This document shows, one piece after another, positions 1-64,000 of a stretch of DNA of 64,000 nt. The notes under the pieces were generated by a model. The model saw only the letters and a list, made by a program, of their open reading frames with translations. It had not been told where the DNA came from and ran no database searches. This DNA comes from an uncultured Bacteroidota bacterium (GTDB lineage Bacteria; Bacteroidota; Bacteroidia; Chitinophagales; Chitinophagaceae): the NCBI GenBank assembly GCA_903851465.1, contig CAINOI010000030.1, positions 22,795-86,794 of the forward strand, in the 5' to 3' direction. The position numbers and the translations under genes are program-made. Each line of letters begins with the position of its first letter. The first letter of the stretch is position 1.

Positions 1-1032
1 TTAAGATATGGTGGATTCGTACAATTAGGAACAAGATTATTGGATGACCGCTTGGCAATAAGTTCAGGCTTAAGAGCAGACGCGAATAGTTTTTCTACAA
101 GTAGTCAAAATCCTTTTGACCAATTGAGCCCAAGAATTAGTTTAAGTTATGCATTAAGCAATACTTGGAATTTTAGTGCGAGTTATGGAACTTACTATAG
201 ACTGCCTAGTTATACGCAATTGGCTTATACCAATAATGGGCTCACGAATCCAGGCAAGTACATTCAATCTAACCACTATGTTGCTGGATTTGAATACCTG
301 CCTTCGAGTACAACAAGATTTACTTTTGAAGGATTTTATAAAGGGTATAAAAATTATCCAGTAAGTGTACTAGACGGCATTAGTCTTGCAAATAAGGGGA
401 TTGAGTTTGGCGCCATTGGTAACGAGCCTATTCAACAGGATGGAACAGGAAGGGCCTATGGTTTTGAATTTTTTGCACAACAAAAATTGACAGAAAAATT
501 CTTTGGTGTATTTAGTTATACTTTATACTGGAGTGAGTTTTCGGGGATCAATAAAAAATTAAAACCTGCAAGCTGGGATAACAGACATTTAATAAGCGCT
601 ACTGCAGGATATAAGCTACCAAAAAATTGGGAGCTAGGTATTAAATTCAGGTACCAAGGTGCTGCACCTTATACGCCATTTAATTTAGAGCAAAGTAGAT
701 TGAATTTTTTAACACTTGGTACTGGCGTATTTAATTACGATCAAACAAATACTTTAAGATTAAAAGCATTTCATTCTGGAGACCTTCGCTTGGATAAAAA
801 ATGGAACTATAAAAAAACGACTTTTGATTTTTATATTGACATACAAAATTTCTATTCATCTAAAAGTACAGGCTCCCCTCAATATACTTTTAAAAGAAAA
901 GAAGATAATTCAAGTTTCTTAAGCACCAATGGAAAGCCAGTACAAATGAATGGCAGCAATGCAATTCCTTATTTATTAGAAAACGCCGAAGGAACATTGA
1001 TACCTACTATTGGATTCATTATTGAATTTTAA
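1..1032 (+). CDS. TonB-dependent receptor, C-terminal barrel (5' end outside window)
   Basis: Frame is open from base 1 (LRYGGFVQLGTRLLDDR...). Amphipathic beta-strands, GRAYGFEFFAQ and DLRLDKKW motifs, terminal Phe (IIEF). Confidence 0.85.
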   Translation, partial: LRYGGFVQLGTRLLDDRLAISSGLRADANSFSTSSQNPFDQLSPRISLSYALSNTWNFSASYGTYYRLPSYTQLAYTNNGLTNPGKYIQSNHYVAGFEYLPSSTTRFTFEGFYKGYKNYPVSVLDGISLANKGIEFGAIGNEPIQQDGTGRAYGFEFFAQQKLTEKFFGVFSYTLYWSEFSGINKKLKPASWDNRHLISATAGYKLPKNWELGIKFRYQGAAPYTPFNLEQSRLNFLTLGTGVFNYDQTNTLRLKAFHSGDLRLDKKWNYKKTTFDFYIDIQNFYSSKSTGSPQYTFKRKEDNSSFLSTNGKPVQMNGSNAIPYLLENAEGTLIPTIGFIIEF

Positions 1033-1093
1033 TTAATTCAATTAACTTCGTTTGATTCTTATTTTACCTATGTAATTTTTTATCCGCTCTACT

Positions 1094-1549
1094 ATGAAAA
1101 ATATAGATGCCATCATGCCTGAATTAGCAAATTATATTGCTGATCACAAACAATTCAATAAAGCTATTTCGGAGGCTTCTGTTGGTTGGCACTTAGAACA
1201 TAGCTTATTGGTGATTAAGCAAATTACATCGACTGTAGCCCAATCAGAACCTAAGCTGTATAAGTCTAAATTTAATTTGACTCGTTTTTTTGTCTTTCTA
1301 TCTAAAACGATTCCAAGAGGGAAAGCAAAAGCGCCTAAGGTAGTGATACCAGCAGATAATATCACATCTGAAACATTACAAGAAAGTTTAAAAAATACTT
1401 ACCAGGCCATTGCTTATTTAAAAGATTGCCAAGAAAAGCAATATTTTATGCATCCAATATTTGGACAGCTTAATAAAAAACAAACAATTAAATTTCTTGC
1501 TATTCACACCGAACACCATTTAAAAATCATTAGAGCTATTTTAAAATAG
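1094..1549 (+). CDS. DinB/DUF1569-like protein
   Basis: GWHLEHS and HPIFG...HTEHHL histidine pattern of the DinB superfamily. Confidence 0.7.
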   Translation: MKNIDAIMPELANYIADHKQFNKAISEASVGWHLEHSLLVIKQITSTVAQSEPKLYKSKFNLTRFFVFLSKTIPRGKAKAPKVVIPADNITSETLQESLKNTYQAIAYLKDCQEKQYFMHPIFGQLNKKQTIKFLAIHTEHHLKIIRAILK

Positions 1550-1625
1550 TTGTTAAAAGCATTTAATTGAGCGTACTTAAGTTATAACCTTATTTTAGTA
1601 TTTGTAAAATTAGCCAACCAACGAT

Positions 1626-2333
1626 TTAATTTTCATTTAATATTGAAATACATTTTATAAAGTCTTCTTCCTTCTTGATTTTTAAATTATTTTTTTGAAG
1701 GATACTTTGAATTTTTGTTGCATCATCTTTATAAAGACTTAATAGATCCTCATTTGATTTAGGCGCTTTTTTCAAAAGCATTGATTTGTCATACAAGAAT
1801 AATTTAGGAAATTGTTCAATCGTTCTTAGCATCGTTGCACTGCTATATGGCTTTGCTTCGGTTACTTGAACATAAAAGTATTTGATTAAACTAACTTTCC
1901 CTTTTGCAAGCACTTGATAGATTGTTTTTTGATTTTGTTTTTCAAAAACCGGGAAACCGTATTCAAAAAATAGTAATTTGCCATTTTGATTTAATTCAAC
2001 TTGTTTGATGGCTGGCAAAACAGCAAGTTCTTTTCCTTCTGCTGTTTTATAAATTACTTCATTGCTTAATAAATTAATTTTTACAAGTACATTTTCATAT
2101 CGTTGTCCAGTAGCCAACACGATATTTGCGGGTAAAAATTCAGTATCAAAAAAGGGTGATCCATAATTTTCCATATCTACACCCATATTGACCATTTTGC
2201 CGTTACCATCCGTGACCATTAAAACAGATTGCCCAATGTCTTTCAAACTAAAATTATTTAAAGTTTGCGCCTGGCTTAAATGACTCATAAAAAGGATGCA
2301 GCCAAAAAATAAATTGCTTAATAAATGTTTCAT
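1626..2333 (-). CDS. Secreted hypothetical protein, paralog of 7609-8310
   Basis: Signal peptide ending AQAQ. Shares GS-P/V-F/Y, INLL-x-EV and GFP...YQ-x-L-x-x-GK-x-SL-x-K blocks with 7609-8310. Confidence 0.75.
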   Translation of the reverse strand: MKHLLSNLFFGCILFMSHLSQAQTLNNFSLKDIGQSVLMVTDGNGKMVNMGVDMENYGSPFFDTEFLPANIVLATGQRYENVLVKINLLSNEVIYKTAEGKELAVLPAIKQVELNQNGKLLFFEYGFPVFEKQNQKTIYQVLAKGKVSLIKYFYVQVTEAKPYSSATMLRTIEQFPKLFLYDKSMLLKKAPKSNEDLLSLYKDDATKIQSILQKNNLKIKKEEDFIKCISILNEN

Positions 2334-2573
2334 GGTTGGGAGATTTGATATTTTAAAAATAAGACTTATTCAACTTTGGTTAAGATTTTTCAATTTACAA
2401 ACCTAAAGTGTTAAATATCAATTACTTTACCCTTTAATAAGAAACCTAATATAAACAAGCAGGTCATAAAAAAGATAAATGAGCATTATTCAGTAGGCTT
2501 ATAAACTAACGCTTGTTATAGGTTTTTTATTTTTTTTTGGTTGTTTATAGTTATGATATTGTTAATTCTTCAT

Positions 2574-2581
2574 TATATTCG
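2574..2581 (+). promoter_or_regulatory. Candidate Bacteroidota -7 element (TATATTCG variant) for SusC
   Basis: TAnnTTCG variant of TAnnTTTG about 90 nt before the ATG at 2674. Confidence 0.5.
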
Positions 2582-2673
2582 TCTGCTAAAGAAAGGATTT
2601 TTACCGCTTATCAAAAAATTAGCCTTCAAAATCCTTCCTTTCCAGAAAAATTTTAATTACAAAACAAAACAAC

Positions 2674-5600
2674 ATGACTAAAAAAATCATTGTAAGTGTT
2701 TGTGCTTTCTTAATGACCATTATGGTCGGTTTCGCACAAACGGTTACTATAACCGGTAAGGTTATTGATGAAAAGAATGATCCTGTTGCCGGAGCAAGTG
2801 TGCTTGAAAAAAGCACTACTAAAGGTGTGAGTGCCGGCAATGATGGTACATTTACAATTTCAGTAAAAAAAGGCGCTACTTTAATGGTTTCGGCTTTAGG
2901 CTTTGAAAGCAAGCAAGTAACTGCTAGCAACACTAACTTAACTATCGTTTTGACTTCTGATGTGAAGGCTTTGAGCGAGGTGGTTGTTACAGGTGTTGGT
3001 GCAGCTACAAGCAAAAAGAAGTTAGCGGTTGCAGTTGAATCTGTAAACCTATCTAGCCAAGTTAAAGTGCCTACTGGTGATGTTGGTCAACAATTAGTTG
3101 GTCAGATTGCTGGTGCTCAAATTAGCAGTACCAATGGTAACCCAGGTCGTCCTTTACAAATCTTATTAAGAGGTATTAACTCTGTACAAGGTGGAACTTC
3201 ACCAATGATCTTGATCGATGGTATTGAAGCACGTGGTACAAGTTTAAACTCCATTGACGTAAACATCATTGATAGAGTAGAGGTAGTACAAGGTGCTGCT
3301 GCTGCATCTTTATATGGTGCGCAAGGTGCGAATGGTGTTATCCAATTATTTACTAAAAAAGGTAAAGCTGGTAAAGTAAGTATCGAATTTAGTTCTAGCG
3401 CAACAACCAACGAATTATTAAACATTGGTGGTTTAGCTAAAGCTAAAAACCATGCGTTCGTTACAGATGCAAATGGTAATGTATTGACTGGTTCTGGAGC
3501 CATTATGACTTTAGATCCTTCTACATTGGTATATAACGGTGACGTTCAATACAACTCTTTAGGTTTAACGAGTTACCAAAATAAGCCTTATGATAAAAAC
3601 TTAAAGTACATCGACCACTACAAGATGTTCTTACAACAAGGTTATGCATTGAATAATTCAGTGACAATGTCTGGTGCAAAAGATAAGTTTGATTTCTTAT
3701 TCTCTGCATCTAACAACCAACAGAATTCAAACTTCATCAACAATGGTGATTTCTCTCGTTCTAACTTAACTTCTAAATTAGGTTTTGAATTAGCGAAAGG
3801 TTTGAAATTCACAAGTACAACGCAGTTAGTGTACACTAAAAATACTTTGAATGACCAATCTGGTCGTAGTATCGTATTTGCTGTGAACAATGCGCGTCCA
3901 TTCTTGCCGTTTGATCAAAAGAACGAAGATGGTAGATATGCTACATTCTTTGGTGCTGCAGGTGGTGTAAACCACTCAAATCCATTCGCTACCAATCAAG
4001 ATACAAGAACTTTGATTGCAACTGTGGATGTGATCCAAAGCTTTAACTTAAATTATAAGTTACCTAAGTTCTTAGAATTCGATGCTAAATATGCATTGAA
4101 CTATTCTAATAGCAACACAACTTATAAATATGATGAGCAGTGGAATAACAAGAACAGAGTGTTACAAAATCGTTATGAATATAACTATTCTCCAGCACCT
4201 ACTGCATTTACTACTGGTGAGATTGACAATATCGTAAACAGAACAACTTTCCAAAACTTTATTGGAACAGTGAACTTCCGTACCGATTTTGAAAAAGATT
4301 TCAATATCAATATTCCTTTAAAAACTTTCACAACAGCTGCATTTGATTATCGTCGTAATCAATTCAAGCAATTCTATGCTGCAGGTTTTGATGGTCCTGG
4401 TTATGCACCATGGAATATGTCTCAAGCAGCTACTTACAGAGTAATAGCTGATTATATTGAGCCATTTGTAACTTATGGTTTGTTAGCAAACCAAAGATTT
4501 GAGTACTCTAACTTTACAGGATTCTCTGTAGGTGTTAGAAGTGACTTCTCTTCTGCATTCGGTTCTGGTGCAACTGCACAAACATTCCCTAGAGGTGATT
4601 TCTTCTTGACTTTATCTAACTTAAAGTTCTGGCAAGATTCAAAAATCTCTAATGTAATTTCTGAATTCAAATTAAGAGCTGGTTATGGTGAGGCAGGTAT
4701 TCAACCAGGTGCATTCCAACGTTTTACAGTGTTGGGTGCTGCTAACCTTGGTGGTGGAAGTGTATTTACTTTCCCTACAACCAATCCAAATCCAAACTTA
4801 TCTGTAGAGTTATCTAAAGAAACTGAATACGGTACAGATATGACTTTGACTTTAGGAAAAGGACAGTGGTTTAAAACAGCGAATATTTCTGCTACATTAT
4901 GGAACAGAGAAACAGCAAACGCAATTTATAGAGTTGATGCTGCACCTTCTACAGGTGTGGGTGGTAAATTAGATAATGCGTTTGGATTGAAATCTAATGG
5001 TTTACAAGCTTCTTTAAACTTGAATGTATTTTCTGGTAAAGATTTAACTTGGGATTTCATCACCAATTATTCTAAACAGTCTTCAGAAATCTCTTATGTA
5101 AAAGGACCTCCAGTTATTTTATTATCTGCTGCAGGTAGCGTAGGTATTACATTACAACAAGGGTATAAGATTGGACAATTCTTTGGATTTAAGTTAATGA
5201 AGTCTTTGACAGATATCAATCCTGCAACTGGCTTACCAGTTATTCCAGAAGCGTCTAGATCTTTATATGAAGTGGCTAGCAATGGATGGGTTGTGAACAA
5301 AGCGACTAGACAAACAGTTGCAATTCCTGGACAATCTAGTTTAGGTGATCCTAACCCTAAGTTCAACATGAGTTTCATTAACAATTTACAGTATAAAGGA
5401 ATCGTTACATTCAATATGCAGTGGGATTGGGTTGCAGGTGCACACTTGTACAACCAAACTAAGCAATGGATGTATCGTGATGGTATCCACGCTGATTATG
5501 ACATTCCTGTTACAATCAATGGTGAAACACAAGCATTCACTTCGTTCTACCGTAGTGTATATGCTGGTGGTGCTGCAAATGGTACTAAAAACTATTTCTA

Positions 5601-5850
5601 CGAAGACGCTTCTTTCTGGCGTTTAAGAAATCTTTCTGTAGGTGTTGATATCGCGAAATTGACTAAGATTAAATTTGCAAATCGCTTACAATTAGTATTA
5701 TCAGGTCGTAACTTGTTAACTTTCACCCCGTACACTGGTATGGATCCTGAGGTTAACTATTCTACGAACTCAGCATTTGATCGCGGTCTTGACCACAATA
5801 CTATTCCTAACACAAAATCTTACACTATAGGCCTGAACGTAGGATTTTAA
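2674..5850 (+). CDS. SusC/RagA-family TonB-dependent transporter
   Basis: N-terminal CarboxypepD_reg-like domain, EVVVTG, LRGINS, IDRVEVVQGAAAASLYGAQGANGVIQLFTKKG plug signature, C-terminal YTIGLNVGF. Confidence 0.97.
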   Translation: MTKKIIVSVCAFLMTIMVGFAQTVTITGKVIDEKNDPVAGASVLEKSTTKGVSAGNDGTFTISVKKGATLMVSALGFESKQVTASNTNLTIVLTSDVKALSEVVVTGVGAATSKKKLAVAVESVNLSSQVKVPTGDVGQQLVGQIAGAQISSTNGNPGRPLQILLRGINSVQGGTSPMILIDGIEARGTSLNSIDVNIIDRVEVVQGAAAASLYGAQGANGVIQLFTKKGKAGKVSIEFSSSATTNELLNIGGLAKAKNHAFVTDANGNVLTGSGAIMTLDPSTLVYNGDVQYNSLGLTSYQNKPYDKNLKYIDHYKMFLQQGYALNNSVTMSGAKDKFDFLFSASNNQQNSNFINNGDFSRSNLTSKLGFELAKGLKFTSTTQLVYTKNTLNDQSGRSIVFAVNNARPFLPFDQKNEDGRYATFFGAAGGVNHSNPFATNQDTRTLIATVDVIQSFNLNYKLPKFLEFDAKYALNYSNSNTTYKYDEQWNNKNRVLQNRYEYNYSPAPTAFTTGEIDNIVNRTTFQNFIGTVNFRTDFEKDFNINIPLKTFTTAAFDYRRNQFKQFYAAGFDGPGYAPWNMSQAATYRVIADYIEPFVTYGLLANQRFEYSNFTGFSVGVRSDFSSAFGSGATAQTFPRGDFFLTLSNLKFWQDSKISNVISEFKLRAGYGEAGIQPGAFQRFTVLGAANLGGGSVFTFPTTNPNPNLSVELSKETEYGTDMTLTLGKGQWFKTANISATLWNRETANAIYRVDAAPSTGVGGKLDNAFGLKSNGLQASLNLNVFSGKDLTWDFITNYSKQSSEISYVKGPPVILLSAAGSVGITLQQGYKIGQFFGFKLMKSLTDINPATGLPVIPEASRSLYEVASNGWVVNKATRQTVAIPGQSSLGDPNPKFNMSFINNLQYKGIVTFNMQWDWVAGAHLYNQTKQWMYRDGIHADYDIPVTINGETQAFTSFYRSVYAGGAANGTKNYFYEDASFWRLRNLSVGVDIAKLTKIKFANRLQLVLSGRNLLTFTPYTGMDPEVNYSTNSAFDRGLDHNTIPNTKSYTIGLNVGF

Positions 5851-5874
5851 ACCTTAACTATTAAATTTTTAGCA

Positions 5875-7518
5875 ATGAAGAATAATAAAATTTTGGTTGG
5901 AATATTAGGGGTTACTTTAAGCTTAACAGCTTGTAAGAAAGATCTTGATATTACCAACGTAAACTCACCTACTCCAAGTAGTGCACAAAATGAAAATGGT
6001 GCAGTTGCTTTGGCACAGGGTACCATTTACTTAAATGGTTTTTACAACTTGAAATACTCTGATGGTGTATACGGCCGTTTCTGGGCTGGTGCTACAGGTT
6101 TTTCTGAAATCATGGGTGATGTAGTTGGTGCGGAAGCAGCCAACGCATTCATGAACCAAATTGGTTGTCCTAATAAGGTGACTTTGGATAACGGTACAAC
6201 TGTACTAAATCCAAGTAACCCTAAAACACAGTATGAATTAGTACGTTATGCAAACCAAAACGCACAAGGTGGTAGTAATACGACTTTCTACGAGTGGGCT
6301 TATATGTACAACATGATTACAGCTGCAAATAAAATTTTGGAGTTAGCAGACAAAACTACATTCACTGGTACTGGTGCTGCAACTAAAAAAGCAACTATTC
6401 AAGCTTGGGCTTATTGGTGGAAAGGTTATGCATACAGCAGAATCGGTTCTACTTATTATGCAGGTTTGATCCAAAACCAACCTACAGATGCTGTTGCAAC
6501 CAATGGTAAGTATGTTACTAAGGAAGCAATCATTACAGAAGCGGCATCTAATTTTGACAAAGCGGTTACTGCTTTAGGTGCTGCTACTTCTACTGCTGAT
6601 TACACAGCTATCTTAGGAAAATTAATTCCAACTTACTTACAAAAAGGTAAAGGTGGTATTTTGACTGTAGATATGTGGAAGCGTAATATCAATACAATGA
6701 AAGCGCGTAATATCTTAGTGAATACTACTAAGGCTAGTATGACTGCTTCTCAATGGGCTAACATTTTAACATTAACAAATGACGGTGTTAAGTCAACAGA
6801 TTTAATCTTCACAGCGAGAACAGATGCAAACGGAAGTTTCATCGAGTCTACTGTAGCAGATAAAACAGGTCAAGCTGCAACAACTGGTTCAACTAATACT
6901 TATAAATTAAGTGAGCGTTGGGTTCAAGAATTTGTTGCTGGCGATAAGCGTAAAGACAATAACGTAATTACTTTAGCATCTGTTGGTTTGTTCAACACAG
7001 ACCGCGGAAACTCATTTAACACACGTTATAGCTTAAAGTATGCAGGTGCTGGTTTAGCTGGTGTAATTACTTATGCAAACAACGCGATTGGTGCAAACGA
7101 AATCACGATTGCTAGCACTTACGAAGAGAATGAATTAATGAAAGCAGAAGCTTTGATTATGACAGGACAAGTTGACGCCGGTGCTACAGCTATCGATGCA
7201 GTAAGAACTTACCAAGGTGCAGGTTTAACTGCATTAGGTACTGGTTTAACTCAAGCAGCTGCCTACGAGCAATTAAGAAGAGAGCGCAGAATTGCATTAG
7301 CATTCAGAGGCTTATCTTTCTATGATGCACGTCGTTGGGATATCATTGCTCCAGACAAATCTCGTACTGGTGCTGTGGTACTTTCATCTACTGGTGCTGT
7401 TAGTACAAATGCAACAATCGTCTATGGTTTCTTAGACTATTGGGATGTTCCAGATAATGAGTTAGCTTACAATCCAGCTGAAGCAGGTTCTGCTCCAACT
7501 AAGAATCCTAAGCAATAA
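5875..7518 (+). CDS. RagB/SusD-family surface lipoprotein
   Basis: Lipobox LTAC followed by KKDLD; ERRIALAFRG...DARRW C-terminal SusD motif; directly after SusC. Confidence 0.93.
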   Translation: MKNNKILVGILGVTLSLTACKKDLDITNVNSPTPSSAQNENGAVALAQGTIYLNGFYNLKYSDGVYGRFWAGATGFSEIMGDVVGAEAANAFMNQIGCPNKVTLDNGTTVLNPSNPKTQYELVRYANQNAQGGSNTTFYEWAYMYNMITAANKILELADKTTFTGTGAATKKATIQAWAYWWKGYAYSRIGSTYYAGLIQNQPTDAVATNGKYVTKEAIITEAASNFDKAVTALGAATSTADYTAILGKLIPTYLQKGKGGILTVDMWKRNINTMKARNILVNTTKASMTASQWANILTLTNDGVKSTDLIFTARTDANGSFIESTVADKTGQAATTGSTNTYKLSERWVQEFVAGDKRKDNNVITLASVGLFNTDRGNSFNTRYSLKYAGAGLAGVITYANNAIGANEITIASTYEENELMKAEALIMTGQVDAGATAIDAVRTYQGAGLTALGTGLTQAAAYEQLRRERRIALAFRGLSFYDARRWDIIAPDKSRTGAVVLSSTGAVSTNATIVYGFLDYWDVPDNELAYNPAEAGSAPTKNPKQ

Positions 7519-7540
7519 TTACTATTTAGGTAATATTTTG

Positions 7541-7570
7541 AAACAAGACCCTTCGGGGTCTTGTTTTTTT
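7541..7570 (+). terminator. Intrinsic terminator after SusD
   Basis: AAACAAGACC-C(TTCG)G-GGTCTTGTTT perfect stem with a C(UUCG)G tetraloop, followed by a T tract. Confidence 0.9.
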
Positions 7571-7608
7571 ATGTACCTATAGTAACTTTAGTATATAAAT
7601 GTACTCCT

Positions 7609-8310
7609 ATGAAAAAGTTACTACTTTGTTTTTCGTTATGCACTGCTCTTTTTTGTCAAGCACAAAACAACACGATTTCAACAACTGGAAAATGGGGCCA
7701 ACAAATTTTCCTAAGTGATGTAAATGGGCAAGCGTTTATTAATAAATACGAAGGCATTTCGGGTTCAGTGTATGATCAAACGGACTATCAATTAGCAAAA
7801 ATCACATTAAAAGATGGTAGGGTATATAATGATGTAAAAACGAGAATCAATCTGTTAGAACATGAAGTTAATTTTATTGCTTCTAATGGACAAGAAGGTT
7901 TTCTTGGGAAAGGGATGGCTTCGGAAATTACTTATATAGATAGCAAAACAACCTCTCAGAATGTAAAAGTATTTCAATGCGGCTTTCCTCCGATTGATAA
8001 TCAAAATAGAATCTCTTTTTATCAAATTTTATTCAATGGCAAAACGAGTTTACTAAAGTCTGTTTATAAAACAATACAAGAACGCAATAATGATCTATCT
8101 GGAGAACGCTTTAAAGAGTTTGCTACCTATGAAAATATGTACCTTCTTAAAGATGGTGTTATGACTCGAATCAAAAAAGATAAATCTAGTTTATTGGTTT
8201 TATTTCAAGATCAAAACCAGGCGATTAAAAAATTCATTGAGGATCAGAAATTAAACTTAAAGAACGAAGCGCATTTAATAGACTTAGTAAAATACTACAA
8301 TACCTTATAA
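7609..8310 (+). CDS. Secreted hypothetical protein, paralog of 1626-2333
   Basis: ATG at 7609 gives the signal peptide MKKLLLCFSLCTALFCQAQ. The ORF-track start at 7561 lies inside the terminator. Confidence 0.75.
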   Translation: MKKLLLCFSLCTALFCQAQNNTISTTGKWGQQIFLSDVNGQAFINKYEGISGSVYDQTDYQLAKITLKDGRVYNDVKTRINLLEHEVNFIASNGQEGFLGKGMASEITYIDSKTTSQNVKVFQCGFPPIDNQNRISFYQILFNGKTSLLKSVYKTIQERNNDLSGERFKEFATYENMYLLKDGVMTRIKKDKSSLLVLFQDQNQAIKKFIEDQKLNLKNEAHLIDLVKYYNTL

Positions 8311-9270
8311 ATGGACTTTGTAGAACAATTAAACCAATGGGGTCGGGATAAAAAACCATTTGTTTTTCTTATTGATTTTGAACAAAAAAAACCTTTGGCC
8401 TGGCTAGTAGATGATTGCCCAGATTGGTTTCAATTTAAATTCACAAAAGCGAGTTCATTCAAAAATTCCAATACAACTTTAACAGAAATTGATCAAGCAT
8501 TATTGGAAAAGCATCCGATTACGATTGCCGAATACCAGTGCAAGTATGCTCAAGTAATGGACGCTTTACATAAGGGGGATAGTTTTTTGATGAATTTAAC
8601 CATCCCAACCCCGGTCCAAAATACAGCAGATTTTCAAACCTATTTTGCTCATGCGAAATCTAAATATGTCGTTTGGTTAAAAAACGATTTCATTGCTTTC
8701 TCTCCCGAGACATTTATACAAATAGAAGCTGGAACTATTTCAACTTTTCCAATGAAAGGGACCATTGATGCAAGTTTGCCTAATGCAAAAGAATTGCTGC
8801 TCAATGATCCAAAAGAATTGGCAGAACATGCAACCATTGTAGATCTATTAAGAAATGATTTAAGCAGGGTGGCATCCAAAGTGAAGGTGACTAATTTTAG
8901 GTACTACGAAGAGGTGCCTACGCAAAATGGCATGATTGGTCAAGTGAGTTCAGCTATTGAGGGCGAGCTGCCAACAGATTATGCCTCTAGAATTGGTAAC
9001 ATACTGTATGACTTATTACCTGCAGGATCTGTATCTGGTGCCCCCAAAAAGAAAACAGCCCAATTGATTGCATCTATAGAAGGAACAGACCGTGGCTATT
9101 ATACGGGTATTGCTGGCCATTTTGACGGCGTGAACCTAGATAGTTGTGTATTGATTCGTTATTTAGGTGCAGACAATGTGTATCATAGTGGCGGCGGCAT
9201 CACTTTTCAAAGTGATATGGCATCCGAGTACCAAGAAATGATAAATAAAGTATATGTCCCAGTTTTTTGA
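8311..9270 (+). CDS. pabB: Aminodeoxychorismate synthase component I (chorismate-binding)
   Basis: SPETF, TFPMKGT, KELAEHATIVDLLRNDLSRV, LPAGSVSGAPK, RGYYTG, GGGIT motifs. Confidence 0.85.
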   Translation: MDFVEQLNQWGRDKKPFVFLIDFEQKKPLAWLVDDCPDWFQFKFTKASSFKNSNTTLTEIDQALLEKHPITIAEYQCKYAQVMDALHKGDSFLMNLTIPTPVQNTADFQTYFAHAKSKYVVWLKNDFIAFSPETFIQIEAGTISTFPMKGTIDASLPNAKELLLNDPKELAEHATIVDLLRNDLSRVASKVKVTNFRYYEEVPTQNGMIGQVSSAIEGELPTDYASRIGNILYDLLPAGSVSGAPKKKTAQLIASIEGTDRGYYTGIAGHFDGVNLDSCVLIRYLGADNVYHSGGGITFQSDMASEYQEMINKVYVPVF

Positions 9271-9862
9271 GAGTATCTGCGTTAAAGACGGCATTGCTGA
9301 AAACCTTGCCGCACATCAGTCAAGGGTCAATAAAACCCTAGACGCTTTTAATGCATCCAATCATAGCATTTTATTAGCATCTATTGTGGACGAATTAATT
9401 TTACCATCTGAAGGCTTATATAAACTAAGAATCTCTTATGATTTAAATGGAAATCATCAATCAGCTTGTACAGCTTATCAATATAAGCAGATTCAAAATT
9501 TCGCCTTAGTAGATATTAAAGGACAAGGGTATGAGTATAAATTTTCGAATAGAGATTGGATCAAAGAAGCGTTAATTCAGTCTGGTAAAGATGAAATCAT
9601 GATGCATGATGGAGGATTGATTAAAGACTGCTCTTACACCAATATCGCATTCTATGATGGGTTAAATTGGTATACGCCAGCTACACCATTATTGGAAGGC
9701 ACACAACGCGCTAAATTAATTCAAGAAGGTGTTATTCAACCCAAGGCATTGCATATAGATGACCTCCCTCAGTTTGAAAAATTTAAATGCATCAATGCAA
9801 TGATGCATTGGGAAGATGCAGTAGAATATAAAATTGATTTGATTAGAAAATGCTTCCCTTAG
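9254..9862 (+). CDS. pabC: Class IV aminotransferase / aminodeoxychorismate lyase-like
   Basis: FFESI, YEYKFSNR, LLEGTQRAKL class-IV PLP motifs; overlaps the pabB stop. Confidence 0.72.
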   Translation: MSQFFESICVKDGIAENLAAHQSRVNKTLDAFNASNHSILLASIVDELILPSEGLYKLRISYDLNGNHQSACTAYQYKQIQNFALVDIKGQGYEYKFSNRDWIKEALIQSGKDEIMMHDGGLIKDCSYTNIAFYDGLNWYTPATPLLEGTQRAKLIQEGVIQPKALHIDDLPQFEKFKCINAMMHWEDAVEYKIDLIRKCFP

Positions 9863-10114
9863 CCCAATTCAATGCAATCAGTGTTTTAAAGAATTTAGTT
9901 TTGAGTTCATATCCTTTTAAAACAACCTCTATATACTTTATTTCTCTGTTGTTCACTAGAAAGAGACTACTTCTAAGATTAAGCTTTAATTCATGCAAAA
10001 TTAGCCATATTTAGTTAATTTACACGGCCTAGCATAAGCATATCAATATGGTTTTGTTTATAGTTAATATTTATAAATTTTATAAATATCAGGGCTTAAT
10101 TAAATACCTCATTC

Positions 10115-11386
10115 ATGGTCATTTTATTATTAGTCACATTTATTGTTGGATATCTTTTAATTACATTAGAACATGCTATTCATATTAATAAAGCGGCCAT
10201 TGCATTAATTACTGCGGTACTTTGTTGGACCATTATTGTGATGAATCCTGCATACAAAAACGAGGCGCTTTTAGCGCTTGGCCATCATTTAAGCAGTGTT
10301 GCTGAAATTGTATTTTTCCTTTTAGGTGCGATGACCATTGTTGAATTAATTGATGCACATGACGGCTTTCAAAATATTACTGAAAAAATTAAAACAACCA
10401 ATAAATCTAAATTCATTTGGACCATTGCCTTGCTAACATTTTTCTTATCTGCAGTGCTTGATAATTTAACAAGTACCATTGTAATGTTATCTATCATTAA
10501 CAAACTCGTGAAGGAAAAGAATGCAAAATGGCATTTACTAGGTTTGGTGATCATTGCAGCAAATGCAGGTGGGGCTTGGAGTCCAATAGGAGATGTGACT
10601 ACAACGATGTTGTGGATTGGACATCAAATGACGCCACTAAATATCATTAAAGAAACATTCTTGGCAAGTTTAACTTGTATGGTTATACCTACTTTGATCA
10701 TTAATTACAGATTAAAAGGGGATATCTTATTAGAAGAAAAAATAACAATCAATCAAAATGTTATTTCTACTGCTACGGATCGAAACCTAGTTTTTATCAT
10801 TGGCATCATCTGTATGTTGTTTGTGCCATTTTTTAAAACGATCACGGACCTTCCTCCGTTTATGGGCATGTTGTGTAGTCTAGGTATCATGTGGGTTTTA
10901 ACAGAGCTATTACATCATAATAAAATATCAGATGAAAAAGGGAATTTATCGGTAAGTCACGCACTCAGAAAAATAGACACACCAAGTATTTTGTTTTTTT
11001 TAGGCATTTTAATGAGTATTGCTGCTTTAGAACAAGTGGGGCTATTAACTAGCCTTGCTGCCTATTTTGATCATGAGTTTAATGATATCAAAATGATTGC
11101 TATTGTGATAGGGTTGTTGTCTTCGGTAGTAGATAATGTACCAATGGTCGCTGCTTTACAAAGTATGTATAGTTTAGAAATGTATCCTACAGACCATTAT
11201 TTCTGGGAATTTTTAGCCTATACTGCAGGAACGGGTGGATCGGTTTTAATCATAGGATCTGCAGCAGGAGTCGCTGTAATGGGTATCGAAAAAATAGACT
11301 TCTTTTGGTACCTCAAAAACATTAGTTGGATCGCTTTAATAGGATTTCTAACAGGCGCTTTGGTTTTTATCCTAGAAAATGCTTAA
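10115..11386 (+). CDS. nhaD: NhaD-type Na+/H+ antiporter
   Basis: FFLLGAMTIVELID, LDNLT, ANAGGAWSPIGDVTTTMLW, VDNVP and GTGGSVLIIGSAAGV motifs. Confidence 0.87.
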   Translation: MVILLLVTFIVGYLLITLEHAIHINKAAIALITAVLCWTIIVMNPAYKNEALLALGHHLSSVAEIVFFLLGAMTIVELIDAHDGFQNITEKIKTTNKSKFIWTIALLTFFLSAVLDNLTSTIVMLSIINKLVKEKNAKWHLLGLVIIAANAGGAWSPIGDVTTTMLWIGHQMTPLNIIKETFLASLTCMVIPTLIINYRLKGDILLEEKITINQNVISTATDRNLVFIIGIICMLFVPFFKTITDLPPFMGMLCSLGIMWVLTELLHHNKISDEKGNLSVSHALRKIDTPSILFFLGILMSIAALEQVGLLTSLAAYFDHEFNDIKMIAIVIGLLSSVVDNVPMVAALQSMYSLEMYPTDHYFWEFLAYTAGTGGSVLIIGSAAGVAVMGIEKIDFFWYLKNISWIALIGFLTGALVFILENA

Positions 11387-11417
11387 TTTTGATGTTCAAA
11401 CATTGAAAAACTATTTT

Positions 11418-12131
11418 ATGCAAACAATATTACATACATCAGATTCAAGAGGAGACGCAAACCATGGTTGGTTACATAGCAAACACAGTTTTAGTTTTGC
11501 CAATTATTATAATCCAGAAAAAATACACTTTGGTGTATTGCGTGTATTGAATGATGATTTTGTAGCTGCCGGTATGGGGTTTGGATTACATCCGCACGAC
11601 AATATGGAAATTATTTCTATTCCATTAGAAGGTGATTTAGCGCATCAAGACAGTATGGGTAATCATACAGTCATTAAACACGGCGACATTCAAGTAATGA
11701 GTGCTGGTACTGGTATTAAACACAGCGAGTTCAATCATAATAAAGATAAACCTGTTAAGTTTTTACAAATTTGGGTGATACCAAATAAAAAAGATGTAAC
11801 GCCTCGTTATGATCAAATCACATTAGATCCTGCAAATCGAATCAACAAATTAGAGCAAATACTTTCTCCAAATGCCGATGACGCTGGTGTTTGGATCCAT
11901 CAAGACGCTTGGTTTCATATAGGCAAGTTTGACCTAGACTTTGCTACTAATTACAAAGTAAAAAAAGCTGGGAATGGTTTGTACGCTTTTGTCTTGTATG
12001 GTTCATTTGAAGTTGCTGGACAAACATTAGCTGAAAGAGACGCATTAGGTATTACAGACTTTGATCAATTTGAATTAAAGGCTTTGACAAAGGATGCGGA
12101 AATATTACTAATGGAAATTCCATTGCAATAG
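11418..12131 (+). CDS. Pirin family protein
   Basis: RGDANHGWLHSKHSFSFANYY, HPHDNMEII, QVMSAGTGIKHSE. ATG 11418 preferred over the ORF-track start. Confidence 0.92.
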   Translation: MQTILHTSDSRGDANHGWLHSKHSFSFANYYNPEKIHFGVLRVLNDDFVAAGMGFGLHPHDNMEIISIPLEGDLAHQDSMGNHTVIKHGDIQVMSAGTGIKHSEFNHNKDKPVKFLQIWVIPNKKDVTPRYDQITLDPANRINKLEQILSPNADDAGVWIHQDAWFHIGKFDLDFATNYKVKKAGNGLYAFVLYGSFEVAGQTLAERDALGITDFDQFELKALTKDAEILLMEIPLQ

Positions 12132-14192
12132 TAAAGAATAAGTTCGCCCCATTGCATAGATACCTGATCCATGCGTTTTGTATTTTTCATTCAGTAGATT
12201 GATACCTCCTAACTGTATAAACACATTATTAAATTGTTGATTGACGCTAATGTTAAATACATTCCAATTGGGTGTGCCATTTTTACCAATGCGGTTGTCA
12301 TCCTTATCTCCCTGTGCTAATCGATCTTGCTTTCCAGCAAATAAATGTTGAACCAGTATTTGCGTATTATTTTTTTTCCAAACTAGTTCTTGTTGACCAA
12401 ACAAAGGTGGAATACGCCTCATTGGTTCATTCTTTGTTTCATTTTGCCCGTAGGTATAGGTTAAATTACTTGACCATCTAAACTGTGTATTGAATTGAAG
12501 GGCTAAATTGGTTTCGAATCCTTGAATAAAAGAAGCTTCTGAATTTTGTTTGGAATATACTTGATAGCCATTGATGATACTCCCTGTCACCTTTTGTCTT
12601 GTGATGATATCATTTAATTTTAAATAAAAGCCACTTAAATCAAATTGAATCAGTTTTGTATTTAGTTTGTATCCCAATTCATAATGCAATGATTTCTCAG
12701 GTGCTAAATTACTGGTTGGTAATTCATATCTAAAATCAACAATACCTAATGTGCCCATATCATCAATATTCGGAGCACGGTATCCAGAGGATAGGGAAGC
12801 ATACACTATATTGGATGTATTTAATTTATAAGCGACACCTCCATTTCCAACTAATGCGGATGGCTTTATATTCACGGAACCAATACTTGTATCTGTTAAT
12901 TGTATTCCAAATTTATTCCAACGAACTCCTGCTTCTATATGCCATTTTTGTAGTTCTATTTTATGCAAATTAAATACCGAAAAACTTTTATAACTGCTAT
13001 TATTTGGGTAAAGCCCTCTTTTGTTGACAGAAATCCCTGTGGTTAAATTTTTATCAATTAGTTCACTCGCTATTTTATCCGAATTATAATCTATCCCTGA
13101 ATTGATTTCCCAATTTTTTGTTGGATTGGAATAAAGATCAATGCTTGTTCCATTAGAATTCACTTGGTCTCTTTCGTATCTATAAATAACATTATTCAAT
13201 TTATTACTTTCTCTTGCCTCATTTGAATACTGTATAGACTGTATCACTTTAATTTTAGAAAGGTATTTAGACTGTAAGTTTTTTTCCCACTGAATAGAAT
13301 GGATATTTCTTTCCTGTTTAGTAATTTTATTGATTTTAAAGCCCTCTAATAAAACTTTATGATAAATAGGCACATCTTTTTGGATAAAGAAACGGGATGA
13401 TATGGTCATTTCCTCTGCTTTGTTTAATTGTATTTTAGCGATCGTATTGATCCCTGTTTCGCCATAACCACTTGGGCTTTGAATACCTACATTATTTCCG
13501 CCAACTAAGTCCCCGAAATTTCTTAATGTAATTCCAGACTGTATTGCAAAGTTTTTTTGCGCATACTGTAAGGTAGTTCTATTGGACCTTTCCATATTCT
13601 GCCCTATATATTTTAATGAAGCACTAGTACTCCAAGTCTTTTTTTGATTGTACGAAGGCATATAGGAATGCAAATGAATCACACCTCCAATGGCATCAGA
13701 TCCATATTCAACAGAACCAGTTCCCTTACTGACATCAATTTGACTAATCGTATACAAATCGATATTGTTTAAATATTGATTGGGCCCATATCTGAAAGTA
13801 GCATTGTTAATACGAACACCGTCCAACATTAATAATGTTTGATTACCAGTAAGGCCTCTTATAAATGCAGAGCCCCCACCATGGTTTGTTTTTTGAATAA
13901 AAACACCCGAACTACCCACTAGTGCCTCGGGGGTTGTTCTATAATTCCCTATTTGAATTGCTTCTGCATTTTTTTGCACTATGCTGTAAGGCAGGTTGAA
14001 CTTATTTTTTTGTAGCATCCTGCTTTTAACAACAATAGAATCTAAATAAACATAGCTTGTATCGCCCAGACTATTTTTATAATTTGCCTTTGCAATTTTT
14101 ATGCCATAACTAAAACAAAAAAGGGTACTAATAAAAAAAATCAACTTAATATTTTTGTTCGACTTTAAATTTTTATTCATTTTCGATTTCAT
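12108..14192 (-). CDS. TonB-dependent receptor (non-SusC type, ligand unknown; start uncertain, 14180 or 14192)
   Basis: Plug motif QKTNHGGGSAFIRG...LDGVRINN, GSDAIGGVIHL, LAPEKS; overlaps the pirin 3' end convergently. Confidence 0.88.
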   Translation of the reverse strand: MKSKMNKNLKSNKNIKLIFFISTLFCFSYGIKIAKANYKNSLGDTSYVYLDSIVVKSRMLQKNKFNLPYSIVQKNAEAIQIGNYRTTPEALVGSSGVFIQKTNHGGGSAFIRGLTGNQTLLMLDGVRINNATFRYGPNQYLNNIDLYTISQIDVSKGTGSVEYGSDAIGGVIHLHSYMPSYNQKKTWSTSASLKYIGQNMERSNRTTLQYAQKNFAIQSGITLRNFGDLVGGNNVGIQSPSGYGETGINTIAKIQLNKAEEMTISSRFFIQKDVPIYHKVLLEGFKINKITKQERNIHSIQWEKNLQSKYLSKIKVIQSIQYSNEARESNKLNNVIYRYERDQVNSNGTSIDLYSNPTKNWEINSGIDYNSDKIASELIDKNLTTGISVNKRGLYPNNSSYKSFSVFNLHKIELQKWHIEAGVRWNKFGIQLTDTSIGSVNIKPSALVGNGGVAYKLNTSNIVYASLSSGYRAPNIDDMGTLGIVDFRYELPTSNLAPEKSLHYELGYKLNTKLIQFDLSGFYLKLNDIITRQKVTGSIINGYQVYSKQNSEASFIQGFETNLALQFNTQFRWSSNLTYTYGQNETKNEPMRRIPPLFGQQELVWKKNNTQILVQHLFAGKQDRLAQGDKDDNRIGKNGTPNWNVFNISVNQQFNNVFIQLGGINLLNEKYKTHGSGIYAMGRTYSLLLQWNFH

Positions 14193-14225
14193 CCTTAACT
14201 TTTTTACTAATAAAATTTTATTGTC

Positions 14226-14264
14226 AAAAAAGCCACTCAAAAAATACTTTAATGAATGGCTTTT
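14226..14264 (-). terminator. Probable terminator after the phosphoesterase pair
   Basis: Minus strand reads AAAAGCCATTCA-loop-TGAGTGGCTTTT followed by more T. Confidence 0.55.
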
Positions 14265-14282
14265 ATATTATATGAGCCTTAA

Positions 14283-16688
14283 TTAATCAATTATTTTTAT
14301 GAAAGCACTTCTCTTAGGCGCTGGCATTTCGCTATTAATTCCTTTAATGGCCTTCCATAAAATTTGATTAAACAATAAATCTGGTACTTTATCTTCCTTG
14401 CTAAAATCCATGCTTTCACTCAACTTAGACAAGGCATCTACTTTAATATTTTTTTCATTGATATCAACCAATGGATTAATTACATTGTAAGGTGTTTTAT
14501 TCACTTTAGTATCAAATGATCTCCACATTGGTTCTGCAGCGGCATCATATTGACTCATTGGCGGTAAGCCAAGAATTAACTCCATTGTTCTTAACATGCT
14601 CGAAGTCGAATACATCGTGTGGTCTACAAACCCTCTTTTAACAAATCCTCCTGCAACATATGCTGTTGAGCGATGTGCATCCACATGGTCTGCTCCATTT
14701 TGTGCATCATCTTCTAAAATAAAAATTGCAATTTTATCCCAAATAGGATGTTTGCTTAAATAGTCTACGAATAAACCAACTGCATAATCATTGTCAGCTA
14801 CATGCGCAAAAGGCGTTGGTCTACCCACCCTTGTACCTTCGGTGTGGTCATTGATAAAACGCATTGTATTTAATGCAGGCACTTGATTGATAGCGTATAA
14901 TGAATCAAAATCTCTTTTCCATTGATAGAATCTAGAAGTGTCTCTTACTTTCTCATCCCAGCTTGTAAAATACGGACAGAATTTACCTTGTAAGGTTGGA
15001 TAATTTGCTTCATAATCATCTGCAAACTCTCCATAGGTTCTAAAGCTCACTCTTGCTTTTAAGGCATGATCCCATAAAAATCCTCCTTTAGGCGATGCAA
15101 TATTTTTTTGACCTTCATAATCATAGGTACCACCTCTTCCACCATAACTAGTTACCCAAGTTTTTTCATTGTAATCATTGGCATAAGCAGCCATACTCCA
15201 ACTATGTCCGTCAGCACTTACTTCTGCATCTACATAAAAATTATCTAATAAAACAAATTGCTCTGAAATTGCGTGTTGGTTTGGTGTGATATTTCTTCCA
15301 AAAAGCAATAAACTGCTATCTCCATTGCCTTGAGGTAAATCACTTAGTACCTGATCATAAGTTCTATTTTCTTTGATCATATAAAACACATGCTTGATTG
15401 GAGAACTATCGCCTACATTTTTTGGTATTGGATTACCTTTCATACCTGAGGTTGACAATTCCTTACTTTTATCATAAGGCGTATTTAGATAGACTTGCTT
15501 AGTTAAGCTAGTTAGTTCTGCCAATGTTGGTTCCTTGAAAATAGAAAGGGTACCCTTAAATAAACCACCAATATATTGGACTGGTTCTGGTTTTGCTTTT
15601 ATATCTCCTGCTTGGTAGTTCACTGTTTGTTTTCTTTGAACTGGACTTGGCCCATTTGGATTTGCCTTTGAGCTAAGCCCTTTACCATTGGTTACGAATA
15701 AAGTATTACCTACAATTTTTAAATTAGTTGGATACCACCCAGTAGGGATAAAACCTATACTTGAACTAAATCCTTTTTTTGTCACATCAAAAACGGCTAA
15801 ATTATTATTGTCGGCATTGGCCACATATAATCTTGATTCGTTTTCGTTTAATGCCAACCCATTAGTAGTAGATCCGTTTGGTGCATTTGCAAACAAGGCA
15901 CAATTCAGTACTTCGACAATTGTTAAAGACTTTGTATCTACCACGGCAACACTATTGTCATTTGCATTGGCAACATATAAATAGCTTCCGTTTTTTGTTA
16001 TTAACAATTCATTTGGATTATCGCCGATGGCTAATTTTTTAATTGTTTGTTTTGTCTTTGTATCCCAAATCAATAACTGGTCTGCACCCCATAATGAAAT
16101 ATATAATTGTTTTTTATCAGGACTTAACATACAGGTATATGCTTCTGAGCCTAATGCATATGTAGTGAATTTTTTTGATTCAAGATTAATTTCATACAAT
16201 GTATTATTCTCTTTTGATACCACATACATAATATTAGTTGCATCATTGATGCATAGCCCTGTTGGTGAAATTTTAACTGGCCATTTTCCTCCTAGCTTGA
16301 TAGAGTCGACTAATTTTAATTTACTAGAAACAATTTCATATTTTAAAATCCAATTATCGTTTCCACCACTTGCGTACAAGAATTGGTTATTTTTACTAAA
16401 AGCCAATCCATACCAACTTTTTGGTGTGGTTACATAATCTAATATTGTTTGCTTAGCAATATCTACCAAGTGAATACCTTGTGTACTTTGACCGTTATTA
16501 GTGATGGCTGCAAATTTTTTATTTGGACTTACAACAATATTTAGCGGCAAATCTTGTAATGGCAACTGTTTACCAATTGGAGTTAATTTCCAATTATTTG
16601 GCAAAACGGTCTGTTGCATTTGACCGTTACTTGTTATAGCTGCAAACAAACTAGCTGCTAAGCATATAAGCGTAAATTTCATTTTCAT
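14283..16688 (-). CDS. Secreted YncE/YVTN beta-propeller plus phosphoesterase (PLC/AcpA-like) protein
   Basis: Signal peptide, propeller repeats (IPTGWYP), SPIKHVFYMIKENRTYDQV, DNFYVDAEVSADGH, NDHT, EDDAQNGADHVDAHRS. Confidence 0.85.
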   Translation of the reverse strand: MKMKFTLICLAASLFAAITSNGQMQQTVLPNNWKLTPIGKQLPLQDLPLNIVVSPNKKFAAITNNGQSTQGIHLVDIAKQTILDYVTTPKSWYGLAFSKNNQFLYASGGNDNWILKYEIVSSKLKLVDSIKLGGKWPVKISPTGLCINDATNIMYVVSKENNTLYEINLESKKFTTYALGSEAYTCMLSPDKKQLYISLWGADQLLIWDTKTKQTIKKLAIGDNPNELLITKNGSYLYVANANDNSVAVVDTKSLTIVEVLNCALFANAPNGSTTNGLALNENESRLYVANADNNNLAVFDVTKKGFSSSIGFIPTGWYPTNLKIVGNTLFVTNGKGLSSKANPNGPSPVQRKQTVNYQAGDIKAKPEPVQYIGGLFKGTLSIFKEPTLAELTSLTKQVYLNTPYDKSKELSTSGMKGNPIPKNVGDSSPIKHVFYMIKENRTYDQVLSDLPQGNGDSSLLLFGRNITPNQHAISEQFVLLDNFYVDAEVSADGHSWSMAAYANDYNEKTWVTSYGGRGGTYDYEGQKNIASPKGGFLWDHALKARVSFRTYGEFADDYEANYPTLQGKFCPYFTSWDEKVRDTSRFYQWKRDFDSLYAINQVPALNTMRFINDHTEGTRVGRPTPFAHVADNDYAVGLFVDYLSKHPIWDKIAIFILEDDAQNGADHVDAHRSTAYVAGGFVKRGFVDHTMYSTSSMLRTMELILGLPPMSQYDAAAEPMWRSFDTKVNKTPYNVINPLVDINEKNIKVDALSKLSESMDFSKEDKVPDLLFNQILWKAIKGINSEMPAPKRSAFIKIID

Positions 16689-16732
16689 AAATTGCTGATT
16701 ATTATTTAATAAATTGATCGATGTATTTAATA

Positions 16733-19441
16733 TTATTGGATAATGGTGCCAGAGGTTTTATAGTGCTCTGTTCTTTGTTCTTTTTCATTATCCATGGTAG
16801 GACCTTGCTTAATTTTTTTCCAATCTAAATTGTAATTGTATTTTTTCATTGCTTTATCCCAATCAAATACTTCCTGACTAGGGAATTCAAAATAGTAGGG
16901 ACTAAAATCTGGTTCATTGGTAAAAAAATCAGTTAACAAAGAAGCTGTGACATCATATTGGTTCACATAAGGAACACCTAATACATTGTAAATGACTTTC
17001 AAGATGGATCCAAAATTGGCATGGGTACTTGAGACATAATTCTTCTTTACATAAGGACCTGCCATCATCAATACACTTCTGTGTGCATCTATATGATCTA
17101 CCCCTCCTTGTGGATCATCTTCAGTTACAATGACTAACATATCCTTCCAATACGGTGTTTGACTCAAAAATTGCATCATTCTTCCTAAAGCCAAATCATT
17201 GTCTGCAACATAAGAATGCATAAAGGGATAGCCGTCTTCTGGTCTAGGTCCAGCAGTATGGTCATTAGGCAACATCACTGTCAATAACTGAGGCAAACTA
17301 TCTTTTCCGTTTAACCATTTTTTTGTAAACTCTTCTTCAAATTGCTTCATTCTAAATTGGTCTGGAATATTGGTATTGTAACCAGCAAAATTATGTGATG
17401 TTTTTCCCCAAACACCTTTCTGCATTGGCACCATTACGATATGACCAGCGCCGGTTGCGGTATCATACCAATCTTCTCTTACATGCGCAGTTTCATTTGC
17501 TTGCCCAAAATTATAATAGCTAATTTTTTTTCTGTCTAATGCTTCCCATAAGCCTCCAATCTCGGCATAATCTTCTGGGTCCATACTGCCTGTAGATCCT
17601 GGGAACCTTCTACCAGATGCGGTCGAAAAATAATCAGCAGACTTATCTGTACTTGAATTTGCCTCTACCCACTCATTCGGTATTACGCCCATCATCCAAT
17701 GGTGTCCATGAATAGATGCATCACTGTCGCAATAAAAATTATCACTCAACGAAAATTGCTTTGCAATTTTAATATGATTCGGTGCCACGTTAACATGCTT
17801 CACAACTTTATTTTTTCCAAATACATTCACATCTAATCCAAATCTTGCTAATGTTGGATCGCCATTCACCGTTTTCATTTGACCAAAAATTTCATCAAAT
17901 GTTCTATTTTCTTTGGTAATAAAAACGACATGTTTGATAGGACTTAATTTGCTACCTGGTAAAACAGGTAATGGCAGACTATCTGTTTGTTCTTTTACAA
18001 TATAGGTTTGAGCCAATGCTTGTTTTGTATAGGTTGCAAGTGTTGTAGGGTCTGGATTAAGCACTTCTTGGAATCCGCCTAATTGAATATCCCCCACATA
18101 AGTACCTTGGATAGGTGCAATGAAATTTTTTCCTCCATTTTGACCTGCACCTAAACCTCTGCAAGATGTGATGTATATTTTTTGTTCGTCATTAGACAAT
18201 GCGACTCTTGTAGTGCCCCATCCTGTTGGAATTAATCCAGTGGTAGTAGAAGTTTTTAAATCAATTTTTGCAACTGCATTAAATCCTAATAAGGCTACAA
18301 ATAGGGTACTTTCATCTTTTGTAATCGCAATACCAAATGGCAATAAGCCTCTGTATTTATCTAATTTTGGATCTACTTTAATAGGGATATGTTTGACAAT
18401 CTTTCCTTTTTTATAATCAATCACAGCAATATTATCGTTGGTCGCATTGGTCACATAGGCATACTTTTTACCTACTGCAATTGAATTAGGACTTGCGCCG
18501 CCAATCACTTCCGCATCTTCTACTAGCTCACCTAATAATAAACCAGTTTTTAATTTTGCTTTAGTCGTATTGGTTGTAAGATCAATACAATAAACACTCA
18601 TTGATTCCTTAGCATTTGGATCACCTAAACCTGGTATTTCTTTCCCGTCAATCTCGGTGCCTTCAATAGACTCCTTTGTGTTATTACCGTAAGGATGCCA
18701 GCCAATATATTGTGTTTTAATATTTTCTTTTGTAGTACCAGCAACTAAAGGATAATCATACATTCCCACATTGGCAACTAAAACCGTTTTTTGATCGGGA
18801 GAGATGGCTAAGCCAAAGGGTTGGCGACCGGTTGGAATAGAGGCAACAATTTTATTTTCAGTAAGACTATAACGAACCAATCTAAAATTACCTCTATCTA
18901 AAATTAATAAATGATTAGAGGCTTCATGGTATACTAGGTCACTTGTAAAACTGCCCGAGAAATTAGTACCATTGAATAAACCATCTAATTTAATAGAATC
19001 AATTTTTTTAAATTGCGCGTAATCATATATTACAACTGTGCCTTCGTCTCCACCACTTAGGTATACAATCTTTTTAGTTGGGTGAAAAGCAATACCCAAG
19101 AAAGAACCCTTTTTTAATGGACTTTCGTTTGCTTTTAAATAATCTGGAATACGCTTTGTTGATTGTGTTTGCAAGTCTATTAGGGTAAATACATTTTCAT
19201 GTAATGCTATCGCTACTTTTCCGTCTGGGGCAATTTTTAAACCAAATGGGTCGTGGGTAATTCTAATTGATTTTCCAACTGGCTGTACATACCTTCCGCT
19301 CGGTAAAATGGAAACACCAGAAGGGTCTATTTTAGCGAATTCGTTAAAACCAGGAACTGTTAAAAAAGATTGTTTTTGTTGGGCGATTGAATGGTTAATA
19401 CAAAACAAAATAAAAACCACTAAAAAAAGATATTTTTTCAT
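16733..19441 (-). CDS. Second secreted beta-propeller plus phosphoesterase protein
   Basis: SPIKHVVFITKENRTFDEI, DNFYCDSDASIHGH, PNDHT, EDDPQGGVDHIDAHRS; ATG at 19441. Confidence 0.85.
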   Translation of the reverse strand: MKKYLFLVVFILFCINHSIAQQKQSFLTVPGFNEFAKIDPSGVSILPSGRYVQPVGKSIRITHDPFGLKIAPDGKVAIALHENVFTLIDLQTQSTKRIPDYLKANESPLKKGSFLGIAFHPTKKIVYLSGGDEGTVVIYDYAQFKKIDSIKLDGLFNGTNFSGSFTSDLVYHEASNHLLILDRGNFRLVRYSLTENKIVASIPTGRQPFGLAISPDQKTVLVANVGMYDYPLVAGTTKENIKTQYIGWHPYGNNTKESIEGTEIDGKEIPGLGDPNAKESMSVYCIDLTTNTTKAKLKTGLLLGELVEDAEVIGGASPNSIAVGKKYAYVTNATNDNIAVIDYKKGKIVKHIPIKVDPKLDKYRGLLPFGIAITKDESTLFVALLGFNAVAKIDLKTSTTTGLIPTGWGTTRVALSNDEQKIYITSCRGLGAGQNGGKNFIAPIQGTYVGDIQLGGFQEVLNPDPTTLATYTKQALAQTYIVKEQTDSLPLPVLPGSKLSPIKHVVFITKENRTFDEIFGQMKTVNGDPTLARFGLDVNVFGKNKVVKHVNVAPNHIKIAKQFSLSDNFYCDSDASIHGHHWMMGVIPNEWVEANSSTDKSADYFSTASGRRFPGSTGSMDPEDYAEIGGLWEALDRKKISYYNFGQANETAHVREDWYDTATGAGHIVMVPMQKGVWGKTSHNFAGYNTNIPDQFRMKQFEEEFTKKWLNGKDSLPQLLTVMLPNDHTAGPRPEDGYPFMHSYVADNDLALGRMMQFLSQTPYWKDMLVIVTEDDPQGGVDHIDAHRSVLMMAGPYVKKNYVSSTHANFGSILKVIYNVLGVPYVNQYDVTASLLTDFFTNEPDFSPYYFEFPSQEVFDWDKAMKKYNYNLDWKKIKQGPTMDNEKEQRTEHYKTSGTIIQ

Positions 19442-19458
19442 AGACAAAAGTTGAACAG

Positions 19459-19466
19459 CAAACCTA
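19459..19466 (-). promoter_or_regulatory. -7 element TAGGTTTG for the phosphoesterase operon
   Basis: Exact TAnnTTTG ending 17 nt before the ATG at 19441. Confidence 0.65.
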
Positions 19467-19555
19467 CCAATATTTGAAATGGTTCTATTTTATTTAAAAC
19501 ATTAATTTATTGTTAAGCAAACGTATTAATTATATTAATAATACTGTTCAGATGT

Positions 19556-19634
19556 GTTAACAATTCCGAAACAATTAGTTCATCTATTGTTCATATCCAC
19601 TTTCAAATTTGTTAAAGGATTCACAATAGATTTG
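19556..19634 (+). promoter_or_regulatory. 11-bp-period direct-repeat array (Pho-box-like) plus -7 element TAGATTTG
   Basis: GTTAACA 19556, CGAAACA 19567, GTTCATC 19578, GTTCATA 19589, CTTTCAA 19600 (degenerate), GTTAAAG 19611; TAGATTTG 19627-19634. Confidence 0.7.
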
Positions 19635-19652
19635 CCGTTCAAAATATTAACT

Positions 19653-28267: not shown

Positions 28268-29500
28268 ATGAAAAAGAGTTTATTATATAGTGTATTGTTA
28301 TTTTTATCAAATACAATATATGCTCAGATTTCCACATTTAATCGTATTGATAGTACCATCAATGCAGAAATAGCACAACGCAATATTGCTGGCGGAGTGG
28401 CCTTAATCGCTAGAAACGGCAAAATAATCTACCATAAAGCATACGGCTATTCCAGTATTGAAGCAGAGAAGAAAATGCAAGAAGATGCTATTTTTCGTAT
28501 TGCCTCTCAAACCAAAGCTATTGTATCTGTGGCCGTGCTTCAATTGGTAGAAAGAAGCAAAATTCGTTTAGAGGATCCTATTGAAATGTATTTTCCAGAA
28601 TTTTCTAGTCAAAAAGTGTTTGTTAAACAAGCAGATTCTTTGGTGCTAGTTGATAGATCAAGGTCCGTTACCATCAGAGATTTATTGACCCATCAAGCTG
28701 GTATTAGTTCAGCAGACGAGTATCCTTATTTACAAAAAGAGTTTCTTAAATATGGATTGAATAATATTGGTGTGACACAATATCCTAGCCTTAGAGCGGA
28801 AATTGCGCAAATTGCAAAAATGCCTTTAGCGCATCAGCCTGGCGCAAGATTTAGTTATGGCCTTAGTACCAATGTACTAGGTGGTTTGATTGAGTTGGTG
28901 ACCAAGCAATCTTTGTCTAATTATTTATCAGACAATATCTTTAAGCCATTGGGCATGAAGGATACTTATTTTTATCTTCCTAAGTCAAAACAAAACAGAC
29001 TAGTTGAAATTTATATTAAACAAGATAATAGTTTGAAGGCGGTAGATAGAACTAAAATGCCAGTGGATTATCCTTTATTAGAAAATGCAACTTATTTTTC
29101 GGCCATTGGTGGATTGGTCTCCACAACGAGTGATTATTTTTTGTTTTTAAATCATTTATTGAATCCTACAATTTCAAAAAGTACATTTAGATTGTTACAA
29201 CCAGCAACATTAGAACAGCTACTTTCTAATCAGCTAGGCGAGAAGACATTTATTTTTGGTGGATTTTCTTCGCTGAATCAATTCGGATTAGGTGTTGGGT
29301 TGACTTCTGTGAAAGGTCAATCAATCAATAAAGCTTCTGTTGGATCTTATTTTTGGGGTGGTGCTTTTAATACAGCTTATATGGTGGACCCAAAGCGAAA
29401 TCTAATTACCCTATTTTATTTTCAAAGAACGCCGTTTGTGTTGCCTCCCTTGTTAAGTAAATTGGAGAAAACAACCATTGAAATTATAGACCAGCAATAA
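28268..29500 (+). CDS. Periplasmic serine hydrolase, beta-lactamase class C/PBP-like
   Basis: Signal peptide; FRIASQTK (SxxK), DLLTHQAG, PLAHQPG...FSYG, WGGAFNT. Confidence 0.85.
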   Translation: MKKSLLYSVLLFLSNTIYAQISTFNRIDSTINAEIAQRNIAGGVALIARNGKIIYHKAYGYSSIEAEKKMQEDAIFRIASQTKAIVSVAVLQLVERSKIRLEDPIEMYFPEFSSQKVFVKQADSLVLVDRSRSVTIRDLLTHQAGISSADEYPYLQKEFLKYGLNNIGVTQYPSLRAEIAQIAKMPLAHQPGARFSYGLSTNVLGGLIELVTKQSLSNYLSDNIFKPLGMKDTYFYLPKSKQNRLVEIYIKQDNSLKAVDRTKMPVDYPLLENATYFSAIGGLVSTTSDYFLFLNHLLNPTISKSTFRLLQPATLEQLLSNQLGEKTFIFGGFSSLNQFGLGVGLTSVKGQSINKASVGSYFWGGAFNTAYMVDPKRNLITLFYFQRTPFVLPPLLSKLEKTTIEIIDQQ

Positions 29501-30342
29501 TGAATCAAGCATTAGCACAATTTATCCAACAAGCCATAGCAGAGGATGCCGCTCAAATAGGTGATATCACGACCATGGCGACCATACCCAAAGAACAAAT
29601 TGGGGAAGCACATTTTTTGGTGAAGGAGGCTTGTATTATTGCAGGCGTGGAGATAGTGACTTGCATTGCGCAAATGATTGATGCGAATTTAAAGGTGGAA
29701 TTTAAAGTGCAAGACGGCGATGCAGTGCATCAGCATCAAGAGATTGGCCAATTGCAAGGCCGTATACATAGCATCTTATTGGCAGAAAGACTCATGCTTA
29801 ATTGTATGCAAAGGATGAGCGGTATTGCCACCAAGACGCATCATTTAAAAAGCATGATTGCTGCCTATCCAGCTAAAATATTGGATACCAGAAAAACAAC
29901 ACCCAATTTTAGAATAGCCGAAAAATGGGCAGTGCGCATTGGTGGTGGGGTCAATCATCGTTTTGGCTTGTATGATATGATTTTAATCAAAGACAATCAT
30001 ATAAAAGCGGCTGGAGGTGTTCGGTTGGCCTTAGAAGCGACTAGGCAGTATTGTGCCATCGAAAAAATAAACCTACCAGTGGTTGTGGAAGTAAAAAATC
30101 AAGAAGAGCTGTTAGAGGCTTTAGCATTTGATTTTGTAACAAGAATTTTGCTAGACAATATGACACCAGCAACTGTTGCGTCAATGGTTGCGATCAATCA
30201 AAACAAAAAACCATTAGAAGTTTCTGGAGGCGTCAATCAAGATAATATTGTTGCTTATGCTGCAACTGGTGTGGACTTTATTTCCATAGGTGACTTAACT
30301 CATCATATTGAATCAGTAGACATCTCTTTAAAAATTGTATAA
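29500..30342 (+). CDS. nadC: Nicotinate-nucleotide diphosphorylase (QPRTase)
   Basis: GDITT, AERLMLN, RMSGIAT, LDTRKTTP, HRFGLYD, IKDNH, EVSGG. Confidence 0.96.
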   Translation: MNQALAQFIQQAIAEDAAQIGDITTMATIPKEQIGEAHFLVKEACIIAGVEIVTCIAQMIDANLKVEFKVQDGDAVHQHQEIGQLQGRIHSILLAERLMLNCMQRMSGIATKTHHLKSMIAAYPAKILDTRKTTPNFRIAEKWAVRIGGGVNHRFGLYDMILIKDNHIKAAGGVRLALEATRQYCAIEKINLPVVVEVKNQEELLEALAFDFVTRILLDNMTPATVASMVAINQNKKPLEVSGGVNQDNIVAYAATGVDFISIGDLTHHIESVDISLKIV

Positions 30343-30353
30343 TTTAATTGAAT

Positions 30354-31334
30354 ATGGACTTACAAGAAGAAGTAATTAAAGTTGGTTTTATAGATAGACC
30401 ATTGCCTAAAGGGGTAGATCTAGTTAAGGCCATCCAGCTTTTAAAGGAACAAAAAAATGCTGTCATTCTAGCGCATTATTATGTAGCCGATGAAATTCAA
30501 GCGATTGCCGATTTTGTTGGGGATAGTTATGCTTTAGCGCAATATTCTCAAAAAGTGAATGCTTCTATGATTGTGTTTTGTGGTGTGCATTTTATGGCAG
30601 AGACGGCTAAAATATTGAATCCCAATGCCAAAGTGATTTTGCCAGACCTTCATGCTGGCTGTTCTTTAGCGGATGCCGCCCCCGAAGCAGCTTTTAGAGA
30701 TTTTAAAGCATTACATCCCGATGCGGTTGTAGTGAGTTATATTAATTGTACTGCTGCTGTAAAATCGATGAGTGATTATATTTGTACATCTTCCAACGCG
30801 GAGGATGTGGTGAAAGCCATCCCGCTGGATAAAGAAATTATATTTGCACCAGATGCGAATTTAGGGAGGTATGTAGAAAAAGTAACGGGCAGAAAAATGC
30901 ATATCTGGGAAGGTGCTTGTATGGTGCATGTGAATATATCGGATGCAAAACTTGCACAATTGATGGAACTACGACCAGAAGCTATTTTAATTGCCCATCC
31001 AGAATGCCCTAGTACGATTTTAGACAAAGCAGCATTTATTGGCTCTACAAAAGCATTGATAGACCATGTAAGCAAATCAGAGCATCATTGTTTTATTGTA
31101 GCTACCGAAGCGGGTATTTTATTCAAGATGAGAGAAGCAGCTCCAGGAAAAATATTGATACCAGCGCCTTCGTTTGAAAACAATACCTGTGCATGTGCTG
31201 AATGTCCATATATGAAAATGAATACCTTAGAAAAATTATACAATGCATTGCAATATGAATTACCAATGGTGCATATTGAACCGCATGTTCAAGAACGGGC
31301 GCTAAAAGCACTTCAAAATATGTTATCTATTTAA
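30354..31334 (+). CDS. nadA: Quinolinate synthase
   Basis: ILAHYY, FCGVHFMAETAKILNP, AGCSLAD, YINCTA, GACMVH, AHPEC, CPYMKMNTL. Confidence 0.96.
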   Translation: MDLQEEVIKVGFIDRPLPKGVDLVKAIQLLKEQKNAVILAHYYVADEIQAIADFVGDSYALAQYSQKVNASMIVFCGVHFMAETAKILNPNAKVILPDLHAGCSLADAAPEAAFRDFKALHPDAVVVSYINCTAAVKSMSDYICTSSNAEDVVKAIPLDKEIIFAPDANLGRYVEKVTGRKMHIWEGACMVHVNISDAKLAQLMELRPEAILIAHPECPSTILDKAAFIGSTKALIDHVSKSEHHCFIVATEAGILFKMREAAPGKILIPAPSFENNTCACAECPYMKMNTLEKLYNALQYELPMVHIEPHVQERALKALQNMLSI

Positions 31335-32896
31335 TGCAAATGCAATCCAATTTTTCATCTTATCATATTGTAATCATTGGCACTGGAGTAGCGGGTCTGG
31401 CTACGGCCATTTATTTGGCAGAAGCGGCTGCATTAAGCAATCAAACAATTTCAATCTTATTGGTATCAAAAGCGGCAGCGTCCGATACCAATACCAGTTG
31501 GGCGCAGGGAGGTATAGCGGCTGTCGCTTCTGATGAAGATAGTTTTGAAGCACATATACTAGATACCTTAGATGCAGGCGCAGGAAAAAATGACTTACAT
31601 ATTGTACGTAAAGTAATTGAAGCTGCGCCCGATGCAATGCAAGATTTAATTCGCTGGGGCATTGACTTAGATAAAAAAGTAGATGGAACTTATGATTTAG
31701 TAAAAGAAGGTGGTCATCAGTTTTCACGAATCTGGCATAAAGCAGATAGTACAGGACATTCTTTACAAGCCACTTTGATGCATAGAGTAAGCCAGTTTAA
31801 GTCCATTGTATGCATTGAAAACTCTGCCATCGTTCAAATTCATAAAGACGCTCAAGGCACATTTCATATCCAAGCAATCCATAATCAAACATCAGATCAG
31901 ACCTATACCAATTTAACCGTTGAAAATTGTATTCATATTCAATGTGCACAATTAGTTTTGGCGACCGGAGGTCTAGGCATGGTTTATGCAAAAACAACGA
32001 ATCAATCCATTGCAACTGGTGACGGAATCGTTTTTGCTAGTCAACTTGGTGCAACAATGAAAGACCTTTCATTCATTCAATTTCATCCCACTGGTTTATA
32101 TGAATCCAATCAAAGTGGCACCTATTTAATCACAGAAGCACTGAGAGGAGAAGGCGCTATCCTAAGAAATAAAGAAGGTGTTGATTTTATGCCTCAATAC
32201 GATGCTAGGGCTTCTTTAGCACCAAGAGATATTGTTTCAAGGGCGATAATGAGTGAAATTAAAAAAAGTAAAATCGAATATGTTTATTTAGATGCCACAG
32301 ATATTAGTGCAACAACCATCCAACAACATTTTCCAAATATACAGGCAGCATGTCAACAGAAATTGTGTATTGATATTTGCAAACAATGGATTCCGGTATT
32401 ACCAGTTGAACATTATGCTTGCGGGGGTATACAAGTGAATGAGTTTGGTGGAGTAGTAGGTGTAGATGCGCTCTATGCCATTGGAGAAGTCGCATCAACA
32501 GGCTTGCATGGTGCAAATAGATTGGCCTCCAATTCATTGATAGAAGGTATAGTCTTTGCAAAATGGGCGGCAGTAAAAATGATTAATCCTTTGAATGACG
32601 GTCCTATATTACAATTATCAGATTTTAATTTTAAGCCAATTTTAGTCAAGCAAATAGATCGTGCATTGGTACAAAATTGTTTATCCAATTATGCTGGAAT
32701 CAAAAAAACAACAGCCGATTTAAATAAAGGGTTCAATGAATTGAACAAAGCATATGAGGAAGCAAATGTATTAAATCATTGGTCCCTAAAAGACTGGGAA
32801 AATGATTTGTTATGCCAGGTTGGAATTTTGATTTTTAAAGACGCATTGGCGCAAACCGAAAACAAAGGCGTTTATTTTAATCTAGATTTAGAATAA
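31334..32896 (+). CDS. nadB: L-aspartate oxidase
   Basis: IIGTGVAGL, WAQGGIAA, EGGH, QFHPT, TEALRGEG, LAPRDIVSRAI, GLHGANRLASNSL. Confidence 0.93.
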   Translation: MQMQSNFSSYHIVIIGTGVAGLATAIYLAEAAALSNQTISILLVSKAAASDTNTSWAQGGIAAVASDEDSFEAHILDTLDAGAGKNDLHIVRKVIEAAPDAMQDLIRWGIDLDKKVDGTYDLVKEGGHQFSRIWHKADSTGHSLQATLMHRVSQFKSIVCIENSAIVQIHKDAQGTFHIQAIHNQTSDQTYTNLTVENCIHIQCAQLVLATGGLGMVYAKTTNQSIATGDGIVFASQLGATMKDLSFIQFHPTGLYESNQSGTYLITEALRGEGAILRNKEGVDFMPQYDARASLAPRDIVSRAIMSEIKKSKIEYVYLDATDISATTIQQHFPNIQAACQQKLCIDICKQWIPVLPVEHYACGGIQVNEFGGVVGVDALYAIGEVASTGLHGANRLASNSLIEGIVFAKWAAVKMINPLNDGPILQLSDFNFKPILVKQIDRALVQNCLSNYAGIKKTTADLNKGFNELNKAYEEANVLNHWSLKDWENDLLCQVGILIFKDALAQTENKGVYFNLDLE

Positions 32897-32917
32897 AAAT
32901 AATTTAGTCTAATCTAA

Positions 32918-34024
32918 TTAAATCTGATTAAATCGGTAGTGTAATAAAACGTCTTCATCTATTACTTTTGTTTCAATTAAAGACAATTGTACCTTTTTAT
33001 CTAATGCGCAAAATTGGTCCAATCCCAGCATTGGCAAGGCATTCAAGTCATTTAAAATAGAAGGTGCTATAAACCAATATAATTCGTCTGCTATATTCTG
33101 ATGAATCATACTTGAATTCAATTGGCTACCGGCTTCAGTCAAAATTTTATAGTATCCCATTTCAAGTATCGTTTCGGAAACAGATGAAAACAGAAGTCCT
33201 TGTTCATCAAATAAACCTGTGATACATTCCACATTTTCTGGAAGCTGAATGCTTGGAGTATGCGCTGTAATCAATATTATTTTACTGAGAGAACGAGGAT
33301 AAAAAATAGGCAAATTTTCATATTGCTTTTCAAGTAATTCTAGGTCTTTATCAATGATAATGACATTGGTTTCTTGAATCCCTCCTTCAGTATTTCTAAT
33401 GGTTAAACTTGCTTTATCTTGAATCACCGTTTTATAAGTAGTCAATATAGCGTCCACATTGCTTCTTAAATGATCGTGCACAAATTGCCTAGAAGCAGCA
33501 TTGCTAATCCATTGACTATTTTTTGCATAATCTGCAATTTTTCCGTCAATGGTGCTTGCTGATTTTAAAATATAAAAAGGTCTTTTTTTAAGTTGATTGG
33601 TAAAAAAACCTGCGTTTAATAAGGTAGCTGTTGAGTCATTGACCACTTCCACCTCAATACCAGCTGCCATTAATTTTTCAACACTTGCCACTTTTGGATT
33701 AGGGTCCAAACTGGCTATGACTACTTTTTTTATTTTATGTTGGATGATTAAGTCGGCACATGGGGGTGTTTTCCCAAAATGAGAACAGGGTTCTAAGCTA
33801 ACATATAAGGTGGCTTGGCTCAGGTCAGTTGTTTTTTGGAGTGCTTGTTCTATGGCATACACTTCGGCATGTGGTCCCCCCAATTTTTGATGAAATCCTT
33901 CTCCAATGACCTGATTTGCTTGATCTACAATAATAGCACCTACAAAAGGATTGGGCCTAATATCGTTTTCAATGGCATTTTTAGCTAAATTAATACAGTA
34001 ATCTATGGCTTCATTCTTCTTCAT
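32918..34024 (-). CDS. ribD: Riboflavin biosynthesis deaminase/reductase
   Basis: PNPFVGA, HAEV, LEPCSHFGKTPPCAD, DPNP, KSASTIDGKIA; ATG at 34024. Confidence 0.94.
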   Translation of the reverse strand: MKKNEAIDYCINLAKNAIENDIRPNPFVGAIIVDQANQVIGEGFHQKLGGPHAEVYAIEQALQKTTDLSQATLYVSLEPCSHFGKTPPCADLIIQHKIKKVVIASLDPNPKVASVEKLMAAGIEVEVVNDSTATLLNAGFFTNQLKKRPFYILKSASTIDGKIADYAKNSQWISNAASRQFVHDHLRSNVDAILTTYKTVIQDKASLTIRNTEGGIQETNVIIIDKDLELLEKQYENLPIFYPRSLSKIILITAHTPSIQLPENVECITGLFDEQGLLFSSVSETILEMGYYKILTEAGSQLNSSMIHQNIADELYWFIAPSILNDLNALPMLGLDQFCALDKKVQLSLIETKVIDEDVLLHYRFNQI

Positions 34025-34029
34025 TGGAT

Positions 34030-34050
34030 TATCTTTGCAGTTCAAAATTA
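34030..34050. promoter_or_regulatory. Overlapping divergent -7 elements for ribE (+) and ribD (-)
   Basis: TATCTTTG on + at 34030-34037; TAATTTTG on - at 34050-34043; inside a 41-bp gap. Confidence 0.65.
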
Positions 34051-34065
34051 CTCAAACCATCGCAT

Positions 34066-34659
34066 ATGTTTACAGGTATTGTTCAGAAAGGGAAGATACA
34101 TGCCATTAGCCCATCCGAAGATGGGTGGGAACTAGCTATTAGTATGGCTAATTTTGCAGCCATTGTTCAGTTAGGCGATAGTGTGGCAATTGATGGCGCT
34201 TGTTTAACTGTGACGAAAGTAGTGGACAATAACATGTATTTTTTTGTGTCTATAGAGTCCATTGCAAAAACAATTATTAGAAACTATAAACTTGGTGATG
34301 CAGTCAATACCGAATTGCCAATGCAGCCAAATGGCTACTTAGGAGGCCATTACGTACTTGGTCATGTGGATGCGACTGCTAAAGTCAATAAAATTGATAT
34401 TACCCCTACCGCTTGGTTTTTAACTATCCAAGTACCTGAACAATTTGTAAAATATATTGTTTATAAAGGGTCTATTGCAATCAATGGGGTGAGTCTTACA
34501 ATCAATGAGGTGCGCGATCAGCTGATTGAACTTTGTATTATACCAACTACATTAGACAAAACCAATATCAATCAACTTGCAGTTGATAGTATTGTAAATA
34601 TTGAATTTGATATTTTAGCAAAATATACAGAACAGTTACTTCTAAAAAGAAATGTGTAA
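34066..34659 (+). CDS. ribE: Riboflavin synthase (alpha chain)
   Basis: Diagnostic MFTGIV N-terminus, GDSVAIDGACLTV, GGHYVLGHVD, KGSIAINGVSLT, VNIEFDILAKY. Confidence 0.96.
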   Translation: MFTGIVQKGKIHAISPSEDGWELAISMANFAAIVQLGDSVAIDGACLTVTKVVDNNMYFFVSIESIAKTIIRNYKLGDAVNTELPMQPNGYLGGHYVLGHVDATAKVNKIDITPTAWFLTIQVPEQFVKYIVYKGSIAINGVSLTINEVRDQLIELCIIPTTLDKTNINQLAVDSIVNIEFDILAKYTEQLLLKRNV

Positions 34660-35912
34660 TGTTTGATACCGTGCAGAAAGCATTGGATGCTTTTAAATTA
34701 GGACAACCAATTATATTGGTGGATGAGGAAGACAGAGAAAATGAAGGAGATATTGTTTTTCCAGCAGCTTTAGCTTCTCAAGAAAAAATTAATTTTTGCG
34801 CAAAATATGCAAGAGGATTAGTGTGCATTGCTATGCATCCATCTGTTGCAAAGCAAATCGGAATAGCTCCGGTTAACACAAATCATGCAGATCCTTTTCA
34901 TACTGCATTCTATGATTCTATAGATGCAATACCTGCCCTAGGCATTACAACAGGTATTTCTGCAAAAGAAAGGGCAATCACTGCGCGTCAAGTGGTGGAT
35001 CCATCTGCCAAACCAGCTGATTTTATCAAGCCCGGTCATTTATTTCCAGTAGTAGCGAAAGAGGGAGGCTTATTGGTTAGAAAAGGGCATACCGAAGCGG
35101 CTGTTGATTTATGTTTACTAACAGAGATGGCACCTGCTGCTATTATTTGTGAAATCATGGACGAAGATGGGGATATGCTAAGGAGAAACGGATTAGTTGA
35201 TTTTGCAAAAACACATCAACTAAAAATGATTAGCATTGAACAATTAATCGACTACAGAAAGGCGGCTGCTTTAGAGCTAACATTAAAAGCGGAAGCTCAA
35301 AATAAGCCAACTGAAATTGCAGAAACTATAATGGAGCTGATTGCCGAAGCGCAACTACCCACTGAGTTTGGATTATTTAAGTCATTGGTATTTGAAAATA
35401 AGAATACTAAAGAAGCACATGTGGTGCTATTCATGGATAGTGAAAAATCCAATACACCAATGGTGCGTTTTCATAGTGAATGTTTAACTGGAGATGTTTT
35501 TGGAAGTGTGCGTTGCGATTGTAAAGCACAGCTAACAAATGCATTAGAACAGATTGCGAAAAATAAACACGGGTATTTGATTTATTTAAAAGGGCATGAA
35601 GGCAGAGGCATTGGCATTGGTCACAAAATTGCAGCTTATGCCTTACAAGATAAAGGTGAAAACACCTTCCAAGCAAACCTAAGTTTAGGCCTTCCGGAAG
35701 ATGCAAGAAATTACCAAGATGCCATTGCAATACTCAAGTACCTGCATGTGAATCAATTTTCTTTTATCACTAACAATCCAGATAAAGTAGCAGCGATTCA
35801 GGAAGCAGGATTCCAATTTGAACAAATGATTGTTCCACCATTTGTGACGGAACAAAATAAAAAATATTTACAAGACAAGGCAACTATTGCCAATCATAAA
35901 ATTACCTTTTAG
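34659..35912 (+). CDS. ribBA: Bifunctional DHBP synthase / GTP cyclohydrolase II
   Basis: DEEDRENEGD, GHTEAAVDL, ICEIMDEDG, RFHSECLTGDVFGSVRCDC, EGRGIG, TNNPDK. Confidence 0.96.
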   Translation: MFDTVQKALDAFKLGQPIILVDEEDRENEGDIVFPAALASQEKINFCAKYARGLVCIAMHPSVAKQIGIAPVNTNHADPFHTAFYDSIDAIPALGITTGISAKERAITARQVVDPSAKPADFIKPGHLFPVVAKEGGLLVRKGHTEAAVDLCLLTEMAPAAIICEIMDEDGDMLRRNGLVDFAKTHQLKMISIEQLIDYRKAAALELTLKAEAQNKPTEIAETIMELIAEAQLPTEFGLFKSLVFENKNTKEAHVVLFMDSEKSNTPMVRFHSECLTGDVFGSVRCDCKAQLTNALEQIAKNKHGYLIYLKGHEGRGIGIGHKIAAYALQDKGENTFQANLSLGLPEDARNYQDAIAILKYLHVNQFSFITNNPDKVAAIQEAGFQFEQMIVPPFVTEQNKKYLQDKATIANHKITF

Positions 35913-35913
35913 T

Positions 35914-36327
35914 ATGATCGCCATTATCAAAGCAAATTTCAATGCCCACATCACAGATTTATTATTAGCTGGATGCGCAGACGAATTAGACGCTAAAAAG
36001 GAAGCCTATAAGGTCTTTGAATGTGCTGGAGCTGTTGAGACGGTGGTACTTGCCAATCGAGTGATTGAGACAAAGCAATATGACTGTGTGGTGGTGATTG
36101 GTGCAATCATCAAAGGGGATACAGATCATTACGAATATGTTTGTCAATATGTGACACAAGGCTTTGCAACCATTGCTGCAACTAAAACCACGCCTGTTAT
36201 ATTTGGTATTTTAACGACTCAGAACGAAGCTTTGGCTTATGAGCGCGCTGCCATTGATAAGATGAATAAAGGACAAGAGTTTGCAGTAACGGCCATGGAG
36301 ATGATCCAATCTTTTAAATCATTGTAG
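35914..36327 (+). CDS. ribH: 6,7-dimethyl-8-ribityllumazine synthase
   Basis: NFN, GAVE, IKGDTDHYEYV, PVIFGILT, ERA, NKG; ATG 35914 directly after the ribBA stop. Confidence 0.92.
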   Translation: MIAIIKANFNAHITDLLLAGCADELDAKKEAYKVFECAGAVETVVLANRVIETKQYDCVVVIGAIIKGDTDHYEYVCQYVTQGFATIAATKTTPVIFGILTTQNEALAYERAAIDKMNKGQEFAVTAMEMIQSFKSL

Positions 36328-36369
36328 ATTCAACGCTAGGTAATCTATTTATTTTGGAATACGGAGCGC

Positions 36370-37245
36370 TTATTTCACTTGTTCATACAAGTGATTGATT
36401 AAGCCGTCGGCCAGCCCAATTTTTGGAACATGAATTTCATCAATATTAGCCCATTTCATGGCATTTGCATAAATACGTAATGCAGGCACAATTACATCTG
36501 CTCTATCTTTTTTTAATAGATAAGTATGCATTCTTTCCTCTATTGTCATTGGTTCTAAAACTCTAAGGAATTCTCTGATCACCTCAATTGGGATACTCTT
36601 TAAATTTTTTGAGTTAATCATGGAGAATATTTTATTAATATTTCCTCCTGAACCAATAGCAATCATTTTAGGGTATTGTTTTCCAATGTCTTTTAAAGTT
36701 TGCTTTAGATCTTCCCAAGTGTCATCATCCACTTTGTTGGTTAAAATACGAACAGTGCCAATATTGAATGATTTTTGAAAAGCAACAGCAGACTTATGAA
36801 ACAAGGTCACTTCTGTACTTCCCCCTCCTACGTCAATGTATAAATAACTTTTATTAGGGTCTAACAATTCTGCGATATGATTTTCGTAAATGATTTCTGC
36901 TTCTAAATCACCCGATATTACTTCCACTTTTATACCTGTGTCAGCCTTAATTTCTTTGATAATTTCTTTTGAATTGCTAGCATCTCTCATGGCACTGGTT
37001 GCACAAGCAATGTAATGATCTACTTCATACACTTTCATTAATGCGCTAAATGCATCAATGGTATTTAAGAGCATCTTCTTTTTTCTGAATCCAATATAGC
37101 CTTTTTCAAATACATCGAATCCTAGCCTAAGCGGAATACGGATTAGATTTAATTTATTAAACTCTATTTCAGTTCCATGCTTTATGACTTCGCAAATAAG
37201 TAACCTCGCAGCGTTGCTGCCAATATCTATTGCGGCTAAAATCAA
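36370..37245 (-). CDS. ppx: Exopolyphosphatase Ppx/GppA family (TTG start)
   Basis: AAIDIGSNAARL, ATSAMRDASN, ISGDLEA, IDVGGGSTE, DRADVIVPA. Confidence 0.92.
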   Translation of the reverse strand: MILAAIDIGSNAARLLICEVIKHGTEIEFNKLNLIRIPLRLGFDVFEKGYIGFRKKKMLLNTIDAFSALMKVYEVDHYIACATSAMRDASNSKEIIKEIKADTGIKVEVISGDLEAEIIYENHIAELLDPNKSYLYIDVGGGSTEVTLFHKSAVAFQKSFNIGTVRILTNKVDDDTWEDLKQTLKDIGKQYPKMIAIGSGGNINKIFSMINSKNLKSIPIEVIREFLRVLEPMTIEERMHTYLLKKDRADVIVPALRIYANAMKWANIDEIHVPKIGLADGLINHLYEQVK

Positions 37246-37251
37246 TTTATT

Positions 37252-39318
37252 TTATCTTTTACCTTTTAAAAATTTGTAAGTCTCTTCCTGAGATTTAAAA
37301 GAAGTTGCTTTGGCCGAAGGTACATATTTATTGCTTAATTCGCCATCCAAGATTCTTGCTTTTTGATTGTCCTTCAATTGAATATTGATGATATCAATTA
37401 ATTCTTTTTTGATAACTGGATCTATAATTGGAACAGCAACCTCAATTCTATGATCTAGATTGCGAATCATCCAATCTGCACTAGAGATAAATACTTTTTG
37501 ATTCCCCTTATTATTAAAGATAATCACTCTTGCATGTTCTAAATATTGGTCTACAATACTTAAAGCATTCATTTTCGCACTATTTTTTTCATCAGTTCGT
37601 TTGAGTGTTAGAATTCCTCTAATAATTAGATTCACTTTTACACCAGCCTTCACTGCTTTATATAAAGCGTCTAATAAAATGGTATCTGTTAGTGAATTTA
37701 ATTTGACAGTAATAGAAGCGACATAACCTTTTTTTGCAATTTGAATTTCATTTTCAATCAGACTTAATAAACCAGAACGCATATTGATAGGTGAAATAAG
37801 CAAATTTCTCATCTTAGCAATTGGTTTATCACCCTGTTGCCAATTCGCCAAGTAGTTAAAAATTCTATTTGCTTCGTTCATTAAAGTGACATTCTTAGTC
37901 ATCAAACAATGATCGGCATATATTTTAGCGGTTTTCTCATTTAAATTACCGGTGCTAATAAAACCATATTGCACTAACTTATTTTTCACTCTTTTCTGAA
38001 TCACACATAGCTTCGCATGCACTTTCATATTGGGTATACCTACAAGTACAGTAATACCTTCTTCCTCCATAATAGTTTTCCATTCTAAATTGGCTTCTTC
38101 ATCGAATCTTGCCTTTAATTCAAGGAATACCGTCACTTTCTTACCATTTCTAGCAGCATTGATCAAGGCGTTGATCACTTTTGAGTTGGATGCCAAACGA
38201 TAGGCGGTGATTTTTATAGATATAACAGTATCGTCCATGGCTGCCTCACGAAGCATGTCAATAACCGTATCGTAACTATGGTATGGAAAATGCAACATGA
38301 TATCCTTTTGCATCACCATATCAAACACCATGACCTTTTTCTTGAATGCAGGATGGATAAATGGCCTTGGTCTATTGTAATTTGGCTCTTTGATTACATT
38401 TGGGAAATCCATAAAATGTCTAAAATTATGAATATGTCCACCTGGAATGATACTGCTTTTACGATTTAAACCTAGTTTCTTAATCAGGAATTCAAGCATT
38501 TCTGGATTCATATCCTTTTCATATACAAATCTAACTGGCTTCCCTTTTCTTCTATTTTTAATCCCTTTTGAAATTTTATCAATGAAATTCAAACCTACTT
38601 CCTGGTCTAAATCAATCTCAGCATCTTTGGTAATTTTAAAAACATGGGCGTCAAATTGATTGAATTTAAAATGAGAGAAGATGATTGGCAGGTTAAATTC
38701 AATTAAATCCTCCAATAACATAATGGTTGTAAATCCGTTTTTAGAAGGTAATATGATAAATCTTCCGACTGACCTAGAAGGGATTTCAATCAATGCAAAT
38801 TTTTGTTGGTAAGCGTCATTTTTATTACCCATTACTATAGCCAAATAAAGGCTCTTGTCTCTTAAGTATGGTAATTGAGGCAGATTTTCAATCATCAATG
38901 GGATGATATCATGTCTCACTTCGTTGTCAAAATAGGTTTTTACAAATTCCTTCTGTTCCGCATTGAGTTGTTTGTTGTCAACAATAAGCACTTTGTTCGT
39001 CTTCAACTCTTTTAGGATATTTTGCCAGATTCGGTTGAATTCATTTTGTTGTCTTAATACGACTCTTTGAATTTCATCTAAAATCACCTGGGGAGATTCT
39101 ATCAAGTCTATATTAACTCCGTTTTTTTTATCTACATATTCTACCATTCTCTTCAATGTAGCTACACGAACTCTGAAAAACTCGTCTAAATTATTAGAGA
39201 ATATACCTAGGAATCTAATTCTTTCTTGTAAGGGGACACTTATATCATTTGCTTCCTGTAATACACGAGCATTAAAACTAAGCCAACTAATATCTCTTGG
39301 AATGTGCTTTTGCTTCAT
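37252..39318 (-). CDS. ppk1: Polyphosphate kinase 1
   Basis: RDISWLSFNARVLQEA, SNNLDEFFRVRVA, DIMLHFPYHS, ELKARFDEEAN, KVHAKL, SSADWMIRNLDHRIEV. Confidence 0.97.
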   Translation of the reverse strand: MKQKHIPRDISWLSFNARVLQEANDISVPLQERIRFLGIFSNNLDEFFRVRVATLKRMVEYVDKKNGVNIDLIESPQVILDEIQRVVLRQQNEFNRIWQNILKELKTNKVLIVDNKQLNAEQKEFVKTYFDNEVRHDIIPLMIENLPQLPYLRDKSLYLAIVMGNKNDAYQQKFALIEIPSRSVGRFIILPSKNGFTTIMLLEDLIEFNLPIIFSHFKFNQFDAHVFKITKDAEIDLDQEVGLNFIDKISKGIKNRRKGKPVRFVYEKDMNPEMLEFLIKKLGLNRKSSIIPGGHIHNFRHFMDFPNVIKEPNYNRPRPFIHPAFKKKVMVFDMVMQKDIMLHFPYHSYDTVIDMLREAAMDDTVISIKITAYRLASNSKVINALINAARNGKKVTVFLELKARFDEEANLEWKTIMEEEGITVLVGIPNMKVHAKLCVIQKRVKNKLVQYGFISTGNLNEKTAKIYADHCLMTKNVTLMNEANRIFNYLANWQQGDKPIAKMRNLLISPINMRSGLLSLIENEIQIAKKGYVASITVKLNSLTDTILLDALYKAVKAGVKVNLIIRGILTLKRTDEKNSAKMNALSIVDQYLEHARVIIFNNKGNQKVFISSADWMIRNLDHRIEVAVPIIDPVIKKELIDIINIQLKDNQKARILDGELSNKYVPSAKATSFKSQEETYKFLKGKR

Positions 39319-39394
39319 AATAGCCTGATTATTAAGTATTAAATAATTTGTAAATGTAAACTATAACTTTCTACGCACTACATATGGTATTAAA

Positions 39395-39451
39395 ATTAAT
39401 ATTAAGTTAATAATTAAGACACATTCTAATAACACAGATAGGCTTACTTTA
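39395..39451 (+). promoter_or_regulatory. 11-bp-period repeat array (Pho-box-like) plus variant -7 element
   Basis: ATTAATA 39395, GTTAATA 39406, AGACACA 39417 (degenerate), AATAACA 39428; TTACTTTA 39444-39451 (non-canonical -7). Confidence 0.6.
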
Positions 39452-39467
39452 CTCAAACTAAGCCCTC

Positions 39468-40313
39468 ATGAACAAACGCCCATTGGATGTATGTGTAATT
39501 AGTGATATTCATCTAGGTACATTTGGCTGCCAAGCACATGAATTACTAAATTATTTAAAAAGCATCGAACCAAGTACCCTAATTTTAAATGGCGATATTA
39601 TTGATATCTGGCAATTTAACAAGCGCTATTTCCCAGCAAGCCATATGGCAGTGATAAAACGTATTTTCAGTATGGCTAGTAAAGGGACTAGAGTGGTTTA
39701 TATTACTGGCAATCATGACGAAGCATTAAGAAAATATGGTCATTTTGAAATGGGCAATATACAATTGACCGATAAAATTGTATTTGAAATCAATGGTGAA
39801 AAAAACTGGGTATTCCACGGTGATGTATTTGATAGAACAACTAAAGGAAGCGCTAAATTATTAGCAAAACTAGGTGGATATGGCTATGATTTATTGATTT
39901 TAATCAATAGTGCAGTGAATTATTTGTGTGCACTTTTTGGCCGCGAAAAAATGAGTATCAGCAAACAGGTGAAGAATGGTGTAAAGAAAGCAGTTTCTTG
40001 GATCAATAACTTCGAGCAAACAGCTGCAGAATTGGCTATTGAAAATGGCTATAAATATGTGATTTGTGGCCATATACATCAACCTCAACATAGAGTCGTG
40101 TCGACTGAAAAAGGCAGTGTAACCTATTTAAATAGTGGGGATTGGATTGAAAATTTAACGGCTTTAGAATATGCGGATAAAGCTTGGAGCTTATATCAAT
40201 ATGATCCTAAACAATTCGAAAAAGCTGATTCAAAAAAACTGACTAAAATAGTTAATTTACAAGAAGAACTTACCGTATTAACCAACGAAGTAGCATTTCA
40301 AGTATCTATCTAA
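39468..40313 (+). CDS. plcP: PlcP-like intracellular phospholipase C (usually annotated UDP-2,3-diacylglucosamine diphosphatase)
   Basis: SDIHLGTFGCQA, GDIIDIW, GNHD, HGDVFD, LAKLGGYGY, VKKAVSWINNFE, ICGHIH match the PlcP pattern recalled from Sinorhizobium and marine bacteria. Confidence 0.72.
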   Translation: MNKRPLDVCVISDIHLGTFGCQAHELLNYLKSIEPSTLILNGDIIDIWQFNKRYFPASHMAVIKRIFSMASKGTRVVYITGNHDEALRKYGHFEMGNIQLTDKIVFEINGEKNWVFHGDVFDRTTKGSAKLLAKLGGYGYDLLILINSAVNYLCALFGREKMSISKQVKNGVKKAVSWINNFEQTAAELAIENGYKYVICGHIHQPQHRVVSTEKGSVTYLNSGDWIENLTALEYADKAWSLYQYDPKQFEKADSKKLTKIVNLQEELTVLTNEVAFQVSI

Positions 40314-41302
40314 TGAATATACTTTACGCAGTTCAAGGTACTGGAAATGGGCATATTAGTAGAGCCATTCAACTATATCCATTTTTAAAGACATATGGTA
40401 ATGTAGATTTTTTCATTAGTGGATCCAATGCTGATCTTAAAACAGATTTACCCGTCGTAGGCAGAAGTAAAGGGATTAGTCTTTTTTATAAAGCGACTGG
40501 AGGACTTGATTATTTAAAAATAGTAAGGTCTTTTTCTTTTGATATTTTTTTAGATGCCTATAAATTACCTGTCAATAAGTATGACTTGGTGATCAATGAT
40601 TTTGACTTTGTAACATCATTGGCTTGTTTATTTAGGAAAAAAAAGAGTGTACAGTTTGGACACCAAGCAAGCTTTCAAAGTAATAAAACACCAAGGGCAA
40701 AAAACAATAACTTTTTTGGAGAATTTATTTTAAAGCATTTTGTAAAAAGCACCCATTACCTTGGCTTACATTTTAAAGCATATGACGAGCATGTGTTTAA
40801 TCCAATCATTAAACAAGAAATCATTGATGCTTCACCAACCGATGATGGTCATATTTCCGTCTATTTGCCGCATTACTCTATTGCCTATTTAGAGCCTTAC
40901 TTTTTAGCAGAACCAAATTATCATTTTGAAGTGTTTAGTGCCGAAGTGACATCAATAAGAAATTATAAAAATATTGTATACTTTCCTATCAGTAATAGTG
41001 GTTTTACTAAAAGTATGATCAGGTCACATGCAGTCATTACTGGCGGCGGCTTTGAGACACCAGCAGAGGCAATGTATATGAATAAAAAGGTATTAAGCAT
41101 ACCAATAGCAAAGCATTATGAGCAATTATCAAATGCTGCTGCTTTAAAAGACTTAGGGGTAAAAGTTTTATTACAGATAGACCAAGACTTTCACGCTATA
41201 TTTACAGAGTGGATCAAGCATACTGCTCCTGTAAAACTAGAATTAACCCATTCCACAAAAGAAATTGTGGCCCAATTAATTAAACAAACACAAAACAGTT
41301 AA
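40313..41302 (+). CDS. GT-B glycosyltransferase, MJ1255/VC2487-like
   Basis: MNILYAVQGTGNGHISRA, VINDFD, ITGGGFETPAEA, HYEQLSNA; TAATG coupling to plcP. Confidence 0.85.
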   Translation: MNILYAVQGTGNGHISRAIQLYPFLKTYGNVDFFISGSNADLKTDLPVVGRSKGISLFYKATGGLDYLKIVRSFSFDIFLDAYKLPVNKYDLVINDFDFVTSLACLFRKKKSVQFGHQASFQSNKTPRAKNNNFFGEFILKHFVKSTHYLGLHFKAYDEHVFNPIIKQEIIDASPTDDGHISVYLPHYSIAYLEPYFLAEPNYHFEVFSAEVTSIRNYKNIVYFPISNSGFTKSMIRSHAVITGGGFETPAEAMYMNKKVLSIPIAKHYEQLSNAAALKDLGVKVLLQIDQDFHAIFTEWIKHTAPVKLELTHSTKEIVAQLIKQTQNS

Positions 41303-41304
41303 AG

Positions 41305-41649
41305 ATGTACAAAATATTGAATCAAGAGCAAGAAGTAGTAGCGTATATTCAAAACATGATGATCTTGAATAAAAAAAGAGAAAAAGTAATTGGCCTAGTA
41401 ATCGGAGATTGCTTTTTCGGCAATGACAATAAAGTGATTGGTAAAATTATTGACCAAAAAGTTTATTTATTAAATGGGGACATCATTGGTATGGTAGAAG
41501 CGAATAAAGATAAAAAAGACCCAGAGCTTAAAAAAGGCCTGATGTTAGAGGCTTGGGATATTTTAAGCAATATTAAAAGTCACACTTCTGATTGGATTAC
41601 CATCTCAAAAAAATGGTCAAAAAAGTCATTTATAGAAGTATTGCTTTAA
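41305..41649 (+). CDS. Small hypothetical protein with repeated V/I-I-G beta-hairpins
   Basis: 114-aa ORF 2 nt after the GT stop; KVIG/DIIG repeats. Confidence 0.6.
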   Translation: MYKILNQEQEVVAYIQNMMILNKKREKVIGLVIGDCFFGNDNKVIGKIIDQKVYLLNGDIIGMVEANKDKKDPELKKGLMLEAWDILSNIKSHTSDWITISKKWSKKSFIEVLL

Positions 41650-41666
41650 TAAGGACTTGAAATCAT

Positions 41667-42911
41667 TTAGTTTAAGAATGGACTACTCCATTTTTTATTC
41701 ACATACACATTAGTTCCACCAAGGGTTTGCATAAAGGCAACAATAGCGGCAATCTCTGCATCTGTCACATTTAAATTTTGCCCATTACCACCTGGTCTCA
41801 ATCTAGGGTCCAAATTGGTATTTCTTGGATTTAAATTAATGGTATTGTAGTGATTAATTACAGCTCGTATACTTCTTAAAACACCTGTATGCATCATTGG
41901 AGTATTGATTGCCCCATTTGCATTGGTGATATCCCTTAATGTTGCTGCTCTTGTATTGGTGATGTCTATTCCATTAGCACTATTCGCAATACCAATAATT
42001 CCATTGTTTAATGTATTAGGGTCAATGTCAAATTCAGGTGCATTGTGACAAGCGTTACAACCTAGACCACCTGTTGTTCTTAGTCCTGCTGCATTAAATA
42101 CTGGAGGAGTTAAAAAAAGCGTCTTGCCTTGATTTTCTTGTACAGTAAAATTTGGGAATGCTTGATTGTCATTATTCACTTGTGCTCTTCCAATATCATA
42201 TTTTGAATCAAAAGATTGAATACTATTGATAAAAGAAGCTAGAGAAGTTTGAATTCTATTTTCTGTTACTACAGTATCACCAAATGTGAATTTAAATAAT
42301 TCTTTATAGTAATTAATTGTACTTAGCTTACTGGTAAGTGTTGCAAAATCGCCTCTTCCATTTTGGCCGCTAAAACCCATTTCAAGGTGGTCCACAATGG
42401 GCATCGTTGTTTGAATATTTAAATTCGCCGCCCTTTCATTCCAGAAAAATTTTGCTTCATTGGCAAATCTTGTATTGATTAAACGCATGGAGTGACGAAT
42501 GGTTAATCCACCCTCTACGCCAGCACTTACAACAGCAGTGTCACCAAAGGCAAAATTTTGTTTATGACAACTTGAACAGGAGATGGTATTGTTAATACTT
42601 AAATTTTTATCATAAAATAGTACCCTGCCTAAAGTAGCATTTTTATCCGTGATGGGATTGTTACCTAAATTATTTTTTAAGATATAAGCAGGCTTATCTT
42701 GATTGGCATAATTTTCTAAATTTGCTGGATCAATTGCAGTACCAAATGTTAATTTAATTGCTGCATACGGATCGACGGTTATTGTAGTTGTATTAGAAGT
42801 AGGGGTTGCTTTCGTTGCCGAAATGAGCATCATTGCATCATTTTTTGAACAACCTGTAATACAAAAAATACCAGCAATAAGAGCTACTGTAATGAATGAT
42901 TGTAAACGCAT
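41667..42911 (-). CDS. Di-haem cytochrome c peroxidase/MauG-family lipoprotein
   Basis: Lipobox ITGC, LGRVLFYDKNLS, CSSCH and CNACH haem motifs, FWNERA, PMMHTG. Confidence 0.9.
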   Translation of the reverse strand: MRLQSFITVALIAGIFCITGCSKNDAMMLISATKATPTSNTTTITVDPYAAIKLTFGTAIDPANLENYANQDKPAYILKNNLGNNPITDKNATLGRVLFYDKNLSINNTISCSSCHKQNFAFGDTAVVSAGVEGGLTIRHSMRLINTRFANEAKFFWNERAANLNIQTTMPIVDHLEMGFSGQNGRGDFATLTSKLSTINYYKELFKFTFGDTVVTENRIQTSLASFINSIQSFDSKYDIGRAQVNNDNQAFPNFTVQENQGKTLFLTPPVFNAAGLRTTGGLGCNACHNAPEFDIDPNTLNNGIIGIANSANGIDITNTRAATLRDITNANGAINTPMMHTGVLRSIRAVINHYNTINLNPRNTNLDPRLRPGGNGQNLNVTDAEIAAIVAFMQTLGGTNVYVNKKWSSPFLN

Positions 42912-42954
42912 AGGGGGTAGTTTAGAATGTTAGCATGGGTCATTTCCATACTAT

Positions 42955-42979
42955 GACAAGCCATTAATGCATTGGTTTA
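42955..42979 (-). promoter_or_regulatory. Possible ECF-sigma-type promoter
   Basis: Minus strand TAAAC-N16-TGTC about 45 nt before the ATG. Confidence 0.35.
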
Positions 42980-43035
42980 AAGCTGTTAAAGCTATTTAAC
43001 ATTTTTTTGAAAGAGGCTTGCGACTCATAAGTCCA

Positions 43036-43251
43036 TTAGCTAACCATTCTAATATATAACTCCTCTACCTTTTTTCTGGCCCAAGGGGTTTTTCGTAAAA
43101 ATTTTAAGCTGGATTGAATACTTGGATCAATATTGAAACAATTAATTGGAATATGTTGACCCAAATCCTCCCATCCAAAATGTTGCACTAAGGCTTCCAC
43201 AATAAATGCAAGTGTTTTTCCGTGTAAAGGATCTTTATGCGGTTGTTCCAT
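43036..43251 (-). CDS. VF530/DUF2132 family small protein
   Basis: [18 protein letters not shown][24 protein letters not shown]. Confidence 0.88.
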
Positions 43252-43276
43252 ACGCAATATTAAGTAATTTGCTGCT

Positions 43277-43867
43277 ATGAATGTGCATCGTTACTTTTTA
43301 TTGAACAAGCCAATGAATATGGTGTCTCAGTTTGTAAGTACACATCAAGTTCAGTTACTTTCAAATATCAATTTTAATTTTCCAGAAGGCACGCATGCTA
43401 TTGGTAGACTCGATCAAATGTCAGAGGGGTTATTATTATTAACGACCAATAAAAAAGTGACAAAATTATTGTTTCAAGGAATCCGTCCACATGTGAGGAC
43501 TTATTTAGTACAAGTAAAAAACAAAGTGAGTCAAGACACTTTAAAACAGTTGCGCAGTGGCGTAAAAATATCTGCAACGAATGGAACAACTTATACTACA
43601 ACACCTTGTAAGGTGGATGTCATTGAACCGCCAAAAGCTTTATGGGATAACGGAATCATTTTACATGAAAACCAACAATCAGATTGGTTGAGGATTGAAT
43701 TAACTGAAGGTAAATTTCACCAAGTACGTAAGATGGTGGCGACAATGCATCACCGCTGTATTCGTTTAGTAAGATGGTCTATAGAGGAGGTAACTGTTGA
43801 TGCTATTTTACCTGGACAAGTGCAAGAAGTGAGTGAGGCCTATTTTTTTAAAGCCCTTAATTTGTAA
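43277..43867 (+). CDS. rRNA pseudouridine synthase, RsuA/RluE family
   Basis: [35 protein letters not shown]. Confidence 0.9.
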
Positions 43868-43917
43868 TGATAAAATAAAATTCAAATTAAGTGGGCTCAA
43901 TTAAATTAGCTAACTAA

Positions 43918-44865
43918 CTAGAACCAATCTTTAAACTTACTCAAGTCTACATTGCCCCCTGTTAAAATAATGCCTACTTTTTTTCCTTTAAATAAATCTG
44001 CATTTTTTAAAACAGCAGCCAATGGTACAGCGCAACTAGGTTCAATGATAATCTTCATTCTTTCGTACACCAATCTTAAAGCGGCTTTAATTTCATCTTC
44101 TGACACTAAAATAATATCAGCAACATGTGCTTTTATAATTTCAAGTGTGCGCTCACTTAAGGTGGTCAATAAGCCATCCGCAATGGTATTCACAAAGGGG
44201 GCTTTTTCTACTTTTCCAGATTGAATACTTAACACCGCATCTGCAGCGCCATCTGGTTCACCTGCATACACTTTTAATCCTGGTTTAAAATAATGCGCAC
44301 CTAAACAGGTGCCCGACAATAGTCCTCCTCCTCCAACTGGTGTAACCACGATATCCAAATCTGGAATTACCTCAATCATTTCTTTTACACATGTCGCTTG
44401 ACCAGTAATCACTTCGTCATTATCGTAGGGATGAATAAAGGTGGCACCTGTGCGTTCAACAATGGCTTCTAAGGTGGACTCTCTCGCTACTTGATTAGAG
44501 GCACAAATAGTCACTTCGGCACCATATCCCCTCACTGCATTTACTTTTACTTGTGGGGAGGATTCTGGCATAACGATGTAAGCTTTAATGCCCAACATTT
44601 TTGCTGCAAAAGCCAATGCCTGCGCATGGTTGCCCGAAGAATGGGTTGCAACCCCTTTTTCCAATTGTTCCTTCGTTAATTGCAAACTTGCATTCATGCC
44701 ACCTCTAATTTTGAATGCGCCAATTTTTTGAAAATTCTCACATTTAAAATAAAGGTCTAACCCATAAAGTTCATTGATACTTTTACAAGTCATGATGGGT
44801 GTGTTATGTATATAGGGCTCGATGCGATTTGCTGCCGCTTCAATACTTGCTTTTGTAATTTTCAT
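43918..44865 (-). CDS. Fold-type II PLP enzyme: serine/threonine dehydratase or serine racemase-like, no ACT domain
   Basis: FKCENFQKIGAFKIRG, HSSGNHAQA, HPYD, PVGGGGLLSG, IADG, EPSCA, TGGNVD. Confidence 0.9.
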   Translation of the reverse strand: MKITKASIEAAANRIEPYIHNTPIMTCKSINELYGLDLYFKCENFQKIGAFKIRGGMNASLQLTKEQLEKGVATHSSGNHAQALAFAAKMLGIKAYIVMPESSPQVKVNAVRGYGAEVTICASNQVARESTLEAIVERTGATFIHPYDNDEVITGQATCVKEMIEVIPDLDIVVTPVGGGGLLSGTCLGAHYFKPGLKVYAGEPDGAADAVLSIQSGKVEKAPFVNTIADGLLTTLSERTLEIIKAHVADIILVSEDEIKAALRLVYERMKIIIEPSCAVPLAAVLKNADLFKGKKVGIILTGGNVDLSKFKDWF

Positions 44866-44901
44866 AGAATGAATTTAAACAATATTTCCTTATCTTGAAG
44901 A

Positions 44902-46206
44902 ATGCAAAAGGAACAAAAAAAATTTGGCTTATGGACAAGTACTTCTTTGGTACTTGGTACGATGATTGGTGCGGGTGTTTTTTTGATGCCTTCTGCCTTG
45001 GCTAGTTATGGAAGTATCAGTTTGATTGGGTGGTTATTTTCTTCATTGGGTGCGATTGTGATTGCAAAAGTATTTGCTAACATCAGTAAATTGATTCCTT
45101 CATCGGATGGGGGGCCTTATGCATTTGCAAAAGCAGGACTAGGTGATTTTGCTGGTTTTTTGATAGGATGGGGTTATTTGATTTCTGTTTGGACTACGAA
45201 TGCGGCAATTGCTGTTTCATTGGTAAGTGCAATGAGTACTTTCTTCCCTATACTCGCTCAAGATGCTAGCATCGCTTTAGCTACAGGGTTGGTTTTTCTT
45301 TGGTTACTTACTTGGGTGAATACTTTGGGTGTCATTGCTTCTGGCAGAGTTCAATTAATGACCACGATACTAAAAATAGTACCCCTAGTATTGGTAGCAA
45401 TTGGTGGACTTTTACTTTTAGATCCACAAAATTTACTACCATTTAATAAGAGTGGAACAAGCAGCTGGCAAGCCATTACTGCGACGACCACTTTAACCTT
45501 CTTTGCATTTTTAGGGATTGAATGTGCTACCATTCCTTCTAGTAGTGTAGACAATCCAGGACAAAATATATCCAAAGCAACGATGTTCGGTGTTTGGATT
45601 GCAGCGTCCATTTATATTTTTAGTACGATCTCCATCATGGGGATGATTCCAGCAAGTCAATTACAAGTTTCCATTACCCCATTTGCCGATGCTGCAGAAA
45701 AAATTTATGGACATGGTGCAAAATACTGGGTTAGTGCAGGCGCTGCTATTGCTGCATTTGGCGCATTAAATGGATTGATATTAGTGCAAGGACAAATGCC
45801 CTATGCGATGGCAAAGGATAAGTTATTTCCTGCATTTTTTGCGAAACAAAATCGCAAAGGGGTGCCTGCAAATGGTGTGATTGTATCTAGTATCATTATC
45901 ACTTTATTGATGTTCATGAACAATTCAAAAAATTTAGCCGGCCAATTTAAGTTGTTGATACTGCTCTCTACTTTTTTTACTTTGCTACCTTATTTATTTA
46001 CGACTGTATCTTATTTAATTGTTCGTGCAAAAGAAGCAACCACCTTCACTAAAACCAAAACGGTCACGGCAATCGTCTTAAGTGCCATCGCATTTTCTTT
46101 TTCTATGTGGATGTTGATTGGTTCAGGACAGGAAATTGTCTATTGGGGATTCATCATGTTGATGCTGGGTGTGCCCTTCTATGTTTATATGGTGTACAAA
46201 AAGTAA
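44902..46206 (+). CDS. APC-family amino acid permease (PotE/AdiC-like)
   Basis: GTMIGAGVFLMPS, GGPYAFA, FFAFLGIECA, about 12 TM segments. Confidence 0.92.
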   Translation: MQKEQKKFGLWTSTSLVLGTMIGAGVFLMPSALASYGSISLIGWLFSSLGAIVIAKVFANISKLIPSSDGGPYAFAKAGLGDFAGFLIGWGYLISVWTTNAAIAVSLVSAMSTFFPILAQDASIALATGLVFLWLLTWVNTLGVIASGRVQLMTTILKIVPLVLVAIGGLLLLDPQNLLPFNKSGTSSWQAITATTTLTFFAFLGIECATIPSSSVDNPGQNISKATMFGVWIAASIYIFSTISIMGMIPASQLQVSITPFADAAEKIYGHGAKYWVSAGAAIAAFGALNGLILVQGQMPYAMAKDKLFPAFFAKQNRKGVPANGVIVSSIIITLLMFMNNSKNLAGQFKLLILLSTFFTLLPYLFTTVSYLIVRAKEATTFTKTKTVTAIVLSAIAFSFSMWMLIGSGQEIVYWGFIMLMLGVPFYVYMVYKK

Positions 46207-46260
46207 GATCAAATTCGTATAAATTCATCAACAATATGGCTTTTATAATTGTTTAGCTTT

Positions 46261-46268
46261 TATATTCG
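46261..46268 (+). promoter_or_regulatory. -7 element variant TATATTCG for the small ORF-sulP-can operon
   Basis: TAnnTTCG 6 nt before the ATG at 46275. Confidence 0.55.
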
Positions 46269-46274
46269 CATGGT

Positions 46275-46595
46275 ATGAAAAAAAGGCTCATTGGTATTTT
46301 ATTGACTTTGGTGGTTGCCACACAGATTTTTCCTTTGGAAGGGCTCCGCTTTTGGGTTAATTTAATTGAAACCAATGGTCATTCTACAACAGCCACTTTA
46401 CTCGCTTTGGAGGAAGAAGAGGTTGAAGAAATTCAGATGAAAGTCAAGAACATGGAATCCAACCATTCAATGTATTTTGAATCCCAAACTGCATTGATGA
46501 TCATCGACTCCAATTATCCTATTATTACACATCTAGGCTCAGTGATTGATCGAAACAATCCTATACTTATTCCACCGCCCAATACGATTATTTAA
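46275..46595 (+). CDS. Small membrane-anchored protein ending ...PPPNTII, candidate regulatory uORF
   Basis: N-terminal hydrophobic helix, EEEEVEE patch, CCA-CCG-CCC codons at 46572-46580, four codons before the stop. Confidence 0.65.
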   Translation: MKKRLIGILLTLVVATQIFPLEGLRFWVNLIETNGHSTTATLLALEEEEVEEIQMKVKNMESNHSMYFESQTALMIIDSNYPIITHLGSVIDRNNPILIPPPNTII

Positions 46596-46716
46596 TTCGT
46601 ATCCTTATAACCTTTCTAATTACTGAAACAGAGGGTTATCATTCATCTATTTTTTTAAGTTAATTGCTACTTGGTACAACCTGTAGAAATTAATGTCATA
46701 TTATTAATAAATTCAA

Positions 46717-48228
46717 ATGAATTTAAGTCAACCAGCCCGTGGAATTAGTTTTGGGTATCTAAAAGAAGACCTTCCTGCCGGCTTAGTTGTTTTTTTAGTA
46801 GCGCTTCCTTTATGTTTAGGAATTGCTTTGGCATCGGGGGCGCCTTTGTTTTCTGGTATTATTGCAGGTATCGTTGGAGGTATCATTGTAGCATTCGCAA
46901 GTGGTTCCGCATTGAGCGTGAGTGGTCCAGCTGCAGGCCTTACTGTGATTGTCTTGAATGGTATCACCACATTAGGTTCCTATGATCATTTCTTAGTCGC
47001 AGTGGCTATAGCTGGCATTTTACAAATTATTTTAGGCTACTTAAAAGCAGGAGTGATTGGTTATTATTTTCCTTCTAGTGTCATCAAAGGAATGCTTGCA
47101 GCGATTGGTATTATTTTAATTTTAAAACAAATACCAGTAGCCATTGGCGTTAATAAAACAGCAAATATTTCCTATCATTATGGGTCGATCTTCATTGCAG
47201 CTTTTTCTATAGCAATCCTATTATTTTGGGAGTTACCAGCATTAAAAAAATACAGCTTTTTCAAGTTTGTTCCAGGCGCATTGATTGCTGTTTTGACTGG
47301 TGTTGCATTAAATGCTTTATTTAAAGTCTATCAGCCTGAATGGGCGTTAACAGCAAATGCTTTGGTTACCTTACCTGTAGCAAAAAATAGTAACGAGTTT
47401 TTTGGTCAATTTACATTGCCCAATTTTGCAGCATTGGGAAATTACCAAGTCTATGTCATAGCAGTGACTATTGCAATTATTGCAAGTATCGAAACTTTAT
47501 TAAGTACCGAAGCAGCGGATAAGTTAGATCCCTATAAAAGAGTCACACCAAGCAATCGTGAATTAAAAGCACAAGGTTTGGGGAATTTAATTTCGGGTTT
47601 AATTGGCGGATTGCCTATGACGGCAGTGATAGTTCGAACTTCTGCGAATGTGAATGCAGGTGCTAGAACAAAACTATCGGCCATATTCCATGGATTGTTA
47701 TTGCTAATTAGTGTGGTCGCATTTGCATCCCTCTTAAACCAAATCCCTTTGGCATGTTTGGCTGCTGTGTTATTGGTAGTCGGCTACAAATTGGCAAAGC
47801 TTAGTTTGTTTAAAGAAATGTATCAGCTAGGGTGGGAACAGTTTGTACCCTTTATGGTGACCATTATTGCAATTCAATTTAGCGACTTGTTAAAAGGGAT
47901 TGCCCTGGGTATGCTGGTAGCAGTTTTTTATATATTAAGGAACAATTTTAGACGGGATTACAAAATACACCATGCTAAAATAGCTGATGGCGGCGCTATT
48001 ACTATTAAGTTAGCTGAGCAAGTCACATTTATTAATAAAGGGAGTATCGCAAAAAAATTATCAGAAATACCCAATGGTACAAAAGTGATCATTGATGCGA
48101 GTCAATCCCATTATATAGACCTGGATGTCATTGAAATTATTCATAACTTCAATGCAACAGCAAATTTAAAAAATATTGACCTACAATTGGTAAATTTGCC
48201 TGAAAGGGCTAAGTCGGCTGGGCATTAG
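46717..48228 (+). CDS. SulP/SLC26 anion (probably bicarbonate) transporter with reduced STAS domain
   Basis: DLPAGLVVFLVALPLCLGIALASG, VSGPAAGL, NRELKAQGLGN, VRTSAN. Confidence 0.93.
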   Translation: MNLSQPARGISFGYLKEDLPAGLVVFLVALPLCLGIALASGAPLFSGIIAGIVGGIIVAFASGSALSVSGPAAGLTVIVLNGITTLGSYDHFLVAVAIAGILQIILGYLKAGVIGYYFPSSVIKGMLAAIGIILILKQIPVAIGVNKTANISYHYGSIFIAAFSIAILLFWELPALKKYSFFKFVPGALIAVLTGVALNALFKVYQPEWALTANALVTLPVAKNSNEFFGQFTLPNFAALGNYQVYVIAVTIAIIASIETLLSTEAADKLDPYKRVTPSNRELKAQGLGNLISGLIGGLPMTAVIVRTSANVNAGARTKLSAIFHGLLLLISVVAFASLLNQIPLACLAAVLLVVGYKLAKLSLFKEMYQLGWEQFVPFMVTIIAIQFSDLLKGIALGMLVAVFYILRNNFRRDYKIHHAKIADGGAITIKLAEQVTFINKGSIAKKLSEIPNGTKVIIDASQSHYIDLDVIEIIHNFNATANLKNIDLQLVNLPERAKSAGH

Positions 48229-48279
48229 ATTAAAAGTTAGATTAAGGTTTCATTCTTTTCAAAAATTAAAATAGTTAAA

Positions 48280-48912
48280 ATGGAAAAATCATATAAAAGA
48301 TTAATTGAAAATAACAAAACATGGGTCGCAGAACAGTTGCAATTAGACCCTGCCTTCTTTGAAAAATTATCAAATGGACAAACACCAGAATATTTATGGA
48401 TAGGTTGTTCGGACAGTAGGGTGCCTGCAGAATCCATTACAGGAACGGATCCAGGTGAAATGTTTGTACATCGTAATATCGCCAATATGGTGGTACATAG
48501 TGACATGAATATGTTGAGTGTATTATCTTACGCTGTAGAAGTGCTAAAGGTGAAACATGTGATTGTTTGCGGTCATTATGGTTGTGGCGGTGTGATGGCG
48601 GCAATGAAAAATCAACAATTTGGTTTAATTGACAATTGGTTAAGGCATATTAAAGATGTGTACAGATACCATCACAAAGAACTCGATGCCATTGAAGATG
48701 AGACTTTAAGAGCAAGAAGATTCGTAGAAGTGAATGTACAGGAGCAGGTACATGATCTGGGAAAGACATCTATTGTTCAAAATGCATGGAAAAGAGACCA
48801 ACCATTGCACTTACACGGATGGGTCTATGATATCAATGACGGTCTGATCAATGATTTAGGTGTGAACTTTACTTGTCCAAAAGATTTACATAATGTATAC
48901 CACCTTGATTAG
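48280..48912 (+). CDS. can: Beta-class carbonic anhydrase
   Basis: WIGCSDSRV, FVHRNIAN, CGHYGCGG zinc ligands, HGWVYD. Confidence 0.95.
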   Translation: MEKSYKRLIENNKTWVAEQLQLDPAFFEKLSNGQTPEYLWIGCSDSRVPAESITGTDPGEMFVHRNIANMVVHSDMNMLSVLSYAVEVLKVKHVIVCGHYGCGGVMAAMKNQQFGLIDNWLRHIKDVYRYHHKELDAIEDETLRARRFVEVNVQEQVHDLGKTSIVQNAWKRDQPLHLHGWVYDINDGLINDLGVNFTCPKDLHNVYHLD

Positions 48913-48928
48913 CAATAAAATATACTTT

Positions 48929-48961
48929 AAAATGGAGCGTTGAAAAACGCTCCATTTTTTT
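48929..48961. terminator. Intrinsic terminator after can
   Basis: AAAATGGAGCGTT-GAAA-AACGCTCCATTTT perfect 13-bp stem followed by a T tract. Confidence 0.9.
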
Positions 48962-48975
48962 GCACTTTATCCTTT

Positions 48976-49032
48976 GTTAATATTAAGTTCATATTGGCTT
49001 AACAATTTGGTAACATGAGTATTTGATATTTG
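48976..49032 (+). promoter_or_regulatory. Four-unit 11-bp-period repeat array (Pho-box-like) plus variant -7 element
   Basis: GTTAATA 48976, GTTCATA 48987, CTTAACA 48998, GGTAACA 49009; GATATTTG 49025-49032. Confidence 0.72.
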
Positions 49033-49053
49033 CCATACAAATAAAATCATATC

Positions 49054-51810
49054 GTGAAAAGGATACTACTATTTATAATTTGTTTTGTTGCAGCAGTTTC
49101 GGTTCAAGCGCAAAAAGCAAAATTGACAGGTAAGGTTACAAACGTAAAAAATGATGTTTTAGTTGGCGTTACACTAACTTTAAAATCGGATAAGAGCCAA
49201 GTTTCAAAAACAGATATCGAGGGAAGATTTAGTTTTAATATAGATATCAATAAAGCATATTCATTAGATTTATCTTATGTAGGTTACAAAGCAAAATCAA
49301 TTGATGTTACTGGTGCTACCACTGCTAACGAAGAGATCGTATTAGATGTATTATTAGAAGAAGCAGGAAAAAATTTAACGGATGTAGTGGTTTCTGCTAC
49401 AAGATCTACTAATAAAGGAGCTACGGATAATGCATTGATAGCTTATCAGAAAAATACCAATACGGTTGCTTCTGTAATTTCTGCAGAATCTATTAAGAGA
49501 AGTCCAGATAGAAACACTGCTGAAATCTTAAAAAGAACTCCAGGTGCATCTATCCAAGAAGGTAAATATATTATTGTAAGAGGTTTGGCGGATCGCTATA
49601 ACCAAGCGATGTTGAATGGTATTTTGTTAACAAGTACAGAGCCAGACAGAAAAACATTCTCATTTGATTTATTCCCTTCTCAAATCATTGACAATATCAT
49701 TATCAATAAAGCATTCGTTCCAGAGTTACCAGGTGAGTGGGCTGGAGGTTTAATTCAAGTAAATACAAAAGATGTTCCAACAAAGAACTTCTTTAATATT
49801 CAAATCGGTACTAGTGCTAATACATTAGTTACTGGAAAAGATTTCTTAAAAGACGAAGGCGGTAAAACAGATTATTTAGGTTTAGATGATGGTACAAGAT
49901 CTATGCCTGCTGGATATACTACAAAATCAAATTTTGATACATCTAGTTTAGCTACAAAAGCAGAATTGGGTAAAAGAATGTCAAATAACTGGTCTCCAGT
50001 GACAGTTACTGCTAAGCCAAATGTAAGCTTACAAATGAATGGTGGTTTTAGCGGTACTTTATGGGGTAAAAAAATAGGTGGTATTATTGGAGTAAACTAT
50101 GCGAATGCATACCGTTTCCAAGATAATGTCAACAATCAAAATGGTATTGTTGGTAATACAATCAATCCAATTATTGAATTAAAAGACAAAAAGTATATTA
50201 ACGATATTAATATGGGTGCTATTGCTGGATTGTCTATGTTCATAAACCCTTTGAATAAAATTAGTTATAAAGCAATTGTAAACGTTAAAACAGCAAATTC
50301 ATTCAATTCTAGAGCTGGTAAAGATTATTCTAGACAAGATTTAGTGAAAGGTAACGAATTTGTATTTGGACAAAATGTTTTCTTTACCAATCAATTGAAT
50401 GGTGAGCATAGCTTATCTCAAAAATTAAAATTCAATTGGTATGGTGCATTCAATATATTGGATAGCTATAGCCCGGATCAAAGAAGAATTTTATATACTA
50501 AGAGTGTAGCTGGTACAGATCCTTATGTATTGAATATTTCAAACACTTTATCTCAACAATCAGGTAGCCGTGTATTCCAATCTTTATCTGATTATATCTA
50601 TACAGCTGGTGGTGATTTAACTTTAAAAGTAAAGCAACAAACCATCAAAACAGGTTACATGATGCAAATTAAAGATCGTATGTATGACGCTCAATTATTT
50701 GCTGTTTACTTGCCAAGAGATAATGCTGAATTAAGAGGCTTAGATGCGGCTTCAGCTTTTGTACCTCAAAATTTTGGAAATGGTACAGATAATAAATTTG
50801 CTTTCAACTCTATTCAAAATAGAAACTTCAGATACATGGCCAACACCATTTTAAATGCTGGTTATGTTCAATTTGATAATAAATTATCAGATGGTTTAAG
50901 AGTGGTATGGGGACTGAGAGTAGAAAACTTTGACCAATTAGTAGGTTCAGTTAAGAAATGGGATGATCGCCATACCTATTCAAAAGTAACTGACTTCTTA
51001 CCTGGTGTAAATGCTACAATCAAATTAGGTCAAAAATCAAACTTAAGATTGACAGGTTCTCAAACTGTAATTCGTCCAGAATTAAGAGAGTTATCTAAAT
51101 TAACCATCTATGATTTTGATTTAAACGCAGCAGTATCAGGTGAACCAAATTTAAAAAGAACAAAAATTACCAATTTAGACTTTAGATATGAATTGTATCC
51201 AGGTGCTGGAGAAATGTTTACAGTGGGTGTATTCTACAAAAACTTTGATAACGCTATTGAAAGCATTTACTATGAAGGTTCTGGAGGATCAAGTTTATTT
51301 ACTTATCAAAATGTAGCTAAGGCGACTGCGTTTGGTTTTGAAGTAGAAGGTCGTAAAAAATTATCTACTAGATTTACTTTACAAGCCAACGGTTCTTATA
51401 TCAATTCAAAAATTGAAGATGCTGCGCTTAAAGTAAGCAGATCTTTACAAGGTCAGTCTCCGTATTTGATTAACGCTGGTCTATTATATGATGTAGTAGA
51501 GAAAGGATTTAACATGACAGCATTATTTAACCAAGTAGGTAAAAGAATTTATCTAGTGGGAGATGCATTTGGTGCAGGTTCACCAGATGTATTTGAAAAC
51601 CCAAGAGCATTGGTGGATTTCCAAATCAGTAAAAAGTTTGCTGAGAACAAAGCTGAAATTAAATTTACCATTTCTGATATCTTGAATCAAAGACAAATTT
51701 TCTATCAAAACAATAACAGCAATACAGATTATGATAAGTCTAAAGATGCTATTCGTTTCTCTAGAAAATTCGGTACAACTTTTGGTATTACACTTAACTA
51801 CACATTATAA
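49054..51810 (+). CDS. TonB-dependent receptor with N-terminal CarboxypepD_reg-like domain (GTG start)
   Basis: IVRGLADRYN, FDLFPS, PELPGEWAGGLIQVNT plug motifs; IRPELREL; terminal LNYTL. Confidence 0.92.
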   Translation: MKRILLFIICFVAAVSVQAQKAKLTGKVTNVKNDVLVGVTLTLKSDKSQVSKTDIEGRFSFNIDINKAYSLDLSYVGYKAKSIDVTGATTANEEIVLDVLLEEAGKNLTDVVVSATRSTNKGATDNALIAYQKNTNTVASVISAESIKRSPDRNTAEILKRTPGASIQEGKYIIVRGLADRYNQAMLNGILLTSTEPDRKTFSFDLFPSQIIDNIIINKAFVPELPGEWAGGLIQVNTKDVPTKNFFNIQIGTSANTLVTGKDFLKDEGGKTDYLGLDDGTRSMPAGYTTKSNFDTSSLATKAELGKRMSNNWSPVTVTAKPNVSLQMNGGFSGTLWGKKIGGIIGVNYANAYRFQDNVNNQNGIVGNTINPIIELKDKKYINDINMGAIAGLSMFINPLNKISYKAIVNVKTANSFNSRAGKDYSRQDLVKGNEFVFGQNVFFTNQLNGEHSLSQKLKFNWYGAFNILDSYSPDQRRILYTKSVAGTDPYVLNISNTLSQQSGSRVFQSLSDYIYTAGGDLTLKVKQQTIKTGYMMQIKDRMYDAQLFAVYLPRDNAELRGLDAASAFVPQNFGNGTDNKFAFNSIQNRNFRYMANTILNAGYVQFDNKLSDGLRVVWGLRVENFDQLVGSVKKWDDRHTYSKVTDFLPGVNATIKLGQKSNLRLTGSQTVIRPELRELSKLTIYDFDLNAAVSGEPNLKRTKITNLDFRYELYPGAGEMFTVGVFYKNFDNAIESIYYEGSGGSSLFTYQNVAKATAFGFEVEGRKKLSTRFTLQANGSYINSKIEDAALKVSRSLQGQSPYLINAGLLYDVVEKGFNMTALFNQVGKRIYLVGDAFGAGSPDVFENPRALVDFQISKKFAENKAEIKFTISDILNQRQIFYQNNNSNTDYDKSKDAIRFSRKFGTTFGITLNYTL

Positions 51811-51846
51811 TATTACAAACAAACACTTTTTTTAAATACAACAACA

Positions 51847-53394
51847 ATGAAACAATTATTTATTTTATCTCTCGCTTTTTTAGCCATTACTGGTTGTAGA
51901 AAGATCGAAACAGACGGCGAAAAAGAAATCTTCGTAGTTACAACTACGAAAGAAGTTGCACCTGTAGGTGTGGTAGTGAATACCATTACTTTATCTGGTG
52001 TATTAACAAAAGACACTACTTTATATGCAAAAGATATCAACTATCTTTCAGGTAAGGTATATGTTCCAAAAGGAATTACTTTAACAGTTCAAGCTGGTGC
52101 AAAAGTGCAAGGTAAGTCTGGTTCAAATGTGGCTGCTTTGATTGTAGCACGTGGCGGTAAATTAGTTGCAATAGGAACTGAAACATCTCCAATTGTGTTT
52201 ACATCTTCTTCTCCAAATCCACAATCTGGTGACTGGGGTGGTATCGTATTATTAGGTACTGCAACTGTAAACCAATCTTTATCTTGGAAAGGAACAACCT
52301 ACACTGGTTTAACTTCAGTGGAAGGTGGTGTAAATGATACAGAAGTAGGTTATGGTTTAGCAGGGTCTGGTGATCCAGCTTTCCCAACAGGAAATGATGC
52401 CGATAATTCTGGTACTTTACAATATTTAAGAATTGAGTATGCAGGTTATGCATATTTACCAGATAACGAATTGAATAGCTTAACAATGGCAGGTGTAGGT
52501 CGTGGTACGACTATCGACCACATCCAAGTTACTTATGCAAAAGATGATGCATTCGAGTGGTTTGGTGGTACAGTAAACTGTAAGTATTTGATTGCTTACA
52601 AAACACAGGATGATGATTTTGATACAGATTTTGGATATTCTGGTAATGTTCAATTTGGTATCGCATTAAGAGATTCAGTAATTGCTGATATCTCTACATC
52701 AGAAGCGTTTGAATCTGATAACGATGGTAGTGGATCAACTAAGACTCCAAAAACAACTGCTGTTTTCTCTAATATGACTGCAATTGGACCAAGAGCTACT
52801 TTAGATAATAAAGGAAATAGTTTATACAGAGCTGGTGCGCATATCAGAAGAAATACTGGTATCTCTATCATGAACTCAATTATTGCTGGATGGCCAGTAG
52901 CCGTTCAATTTGATGCGTCAACTGGAACTGCAGTAGATAAAAATATTGACGATAGTACAATTAGAATCAAGAATACGACTTTTGCTGGTAACACTGCAAA
53001 TATCACTTATACTGCTAGCGGTACACCAACAGGTGCGTCTAGTGCCAGTTTATTGACTTGGTTTACTAACCCTTTTTACGAAAACACAATTTTAACCAAT
53101 GCTTCTGCAGATAGATTAAAATTAATTCAACCGTTTAATTACACCAATCCTGATTTCACACCATACGCAAATAACTCAACTCCTTCTACAACTCCTTCAA
53201 CTCCATCAACAGATCCTTTTACATCTGCTTGGGGAACATTAGGAATTTGGGATCATGTGAATTTCACAAAGAATGGTTCTTTCACTGATGTTAAATTACA
53301 AAATGCATTCTTTGAAAAAGTAACATTCAGAGGTGCAGTTGCAACATCTGGTCCAAACCAAACTTGGTGGAAAGGTTGGACAATTTGGAAATAG
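51847..53394 (+). CDS. Uncharacterised surface lipoprotein, probable right-handed beta-helix
   Basis: Lipobox ITGC-RKIETDGEKE, GDWGGIVLLG, DNSGTLQYLRIEYAG, NSLTMAGVG, DDAFEWFGG, DDDFDTDFG. Confidence 0.78.
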   Translation: MKQLFILSLAFLAITGCRKIETDGEKEIFVVTTTKEVAPVGVVVNTITLSGVLTKDTTLYAKDINYLSGKVYVPKGITLTVQAGAKVQGKSGSNVAALIVARGGKLVAIGTETSPIVFTSSSPNPQSGDWGGIVLLGTATVNQSLSWKGTTYTGLTSVEGGVNDTEVGYGLAGSGDPAFPTGNDADNSGTLQYLRIEYAGYAYLPDNELNSLTMAGVGRGTTIDHIQVTYAKDDAFEWFGGTVNCKYLIAYKTQDDDFDTDFGYSGNVQFGIALRDSVIADISTSEAFESDNDGSGSTKTPKTTAVFSNMTAIGPRATLDNKGNSLYRAGAHIRRNTGISIMNSIIAGWPVAVQFDASTGTAVDKNIDDSTIRIKNTTFAGNTANITYTASGTPTGASSASLLTWFTNPFYENTILTNASADRLKLIQPFNYTNPDFTPYANNSTPSTTPSTPSTDPFTSAWGTLGIWDHVNFTKNGSFTDVKLQNAFFEKVTFRGAVATSGPNQTWWKGWTIWK

Positions 53395-53422
53395 TCATTG
53401 TATTTAAAAGAGTACTATATAT

Positions 53423-53457
53423 AAAAATACCCTCGCAAATGCGAGGGTATTTTTTTT
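53423..53457. terminator. Bidirectional intrinsic terminator
   Basis: AAAAATACCCTCGC-AAAT-GCGAGGGTATTTTT between convergent genes. Confidence 0.9.
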
Positions 53458-53527
53458 GAAAGTCTTCGAGATCAATTTTTGATTTCCTTTTTATAAATAG
53501 TTTATTTAGGAAATTCGAAATCAAATC

Positions 53528-54613
53528 TTATCCATTATACGCTTCAGATACACCTTTGTGTAAAATCTTTCCCGCTCTAATATTCAATCCTTTTGCTAAT
53601 GCTTGATTCTCGGCACATGCAATTTCCCATCCTTTGTTTGCAATTGCAAGCGCGTATGGTAAAGTAGCTTGTGTTAAAGCTCTTGTGCTTGTTTGAGGCA
53701 CGGCACCTGGCATATTCGCTACGCAATAATGCGTGATACCATCTATAGTGAATACTGGGTTTTCGTGTGTAGTAGGCTTACAAGTTTCAATACATCCACC
53801 TTGGTCAACCGCTACATCCACAATTACAGAACCCGCTTCCATTAATTTTAAATCGGCTTGCTTTACTAAGTGTGGTGCTTTTGCGCCATGTAATAAAACG
53901 GCACCTATTAATAAATCAACTGTAGGTAATTTTTCTTTGATTGCTAATAAAGTAGAATACTGTGTGATTACATTTGCAGGCATCACATCCGACAAATACC
54001 TTAATCTAGCTAAGTTGGTATCCATGATGGTTACATGTGCACCTAATCCTGCAGCCATCTTAGCAGCTTGTGTTCCCACAATACCACCACCAATCACCAA
54101 TACTTCTGCTGGCTTCACACCTGGTACACCACCTAACAATTTTCCTTTACCACCGAATGGTTTGCCTAAATAATAAGCACCCACATTCACCGCCATTCTT
54201 CCTGCTACTTCCGACATTGGAACTAATAATGGCAATGAGCCATCAGGTAATTCAACAGTTTCATATGCGATACAAACAGCATGCGTTTTCATCATCGCCT
54301 CTGTTAATTCTTTAGAAGCTGCAAAATGGAAATAAGTGAATAAAATTTGACCAGACTTGATCAATCCATATTCAGCAGCCAAAGGCTCTTTTACTTTTAC
54401 AATCATTTCTGCAATGGCATACACTTCGGCTGCGGTTGGCAAAATTTGCGCACCCACAGCTACATAAGCCTCATCAGAAAATCCTGATCCAGCACCGGCA
54501 TTGGTTTCAATGTACACCGTATGGCCTTGTCTAGACAAAGCATCCACACCTTCAGGAGTTAAACCTACACGGTACTCCTGGATCTTAATTTCTTTAGGAA
54601 CGCCAATAATCAT
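53528..54613 (-). CDS. ald: Alanine dehydrogenase
   Basis: MIIGVPKEIK, EYRVGLTP, VKVKEP, PMSEVAGR, IGGGIVG, VAVDQGGC, YCVANMPGAVP. Confidence 0.96.
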   Translation of the reverse strand: MIIGVPKEIKIQEYRVGLTPEGVDALSRQGHTVYIETNAGAGSGFSDEAYVAVGAQILPTAAEVYAIAEMIVKVKEPLAAEYGLIKSGQILFTYFHFAASKELTEAMMKTHAVCIAYETVELPDGSLPLLVPMSEVAGRMAVNVGAYYLGKPFGGKGKLLGGVPGVKPAEVLVIGGGIVGTQAAKMAAGLGAHVTIMDTNLARLRYLSDVMPANVITQYSTLLAIKEKLPTVDLLIGAVLLHGAKAPHLVKQADLKLMEAGSVIVDVAVDQGGCIETCKPTTHENPVFTIDGITHYCVANMPGAVPQTSTRALTQATLPYALAIANKGWEIACAENQALAKGLNIRAGKILHKGVSEAYNG

Positions 54614-54783
54614 AGTATTAGTTTTATTTCTGTATAAAGTTCTGTAAAAAGAAAATATTATTAGTTAAATGAATAAATACAGTAAAAAATGCTTTAAAAA
54701 TTAAAATAATTAGAAATTATCAGTAAATTCGAGTCAGAATTTGCATTTTCACCGAAATTCTTACGCTTTTCAAATTGCAGCAT

Positions 54784-55242
54784 ATGAACTTAGACCCAAT
54801 TGATCTTGCCATTTTAAGCATCTTACAAAAAAATGCATTGGCCACTTTAAAAGATATCAGTGCGGAAATTAACCTGTCTGTAAGTCCCACCCATGACCGC
54901 ATCAAAAGATTAGAAGCAGATGGGGTGATTGCCAACTATGTGGCTTTAATCAATCGTAAAAAAATTGATTTAGGCATGGTGGTATTTTGTCATGTGACGT
55001 TAGACAAGCAAACAAAAAATAATTTCGCGGAGTTTGAGCAAATCATTTTACAATTTGATGAAATCATTTCCTGCAGTTTGGTTTCTGGTAGTTTTGATTA
55101 TTATTTAAAAGTGGTCACAAAAGATGTAGAAACTTACAATCAATTTTACCAAGAAAAATTAGCGGTCCTTCCAATGGTTGCACATATCAATAGTTTGTTT
55201 GTGATGGATGAAATTAAAACAACCACTGCATTGCCACTTTAA
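54784..55242 (+). CDS. Lrp/AsnC-family regulator divergent from ald
   Basis: LDPIDLAILSILQ HTH start, RIKRLEADGVI, VSGSFDYYLKV. Confidence 0.93.
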   Translation: MNLDPIDLAILSILQKNALATLKDISAEINLSVSPTHDRIKRLEADGVIANYVALINRKKIDLGMVVFCHVTLDKQTKNNFAEFEQIILQFDEIISCSLVSGSFDYYLKVVTKDVETYNQFYQEKLAVLPMVAHINSLFVMDEIKTTTALPL

Positions 55243-55269
55243 TTCCGAACAACAATTAAAAAATATTTT

Positions 55270-55911
55270 ATGTACAATATTCCTCATTTTAAAGCCAGCA
55301 ATCATCAACAAGTCCTTGACTTTATGCAGGCGAATCCTTTTGTAACCATTTGTGGTGTAGACGCGAATGGCTTGCCCGTTGCCACGCATATACCCGTGTT
55401 AACGAAAGTAGACAATGAAGTGATTACGATAAGCGGACATATCATGCGTAAACAAGATCATAGCAATGCATTTGAATTGAATAAAAATGTATTGGTTATA
55501 TTTTCAGCACCGTCTGCATTTGTAAGTGCCAACTGGTATACCACAAAAGAGATGGGAAGTACATGGAATTATCAAACAGTGCATGCAAGAGGACCATTAG
55601 AAATAAAAGACGAAACACATTTAAGAAATGTACTGACCGAATTGACTTTGCATTTTGAAAAAGAGGCAGATGCACCAACGCAAGTAAAAAATTTATCTCA
55701 GGAATACATGGAACAAAACATGAAAGCCATTTATTCATTTGATATTGTTGTAAATGACTTGCAGCATGTGTTTAAGCTGAGTCAAAACAGAGACGAAGCC
55801 TCACATACAAATATTCAGAACGAATTAAATAAAGGAGACGCTGCTTGTAAGCATATGGCAGCTGCTATGAAGGCTCAATCAAGTCCCAAAGATTCCCATA
55901 CAAATCTTTAA
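55270..55911 (+). CDS. PaiB-like FMN-binding split-barrel protein
   Basis: MYNIPHF, ATHIP, SANWY, TWNYQTVH, FKLSQNR. Confidence 0.88.
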   Translation: MYNIPHFKASNHQQVLDFMQANPFVTICGVDANGLPVATHIPVLTKVDNEVITISGHIMRKQDHSNAFELNKNVLVIFSAPSAFVSANWYTTKEMGSTWNYQTVHARGPLEIKDETHLRNVLTELTLHFEKEADAPTQVKNLSQEYMEQNMKAIYSFDIVVNDLQHVFKLSQNRDEASHTNIQNELNKGDAACKHMAAAMKAQSSPKDSHTNL

Positions 55912-56257
55912 ATACTGCGACTGTTCCATAAGCTTCTACATGAGGTGGGATTGTAAACTCCACACCCTTAGCAGTATAATTTTCATAGTCTCTATAAAAA
56001 TCATCGGTGTATAAAAATAAAAATACACGTCCGCCTGTTTGATAGCCTATACTTTTTTCTTGTTCGGGTGTGGCTGCTTTTGCAAGCAGTAACATGCAGC
56101 CATTATTTGCCCCAGTCGGTTGTACCATCACCCATCGTTTAATTGCTGAAAGCTCCGTGTCTTCTATTAATTTAAATCCAAGGATATTGGTATAATATTG
56201 AATGGCTTCATCGTAATCACGAACAACCACTGCTATATGGGCTAGATTTTGTTGCAT
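55865..56257 (-). CDS. VOC/glyoxalase family protein
   Basis: HIAVVVRDYDEAIQYY, KRWV, QTGGRVFLFL, YGTVAVFKDLYGNLWDL. Confidence 0.92.
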   Translation of the reverse strand: MQQNLAHIAVVVRDYDEAIQYYTNILGFKLIEDTELSAIKRWVMVQPTGANNGCMLLLAKAATPEQEKSIGYQTGGRVFLFLYTDDFYRDYENYTAKGVEFTIPPHVEAYGTVAVFKDLYGNLWDLIEPS

Positions 56258-56261
56258 GTAT

Positions 56262-56269
56262 CAAATATA
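56262..56269 (-). promoter_or_regulatory. -7 element TATATTTG, 4 nt before the VOC ATG
   Basis: Minus strand TATATTTG-ATAC-ATG. Confidence 0.6.
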
Positions 56270-56303
56270 CAATTTGTAGATAGATCTTCAATTGAAGTAT
56301 TTG

Positions 56304-56311
56304 TATATTTG
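56304..56311 (+). promoter_or_regulatory. -7 element TATATTTG for the HAD gene
   Basis: Exact TAnnTTTG 47 nt before the ATG. Confidence 0.6.
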
Positions 56312-56358
56312 TACGCAAATTGAAATCACTCATCTTGCCTTAATTTTTTTATCTAATT

Positions 56359-56982
56359 ATGACTCCTGTAAAAAACATCATCTTTGATCTTGGCAATGTT
56401 TTATATGATATTGATTTTACAAAAATGTACAACGAATTTGACCTATTAGGTATCCCAAATTTTCAAAATCATTTTACACTCAATCAATGCGATCAATTAT
56501 TCTATGATATTGAAAAAGGATGCATCGACCAAGCAGGATTCTGTGAGGGCTTTAATCAATTGTACAATTTATCACTGAGTCATAGTCAAATTATAGCTGC
56601 TTGGAATTCCTTGTTAATTGGATTTAGAAAAGAGAGTATGGAATGGATCAAAGCGCATCAACATCAATTCCCCATGTTTTTATACTCCAATACCAATCAG
56701 ATACATTGTGATTTCGTGCTTCCTCAATTTGAAAGGGAAATAGGTGGAGATTTCGAAAAGCTGTTTAAAAAACCTTATTATTCTCATCATATGGGGATGC
56801 GCAAGCCAGATCCGGCCTCTTTTCAATATATTCTGGACCAAGAAGGGCTGATCGCTGCTGAAACTTTATTCATTGACGATAATGAGCCCAATGTGATTGG
56901 TGCAGCTTCGGTGGGGTTGCAGGTGTTGTATTTACAACCAGGCATGTTCATTGAGACCGAATTGCCTAAGTTATTAGGGTAA
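56359..56982 (+). CDS. HAD-family phosphatase (YihX-like)
   Basis: IFDLGNVL, SNTN, MRKPD, FIDD. Confidence 0.9.
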   Translation: MTPVKNIIFDLGNVLYDIDFTKMYNEFDLLGIPNFQNHFTLNQCDQLFYDIEKGCIDQAGFCEGFNQLYNLSLSHSQIIAAWNSLLIGFRKESMEWIKAHQHQFPMFLYSNTNQIHCDFVLPQFEREIGGDFEKLFKKPYYSHHMGMRKPDPASFQYILDQEGLIAAETLFIDDNEPNVIGAASVGLQVLYLQPGMFIETELPKLLG

Positions 56983-57005
56983 AAGACGTCCTTTAGAATA
57001 ACAAT

Positions 57006-57045
57006 GGGTCCAAAAGGGGCTAAAAATGGGTCTAAAGGGTCAAAA
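57006..57045 (+). repeat. Degenerate 10-12 bp tandem repeat of GGG(G)+Y-rich+A-tract
   Basis: GGGTCCAAAA GGGGCTAAAAAT GGGTCTAAA GGGTCAAAA. Confidence 0.65.
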
Positions 57046-57047
57046 TA

Positions 57048-57308
57048 TTATTTAACTTCCTCAAAATCAATGTAATCGGCGTCTTTTTTCCCCGAGTCCT
57101 TATTTGATTTTGGCGCTTCTTTAGGCGCATTTTGGTTCGTAAATCCGGTATAATTGGCGTTTTGACCTTGCGCTTCGGCCATTTTTCGCTGCATTTCCTC
57201 CATATTTTGACGAACAGTTTTGACCCCTTTGCGCACGGGAAGCACCACATTAAATACCAGTTTGTACAATAGGTAGATTAGAAATCCGTAAATTAAAAGC
57301 TTGGTCAT
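57048..57308 (-). CDS. DUF4834-like small membrane protein
   Basis: N-terminal TM helix and C-terminal DYIDFEEVK. Confidence 0.75.
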   Translation of the reverse strand: MTKLLIYGFLIYLLYKLVFNVVLPVRKGVKTVRQNMEEMQRKMAEAQGQNANYTGFTNQNAPKEAPKSNKDSGKKDADYIDFEEVK

Positions 57309-57312
57309 ACCA

Positions 57313-57320
57313 CAAAAATA
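57313..57320 (-). promoter_or_regulatory. -7 element TATTTTTG, 4 nt before the ATG
   Basis: Minus strand TATTTTTG-TGGT-ATG. Confidence 0.55.
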
Positions 57321-57362
57321 CGGTGAGATTGAATAAAATTGGGTGAATTCATCCTCTTTTAT

Positions 57363-57370
57363 TACCTTTG
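57363..57370 (+). promoter_or_regulatory. -7 element TACCTTTG for rimP-nusA-infB
   Basis: Exact TAnnTTTG upstream of the leader hairpin. Confidence 0.7.
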
Positions 57371-57391
57371 GTCTAGAATAAGCAGAGAAAT

Positions 57392-57424
57392 GAAGGGAAC
57401 GAAATCGTTCCCTTCTTCTTTTTT
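57392..57424 (+). terminator. Terminator-like hairpin in the rimP leader (candidate attenuator)
   Basis: GAAGGGAACG-AAAT-CGTTCCCTTC followed by TTCTTTTTT, ending 4 nt before the ATG at 57429. Confidence 0.7.
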
Positions 57425-57428
57425 AACT

Positions 57429-57899
57429 ATGGAAGTAAACGAATTAAAAGACAGGATACATTCCTTATTAGAACCTTTTTTACTAGAGGATCCAAGCTAT
57501 TTTTTGGTGCATATCAAAGTGAAGCCTGGACATATAATAAGAGTCTATATTGATGGTGACCAAGGTTTGCCTATCAAACAGTGTACTTCTTTTAATAGGA
57601 GATTATACAAGGCCATCGAAGAAGCTGCTTGGTTTCCAGAAGGTGATTTTGCCTTGGAAGTTTCTTCGCCTGGTGTAGAGGAGCCTTTGATTTTAAACAG
57701 ACAATATGTAAAAAATATTGGGCGCACCGTAGAAGTGATATTGAACGACGAAGCTGTTTTTACGGGCATAATGAAAGAAGTAACTGACAAGGCTATTTTA
57801 ATAGAGTGGACGGCAGGCAAGGGTAAAAAAGCAACCCAAGAAACCATGCTTATTCCATTTGATAATATAAAATCAACTATAGTTCAAATTCAATTTTAA
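57429..57899 (+). CDS. rimP: Ribosome maturation factor RimP
   Basis: VYIDGDQG, LEVSSPGVEEPL, YVKNIGR; first gene of the nusA-infB operon. Confidence 0.93.
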   Translation: MEVNELKDRIHSLLEPFLLEDPSYFLVHIKVKPGHIIRVYIDGDQGLPIKQCTSFNRRLYKAIEEAAWFPEGDFALEVSSPGVEEPLILNRQYVKNIGRTVEVILNDEAVFTGIMKEVTDKAILIEWTAGKGKKATQETMLIPFDNIKSTIVQIQF

Positions 57900-57938
57900 C
57901 AAATCTCAAGCTTGATCGCTTGATAAAAAAATGATGTT

Positions 57939-59189
57939 ATGGCAAGTATTAATTTAATTGAAGCTTTCGCGGAGTTTAAAGACGCTGAAAATATAGATCG
58001 TCCTACGATGATGAAAGTAGTAGAAGATGTATTCAAAACCTTATTGAGAAAAAAATATGGTAGCGATGAAAACTTTGATGTAATCGTAAATGCTGAAAAA
58101 GGCGACTTGGAAATCATTCGTCGTCGTGAAATCCGACCAGATGATGATGTAGATAATCCTTTAGCAGAAGTTTCATACTCTGACGCAATCAAGATAGAGC
58201 CTGACTTTGAGATAGGTGAGGAGTTATTAGAGGAAGTGAATATTTATGATTTTGGACGTCGTGCTATCTTAGCTGCAAAGCAAACTTTGGCATCTCGTAT
58301 CAACGACTTAAAGAAAAATGTTTTAGTTCAAAAATATTCTGACAGAATTGGTGAAATCATCAATGCTGAAATTTATCAGGTGTGGAAGAAGGAAGTATTG
58401 TTATTGGACGAAGAAGGCAACGAATTAATTCTTCCAAAGACAGAACAAATTCCTCAAGATTTTTTCAAGAAGGGAGAAACAATCAGAGCGGTTATTGCAA
58501 GAGTGGATATGAAAAACAATTCACCAGTGATTATCTTATCTAGAACAAGCCCATTATTCTTAGCAAAATTATTAGAAATAGAAGTACCAGAAATTTTCGA
58601 TGGATTAATTACGATTAAGAAAATTGTTCGTGAGCCAGGTGAAAGAGCAAAAGTAGCAGTTGAATCATTTGATGATCGTATAGATCCAGTTGGTGCTTGT
58701 GTGGGTATGAAAGGTTCTCGTATTCATGGTATTGTGAGAGAATTAAAGAATGAAAATATTGATGTCATTAATTTTACTACGAATACGCAGTTATTGATTC
58801 AACGTTCATTAACGCCTTCAAAAATTAGTTATATGAATATTGATGCCGATCGTAAGCGTGCAGAAGTATACTTACAATCAGATCAAGTTTCTTTAGCAAT
58901 TGGTCGTCGTGGTGTGAACATCAAATTGGCTTCTGAACTAACTGGCTATGAATTAGATGTGTATCGTGAAGACGAAGAGATTGTAGACGAGTTTGATATC
59001 GATTTAGATGAATTTAGCGATGAGATTGAGGCATGGATCATCGATGAGTTTAAGCGTGTAGGCTGTGATACAGGAAGAAGTGTATTGAAATTAAGCGCTG
59101 AAGAATTAGAAAAAAGAACTGACTTAGAAGTGGAGACCATCGCGGAAGTCCGCCGTGTCTTAACAGAAGAGTTTGCTAAAGGTGAATAA
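57939..59189 (+). CDS. nusA: Transcription factor NusA
   Basis: FGRRAILAAKQ, S1 and KH domains, REPGERAKVAV, DPVGACVGMKGSRI, LAIGRRGVNIKLAS. Confidence 0.98.
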   Translation: MASINLIEAFAEFKDAENIDRPTMMKVVEDVFKTLLRKKYGSDENFDVIVNAEKGDLEIIRRREIRPDDDVDNPLAEVSYSDAIKIEPDFEIGEELLEEVNIYDFGRRAILAAKQTLASRINDLKKNVLVQKYSDRIGEIINAEIYQVWKKEVLLLDEEGNELILPKTEQIPQDFFKKGETIRAVIARVDMKNNSPVIILSRTSPLFLAKLLEIEVPEIFDGLITIKKIVREPGERAKVAVESFDDRIDPVGACVGMKGSRIHGIVRELKNENIDVINFTTNTQLLIQRSLTPSKISYMNIDADRKRAEVYLQSDQVSLAIGRRGVNIKLASELTGYELDVYREDEEIVDEFDIDLDEFSDEIEAWIIDEFKRVGCDTGRSVLKLSAEELEKRTDLEVETIAEVRRVLTEEFAKGE

Positions 59190-59203
59190 CCTTTAAATAG
59201 AAG

Positions 59204-59211
59204 TATATTTG
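59204..59211 (+). promoter_or_regulatory. Candidate internal -7 element upstream of infB
   Basis: Exact TATATTTG in the nusA-infB gap. Confidence 0.55.
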
Positions 59212-59257
59212 TAAAAGGAACGCGTCTCTGTTCAAAAAAGAGGCAAAAAACATTAGA

Positions 59258-62137
59258 ATGTCAGAATTGAAACTACCAAGACTGTTAGCAGCTGCTAAAG
59301 AATTCAACATCGGTCAAGATACCTTGATTGAATTCCTTAGTACAAAAGGTTTTCCTAAGGACGACCTTAAGCCAACGGCCAAATTAACTGAAAGTCAGTA
59401 TTATGCTTTGCAGGCAGAATTCCAAAGCGACAAGGTTGCCAAGAATAAGGCGGACCATGTGGAATTGCCAAAAAATGCAGTAGCAGACAAAGGCAAAAAA
59501 GCAGAGGAAGAAATTGCTCCTGCAAAAAAAGCAGTTGTTGCTGAAACACCAGTTGTGGAAACTCCAAAAGCAGCAGCCCCAGTGCCTGAAGTGGCGCCAG
59601 CCCCTAAGGAGGTAGCTCCTGCTAAAGTTAAAGTAGAAGCAACGGAGGTGGAAGCCCCGAAAGTGGTCAATAAGATAGACCTTTCTTTAATTGACTCATC
59701 TACAAGACCTAAAAAAGCGACTAAAAAAACGGAGGAACCTGCGCCTAAAGCGACAGCTCCAAAAGCAAGTCCAGCAAAAGCGACTGCTAAAAAAGAAGAG
59801 CCTACACCAGCTCCAAAAGCGGCACCGGTAGATCATTCTATCGCTCCAGAAAATGTGCATGGTGCAATTACCAATATCCAAGCAGATAAATTAACGGGTC
59901 CAGTTATTTTAGGTAAAATTGATTTACCAATTAATAGTGATACTAGACCAAAACCTTTAACTCAGGAAGAAAAGCGCGTTCGTAAGCGTATCCCAGTGAC
60001 TGGCAGACCTAATCAACCAGGTCAAGGTGGACAAACGCAAGGCGGCGGTTATCAAGGCAATCGTCCTCAGGGTGGTCAAGGTGGTGGTTATCAAGGCAAT
60101 CGTCCTCAAGGTGGACAAGGTGGCGGCTATCAAGGCAATCGTCCTAATAATGGAACGCGTCCAGGACAAGGTGGTGCAAGAGGAAGAAATATGCCACAAA
60201 CTGCTGAGCAAAAAGAAATCGATCAGAAAGCAATTCAAGATAAGATCAAGGAAACGCAAGCTAAATTATCAGGCCAAGGTGGTCGAGGTAAGGGTACGAA
60301 ATCTAAGTATCGTCGTCAAAGAAGAGAAGAAGCTGCTGAAAATGAAAATAATGAACAAAGAGAAGACAATAAATTACAGGTAACAGAATTTGTAACTGTA
60401 AGTGAGTTGTCTAGCTTAATGGATGTAAGCTTTGCTGATATCATTAGCAAGTGTATGAACTTAGGTATCATGGTGTCAATCAATCAACGTTTAGATGCGG
60501 AGGTGATTGAATTGGTTGCAAGTGAATTTGGATTTGAAGTTGAATTCGTTGGATTGGAAGATGTAGTAGAAATGGATGAGGAAGAGGAAGCAGAAGATCA
60601 GGCGAATTTAGTTGAGCGTCCTCCAATTGTAACCATCATGGGTCACGTGGATCATGGTAAAACATCTTTATTGGATTATATCCGTAATGCGAATGTGGTT
60701 GCAGGTGAGGCCGGCGGTATCACACAACATATTGGTGCGTACGAAGTGACTTTGCCAAATGGTAAAGCCATTACTTTCTTGGATACACCAGGTCACGAAG
60801 CCTTTACAGCGATGCGTGCTCGTGGTGCCAAAGTAACTGACATTGCAATTATCGTGGTGGCTGCAGATGATGCGGTGATGCCACAAACTAAAGAGGCCAT
60901 TAGTCACTCACAAGCGGCAAATGTGCCAATGATTTTTGCAGTGAATAAAATTGATAAGGACGGTGCACAACCTCAAAAGATATACGAGCAATTATCTCAA
61001 ATGAATATTTTAGTAGAAGCTTGGGGTGGTAAGTTCCAAAACCAAGAATTGTCAGCTAAGCAAGGATTGAATGTAGATGCTTTATTAGAGAAAGTATTGT
61101 TAGAGTCTGAAATTTTAGATTTAAAAGCCAACCCAAATAGAGAAGGTACAGGAACGATTATCGAGGCCTCTTTAGATAAAGGTCGTGGTTTTGTTGCTAC
61201 TATACTTGTACAGAACGGAACCTTACGTCAGGGAGACTTGATTTTATCAGGACAGTTTTATGGTCGTGTTAAAGCGATGTTCAACGAACGTAACCAACGT
61301 ATCGAAGTCGCTCCTCCATCTACTCCAGTGGTGATATTAGGTTTAAATGGTGCACCACAAGCTGGTGAGAAATTCAAAGTATATGACGACGAGTCTGAAG
61401 CAAAAGAATTAGCAACCAAGCGTGCTCAATTATTAAGAGAGCAAGGTTTAAGAACTAGAAAACATATTACATTAGACGAGATTGGTCGTCGTTTAGCTTT
61501 AGGCAACTTTAAAGAATTAAACATCATCATCAAAGGTGATGTGGATGGTTCTGTAGAAGCCTTAAGTGACTCTTTACAAAAATTATCTACCGAAGAGATT
61601 GCTATTAGAGTGGTATTAAAAGGGGTGGGTCAGATTTCAGAATCTGATGTATTGCTTTCTGCTGCATCTGATGCTATCATCATTGGCTTTAATGTTCGAC
61701 CAAGTATGCAAGCAAGTCGCTTAGCAGAAACAGAAGGCGTTGAAATTAAAATGTATTCTATCATCTACAACGCAATTGATGAAATTAAGAGCGCGATGGA
61801 AGGTATGTTGGAACCAAAAATCCAAGAGAAGATTGTTGCCAATGTTGAAGTAAGAGAAGTCTACAAGTTTGATAAAGCGACTGTTGCTGGATGTTATGTA
61901 TTAGATGGCAAGTTGAGCAGAAACAGTAAGATTCGTATTATTCGTGATGGTATTGTTGAGTTCCCAAGAGGAGAAGGACAAGCCGCAGAATTAGGAAGCT
62001 TGAAGCGTTTTAAAGATGATGTGAAAGAAGTTGTTTCCAATATGGAATGTGGCTTAACCATCAAAAACTTTATTGACTTAAAGCCAGGCGATATTGTAGA
62101 AGCATTTGAGGAAGAAGAAGTTAAACGTACTTTATAA
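59258..62137 (+). CDS. infB: Translation initiation factor IF-2
   Basis: [51 protein letters not shown]. Confidence 0.99.
60038..60145 (+). repeat. In-frame 39-bp tandem repeat (about 2.8 copies) encoding [13 protein letters not shown]
   Basis: Units start at 60038, 60077 and 60116 and differ only at synonymous positions. Confidence 0.9.
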
Positions 62138-62205
62138 AAAAATTAAGATTTGATAGTTGGGGTATTGCCCTAGCTATCAGAACTTAGCCCTTTAATTCAT
62201 ATTTG

Positions 62206-63597
62206 ATGAAAATAGTTCGCATCTTATTTGCCTTAGGTTTAATTGCCATTACTAGTGCAGCAAAAGCTCAAATCAAAAAAGTATTAGCAGATAAAATTAT
62301 TGCTACTGTCGGCGATAAATATATTTTACGTTCCGATGTAGACAATGCTATAGCAGATTACAAAAGACAAGCACAGGGACAAGAAAATATTGAATTACCA
62401 TCTGCATGTCAGGTGATAGAAGGTCAATTGATTCGTAAGGCTTTAGTATTACAAGCCGAAAAAGATTCTATTTTAGTAACAGAAGAAGAAATTGAAGTGG
62501 CTATTGATGGTCGTATCCGAAATTTCATTCAACAGTTTGGCTCTAAGGAAGTCTTAGAGGAAGTTGCTGGAAGGACTATCTTTCAATTAAAAGACGATTT
62601 TAGACTTTTAATTAAAGAACAACGATTAGCAGAGGAAATGCAAAATAAAATTGTTGACAAGATTAAGATTACCCCAAATGAGGTAAAAGCTTTTTATGCA
62701 AAAATTCCGGTAGATAGTTTGCCTTTATATGAAAGCGAAGTGCAGATTTCTGAAATCATCATGCACCCCAAAGCAAATCGCGATATCGAAGAATACGTGA
62801 TTCAACAAATGTTAGAGTACCGTAAGCAAGTCGAAGGCGGCGTGAATAAATTTGAACAATTGGTAAAATTGTACTCTGAAGATCCTAGTTCAAAAGAAAA
62901 TTTAGGGCAATTTAGCTTAAACAGAAATGTTAGAGAATTTGATCCAGCATTCATGGCTGCGTCTTTCAGGTTAAAAGAAGGTCAAATTTCTGCACCAGTG
63001 AAATCTAAGTTTGGCTACCATATCATTCAATTGATTTCTAGATCTGGTGATGAGGCAGTGGTAAAACATATTTTAAGAATCCCACCAATTACCAATGACG
63101 AAGTCAACGAAACTAAAAAATTGTTAGATAGCGTTAGAAAAGTAGTGTTAGCAAATAAGACAAGTTTTGGCGAGGCTGTGAATAAATATAGTGACGACGA
63201 ATCTAGTAAATTCAGTGGTGGAGCTGTAACAGGTCGTGATGGGTCTACTTATATCAACTTTGACCAATTGGATAAAGAGATGGTAGTTTTAATTAAAAAT
63301 ATGAAGCCAGGTGATATTTCTGAACCACAAATGTATGTGGATGATAGAGGTAGAAAAACGGTTCGTATTGTATATTATAAAGAAAAGACAGAGCCACATA
63401 AAGAAAATTTAAAAGAAGATTATAACCGTGTTTCGGTAAGGGCACTAGAAGAGAAAAAGGCTAAAGTTTTAGAATCATGGTTTAAAGAAAGAGTACCTAA
63501 TTACTATGTATTTATAGACAACGATTTCCAAGCTTGTAAAGAATTAACAGATTGGACAAAAGTGGCTAATGCAATCGTAAAGGAAAAAACATACTAG
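62206..63597 (+). CDS. surA: SurA-like periplasmic peptidyl-prolyl isomerase
   Basis: Signal peptide, DKIIATVG, parvulin motifs YSEDPSS, PVKSKFGYHIIQL, YSDDESS. Confidence 0.88.
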   Translation: MKIVRILFALGLIAITSAAKAQIKKVLADKIIATVGDKYILRSDVDNAIADYKRQAQGQENIELPSACQVIEGQLIRKALVLQAEKDSILVTEEEIEVAIDGRIRNFIQQFGSKEVLEEVAGRTIFQLKDDFRLLIKEQRLAEEMQNKIVDKIKITPNEVKAFYAKIPVDSLPLYESEVQISEIIMHPKANRDIEEYVIQQMLEYRKQVEGGVNKFEQLVKLYSEDPSSKENLGQFSLNRNVREFDPAFMAASFRLKEGQISAPVKSKFGYHIIQLISRSGDEAVVKHILRIPPITNDEVNETKKLLDSVRKVVLANKTSFGEAVNKYSDDESSKFSGGAVTGRDGSTYINFDQLDKEMVVLIKNMKPGDISEPQMYVDDRGRKTVRIVYYKEKTEPHKENLKEDYNRVSVRALEEKKAKVLESWFKERVPNYYVFIDNDFQACKELTDWTKVANAIVKEKTY

Positions 63598-63607
63598 AAA
63601 TTTCATC

Positions 63608-64000
63608 ATGAGCGACGAAATCAAACACGAATGTGGCTTAGCATTCATTAGGTTAAGAAAACCTTTATCTTACTATCTTCAAAATAGAGGGTCGGTGACC
63701 TACGGACTAAATAAGTTGTACCTTTTGATGGAGAAACAACACAATCGAGGACAAGATGGCGCAGGGATTGCAACTGTTAAACTAGATATAGAAGCAGGCA
63801 ATCCTTTTTTATATAGATTAAGAAGTAGTGCACAGCAGCCTATTGCTGATTTGTTTTATAAAGTGGGTCAAGAAATACAAGAATTAGAGCAATTTCAACC
63901 AGATATTACAAAGCATCCTGGTTTAATGAAAGGGCATTTGCCTTTTATGGGAGAATTATTATTAGGACATTTAAGATATGGCACACAAGGCAAAAACAAT
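63608..64000 (+). CDS. purF: Amidophosphoribosyltransferase, N-terminal part (3' end outside window; absent from the ORF track)
   Basis: Manual translation: MSDEIKHECGLAFIRLRK...KQHNRGQDGAG...LGHLRYGTQG. Confidence 0.88.
   Translation, partial: MSDEIKHECGLAFIRLRKPLSYYLQNRGSVTYGLNKLYLLMEKQHNRGQDGAGIATVKLDIEAGNPFLYRLRSSAQQPIADLFYKVGQEIQELEQFQPDITKHPGLMKGHLPFMGELLLGHLRYGTQGKNN

What the first reader, a model, noticed from the sequence alone, without database searches (positions are those of the whole stretch)
19556..19634. Shared Pho-box-like promoter architecture in three phosphorus-related promoters
Seen: 7-mers of consensus about GTT[A/C]A[T/C]A recur with an 11-bp period, starting 49, 38, 27 and 16 nt before the -7 element at three places: 19578-19611 (-7 at 19627), 39395-39428 (-7 at 39444) and 48976-49009 (-7 at 49025). 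The last two share TTAATATTAAGTT(A/C)ATA. Two of the three -7 elements are non-canonical, as expected for activator-dependent promoters. Known: OmpR/PhoB-family regulators bind 11-bp-spaced direct repeats. Inference: a Bacteroidota PhoP/PhoB-type regulon. The cognate regulator is not in the window, some units are degenerate, and the DNA is AT-rich.
Basis: partly seen in the sequence, partly recalled or inferred. Interest (0 to 1): 0.8.

Follow-up and report, generated by a model that had tools for sequence, protein, structure and literature searches.

The report
Pho-box repeats in Chitinophagaceae phosphorus promoters
Three promoters in this freshwater Chitinophagaceae genome carry the same row of short DNA repeats spaced one helical turn apart; the row is conserved in dozens of related species in front of phosphorus-scavenging genes, so it is very probably the phosphate-starvation switch (Pho box) of this group, for which I found no published consensus.

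Summary
At all three sites, 7-mers of consensus n(T/G)T(A/C)A(C/T)A recur every 11 bp on the gene's strand, in fixed register with a Bacteroidota-type -7 box.

- **Independent scan:** a matrix trained only on other species' plcP promoters, aligned on the -7 box without using the motif, ranks the three sites 1, 2 and 3 of about 128,000 window positions. Scores are 31.9, 24.4 and 23.9, against a shuffle maximum of 17.1.
- **Conservation:** the array is kept upstream of orthologues of all three genes in many species. Only 11-bp spacing and only the gene's strand give signal.
- **Downstream genes:** phosphonate uptake and catabolism (site 1), PlcP-like phosphoesterase plus glycosyltransferase (site 2), and a TonB receptor plus lipoprotein (site 3).
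- **Related loci:** the same array precedes PhoU/PitA genes, alkaline-phosphatase-superfamily enzymes and PAP2 phosphatases. Only two units, a weak score, precede a PhoB/PhoR-like pair.

The best reading is a Pho box bound by tandem PhoB-type dimers that stands in for the -33 element.

One refinement applies to site 1. Its four conserved units lie 71 to 38 nt before the -7 box, starting at 19556.

Binding and phosphate response are inferred, not shown. This is a new member of a known kind, of moderate interest.

The parts
19556..19617 (+). Site 1 array of six 11-bp slots: GTTAACA (19556), CGAAACA (19567), GTTCATC (19578), GTTCATA (19589), weak CTTTCAA (19600) and GTTAAAG (19611). A conserved TTTG at 19608-19611 overlaps the last slot.
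   Evidence: score 24.4, second best of the window. In the alignment of 17 orthologous intergenic regions, the first four units and TGTTAAAG are conserved and slot 19600 is not. 21 of 29 SusC orthologues score at least 13.
19627..19634 (+). Site 1 -7 box TAGATTTG, a canonical TAnnTTTG.
   Evidence: Conserved as TAGrTTTG in the orthologues. It ends 19 nt before the ATG at 19653.
19653..28226 (+). Site 1 operon: SusC-like receptor, SusD-like protein, DUF5690/MFS transporter, TIGR03364 FAD oxidoreductase, Phn-HD phosphonate oxygenase and PhnX-like hydrolase. Together these look like a phosphonate uptake and catabolism locus.
   Evidence: Pfam. NCBIfam: TIGR03364 scores 391.8 against a cutoff of 285; TIGR03276 scores 223 against 214.6; TIGR03351 scores 216.8, just under its cutoff of 218.9.
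19500..19517 (-). Two-unit block CTTAACAataaATTAATG on the minus strand. This is a probable single Pho box for the divergent operon.
   Evidence: Fourth best array of the window (18.4). Conserved in 24 distinct orthologous promoters, 51 and 40 nt before the -7 box.
19459..19466 (-). -7 box TAGGTTTG of the minus-strand operon.
   Evidence: Invariant in the 17 orthologous regions aligned. It served as the search anchor for the promoters. Coordinates.
12108..19447 (-). Divergent operon: two beta-propeller plus Phosphoesterase-family (PF04185) proteins and a TonB-dependent receptor.
   Evidence: Pfam.
39395..39434 (+). Site 2 array of four slots: ATTAATA, GTTAATA, AGACACA, AATAACA.
   Evidence: score 23.9, third best of the window. 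The orthologous plcP promoters keep four units in exactly these slots.
39444..39451 (+). Site 2 -7 box TTACTTTA, which is non-canonical.
   Evidence: It aligns with ACTTTG and ATTTTG -7 boxes of orthologues.
39468..41649 (+). Site 2 operon: PlcP-like metallophosphoesterase, glycosyltransferase and a 114-aa protein. This looks like lipid remodelling that spares phosphorus. The ppk and ppx genes lie divergently at 36370-39318.
   Evidence: Pfam and NCBIfam. PlcP plus glycosyltransferase is a described P-starvation module (PMC4796936; PMC8115612).
48929..48961 (+). Hairpin plus U-run, the terminator of the upstream carbonic anhydrase gene. It isolates the site 3 promoter.
   Evidence: 13 bp, -18.5 kcal/mol, z = -6.4.
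48976..49015 (+). Site 3 array of four slots: GTTAATA, GTTCATA, CTTAACA, GGTAACA. A weak fifth unit, CTTTATC, lies at 48965.
   Evidence: Best hit of the window (31.9) and rank 1 when held out. Five orthologous receptor promoters carry about six consecutive scoring units of the GTTAACA type; of the other two examined, one has a three-unit array and one has none.
49025..49032 (+). Site 3 -7 box GATATTTG, with one mismatch to TAnnTTTG.
49054..53394 (+). Site 3 operon: a TonB-dependent receptor (918 aa) and a 515-aa lipoprotein with no family match.
   Evidence: Pfam. No Pfam or NCBIfam hit for the partner. Lipobox, and conserved adjacency to the receptor in five species.

Best explanation
These are Pho boxes, the operators of the phosphate-starvation regulon of a Chitinophagaceae bacterium.

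**Proposed mechanism.**
- Each unit is a 7-bp core n(T/G)T(A/C)A(C/T)A plus a 4-bp spacer. It would bind one winged-helix domain of a phosphorylated PhoB-type (OmpR family) response regulator.
- Units lie head to tail every 11 bp, so all bound proteins sit on one face of the helix.
- Four units, meaning two dimers, are the rule. Some promoters have six.
- The last core ends 9 nt before the -7 box. The array therefore covers the place of the -33 element, and the activator would recruit RNA polymerase to promoters whose own elements are weak, as at sites 2 and 3. Site 1 keeps both core elements.
- Under low phosphate this would switch on phosphonate uptake and breakdown (site 1), replacement of phospholipids (site 2) and an outer-membrane receptor-lipoprotein pair (site 3).

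**Shown:** the anatomy, its conservation, and the gene content. **Inferred:** the binding protein, activation rather than repression, the transcription start sites, and the response to phosphate.
For: - **Anatomy.** Only 11-bp spacing and only the gene's strand give signal. An alignment of 69 plcP promoters made on the -7 box, without using the motif, shows information peaks in four slots that start 49, 38, 27 and 16 nt before the -7 box.
- **Independent detection.** A matrix from other species ranks the three sites 1 to 3 in the window, above every shuffle.
- **Conservation.** 75 of 77 plcP promoters exceed the random 95th percentile. Against 474 control upstream regions of equal GC content, the medians are 17.2 and -1.1, p = 3e-34. 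SusC orthologues fetched through a different gene have a median score of 21.8. Flanking sequence diverges while the units persist.
- **Regulon content.** Phn-HD oxygenase, PhnX-like hydrolase and TIGR03364 oxidoreductase; PlcP-like enzyme and glycosyltransferase. In related loci: PhoU_div with PitA, alkaline-phosphatase-superfamily enzymes and PAP2 phosphatases; a PhoB/PhoR-like pair is preceded by two units only, with weak 4-unit scores.
- **Experimental parallel.** PlcP, a glycosyltransferase, TonB receptors with hypothetical lipoproteins, and SusCD-like complexes are induced by Pi depletion in F. johnsoniae (PMC8115612).
- **Similarity to known Pho boxes.** Cyanobacterial CTTAACCT with a 3-bp linker (PMC1906773) and Streptomyces GTTCACC (PMC4415409). 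The E. coli box also sits 10 bp upstream of the -10 element.
Against: - No binding or expression data exist for this organism.
- No response-regulator gene lies in the window.
- The PhoB-like regulators in related loci score best against PhoB models but stay below the curated cutoffs: 231 against 296 and 212 against 270. Only two units precede them, giving weak 4-unit scores of 6 to 7.
- The closest solved structures are MtrA, RegX3 and BaeR, so regulator identity is not settled.
- All comparison loci were chosen around phosphorus genes, so the enrichment of phosphorus functions is partly built in.
- Site 1 has canonical -7 and -33-like elements. It may therefore be less dependent on an activator than the model implies.
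- No pstSCAB promoter could be examined.
Confidence: 0.8

Rival explanations
1. The arrays are operators of another OmpR/PhoB-family regulator that answers a different signal, such as envelope stress or general starvation, and only happens to control several phosphorus-linked genes.
For: The candidate regulator scores below the PhoB cutoffs and resembles MtrA, RegX3 and BaeR about equally. Head-to-tail 11-bp repeats are common to the whole family. A few hits lie upstream of genes with no clear link to phosphorus, such as GSHPx, GNAT and a short-chain dehydrogenase.
Against: Nearly every high-scoring target has a phosphorus function: phosphonate catabolism, PhoU/PitA, phosphatases, PlcP. The best family match of the regulator is PhoB, and the best matches of its kinase are PnpS and PhoR. 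Orthologous families are Pi-induced in Flavobacterium.
Confidence: 0.1
2. The arrays are repressor operators. A protein bound over the -33 region shuts these promoters off when phosphate is plentiful.
For: The array overlaps the core promoter, a position compatible with occlusion. Site 1 has good core elements that could work without an activator.
Against: Sites 2 and 3 and most orthologues have imperfect -7 boxes, and most receptor orthologues have no TTTG at -33. That pattern is typical of activator-dependent promoters. The geometry matches activating Pho boxes. Known PhoB-family regulators activate from this position (established knowledge).
Confidence: 0.05
3. The pattern is a by-product of AT-rich intergenic DNA, for example helical phasing of A/T tracts or UP-like elements, with no specific binding protein.
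For: The window has about 35% GC, and the cores are AT-rich. The simple two-unit consensus is matched by 1 of 100 shuffles.
Against: 474 control upstream regions of equal GC content have a median score of -1.1. Shuffles never reach the observed scores. The motif is clearest in the receptor promoters of other species, whose spacers and flanks contain more G and C, where it reads GTTAACA five or six times. Conserved positions are specific bases, T3 and A5, not composition.
Confidence: 0.02
4. Each GTTAAC core is a small palindrome bound by a symmetric dimer, so the sites are rows of inverted repeats rather than direct repeats.
For: GTTAAC is self-complementary. The opposite strand gives a weak signal, median 4.3.
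Against: Conservation is asymmetric. A5 is at 0.95 but T2 only at 0.44, and A7 at 0.68 has no symmetric partner. Arrays are oriented with the gene. Common variants such as GTTCATA are not palindromic.
Confidence: 0.02

Closest known systems
Cyanobacterial Pho box (SphR of Synechocystis and relatives)
   Same: Three or more tandem direct repeats with an 11-bp period, made of an 8-bp core and a 3-bp linker. The core CTTAACCT shares (C/G)TTAAC with the units here. It lies upstream of phosphatase and phosphate-transport genes, and it was defined largely by phylogenetic footprinting (PMC1906773).
   Different: Here the last core positions are (C/T)A rather than CCT. Four units in fixed register with a Bacteroidota -7 box are the rule. 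The phylum and sigma factor differ, and nothing has been tested experimentally.
Escherichia coli Pho box (PhoB)
   Same: Two or more 11-bp direct-repeat units, each with 7 conserved and 4 less conserved bases. The box sits about 10 bp upstream of the -10 element in place of a -35 element (PMC4415409; PMC1906773). Here the last core ends 9 nt before the -7 box.
   Different: The core CTGTCAT differs. GTTCATA matches TGTCATA at 5 of 7 positions (my own comparison). E. coli needs only one box of two units at many promoters. E. coli promoters are of the -10/-35 type, not -7/-33.
Streptomyces coelicolor PhoP operators (direct repeat units, core GTTCACC)
   Same: 11-nt direct repeat units in variable number, forming simple and complex operators. 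The GTTCA core equals the GTTCA(T/C)A variant seen here (PMC4415409).
   Different: That context is GC-rich. Those operators act as both activator and repressor sites at varied positions. Here the position relative to the -7 box is nearly fixed.
Bacillus subtilis PhoP boxes (TT(A/T/C)ACA repeats with about 5-bp spacers)
   Same: The hexamer TTAACA repeated with an 11-bp period is essentially the core found here. Four repeats, for two dimers, are typical.
   Different: Firmicute sigma-A promoters. Some of those genes also carry sites inside the coding region. This comparison was not tested here.
Flavobacterium johnsoniae PHO regulon (Lidbury et al., PMC8115612)
   Same: The gene families match: PlcP, a glycosyltransferase, TonB receptors paired with hypothetical lipoproteins, and SusCD-like 'Pus' complexes with phosphonate or phosphoester enzymes, next to phoBR. 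Flavobacterium plcP promoters in my loci carry about three AACA-type units at 11-bp spacing.
   Different: That study defines the regulon by expression and contains the words 'promoter' and 'motif' nowhere. This finding supplies the candidate operator, but in another class (Chitinophagia) and without expression data.

Membership tests
Pho box (operator of a PhoB/PhoP/SphR-type response regulator) | Head-to-tail direct repeats of a 7-8 bp core with an 11-bp period | tested here: met
   Only spacing 11 scores (median 15.8, against about 0 for 8-10 and 12-14). The gene's strand gives 15.8 and the opposite strand 4.3. Base conservation within the unit is asymmetric.
Pho box (operator of a PhoB/PhoP/SphR-type response regulator) | At least two units, enough for one dimer | tested here: met
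   Four units at sites 2 and 3, and six slots at site 1. Four information peaks appear in 69 orthologous promoters.
Pho box (operator of a PhoB/PhoP/SphR-type response regulator) | Fixed position next to the core promoter, about 10 bp upstream of the -10-equivalent element and covering the -35-equivalent | tested here: met
   The last unit starts 16 nt before the -7 8-mer, a 9-nt gap, at all three sites and in the -7-anchored alignment. The -7 boxes are assigned from sequence. No transcription start site is mapped.
Pho box (operator of a PhoB/PhoP/SphR-type response regulator) | Found upstream of several phosphorus-acquisition or phosphorus-sparing operons | tested here: met
   Phosphonate catabolism genes, PlcP with a glycosyltransferase, PhoU_div with PitA, alkaline-phosphatase-superfamily enzymes and PAP2 phosphatases. 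The comparison loci are themselves phosphorus-gene neighbourhoods, which inflates this enrichment.
Pho box (operator of a PhoB/PhoP/SphR-type response regulator) | Core sequence related to experimentally defined Pho boxes | tested here: met
   Shares (C/G)TTAAC with the cyanobacterial CTTAACCT and GTTCA with the Streptomyces GTTCACC. It is more distant from the E. coli CTGTCAT.
Pho box (operator of a PhoB/PhoP/SphR-type response regulator) | A cognate phoB/phoR pair is present and often autoregulated | tested here: inconclusive
   No response-regulator domain was found in any window protein scanned. Related loci L038 and L058 hold a regulator and kinase whose best family matches are PhoB and PnpS/PhoR, but below the curated cutoffs. 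Only two units precede them.
Pho box (operator of a PhoB/PhoP/SphR-type response regulator) | Downstream genes are induced by phosphate limitation | not testable with these tools
   The only evidence is by analogy: orthologous families are Pi-induced in F. johnsoniae (PMC8115612).
Pho box (operator of a PhoB/PhoP/SphR-type response regulator) | Bound by the phosphorylated regulator (footprint, EMSA or ChIP) | not testable with these tools
   This needs an experiment.
Bacteroidota primary-sigma promoter (-7 TAnnTTTG, -33 TTTG) | TAnnTTTG shortly upstream of the gene | tested here: met
   Site 1 has TAGATTTG, a perfect match. Site 3 has GATATTTG (5 of 6 specified bases) and site 2 has TTACTTTA (4 of 6). 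They end 17 to 22 nt before the start codons. The consensus itself is taken from my own knowledge.
Bacteroidota primary-sigma promoter (-7 TAnnTTTG, -33 TTTG) | TTTG near -33 | tested here: inconclusive
   TTTG lies 19 nt before the -7 box at site 1, where it is conserved across species, and at site 3. Site 2 shows none at that position by my own reading of the sequence. Most receptor orthologues lack it.

The most novel reading that the evidence does not exclude
This may be the first defined Pho-box consensus for Bacteroidota: four to six GTTAACA-type units at 11-bp spacing, ending 9 nt before the -7 box.

- It is conserved in Chitinophagia and, in weaker form, in Flavobacteriia.
- It would be enough to predict phosphate-regulated 'Pus' loci, lipid-remodelling genes and unknown lipoproteins directly from genomes and metagenomes.
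- It would also give a model for how a PhoB-type activator replaces the -33 element for the unusual Bacteroidota primary sigma factor.
Probability: 0.55. Interest if true: 0.55.

Novelty: new member of a known kind. Interest (0 to 1): 0.45.

Why it matters
Bacteroidota are major recyclers of organic phosphorus in lakes, soils and the rhizosphere. Their phosphate-starvation regulon has been defined by expression only; in the papers I could search I found no operator sequence.

A validated consensus with a fixed promoter geometry would have three uses:
- Phosphate-controlled genes, including the many hypothetical lipoproteins and TonB or SusCD systems, could be predicted from sequence alone in uncultured freshwater lineages such as the one in this window.
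- It would give phosphate-inducible promoter parts for Bacteroidota genetics.
- It would offer a test case for activator-sigma contact at -7/-33 promoters.

Tried and rejected
- **Sigma-70 promoter scan.** It does not apply to Bacteroidota promoters. Its terminator pattern also missed the clear hairpin at 48929-48961, which folding confirmed.
- **Rfam scan of the whole window.** No family reached its gathering score, so no RNA element explains these regions.
- **Regulator identity from solved structures.** The top hits are MtrA, RegX3 and BaeR, which is uninformative. I did not compare recognition helices, because I would have had to recall them from memory.
- **Other candidate sites in the window.** 48900(-), 61295(-), 63543(+) and 2440(+, upstream of the SusC gene at 2674) score 8.6 to 13.5. 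That lies within the shuffle range (mean maximum 12.5), so I rejected them.
- **MauG/MbnH-like gene at 41667-42911.** No array lies upstream.
- **ppk.** Its upstream side scores 12 to 15 in only a few relatives, so I did not claim it.
- **Four-unit array for the minus-strand phosphoesterase operon.** Rejected: the median score over 58 orthologues is -0.1. A conserved two-unit block replaced that idea.
- **Literature.** Searches for a Bacteroidota Pho-box consensus found none. One 2026 bioRxiv preprint containing both words could not be opened, so prior description cannot be fully excluded.

Full report
**1. What is there**

The window has about 35% GC. By its closest relatives it comes from a freshwater Chitinophagaceae bacterium; the PlcP-like protein is 96% identical to that of a Chitinophagales MAG.

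- Site 1: GTTCATC, GTTCATA, CTTTCAA and GTTAAAG at 19578, 19589, 19600 and 19611. The -7 box TAGATTTG is at 19627.
- Site 2: ATTAATA, GTTAATA, AGACACA and AATAACA from 39395. The -7 box TTACTTTA is at 39444.
- Site 3: GTTAATA, GTTCATA, CTTAACA and GGTAACA from 48976. The -7 box GATATTTG is at 49025.
- At each site the first unit starts 49 nt before the -7 8-mer.
- At site 1, two further in-phase units, GTTAACA and CGAAACA, lie at 19556 and 19567.

**2. Is it more than chance?**

- **Simple consensus.** GTTMAYAN4GTTMAYA with at most one mismatch gives four hits, all inside the three sites. Shuffles give 0.75 +/- 0.88.
- **Leave-one-site-out scoring** over both strands, 127,934 positions. Site 3 ranks first. 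With site 1 held out, the best hit outside the two training sites is 19556. Site 2 ranks 15th, behind only the training sites, their shifted copies and one coding hit at 48900(-).
- **Independent matrix.** I aligned 69 plcP promoters from other species on their -7 box, without using the motif, and built a matrix from the four slots. On the window it puts site 3 (31.9), site 1 at 19556 (24.4) and site 2 (23.9) in first, second and third place. Markov-1 shuffles of the window reach a mean maximum of 12.5 and an overall maximum of 17.1.
- **Spacing and strand.** Only 11-bp spacing gives signal (median 15.8, against about 0 for 8-10 and 12-14 bp). The signal is on the gene's strand, 15.8 against 4.3.

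**3. Conservation**

- **plcP promoters.** A matrix made from sites 1 and 3 only was applied to the upstream regions of 77 plcP orthologues with 59-96% protein identity. 75 exceed the 95th percentile and 53 the 99th percentile of random expectation. The best array sits 70-95 nt before the start codon, in steps of 11.
- **Control regions.** Against 474 other upstream regions from the same loci, with equal GC content, the medians are 17.2 and -1.1 (Mann-Whitney p = 3e-34).
- **Motif-blind alignment.** The unit is n(T/G)T(A/C)A(C/T)A, with T3 (0.87) and A5 (0.95) strongest.
- **Site 3 orthologues.** Five of the seven orthologous TonB-receptor promoters examined carry about six consecutive scoring units of the GTTAACA type; one more has a three-unit array and one has none. 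Their spacers and flanks contain more G and C, which argues against a composition effect.
- **Site 1 orthologues.** In a second, independent set of 80 loci fetched through the neighbouring phosphoesterase gene, 29 SusC orthologues have a median score of 21.8. 21 of the 29 score at least 13.
- **Site 1 intergenic alignment**. The units at 19556, 19567, 19578 and 19589 are conserved. Slot 19600 is not. TGTTAAAG at 19611 and TAGrTTTG are conserved.

At site 1 the conserved four units sit two slots further upstream, at 71 to 38 nt. The last slot overlaps a conserved TTTG that may be the -33 element.

**4. The genes**

- **Site 1** drives a SusC/SusD pair, a DUF5690 transporter, a TIGR03364 FAD oxidoreductase, a Phn-HD phosphonate oxygenase and a PhnX-like hydrolase. 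This looks like a phosphonate utilisation locus.
- **Site 2** drives a PlcP-like metallophosphoesterase, a glycosyltransferase and a small protein, divergent from ppk-ppx. PlcP with a glycosyltransferase is the known lipid-remodelling module of phosphorus starvation (PMC4796936).
- **Site 3** follows a strong terminator. It drives a TonB receptor and a conserved lipoprotein with no family match.
- **Related loci.** The highest-scoring arrays that are not at plcP precede:
  - orthologues of these same genes;
  - PhoU_div with a PitA-type transporter;
  - alkaline-phosphatase-superfamily enzymes;
  - PAP2 phosphatases;
  - a PhnX-like hydrolase;
  - glycosyltransferases;
  - a few proteins of unknown function.

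  A regulator-kinase pair also lies in two of these loci. Its best family matches are PhoB and PnpS/PhoR, below the curated cutoffs, and only two units precede it.
- **Experimental parallel.** Lidbury et al. showed that PlcP, a glycosyltransferase, TonB receptors with hypothetical lipoproteins, and SusCD-like Pus complexes are strongly induced by Pi depletion in F. johnsoniae. That paper contains no promoter or motif analysis (PMC8115612).

**5. Mechanism**

The best reading is a Pho box, with confidence 0.8.
- Each 11-bp unit would bind one DNA-binding domain of a phosphorylated PhoB-type regulator, head to tail on one face of the helix, usually as two dimers.
- The array ends 9 nt before the -7 box. 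It therefore occupies the -33 region, as the E. coli box replaces the -35 element 10 bp upstream of the -10 element (PMC1906773).
- The imperfect -7 boxes at sites 2 and 3 fit dependence on an activator.
- The anatomy, conservation and gene content are shown. The binding protein, the direction of regulation, the start sites and the phosphate response are inferred.

Rivals:
- Another OmpR-family regulator responding to a different signal (0.1).
- A repressor operator (0.05).
- An AT-rich composition or curvature artefact (0.02).
- Palindromic GTTAAC operators (0.02).

The last two are contradicted.

**6. Comparison with what is known**

- The architecture is that of known Pho boxes: 11-nt direct repeat units with 7 conserved and 4 variable bases (PMC4415409).
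- The core is closest to the cyanobacterial SphR box CTTAACCT, to the Streptomyces GTTCACC and, from my own knowledge, to the B. subtilis PhoP repeat TTAACA.
- It differs from the E. coli core CTGTCAT.
- The differences are the phylum, the -7/-33 promoter type, and the rule of four units in fixed register.
- The sequence-testable membership features are met, apart from the cognate phoBR pair, which is inconclusive. Binding and Pi induction cannot be tested with these tools.

**7. Novelty**

- I found no Bacteroidota Pho-box consensus in the searchable literature. The B. fragilis PhoB study and the Flavobacterium PHO-regulon study give none.
- One 2026 preprint mentioning both terms could not be read.
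- I rate this a new member of a known kind. It is useful for predicting regulons in environmental Bacteroidota and is not surprising in principle.

**8. Also seen**

- The minus-strand operon next to site 1 encodes two beta-propeller/phosphoesterase proteins and a TonB receptor.
- It has a perfectly conserved -7 box, TAGGTTTG, and a conserved two-unit block, CTTAACAataaATTAATG, lying 51 and 40 nt upstream of it.
- This is probably a single Pho box, in a register 2 nt off the usual one.

Noticed in passing
window 19459-19517, minus strand: A conserved two-unit block, CTTAACAataaATTAATG, lies 51 and 40 nt before a perfect TAGGTTTG, ahead of the divergent beta-propeller/phosphoesterase and TonB-receptor operon (19447-12108). 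It is kept in 24 distinct orthologous promoters. Its register is 2 nt off the 49/38 slots, and no four-unit array is present.
   Followed up: yes
window 48929-48961: A 13-bp hairpin plus U-run (-18.5 kcal/mol, z = -6.4) terminates the carbonic anhydrase gene just before site 3. The terminator pattern scan did not report it.
   Followed up: yes
window 51847-53394: A 515-aa lipoprotein (lipobox LAITGC) has no Pfam or NCBIfam match. It always lies next to the site 3 TonB receptor in related species, at 35-56% identity. It may be a counterpart of the Pi-induced hypothetical lipoproteins of Flavobacterium.
   Followed up: partly
window 19608-19611 and 49006-49009: A TTTG lies 19 nt before the -7 box at sites 1 and 3. 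At site 1 it is conserved across species and overlaps the last repeat slot, so that slot may be a -33 element as much as a regulator site.
   Followed up: partly
window 41667-42911 (minus) and 42912-43276: An MbnH/MauG-like di-haem enzyme gene has no repeat array upstream, although the MauG-like gene of F. johnsoniae is strongly Pi-induced.
   Followed up: partly
window 32918-36327: A riboflavin biosynthesis cluster (ribD, ribE, ribBA, ribH) sits next to nadC, nadA and nadB. No Rfam family, including the FMN riboswitch, reaches its gathering score anywhere in the window.
   Followed up: no
L038 5050-6809 and L058 5303-7043: A PhoB-like response regulator and a PnpS/PhoR-like kinase lie a few kb from plcP in two Chitinophagaceae MAGs. 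Two good units (GTTAATAttaaGTTATCA; GTTAACAatttGGTAATC) lie upstream, in phase with the -7 box. This is a candidate autoregulated phoBR pair.
   Followed up: partly
L104 8232-8600, L110 8988-9356, L118 4165-4533; also L048 14233-14577 and L058 7216-7560 (orthologues of window 41305-41649): Small proteins of 114-122 aa without a convincing family match carry their own repeat arrays upstream in related loci. They are possible uncharacterised members of the regulon.
   Followed up: no
L069, L073, L079, L080 (Flavobacterium/Flavobacteriaceae plcP promoters): About three units of the type (A/T)AACA or ATAATA, at 11-bp spacing, lie directly before the -7 box. The architecture therefore seems to extend to class Flavobacteriia in a shorter form.
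   Followed up: partly

Follow-up and report, generated by a model that had tools for sequence, protein, structure and literature searches.

A small membrane-anchored gene ending in Pro-Pro-Pro-Asn precedes a bicarbonate-transporter and carbonic-anhydrase operon in two orders of Bacteroidia and has the layout of a ribosome-pausing leader

A small open reading frame upstream of sulP

Why does a probable bicarbonate transporter operon in a freshwater Chitinophagaceae bacterium begin with a short gene that encodes a membrane helix and ends in a polyproline motif? The gene is located in a 64,000-nucleotide stretch of contig CAINOI010000030.1 (assembly GCA_903851465.1, positions 22,795 to 86,794), here called the window. 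It lies directly upstream of genes encoding a SulP-family transporter and a beta-class carbonic anhydrase (CA). A first-pass annotation, made from the sequence alone, described a 106-aa ORF as the first gene after a promoter, with an N-terminal hydrophobic helix, an acidic patch (EEEEVEE) and ILIPPP four codons before the stop, followed by an imperfect hairpin, a T run and sulP. It proposed a ribosome-arrest device similar to SecM, RAPP-type peptides and DUF2946/CruR, which could tune bicarbonate or anion uptake to pH, CO2 or secretion status.

Inspection of the sequence showed that what had been observed at this locus is correct in its details. The encoded peptide reads MKKRLIGILLTLVVATQIFPLEGL...EEEEVEE...PILIPPPNTII*, and in longer excerpts MKKRLIGILLTLVVATQIFPLEGLRFW...LALEEEEVEEIQMKVKNMESNHSMYFE...HLGSVIDRNNPILIPPPNTII. 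The most hydrophobic window of 17 residues has a mean Kyte-Doolittle value of 2.27. The positions of all features are collected in Table 1. The proposed interpretation is only partly supported, as outlined in the following sections.

Table 1. Features of the candidate leader gene and its surroundings, in window coordinates
Position	Strand	Feature	Remarks
44902..46206	+	Amino-acid permease gene	Upstream neighbour
46261..46268	+	Bacteroidota -7 promoter box-like TATATTCG	Consensus TAnnTTTG; 6 nt before the ATG
46270..46278		Three-codon mini-frame ATG GTA TGA	Overlaps the start codon of the leader out of frame; not conserved in relatives
46275..46595	+	Candidate leader ORF, 106 aa	Single-pass membrane peptide of a new family; TAA stop at 46593-46595
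46287..46346	+	N-terminal basic residues, then TM or signal-anchor helix	Residues ~5-24; helix ends in the conserved TQ(V/I)FP motif
46410..46442	+	Acidic patch EEEEVEE (E46-E52) and invariant K56	EEEEVEE at 46410-46430; patch 50-56 residues upstream of P102
46566..46579 with 46742..46752		Possible pairing of the PPP-coding stretch with sulP codons 10-12	RNAduplex -16.6 kcal/mol, z -2.3
46572..46583	+	PPPN (P100-P102, N103), candidate ribosome pause site	PPP codons CCA CCG CCC at 46572-46580; then N T I I and the stop; PPP 5-7 residues from the end
46596..46716	+	Spacer, 121 nt	Not a canonical terminator
46607..46639		Hairpin	9 pairs, 15-nt loop
46650..46656		T7 run	Starts 10 nt after the stem
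46659..46694		Hairpin	25-45 nt upstream of the sulP ATG
46717..48228	+	sulP, SulP-family anion (probable bicarbonate) transporter	Sulfate_transp (1.1e-51) plus STAS domain
48280..48912	+	can, beta-class carbonic anhydrase	NF007756, 273 bits, above its cut-off

Selection on the peptide and family assignment

The ORF is a real coding gene under selection, and far more than a chance reading frame. A homology search of metagenomes revealed 181 homologues of 99-109 aa, recorded as 'hypothetical protein', although one JGI record names a 109-aa homologue (P0046) 'NAD-specific glutamate dehydrogenase', which is evidently a mis-annotation. An exhaustive HMMER search over 1.84 billion representatives found only 15 clusters at 50% identity. 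The hosts are recorded as Sediminibacterium or Chitinophagaceae MAGs. Among nine close relatives dN/dS is 0.15 overall, and selection is modular, with values of 0.014 for the acidic helix (residues 44-69), 0.035 for the C-terminal region (86-103), 0.18 for the N-terminal/TM region (1-27) and 0.4-0.57 for the two linkers (28-43 and 70-85), whose length is constant. The proline codons vary synonymously, so the peptide is selected rather than the RNA.

Scans against Pfam and NCBIfam assigned neither the window ORF nor 14 relatives from three lineages to any family. The only weak hits (NprX/PapR) matched the N-terminal hydrophobic segment, and a reading as a peptide pheromone was rejected. There was no hit to DUF2946 (PF11162) at E<=1 for any of these sequences, and the window protein contains no Cys and no Cys/His metal-binding motif of the CxxxC or His-rich type, its conserved elements being EEEEVEE and K56. 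Membership of DUF2946, one of the groups named in the first-pass annotation, is therefore not supported. Cleavage by signal peptidase according to the Bacteroidota Q-rule at TQ was also rejected, because the -1 residue is F, I or L in many relatives. An AlphaFold2 model built on the family alignment (pLDDT 70, pTM 0.25) predicts a TM helix (2-18), helices 21-33 and 38-78 and a disordered tail (86-106) that includes PPPN, without a globular fold.

Gene context and distribution

In every locus where the neighbouring genes could be read, homologues in Sediminibacterium-like genomes are the first gene of an inorganic-carbon operon, whatever gene comes next (loci are numbered with L and genomes with G). 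The order is leader-SulP-CA in the window and in L010, L011 and L025, leader-DabA-DabB-SulP-CA in L013 and L071/L074 (genomes G020 and G012), and leader-SulP-DabA-DabB in L016 and L017. The gene thus stays promoter-proximal even where dabAB is inserted between it and sulP. One SulP orthologue with 72% identity (L072 649-2154, G009:C86) stands alone, with neither the leader ORF nor a carbonic anhydrase, and is followed by a methyltransferase gene.

A search of 401 genomes of the order with a narrow profile (A1), built from Sediminibacterium-clade sequences alone, returned nothing outside the genus, and the family appeared to be lineage-restricted. However, inspection of the ORFs upstream of more distant SulP genes (45-56% identity) revealed the same architecture in other genera. 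A broader profile (A3) then found full-length hits in about 37 of the 401 genomes. The small ORF was recovered in 29 of the 30 loci returned (L075-L104, none in L085), and all 29 lie 22-264 nt upstream of a SulP gene on the same strand, across Chitinophagales genera. At phylum level A3 found nothing outside the order, and a second order of the class was reached only by looking upstream of SulP genes. Of 31 SulP loci sampled around genome G642, which belongs to this second order, inferred to be Flavobacteriales, 26 carry a 92-117 aa TM ORF ending in [I/F/V]-x-PPP[N/E/D]-xx-stop. An hhalign comparison of the Sediminibacterium family with the second-order family gave an E-value of 3.4e-5, with EEE, K, D and PPP aligned at equal spacing. 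A beta-CA gene lies next to sulP on the same strand in the window and is adjacent to sulP in 17 of 17 loci sampled from both orders, with DabA following in two of them.

Conservation of the diprolyl motif

Conservation of the proline motif had been named beforehand as one of the points on which the arrest hypothesis could fail, and the motif is conserved. In 49 representatives from the two orders, sharing less than 60% identity, PP is invariant, while most of the rest of the sequence diverges beyond the reach of the profile built from the Sediminibacterium clade. PP is also invariant in alignments A2 and A3. In A3 the only invariant columns are M1 and the two prolines, and A2 contains no conserved stretch of 7-10 columns. 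Among the 49 representatives the median length is 100 aa, the centre of the TM helix lies a median of 82 residues before PP, and acidic residues peak 48-55 residues before PP (median centre 52, IQR 50.5-57.7), followed by a Lys-rich position. A hydrophobic pair, and often an acidic residue at -5, precedes PP. PP or PPP is followed by N, D or E (rarely K, Q or I) and then by 1-6 more residues, so that, counted from the second proline, 2-7 residues remain before the stop. The tail varies in both length and sequence. A dabA-linked member of the family in genome G012 (L074 426-713) ends in FIPPIFS*, with Asn replaced by Ile, which shows that only the diprolyl is strictly kept.

PPN, PPD and PPP are among the PPX motifs with the highest EF-P-dependent pause scores in E. 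coli (PMC13602936), and PPD and PPN occurred only in the pausing set of a further study (PMC4140641). The residue that follows PP in nearly all relatives, N, D or E, is thus of the strong-pause class, and PPPN in the window meets the description of a diprolyl followed by a strong-pause residue (P, N, D, G or W). PPP is rare in the genome analysed here, with 27 occurrences in 1463 ORFs of at least 150 aa, and the leader is the only ORF in this genome that combines an N-terminal TM helix with a C-terminal PPP[NDE]. The genome also encodes EF-P, which normally relieves PPP pauses.

Promoter and RNA structure

The location of the -7 box-like sequence TATATTCG is consistent with the leader being the first gene after a promoter. 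A box with at most one mismatch ends 4-8 nt before the start codon in 29 of 45 representative loci. As the box occupies -12..-5 in Flavobacterium (PMC6847099), the mRNA is inferred to be leaderless or to have a leader of 1-2 nt, whereas leaderless mRNAs make up only about 5.5% in F. psychrophilum (PMC9723704). A sigma-70 promoter and terminator scan, the promoter model of which is the wrong type for this phylum, found no terminator-like site in 45800-49200.

Although the hairpin and the T run after the ORF are present, they are not supported as a conserved terminator or attenuator. The fold of 46560-46730 is no better than that of shuffled sequences (z -1.08). The first hairpin has positional counterparts of different sequence in relatives, is deleted in one of them (L031), and is absent from the 38-nt, unstructured spacer preceding dabA. 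The second hairpin is stable and is kept at the same place in close relatives (L029 and L010, with a perfect ~16-bp stem in L029), although its sequence differs. It has no U tract after it and may be a processing or stability element.

In several lineages (L130, L115, L125, L050, L047 and L025) the minimum-energy fold closes the whole spacer with a long helix, which pairs the last codons and stop codon of the leader with the bases just before the sulP ATG. This is the layout of SecM, MifM and CutF. Across 39 representative loci, 17 have at least 5 expected pairs, but swapping leaders between loci (15 swaps per locus) lowered the mean only marginally, from 5.4 to 3.7 pairs (p=0.05), in part because any PPP-coding end pairs with G-rich start regions. 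In the clade of the window the pairing is absent (0.27 expected pairs, against 0.8 in swapped controls), and forcing the ribosome footprint to be single-stranded does not change the predicted accessibility of the sulP start (0.53 to 0.46, relatives unchanged). An RNAduplex test of the stall region against the sulP start gave a mean z of -0.19. The pairing with sulP codons 10-12 seen in the window is absent from its closest relatives and is probably due to chance.

Possible role of the leader peptide

We consider it somewhat more likely than not that the ORF is a CutF/MifM-like nascent-chain pausing leader of an inorganic-carbon uptake operon (leader-sulP-can). In this view, the transcript starts at or 1-2 nt before the AUG, and the nascent peptide is targeted to the membrane by its N-terminal helix. 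Peptide-bond formation would slow when the ribosome reaches PPPN. At that moment the TM helix would already be inserted, and the acidic patch would lie about 50 residues from the peptidyl-transferase centre, that is, in or at the translocon. The length of the pause would therefore depend on what happens to the exported part of the chain, and the paused ribosome would set the expression of sulP-can. In other lineages it could do this by opening the helix between the last leader codons and the sulP start region. In the clade of the window no such route is visible in the RNA, and membrane tethering of the operon mRNA, or effects on transcription or mRNA stability, are possibilities.

This reading is supported by the promoter-proximal position, the membrane targeting, the rapidly diverging body of fixed length and the invariant strong-pause motif a few codons before the stop. 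Our analysis demonstrates that the gene is real and selected as a peptide, that it occupies this operon position, and that the TM helix, acidic patch, fixed spacing, PP[NDE] and closeness to the stop are conserved across the class, whereas pausing, action in cis, the signal sensed (pH, CO2 or secretion) and the output are inferred from sequence alone. The variable spacer length, the presence of EF-P and the absence of an RNA link in this clade speak against the hypothesis, as do the only marginal advantage of native over swapped leaders across the family and the SulP orthologue (G009) that lacks both the leader and CA. In addition, the juxtamembrane motif and the acidic helix are conserved more strongly than a plain arrest peptide needs, which also fits a mature protein with a function of its own.

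A serious, though less likely, alternative is that the gene encodes a mature small single-pass membrane protein, acting in trans as an accessory or regulatory partner of SulP or of the SulP-CA metabolon, with PPP[N/D/E] as a structural or binding motif. This is supported by the strict co-occurrence with one SulP clade across a class, by the strong purifying selection on the acidic helix and on the juxtamembrane motif TQ(V/I)FP / Q(I/V)LP.Q.G, and by the same lack of an RNA link and presence of EF-P. The acidic helix and juxtamembrane motif could be the sensing part of a leader, but fit such a partner equally well. On the other hand, the middle of the protein diverges beyond HMM reach while PP plus N/D/E near the stop stays fixed, and the variable tail shows that the C-terminus itself is not the motif. 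The predicted structure is non-globular, the gene remains promoter-proximal when dabAB intervenes, and one SulP orthologue is found without it. No small subunit is known for SulP/SLC26 transporters.

It is unlikely, but possible, that the peptide is a pause-assisted membrane tether, which holds the ribosome-mRNA complex at the translocon so that the polytopic SulP (and DabB) are translated at the membrane, as a constitutive biogenesis aid rather than a sensor. This would explain why no conserved RNA structure or spacer length is needed, why the distance from TM to PP is constrained and why the next genes encode membrane proteins. It does not explain the acidic patch and invariant Lys, why only this operon in the genome has such a leader, or why soluble DabA can be the next gene, and the helices to the sulP start in other lineages point to regulation. 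Classical attenuation through the hairpin and T run is very unlikely, given the results of the terminator scan, the gap between stem and T run, the fold score and the lack of conservation.

A more speculative version of the leader hypothesis, which we regard as unlikely on present evidence, is that the peptide is a co-translational sensor of membrane potential and/or periplasmic pH. When the ribosome pauses at PPP[N/D/E], the conserved Glu cluster, often with a nearby His or Lys, would lie about 50 residues from the peptidyl-transferase centre, the distance at which an Asp5 segment in SecYEG feels a membrane-potential-dependent pulling force in E. coli (Ismail et al. 2015, as analysed in bioRxiv 10.1101/310698). 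The constant spacing could also simply reflect shared ancestry. If correct, pause release, and through it expression of the ion-gradient-driven bicarbonate transporter, carbonic anhydrase and DAB pump, would report the energetic or pH state of the membrane. This would be a natural voltage-sensing arrest peptide and the first arrest-peptide switch described in the Bacteroidota, which lack Shine-Dalgarno sequences. The fixed spacing makes the idea of charge-driven pulling in the translocon directly testable.

Flavobacteria and Chitinophagales are dominant aquatic heterotrophs, and their SulP-CA (and DAB) genes are the usual candidates for anaplerotic bicarbonate uptake. No regulator gene is linked to these operons, and a class-wide, leaderless, membrane-targeted polyproline leader would be that regulator. 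It would extend nascent-chain sensing from secretion and copper homeostasis to central carbon supply, and provide a test case for how a ribosome pause is read out in a phylum without Shine-Dalgarno sequences. As the family is unannotated, it is invisible in current genome annotation.

Comparison with known leader peptides

Full-text literature searches found no description of a leader or uORF preceding SulP-CA or DAB genes. The screen for CutF-like proteins in PMC9973294 includes many Bacteroidota proteins but reports only metal-related neighbours, and the text of its supplements contains no SulP or CA neighbour entries, although this does not tell whether the present family is among the CutF-like proteins listed.

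CutF of Rhodobacter capsulatus (cutFOG; DUF2946 'CutF-like' proteins; PMC9973294, bioRxiv 10.1101/2025.02.05.636593) is likewise about 100-120 aa and the first gene of its operon, with an N-terminal Sec-targeting hydrophobic segment, a conserved sensing element in the exported part and a C-terminal PPP shortly before the stop. CutF acts only in cis, and its PPP stall overrides EF-P. In some lineages of the present family a helix joins the uORF end to the start of the next gene, as in cutF-cutO, but the shielding stem-loop is not predicted in the clade of the window. There is no sequence or Pfam relationship, the metal motif is replaced by an acidic patch plus Lys, and the putative target is inorganic-carbon uptake rather than copper. 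The host phylum lacks Shine-Dalgarno sequences, the mRNA appears to be leaderless, and stalling has been inferred only.

CruR (Bp2923) of Bordetella pertussis is an upstream ORF with a C-terminal proline-containing stalling-like motif that controls a downstream TonB-dependent transporter post-transcriptionally, with a long spacer (162 nt) lacking an obvious RBS-shielding stem (as summarised in PMC9973294). However, CruR is a DUF2946 copper sensor, and its action is independent of a signal sequence and goes through Rho termination. Here the TM helix is conserved, and several family members have spacers too short (22-50 nt) for Rho loading.

The uA_LPPP arrest peptides of Planctomycetota (PMC10987492) have an N-terminal signal sequence, a hydrophobic residue plus PPP within the last 15 residues and an otherwise poorly conserved sequence, and toeprinting places the third codon of the motif in the P site. 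They are located upstream of secA and monitor secretion, whereas the present family lies upstream of SulP-CA and has a conserved acidic patch and a fixed length. MifM of Bacillus subtilis, the yidC2 leader, is about 95 aa with an N-terminal TM anchor, and its arrest near the C-terminus involves acidic residues and is released by membrane insertion. MifM regulates a membrane insertase paralogue through an SD-sequestering hairpin and has no polyproline, whereas the putative target here is a transporter operon. As in the peptides that monitor Sec or YidC (SecM, MifM, VemP, the RAPP/RQH family and uA_LPPP), an N-terminal TM segment is combined with a conserved C-terminal motif and a poorly conserved middle, but the gene is not encoded directly upstream of secA, secDF or yidC. 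The downstream genes encode SulP, beta-CA or DabA/DabB, and a reading as a Sec/YidC monitor was rejected because the target genes differ.

Variation in flanking genes and copy number

The upstream neighbour of the leader differs between genomes. In many relatives the leader is transcribed divergently from a small CBU_0592-like membrane protein gene followed by a CLC-type chloride channel (L013 9531-11035; L023 1530-3037; L025 5343-6850; L074 826-2357), a pair that is replaced in the window by the amino-acid permease. A CLC channel next to a bicarbonate operon may be functionally linked through anion or pH balance. Two tandem copies of a PPPNC-type leader ORF lie upstream of one SulP-CA pair at G320:C15:593968-594642 (L083, L154). 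Furthermore, one MAG (JBEDDG01) carries two diverged copies of the leader on different contigs (L036 and L039), one of which ends in PPPK instead of PPPN, and this may be the result of strain mixture or of a true duplication.
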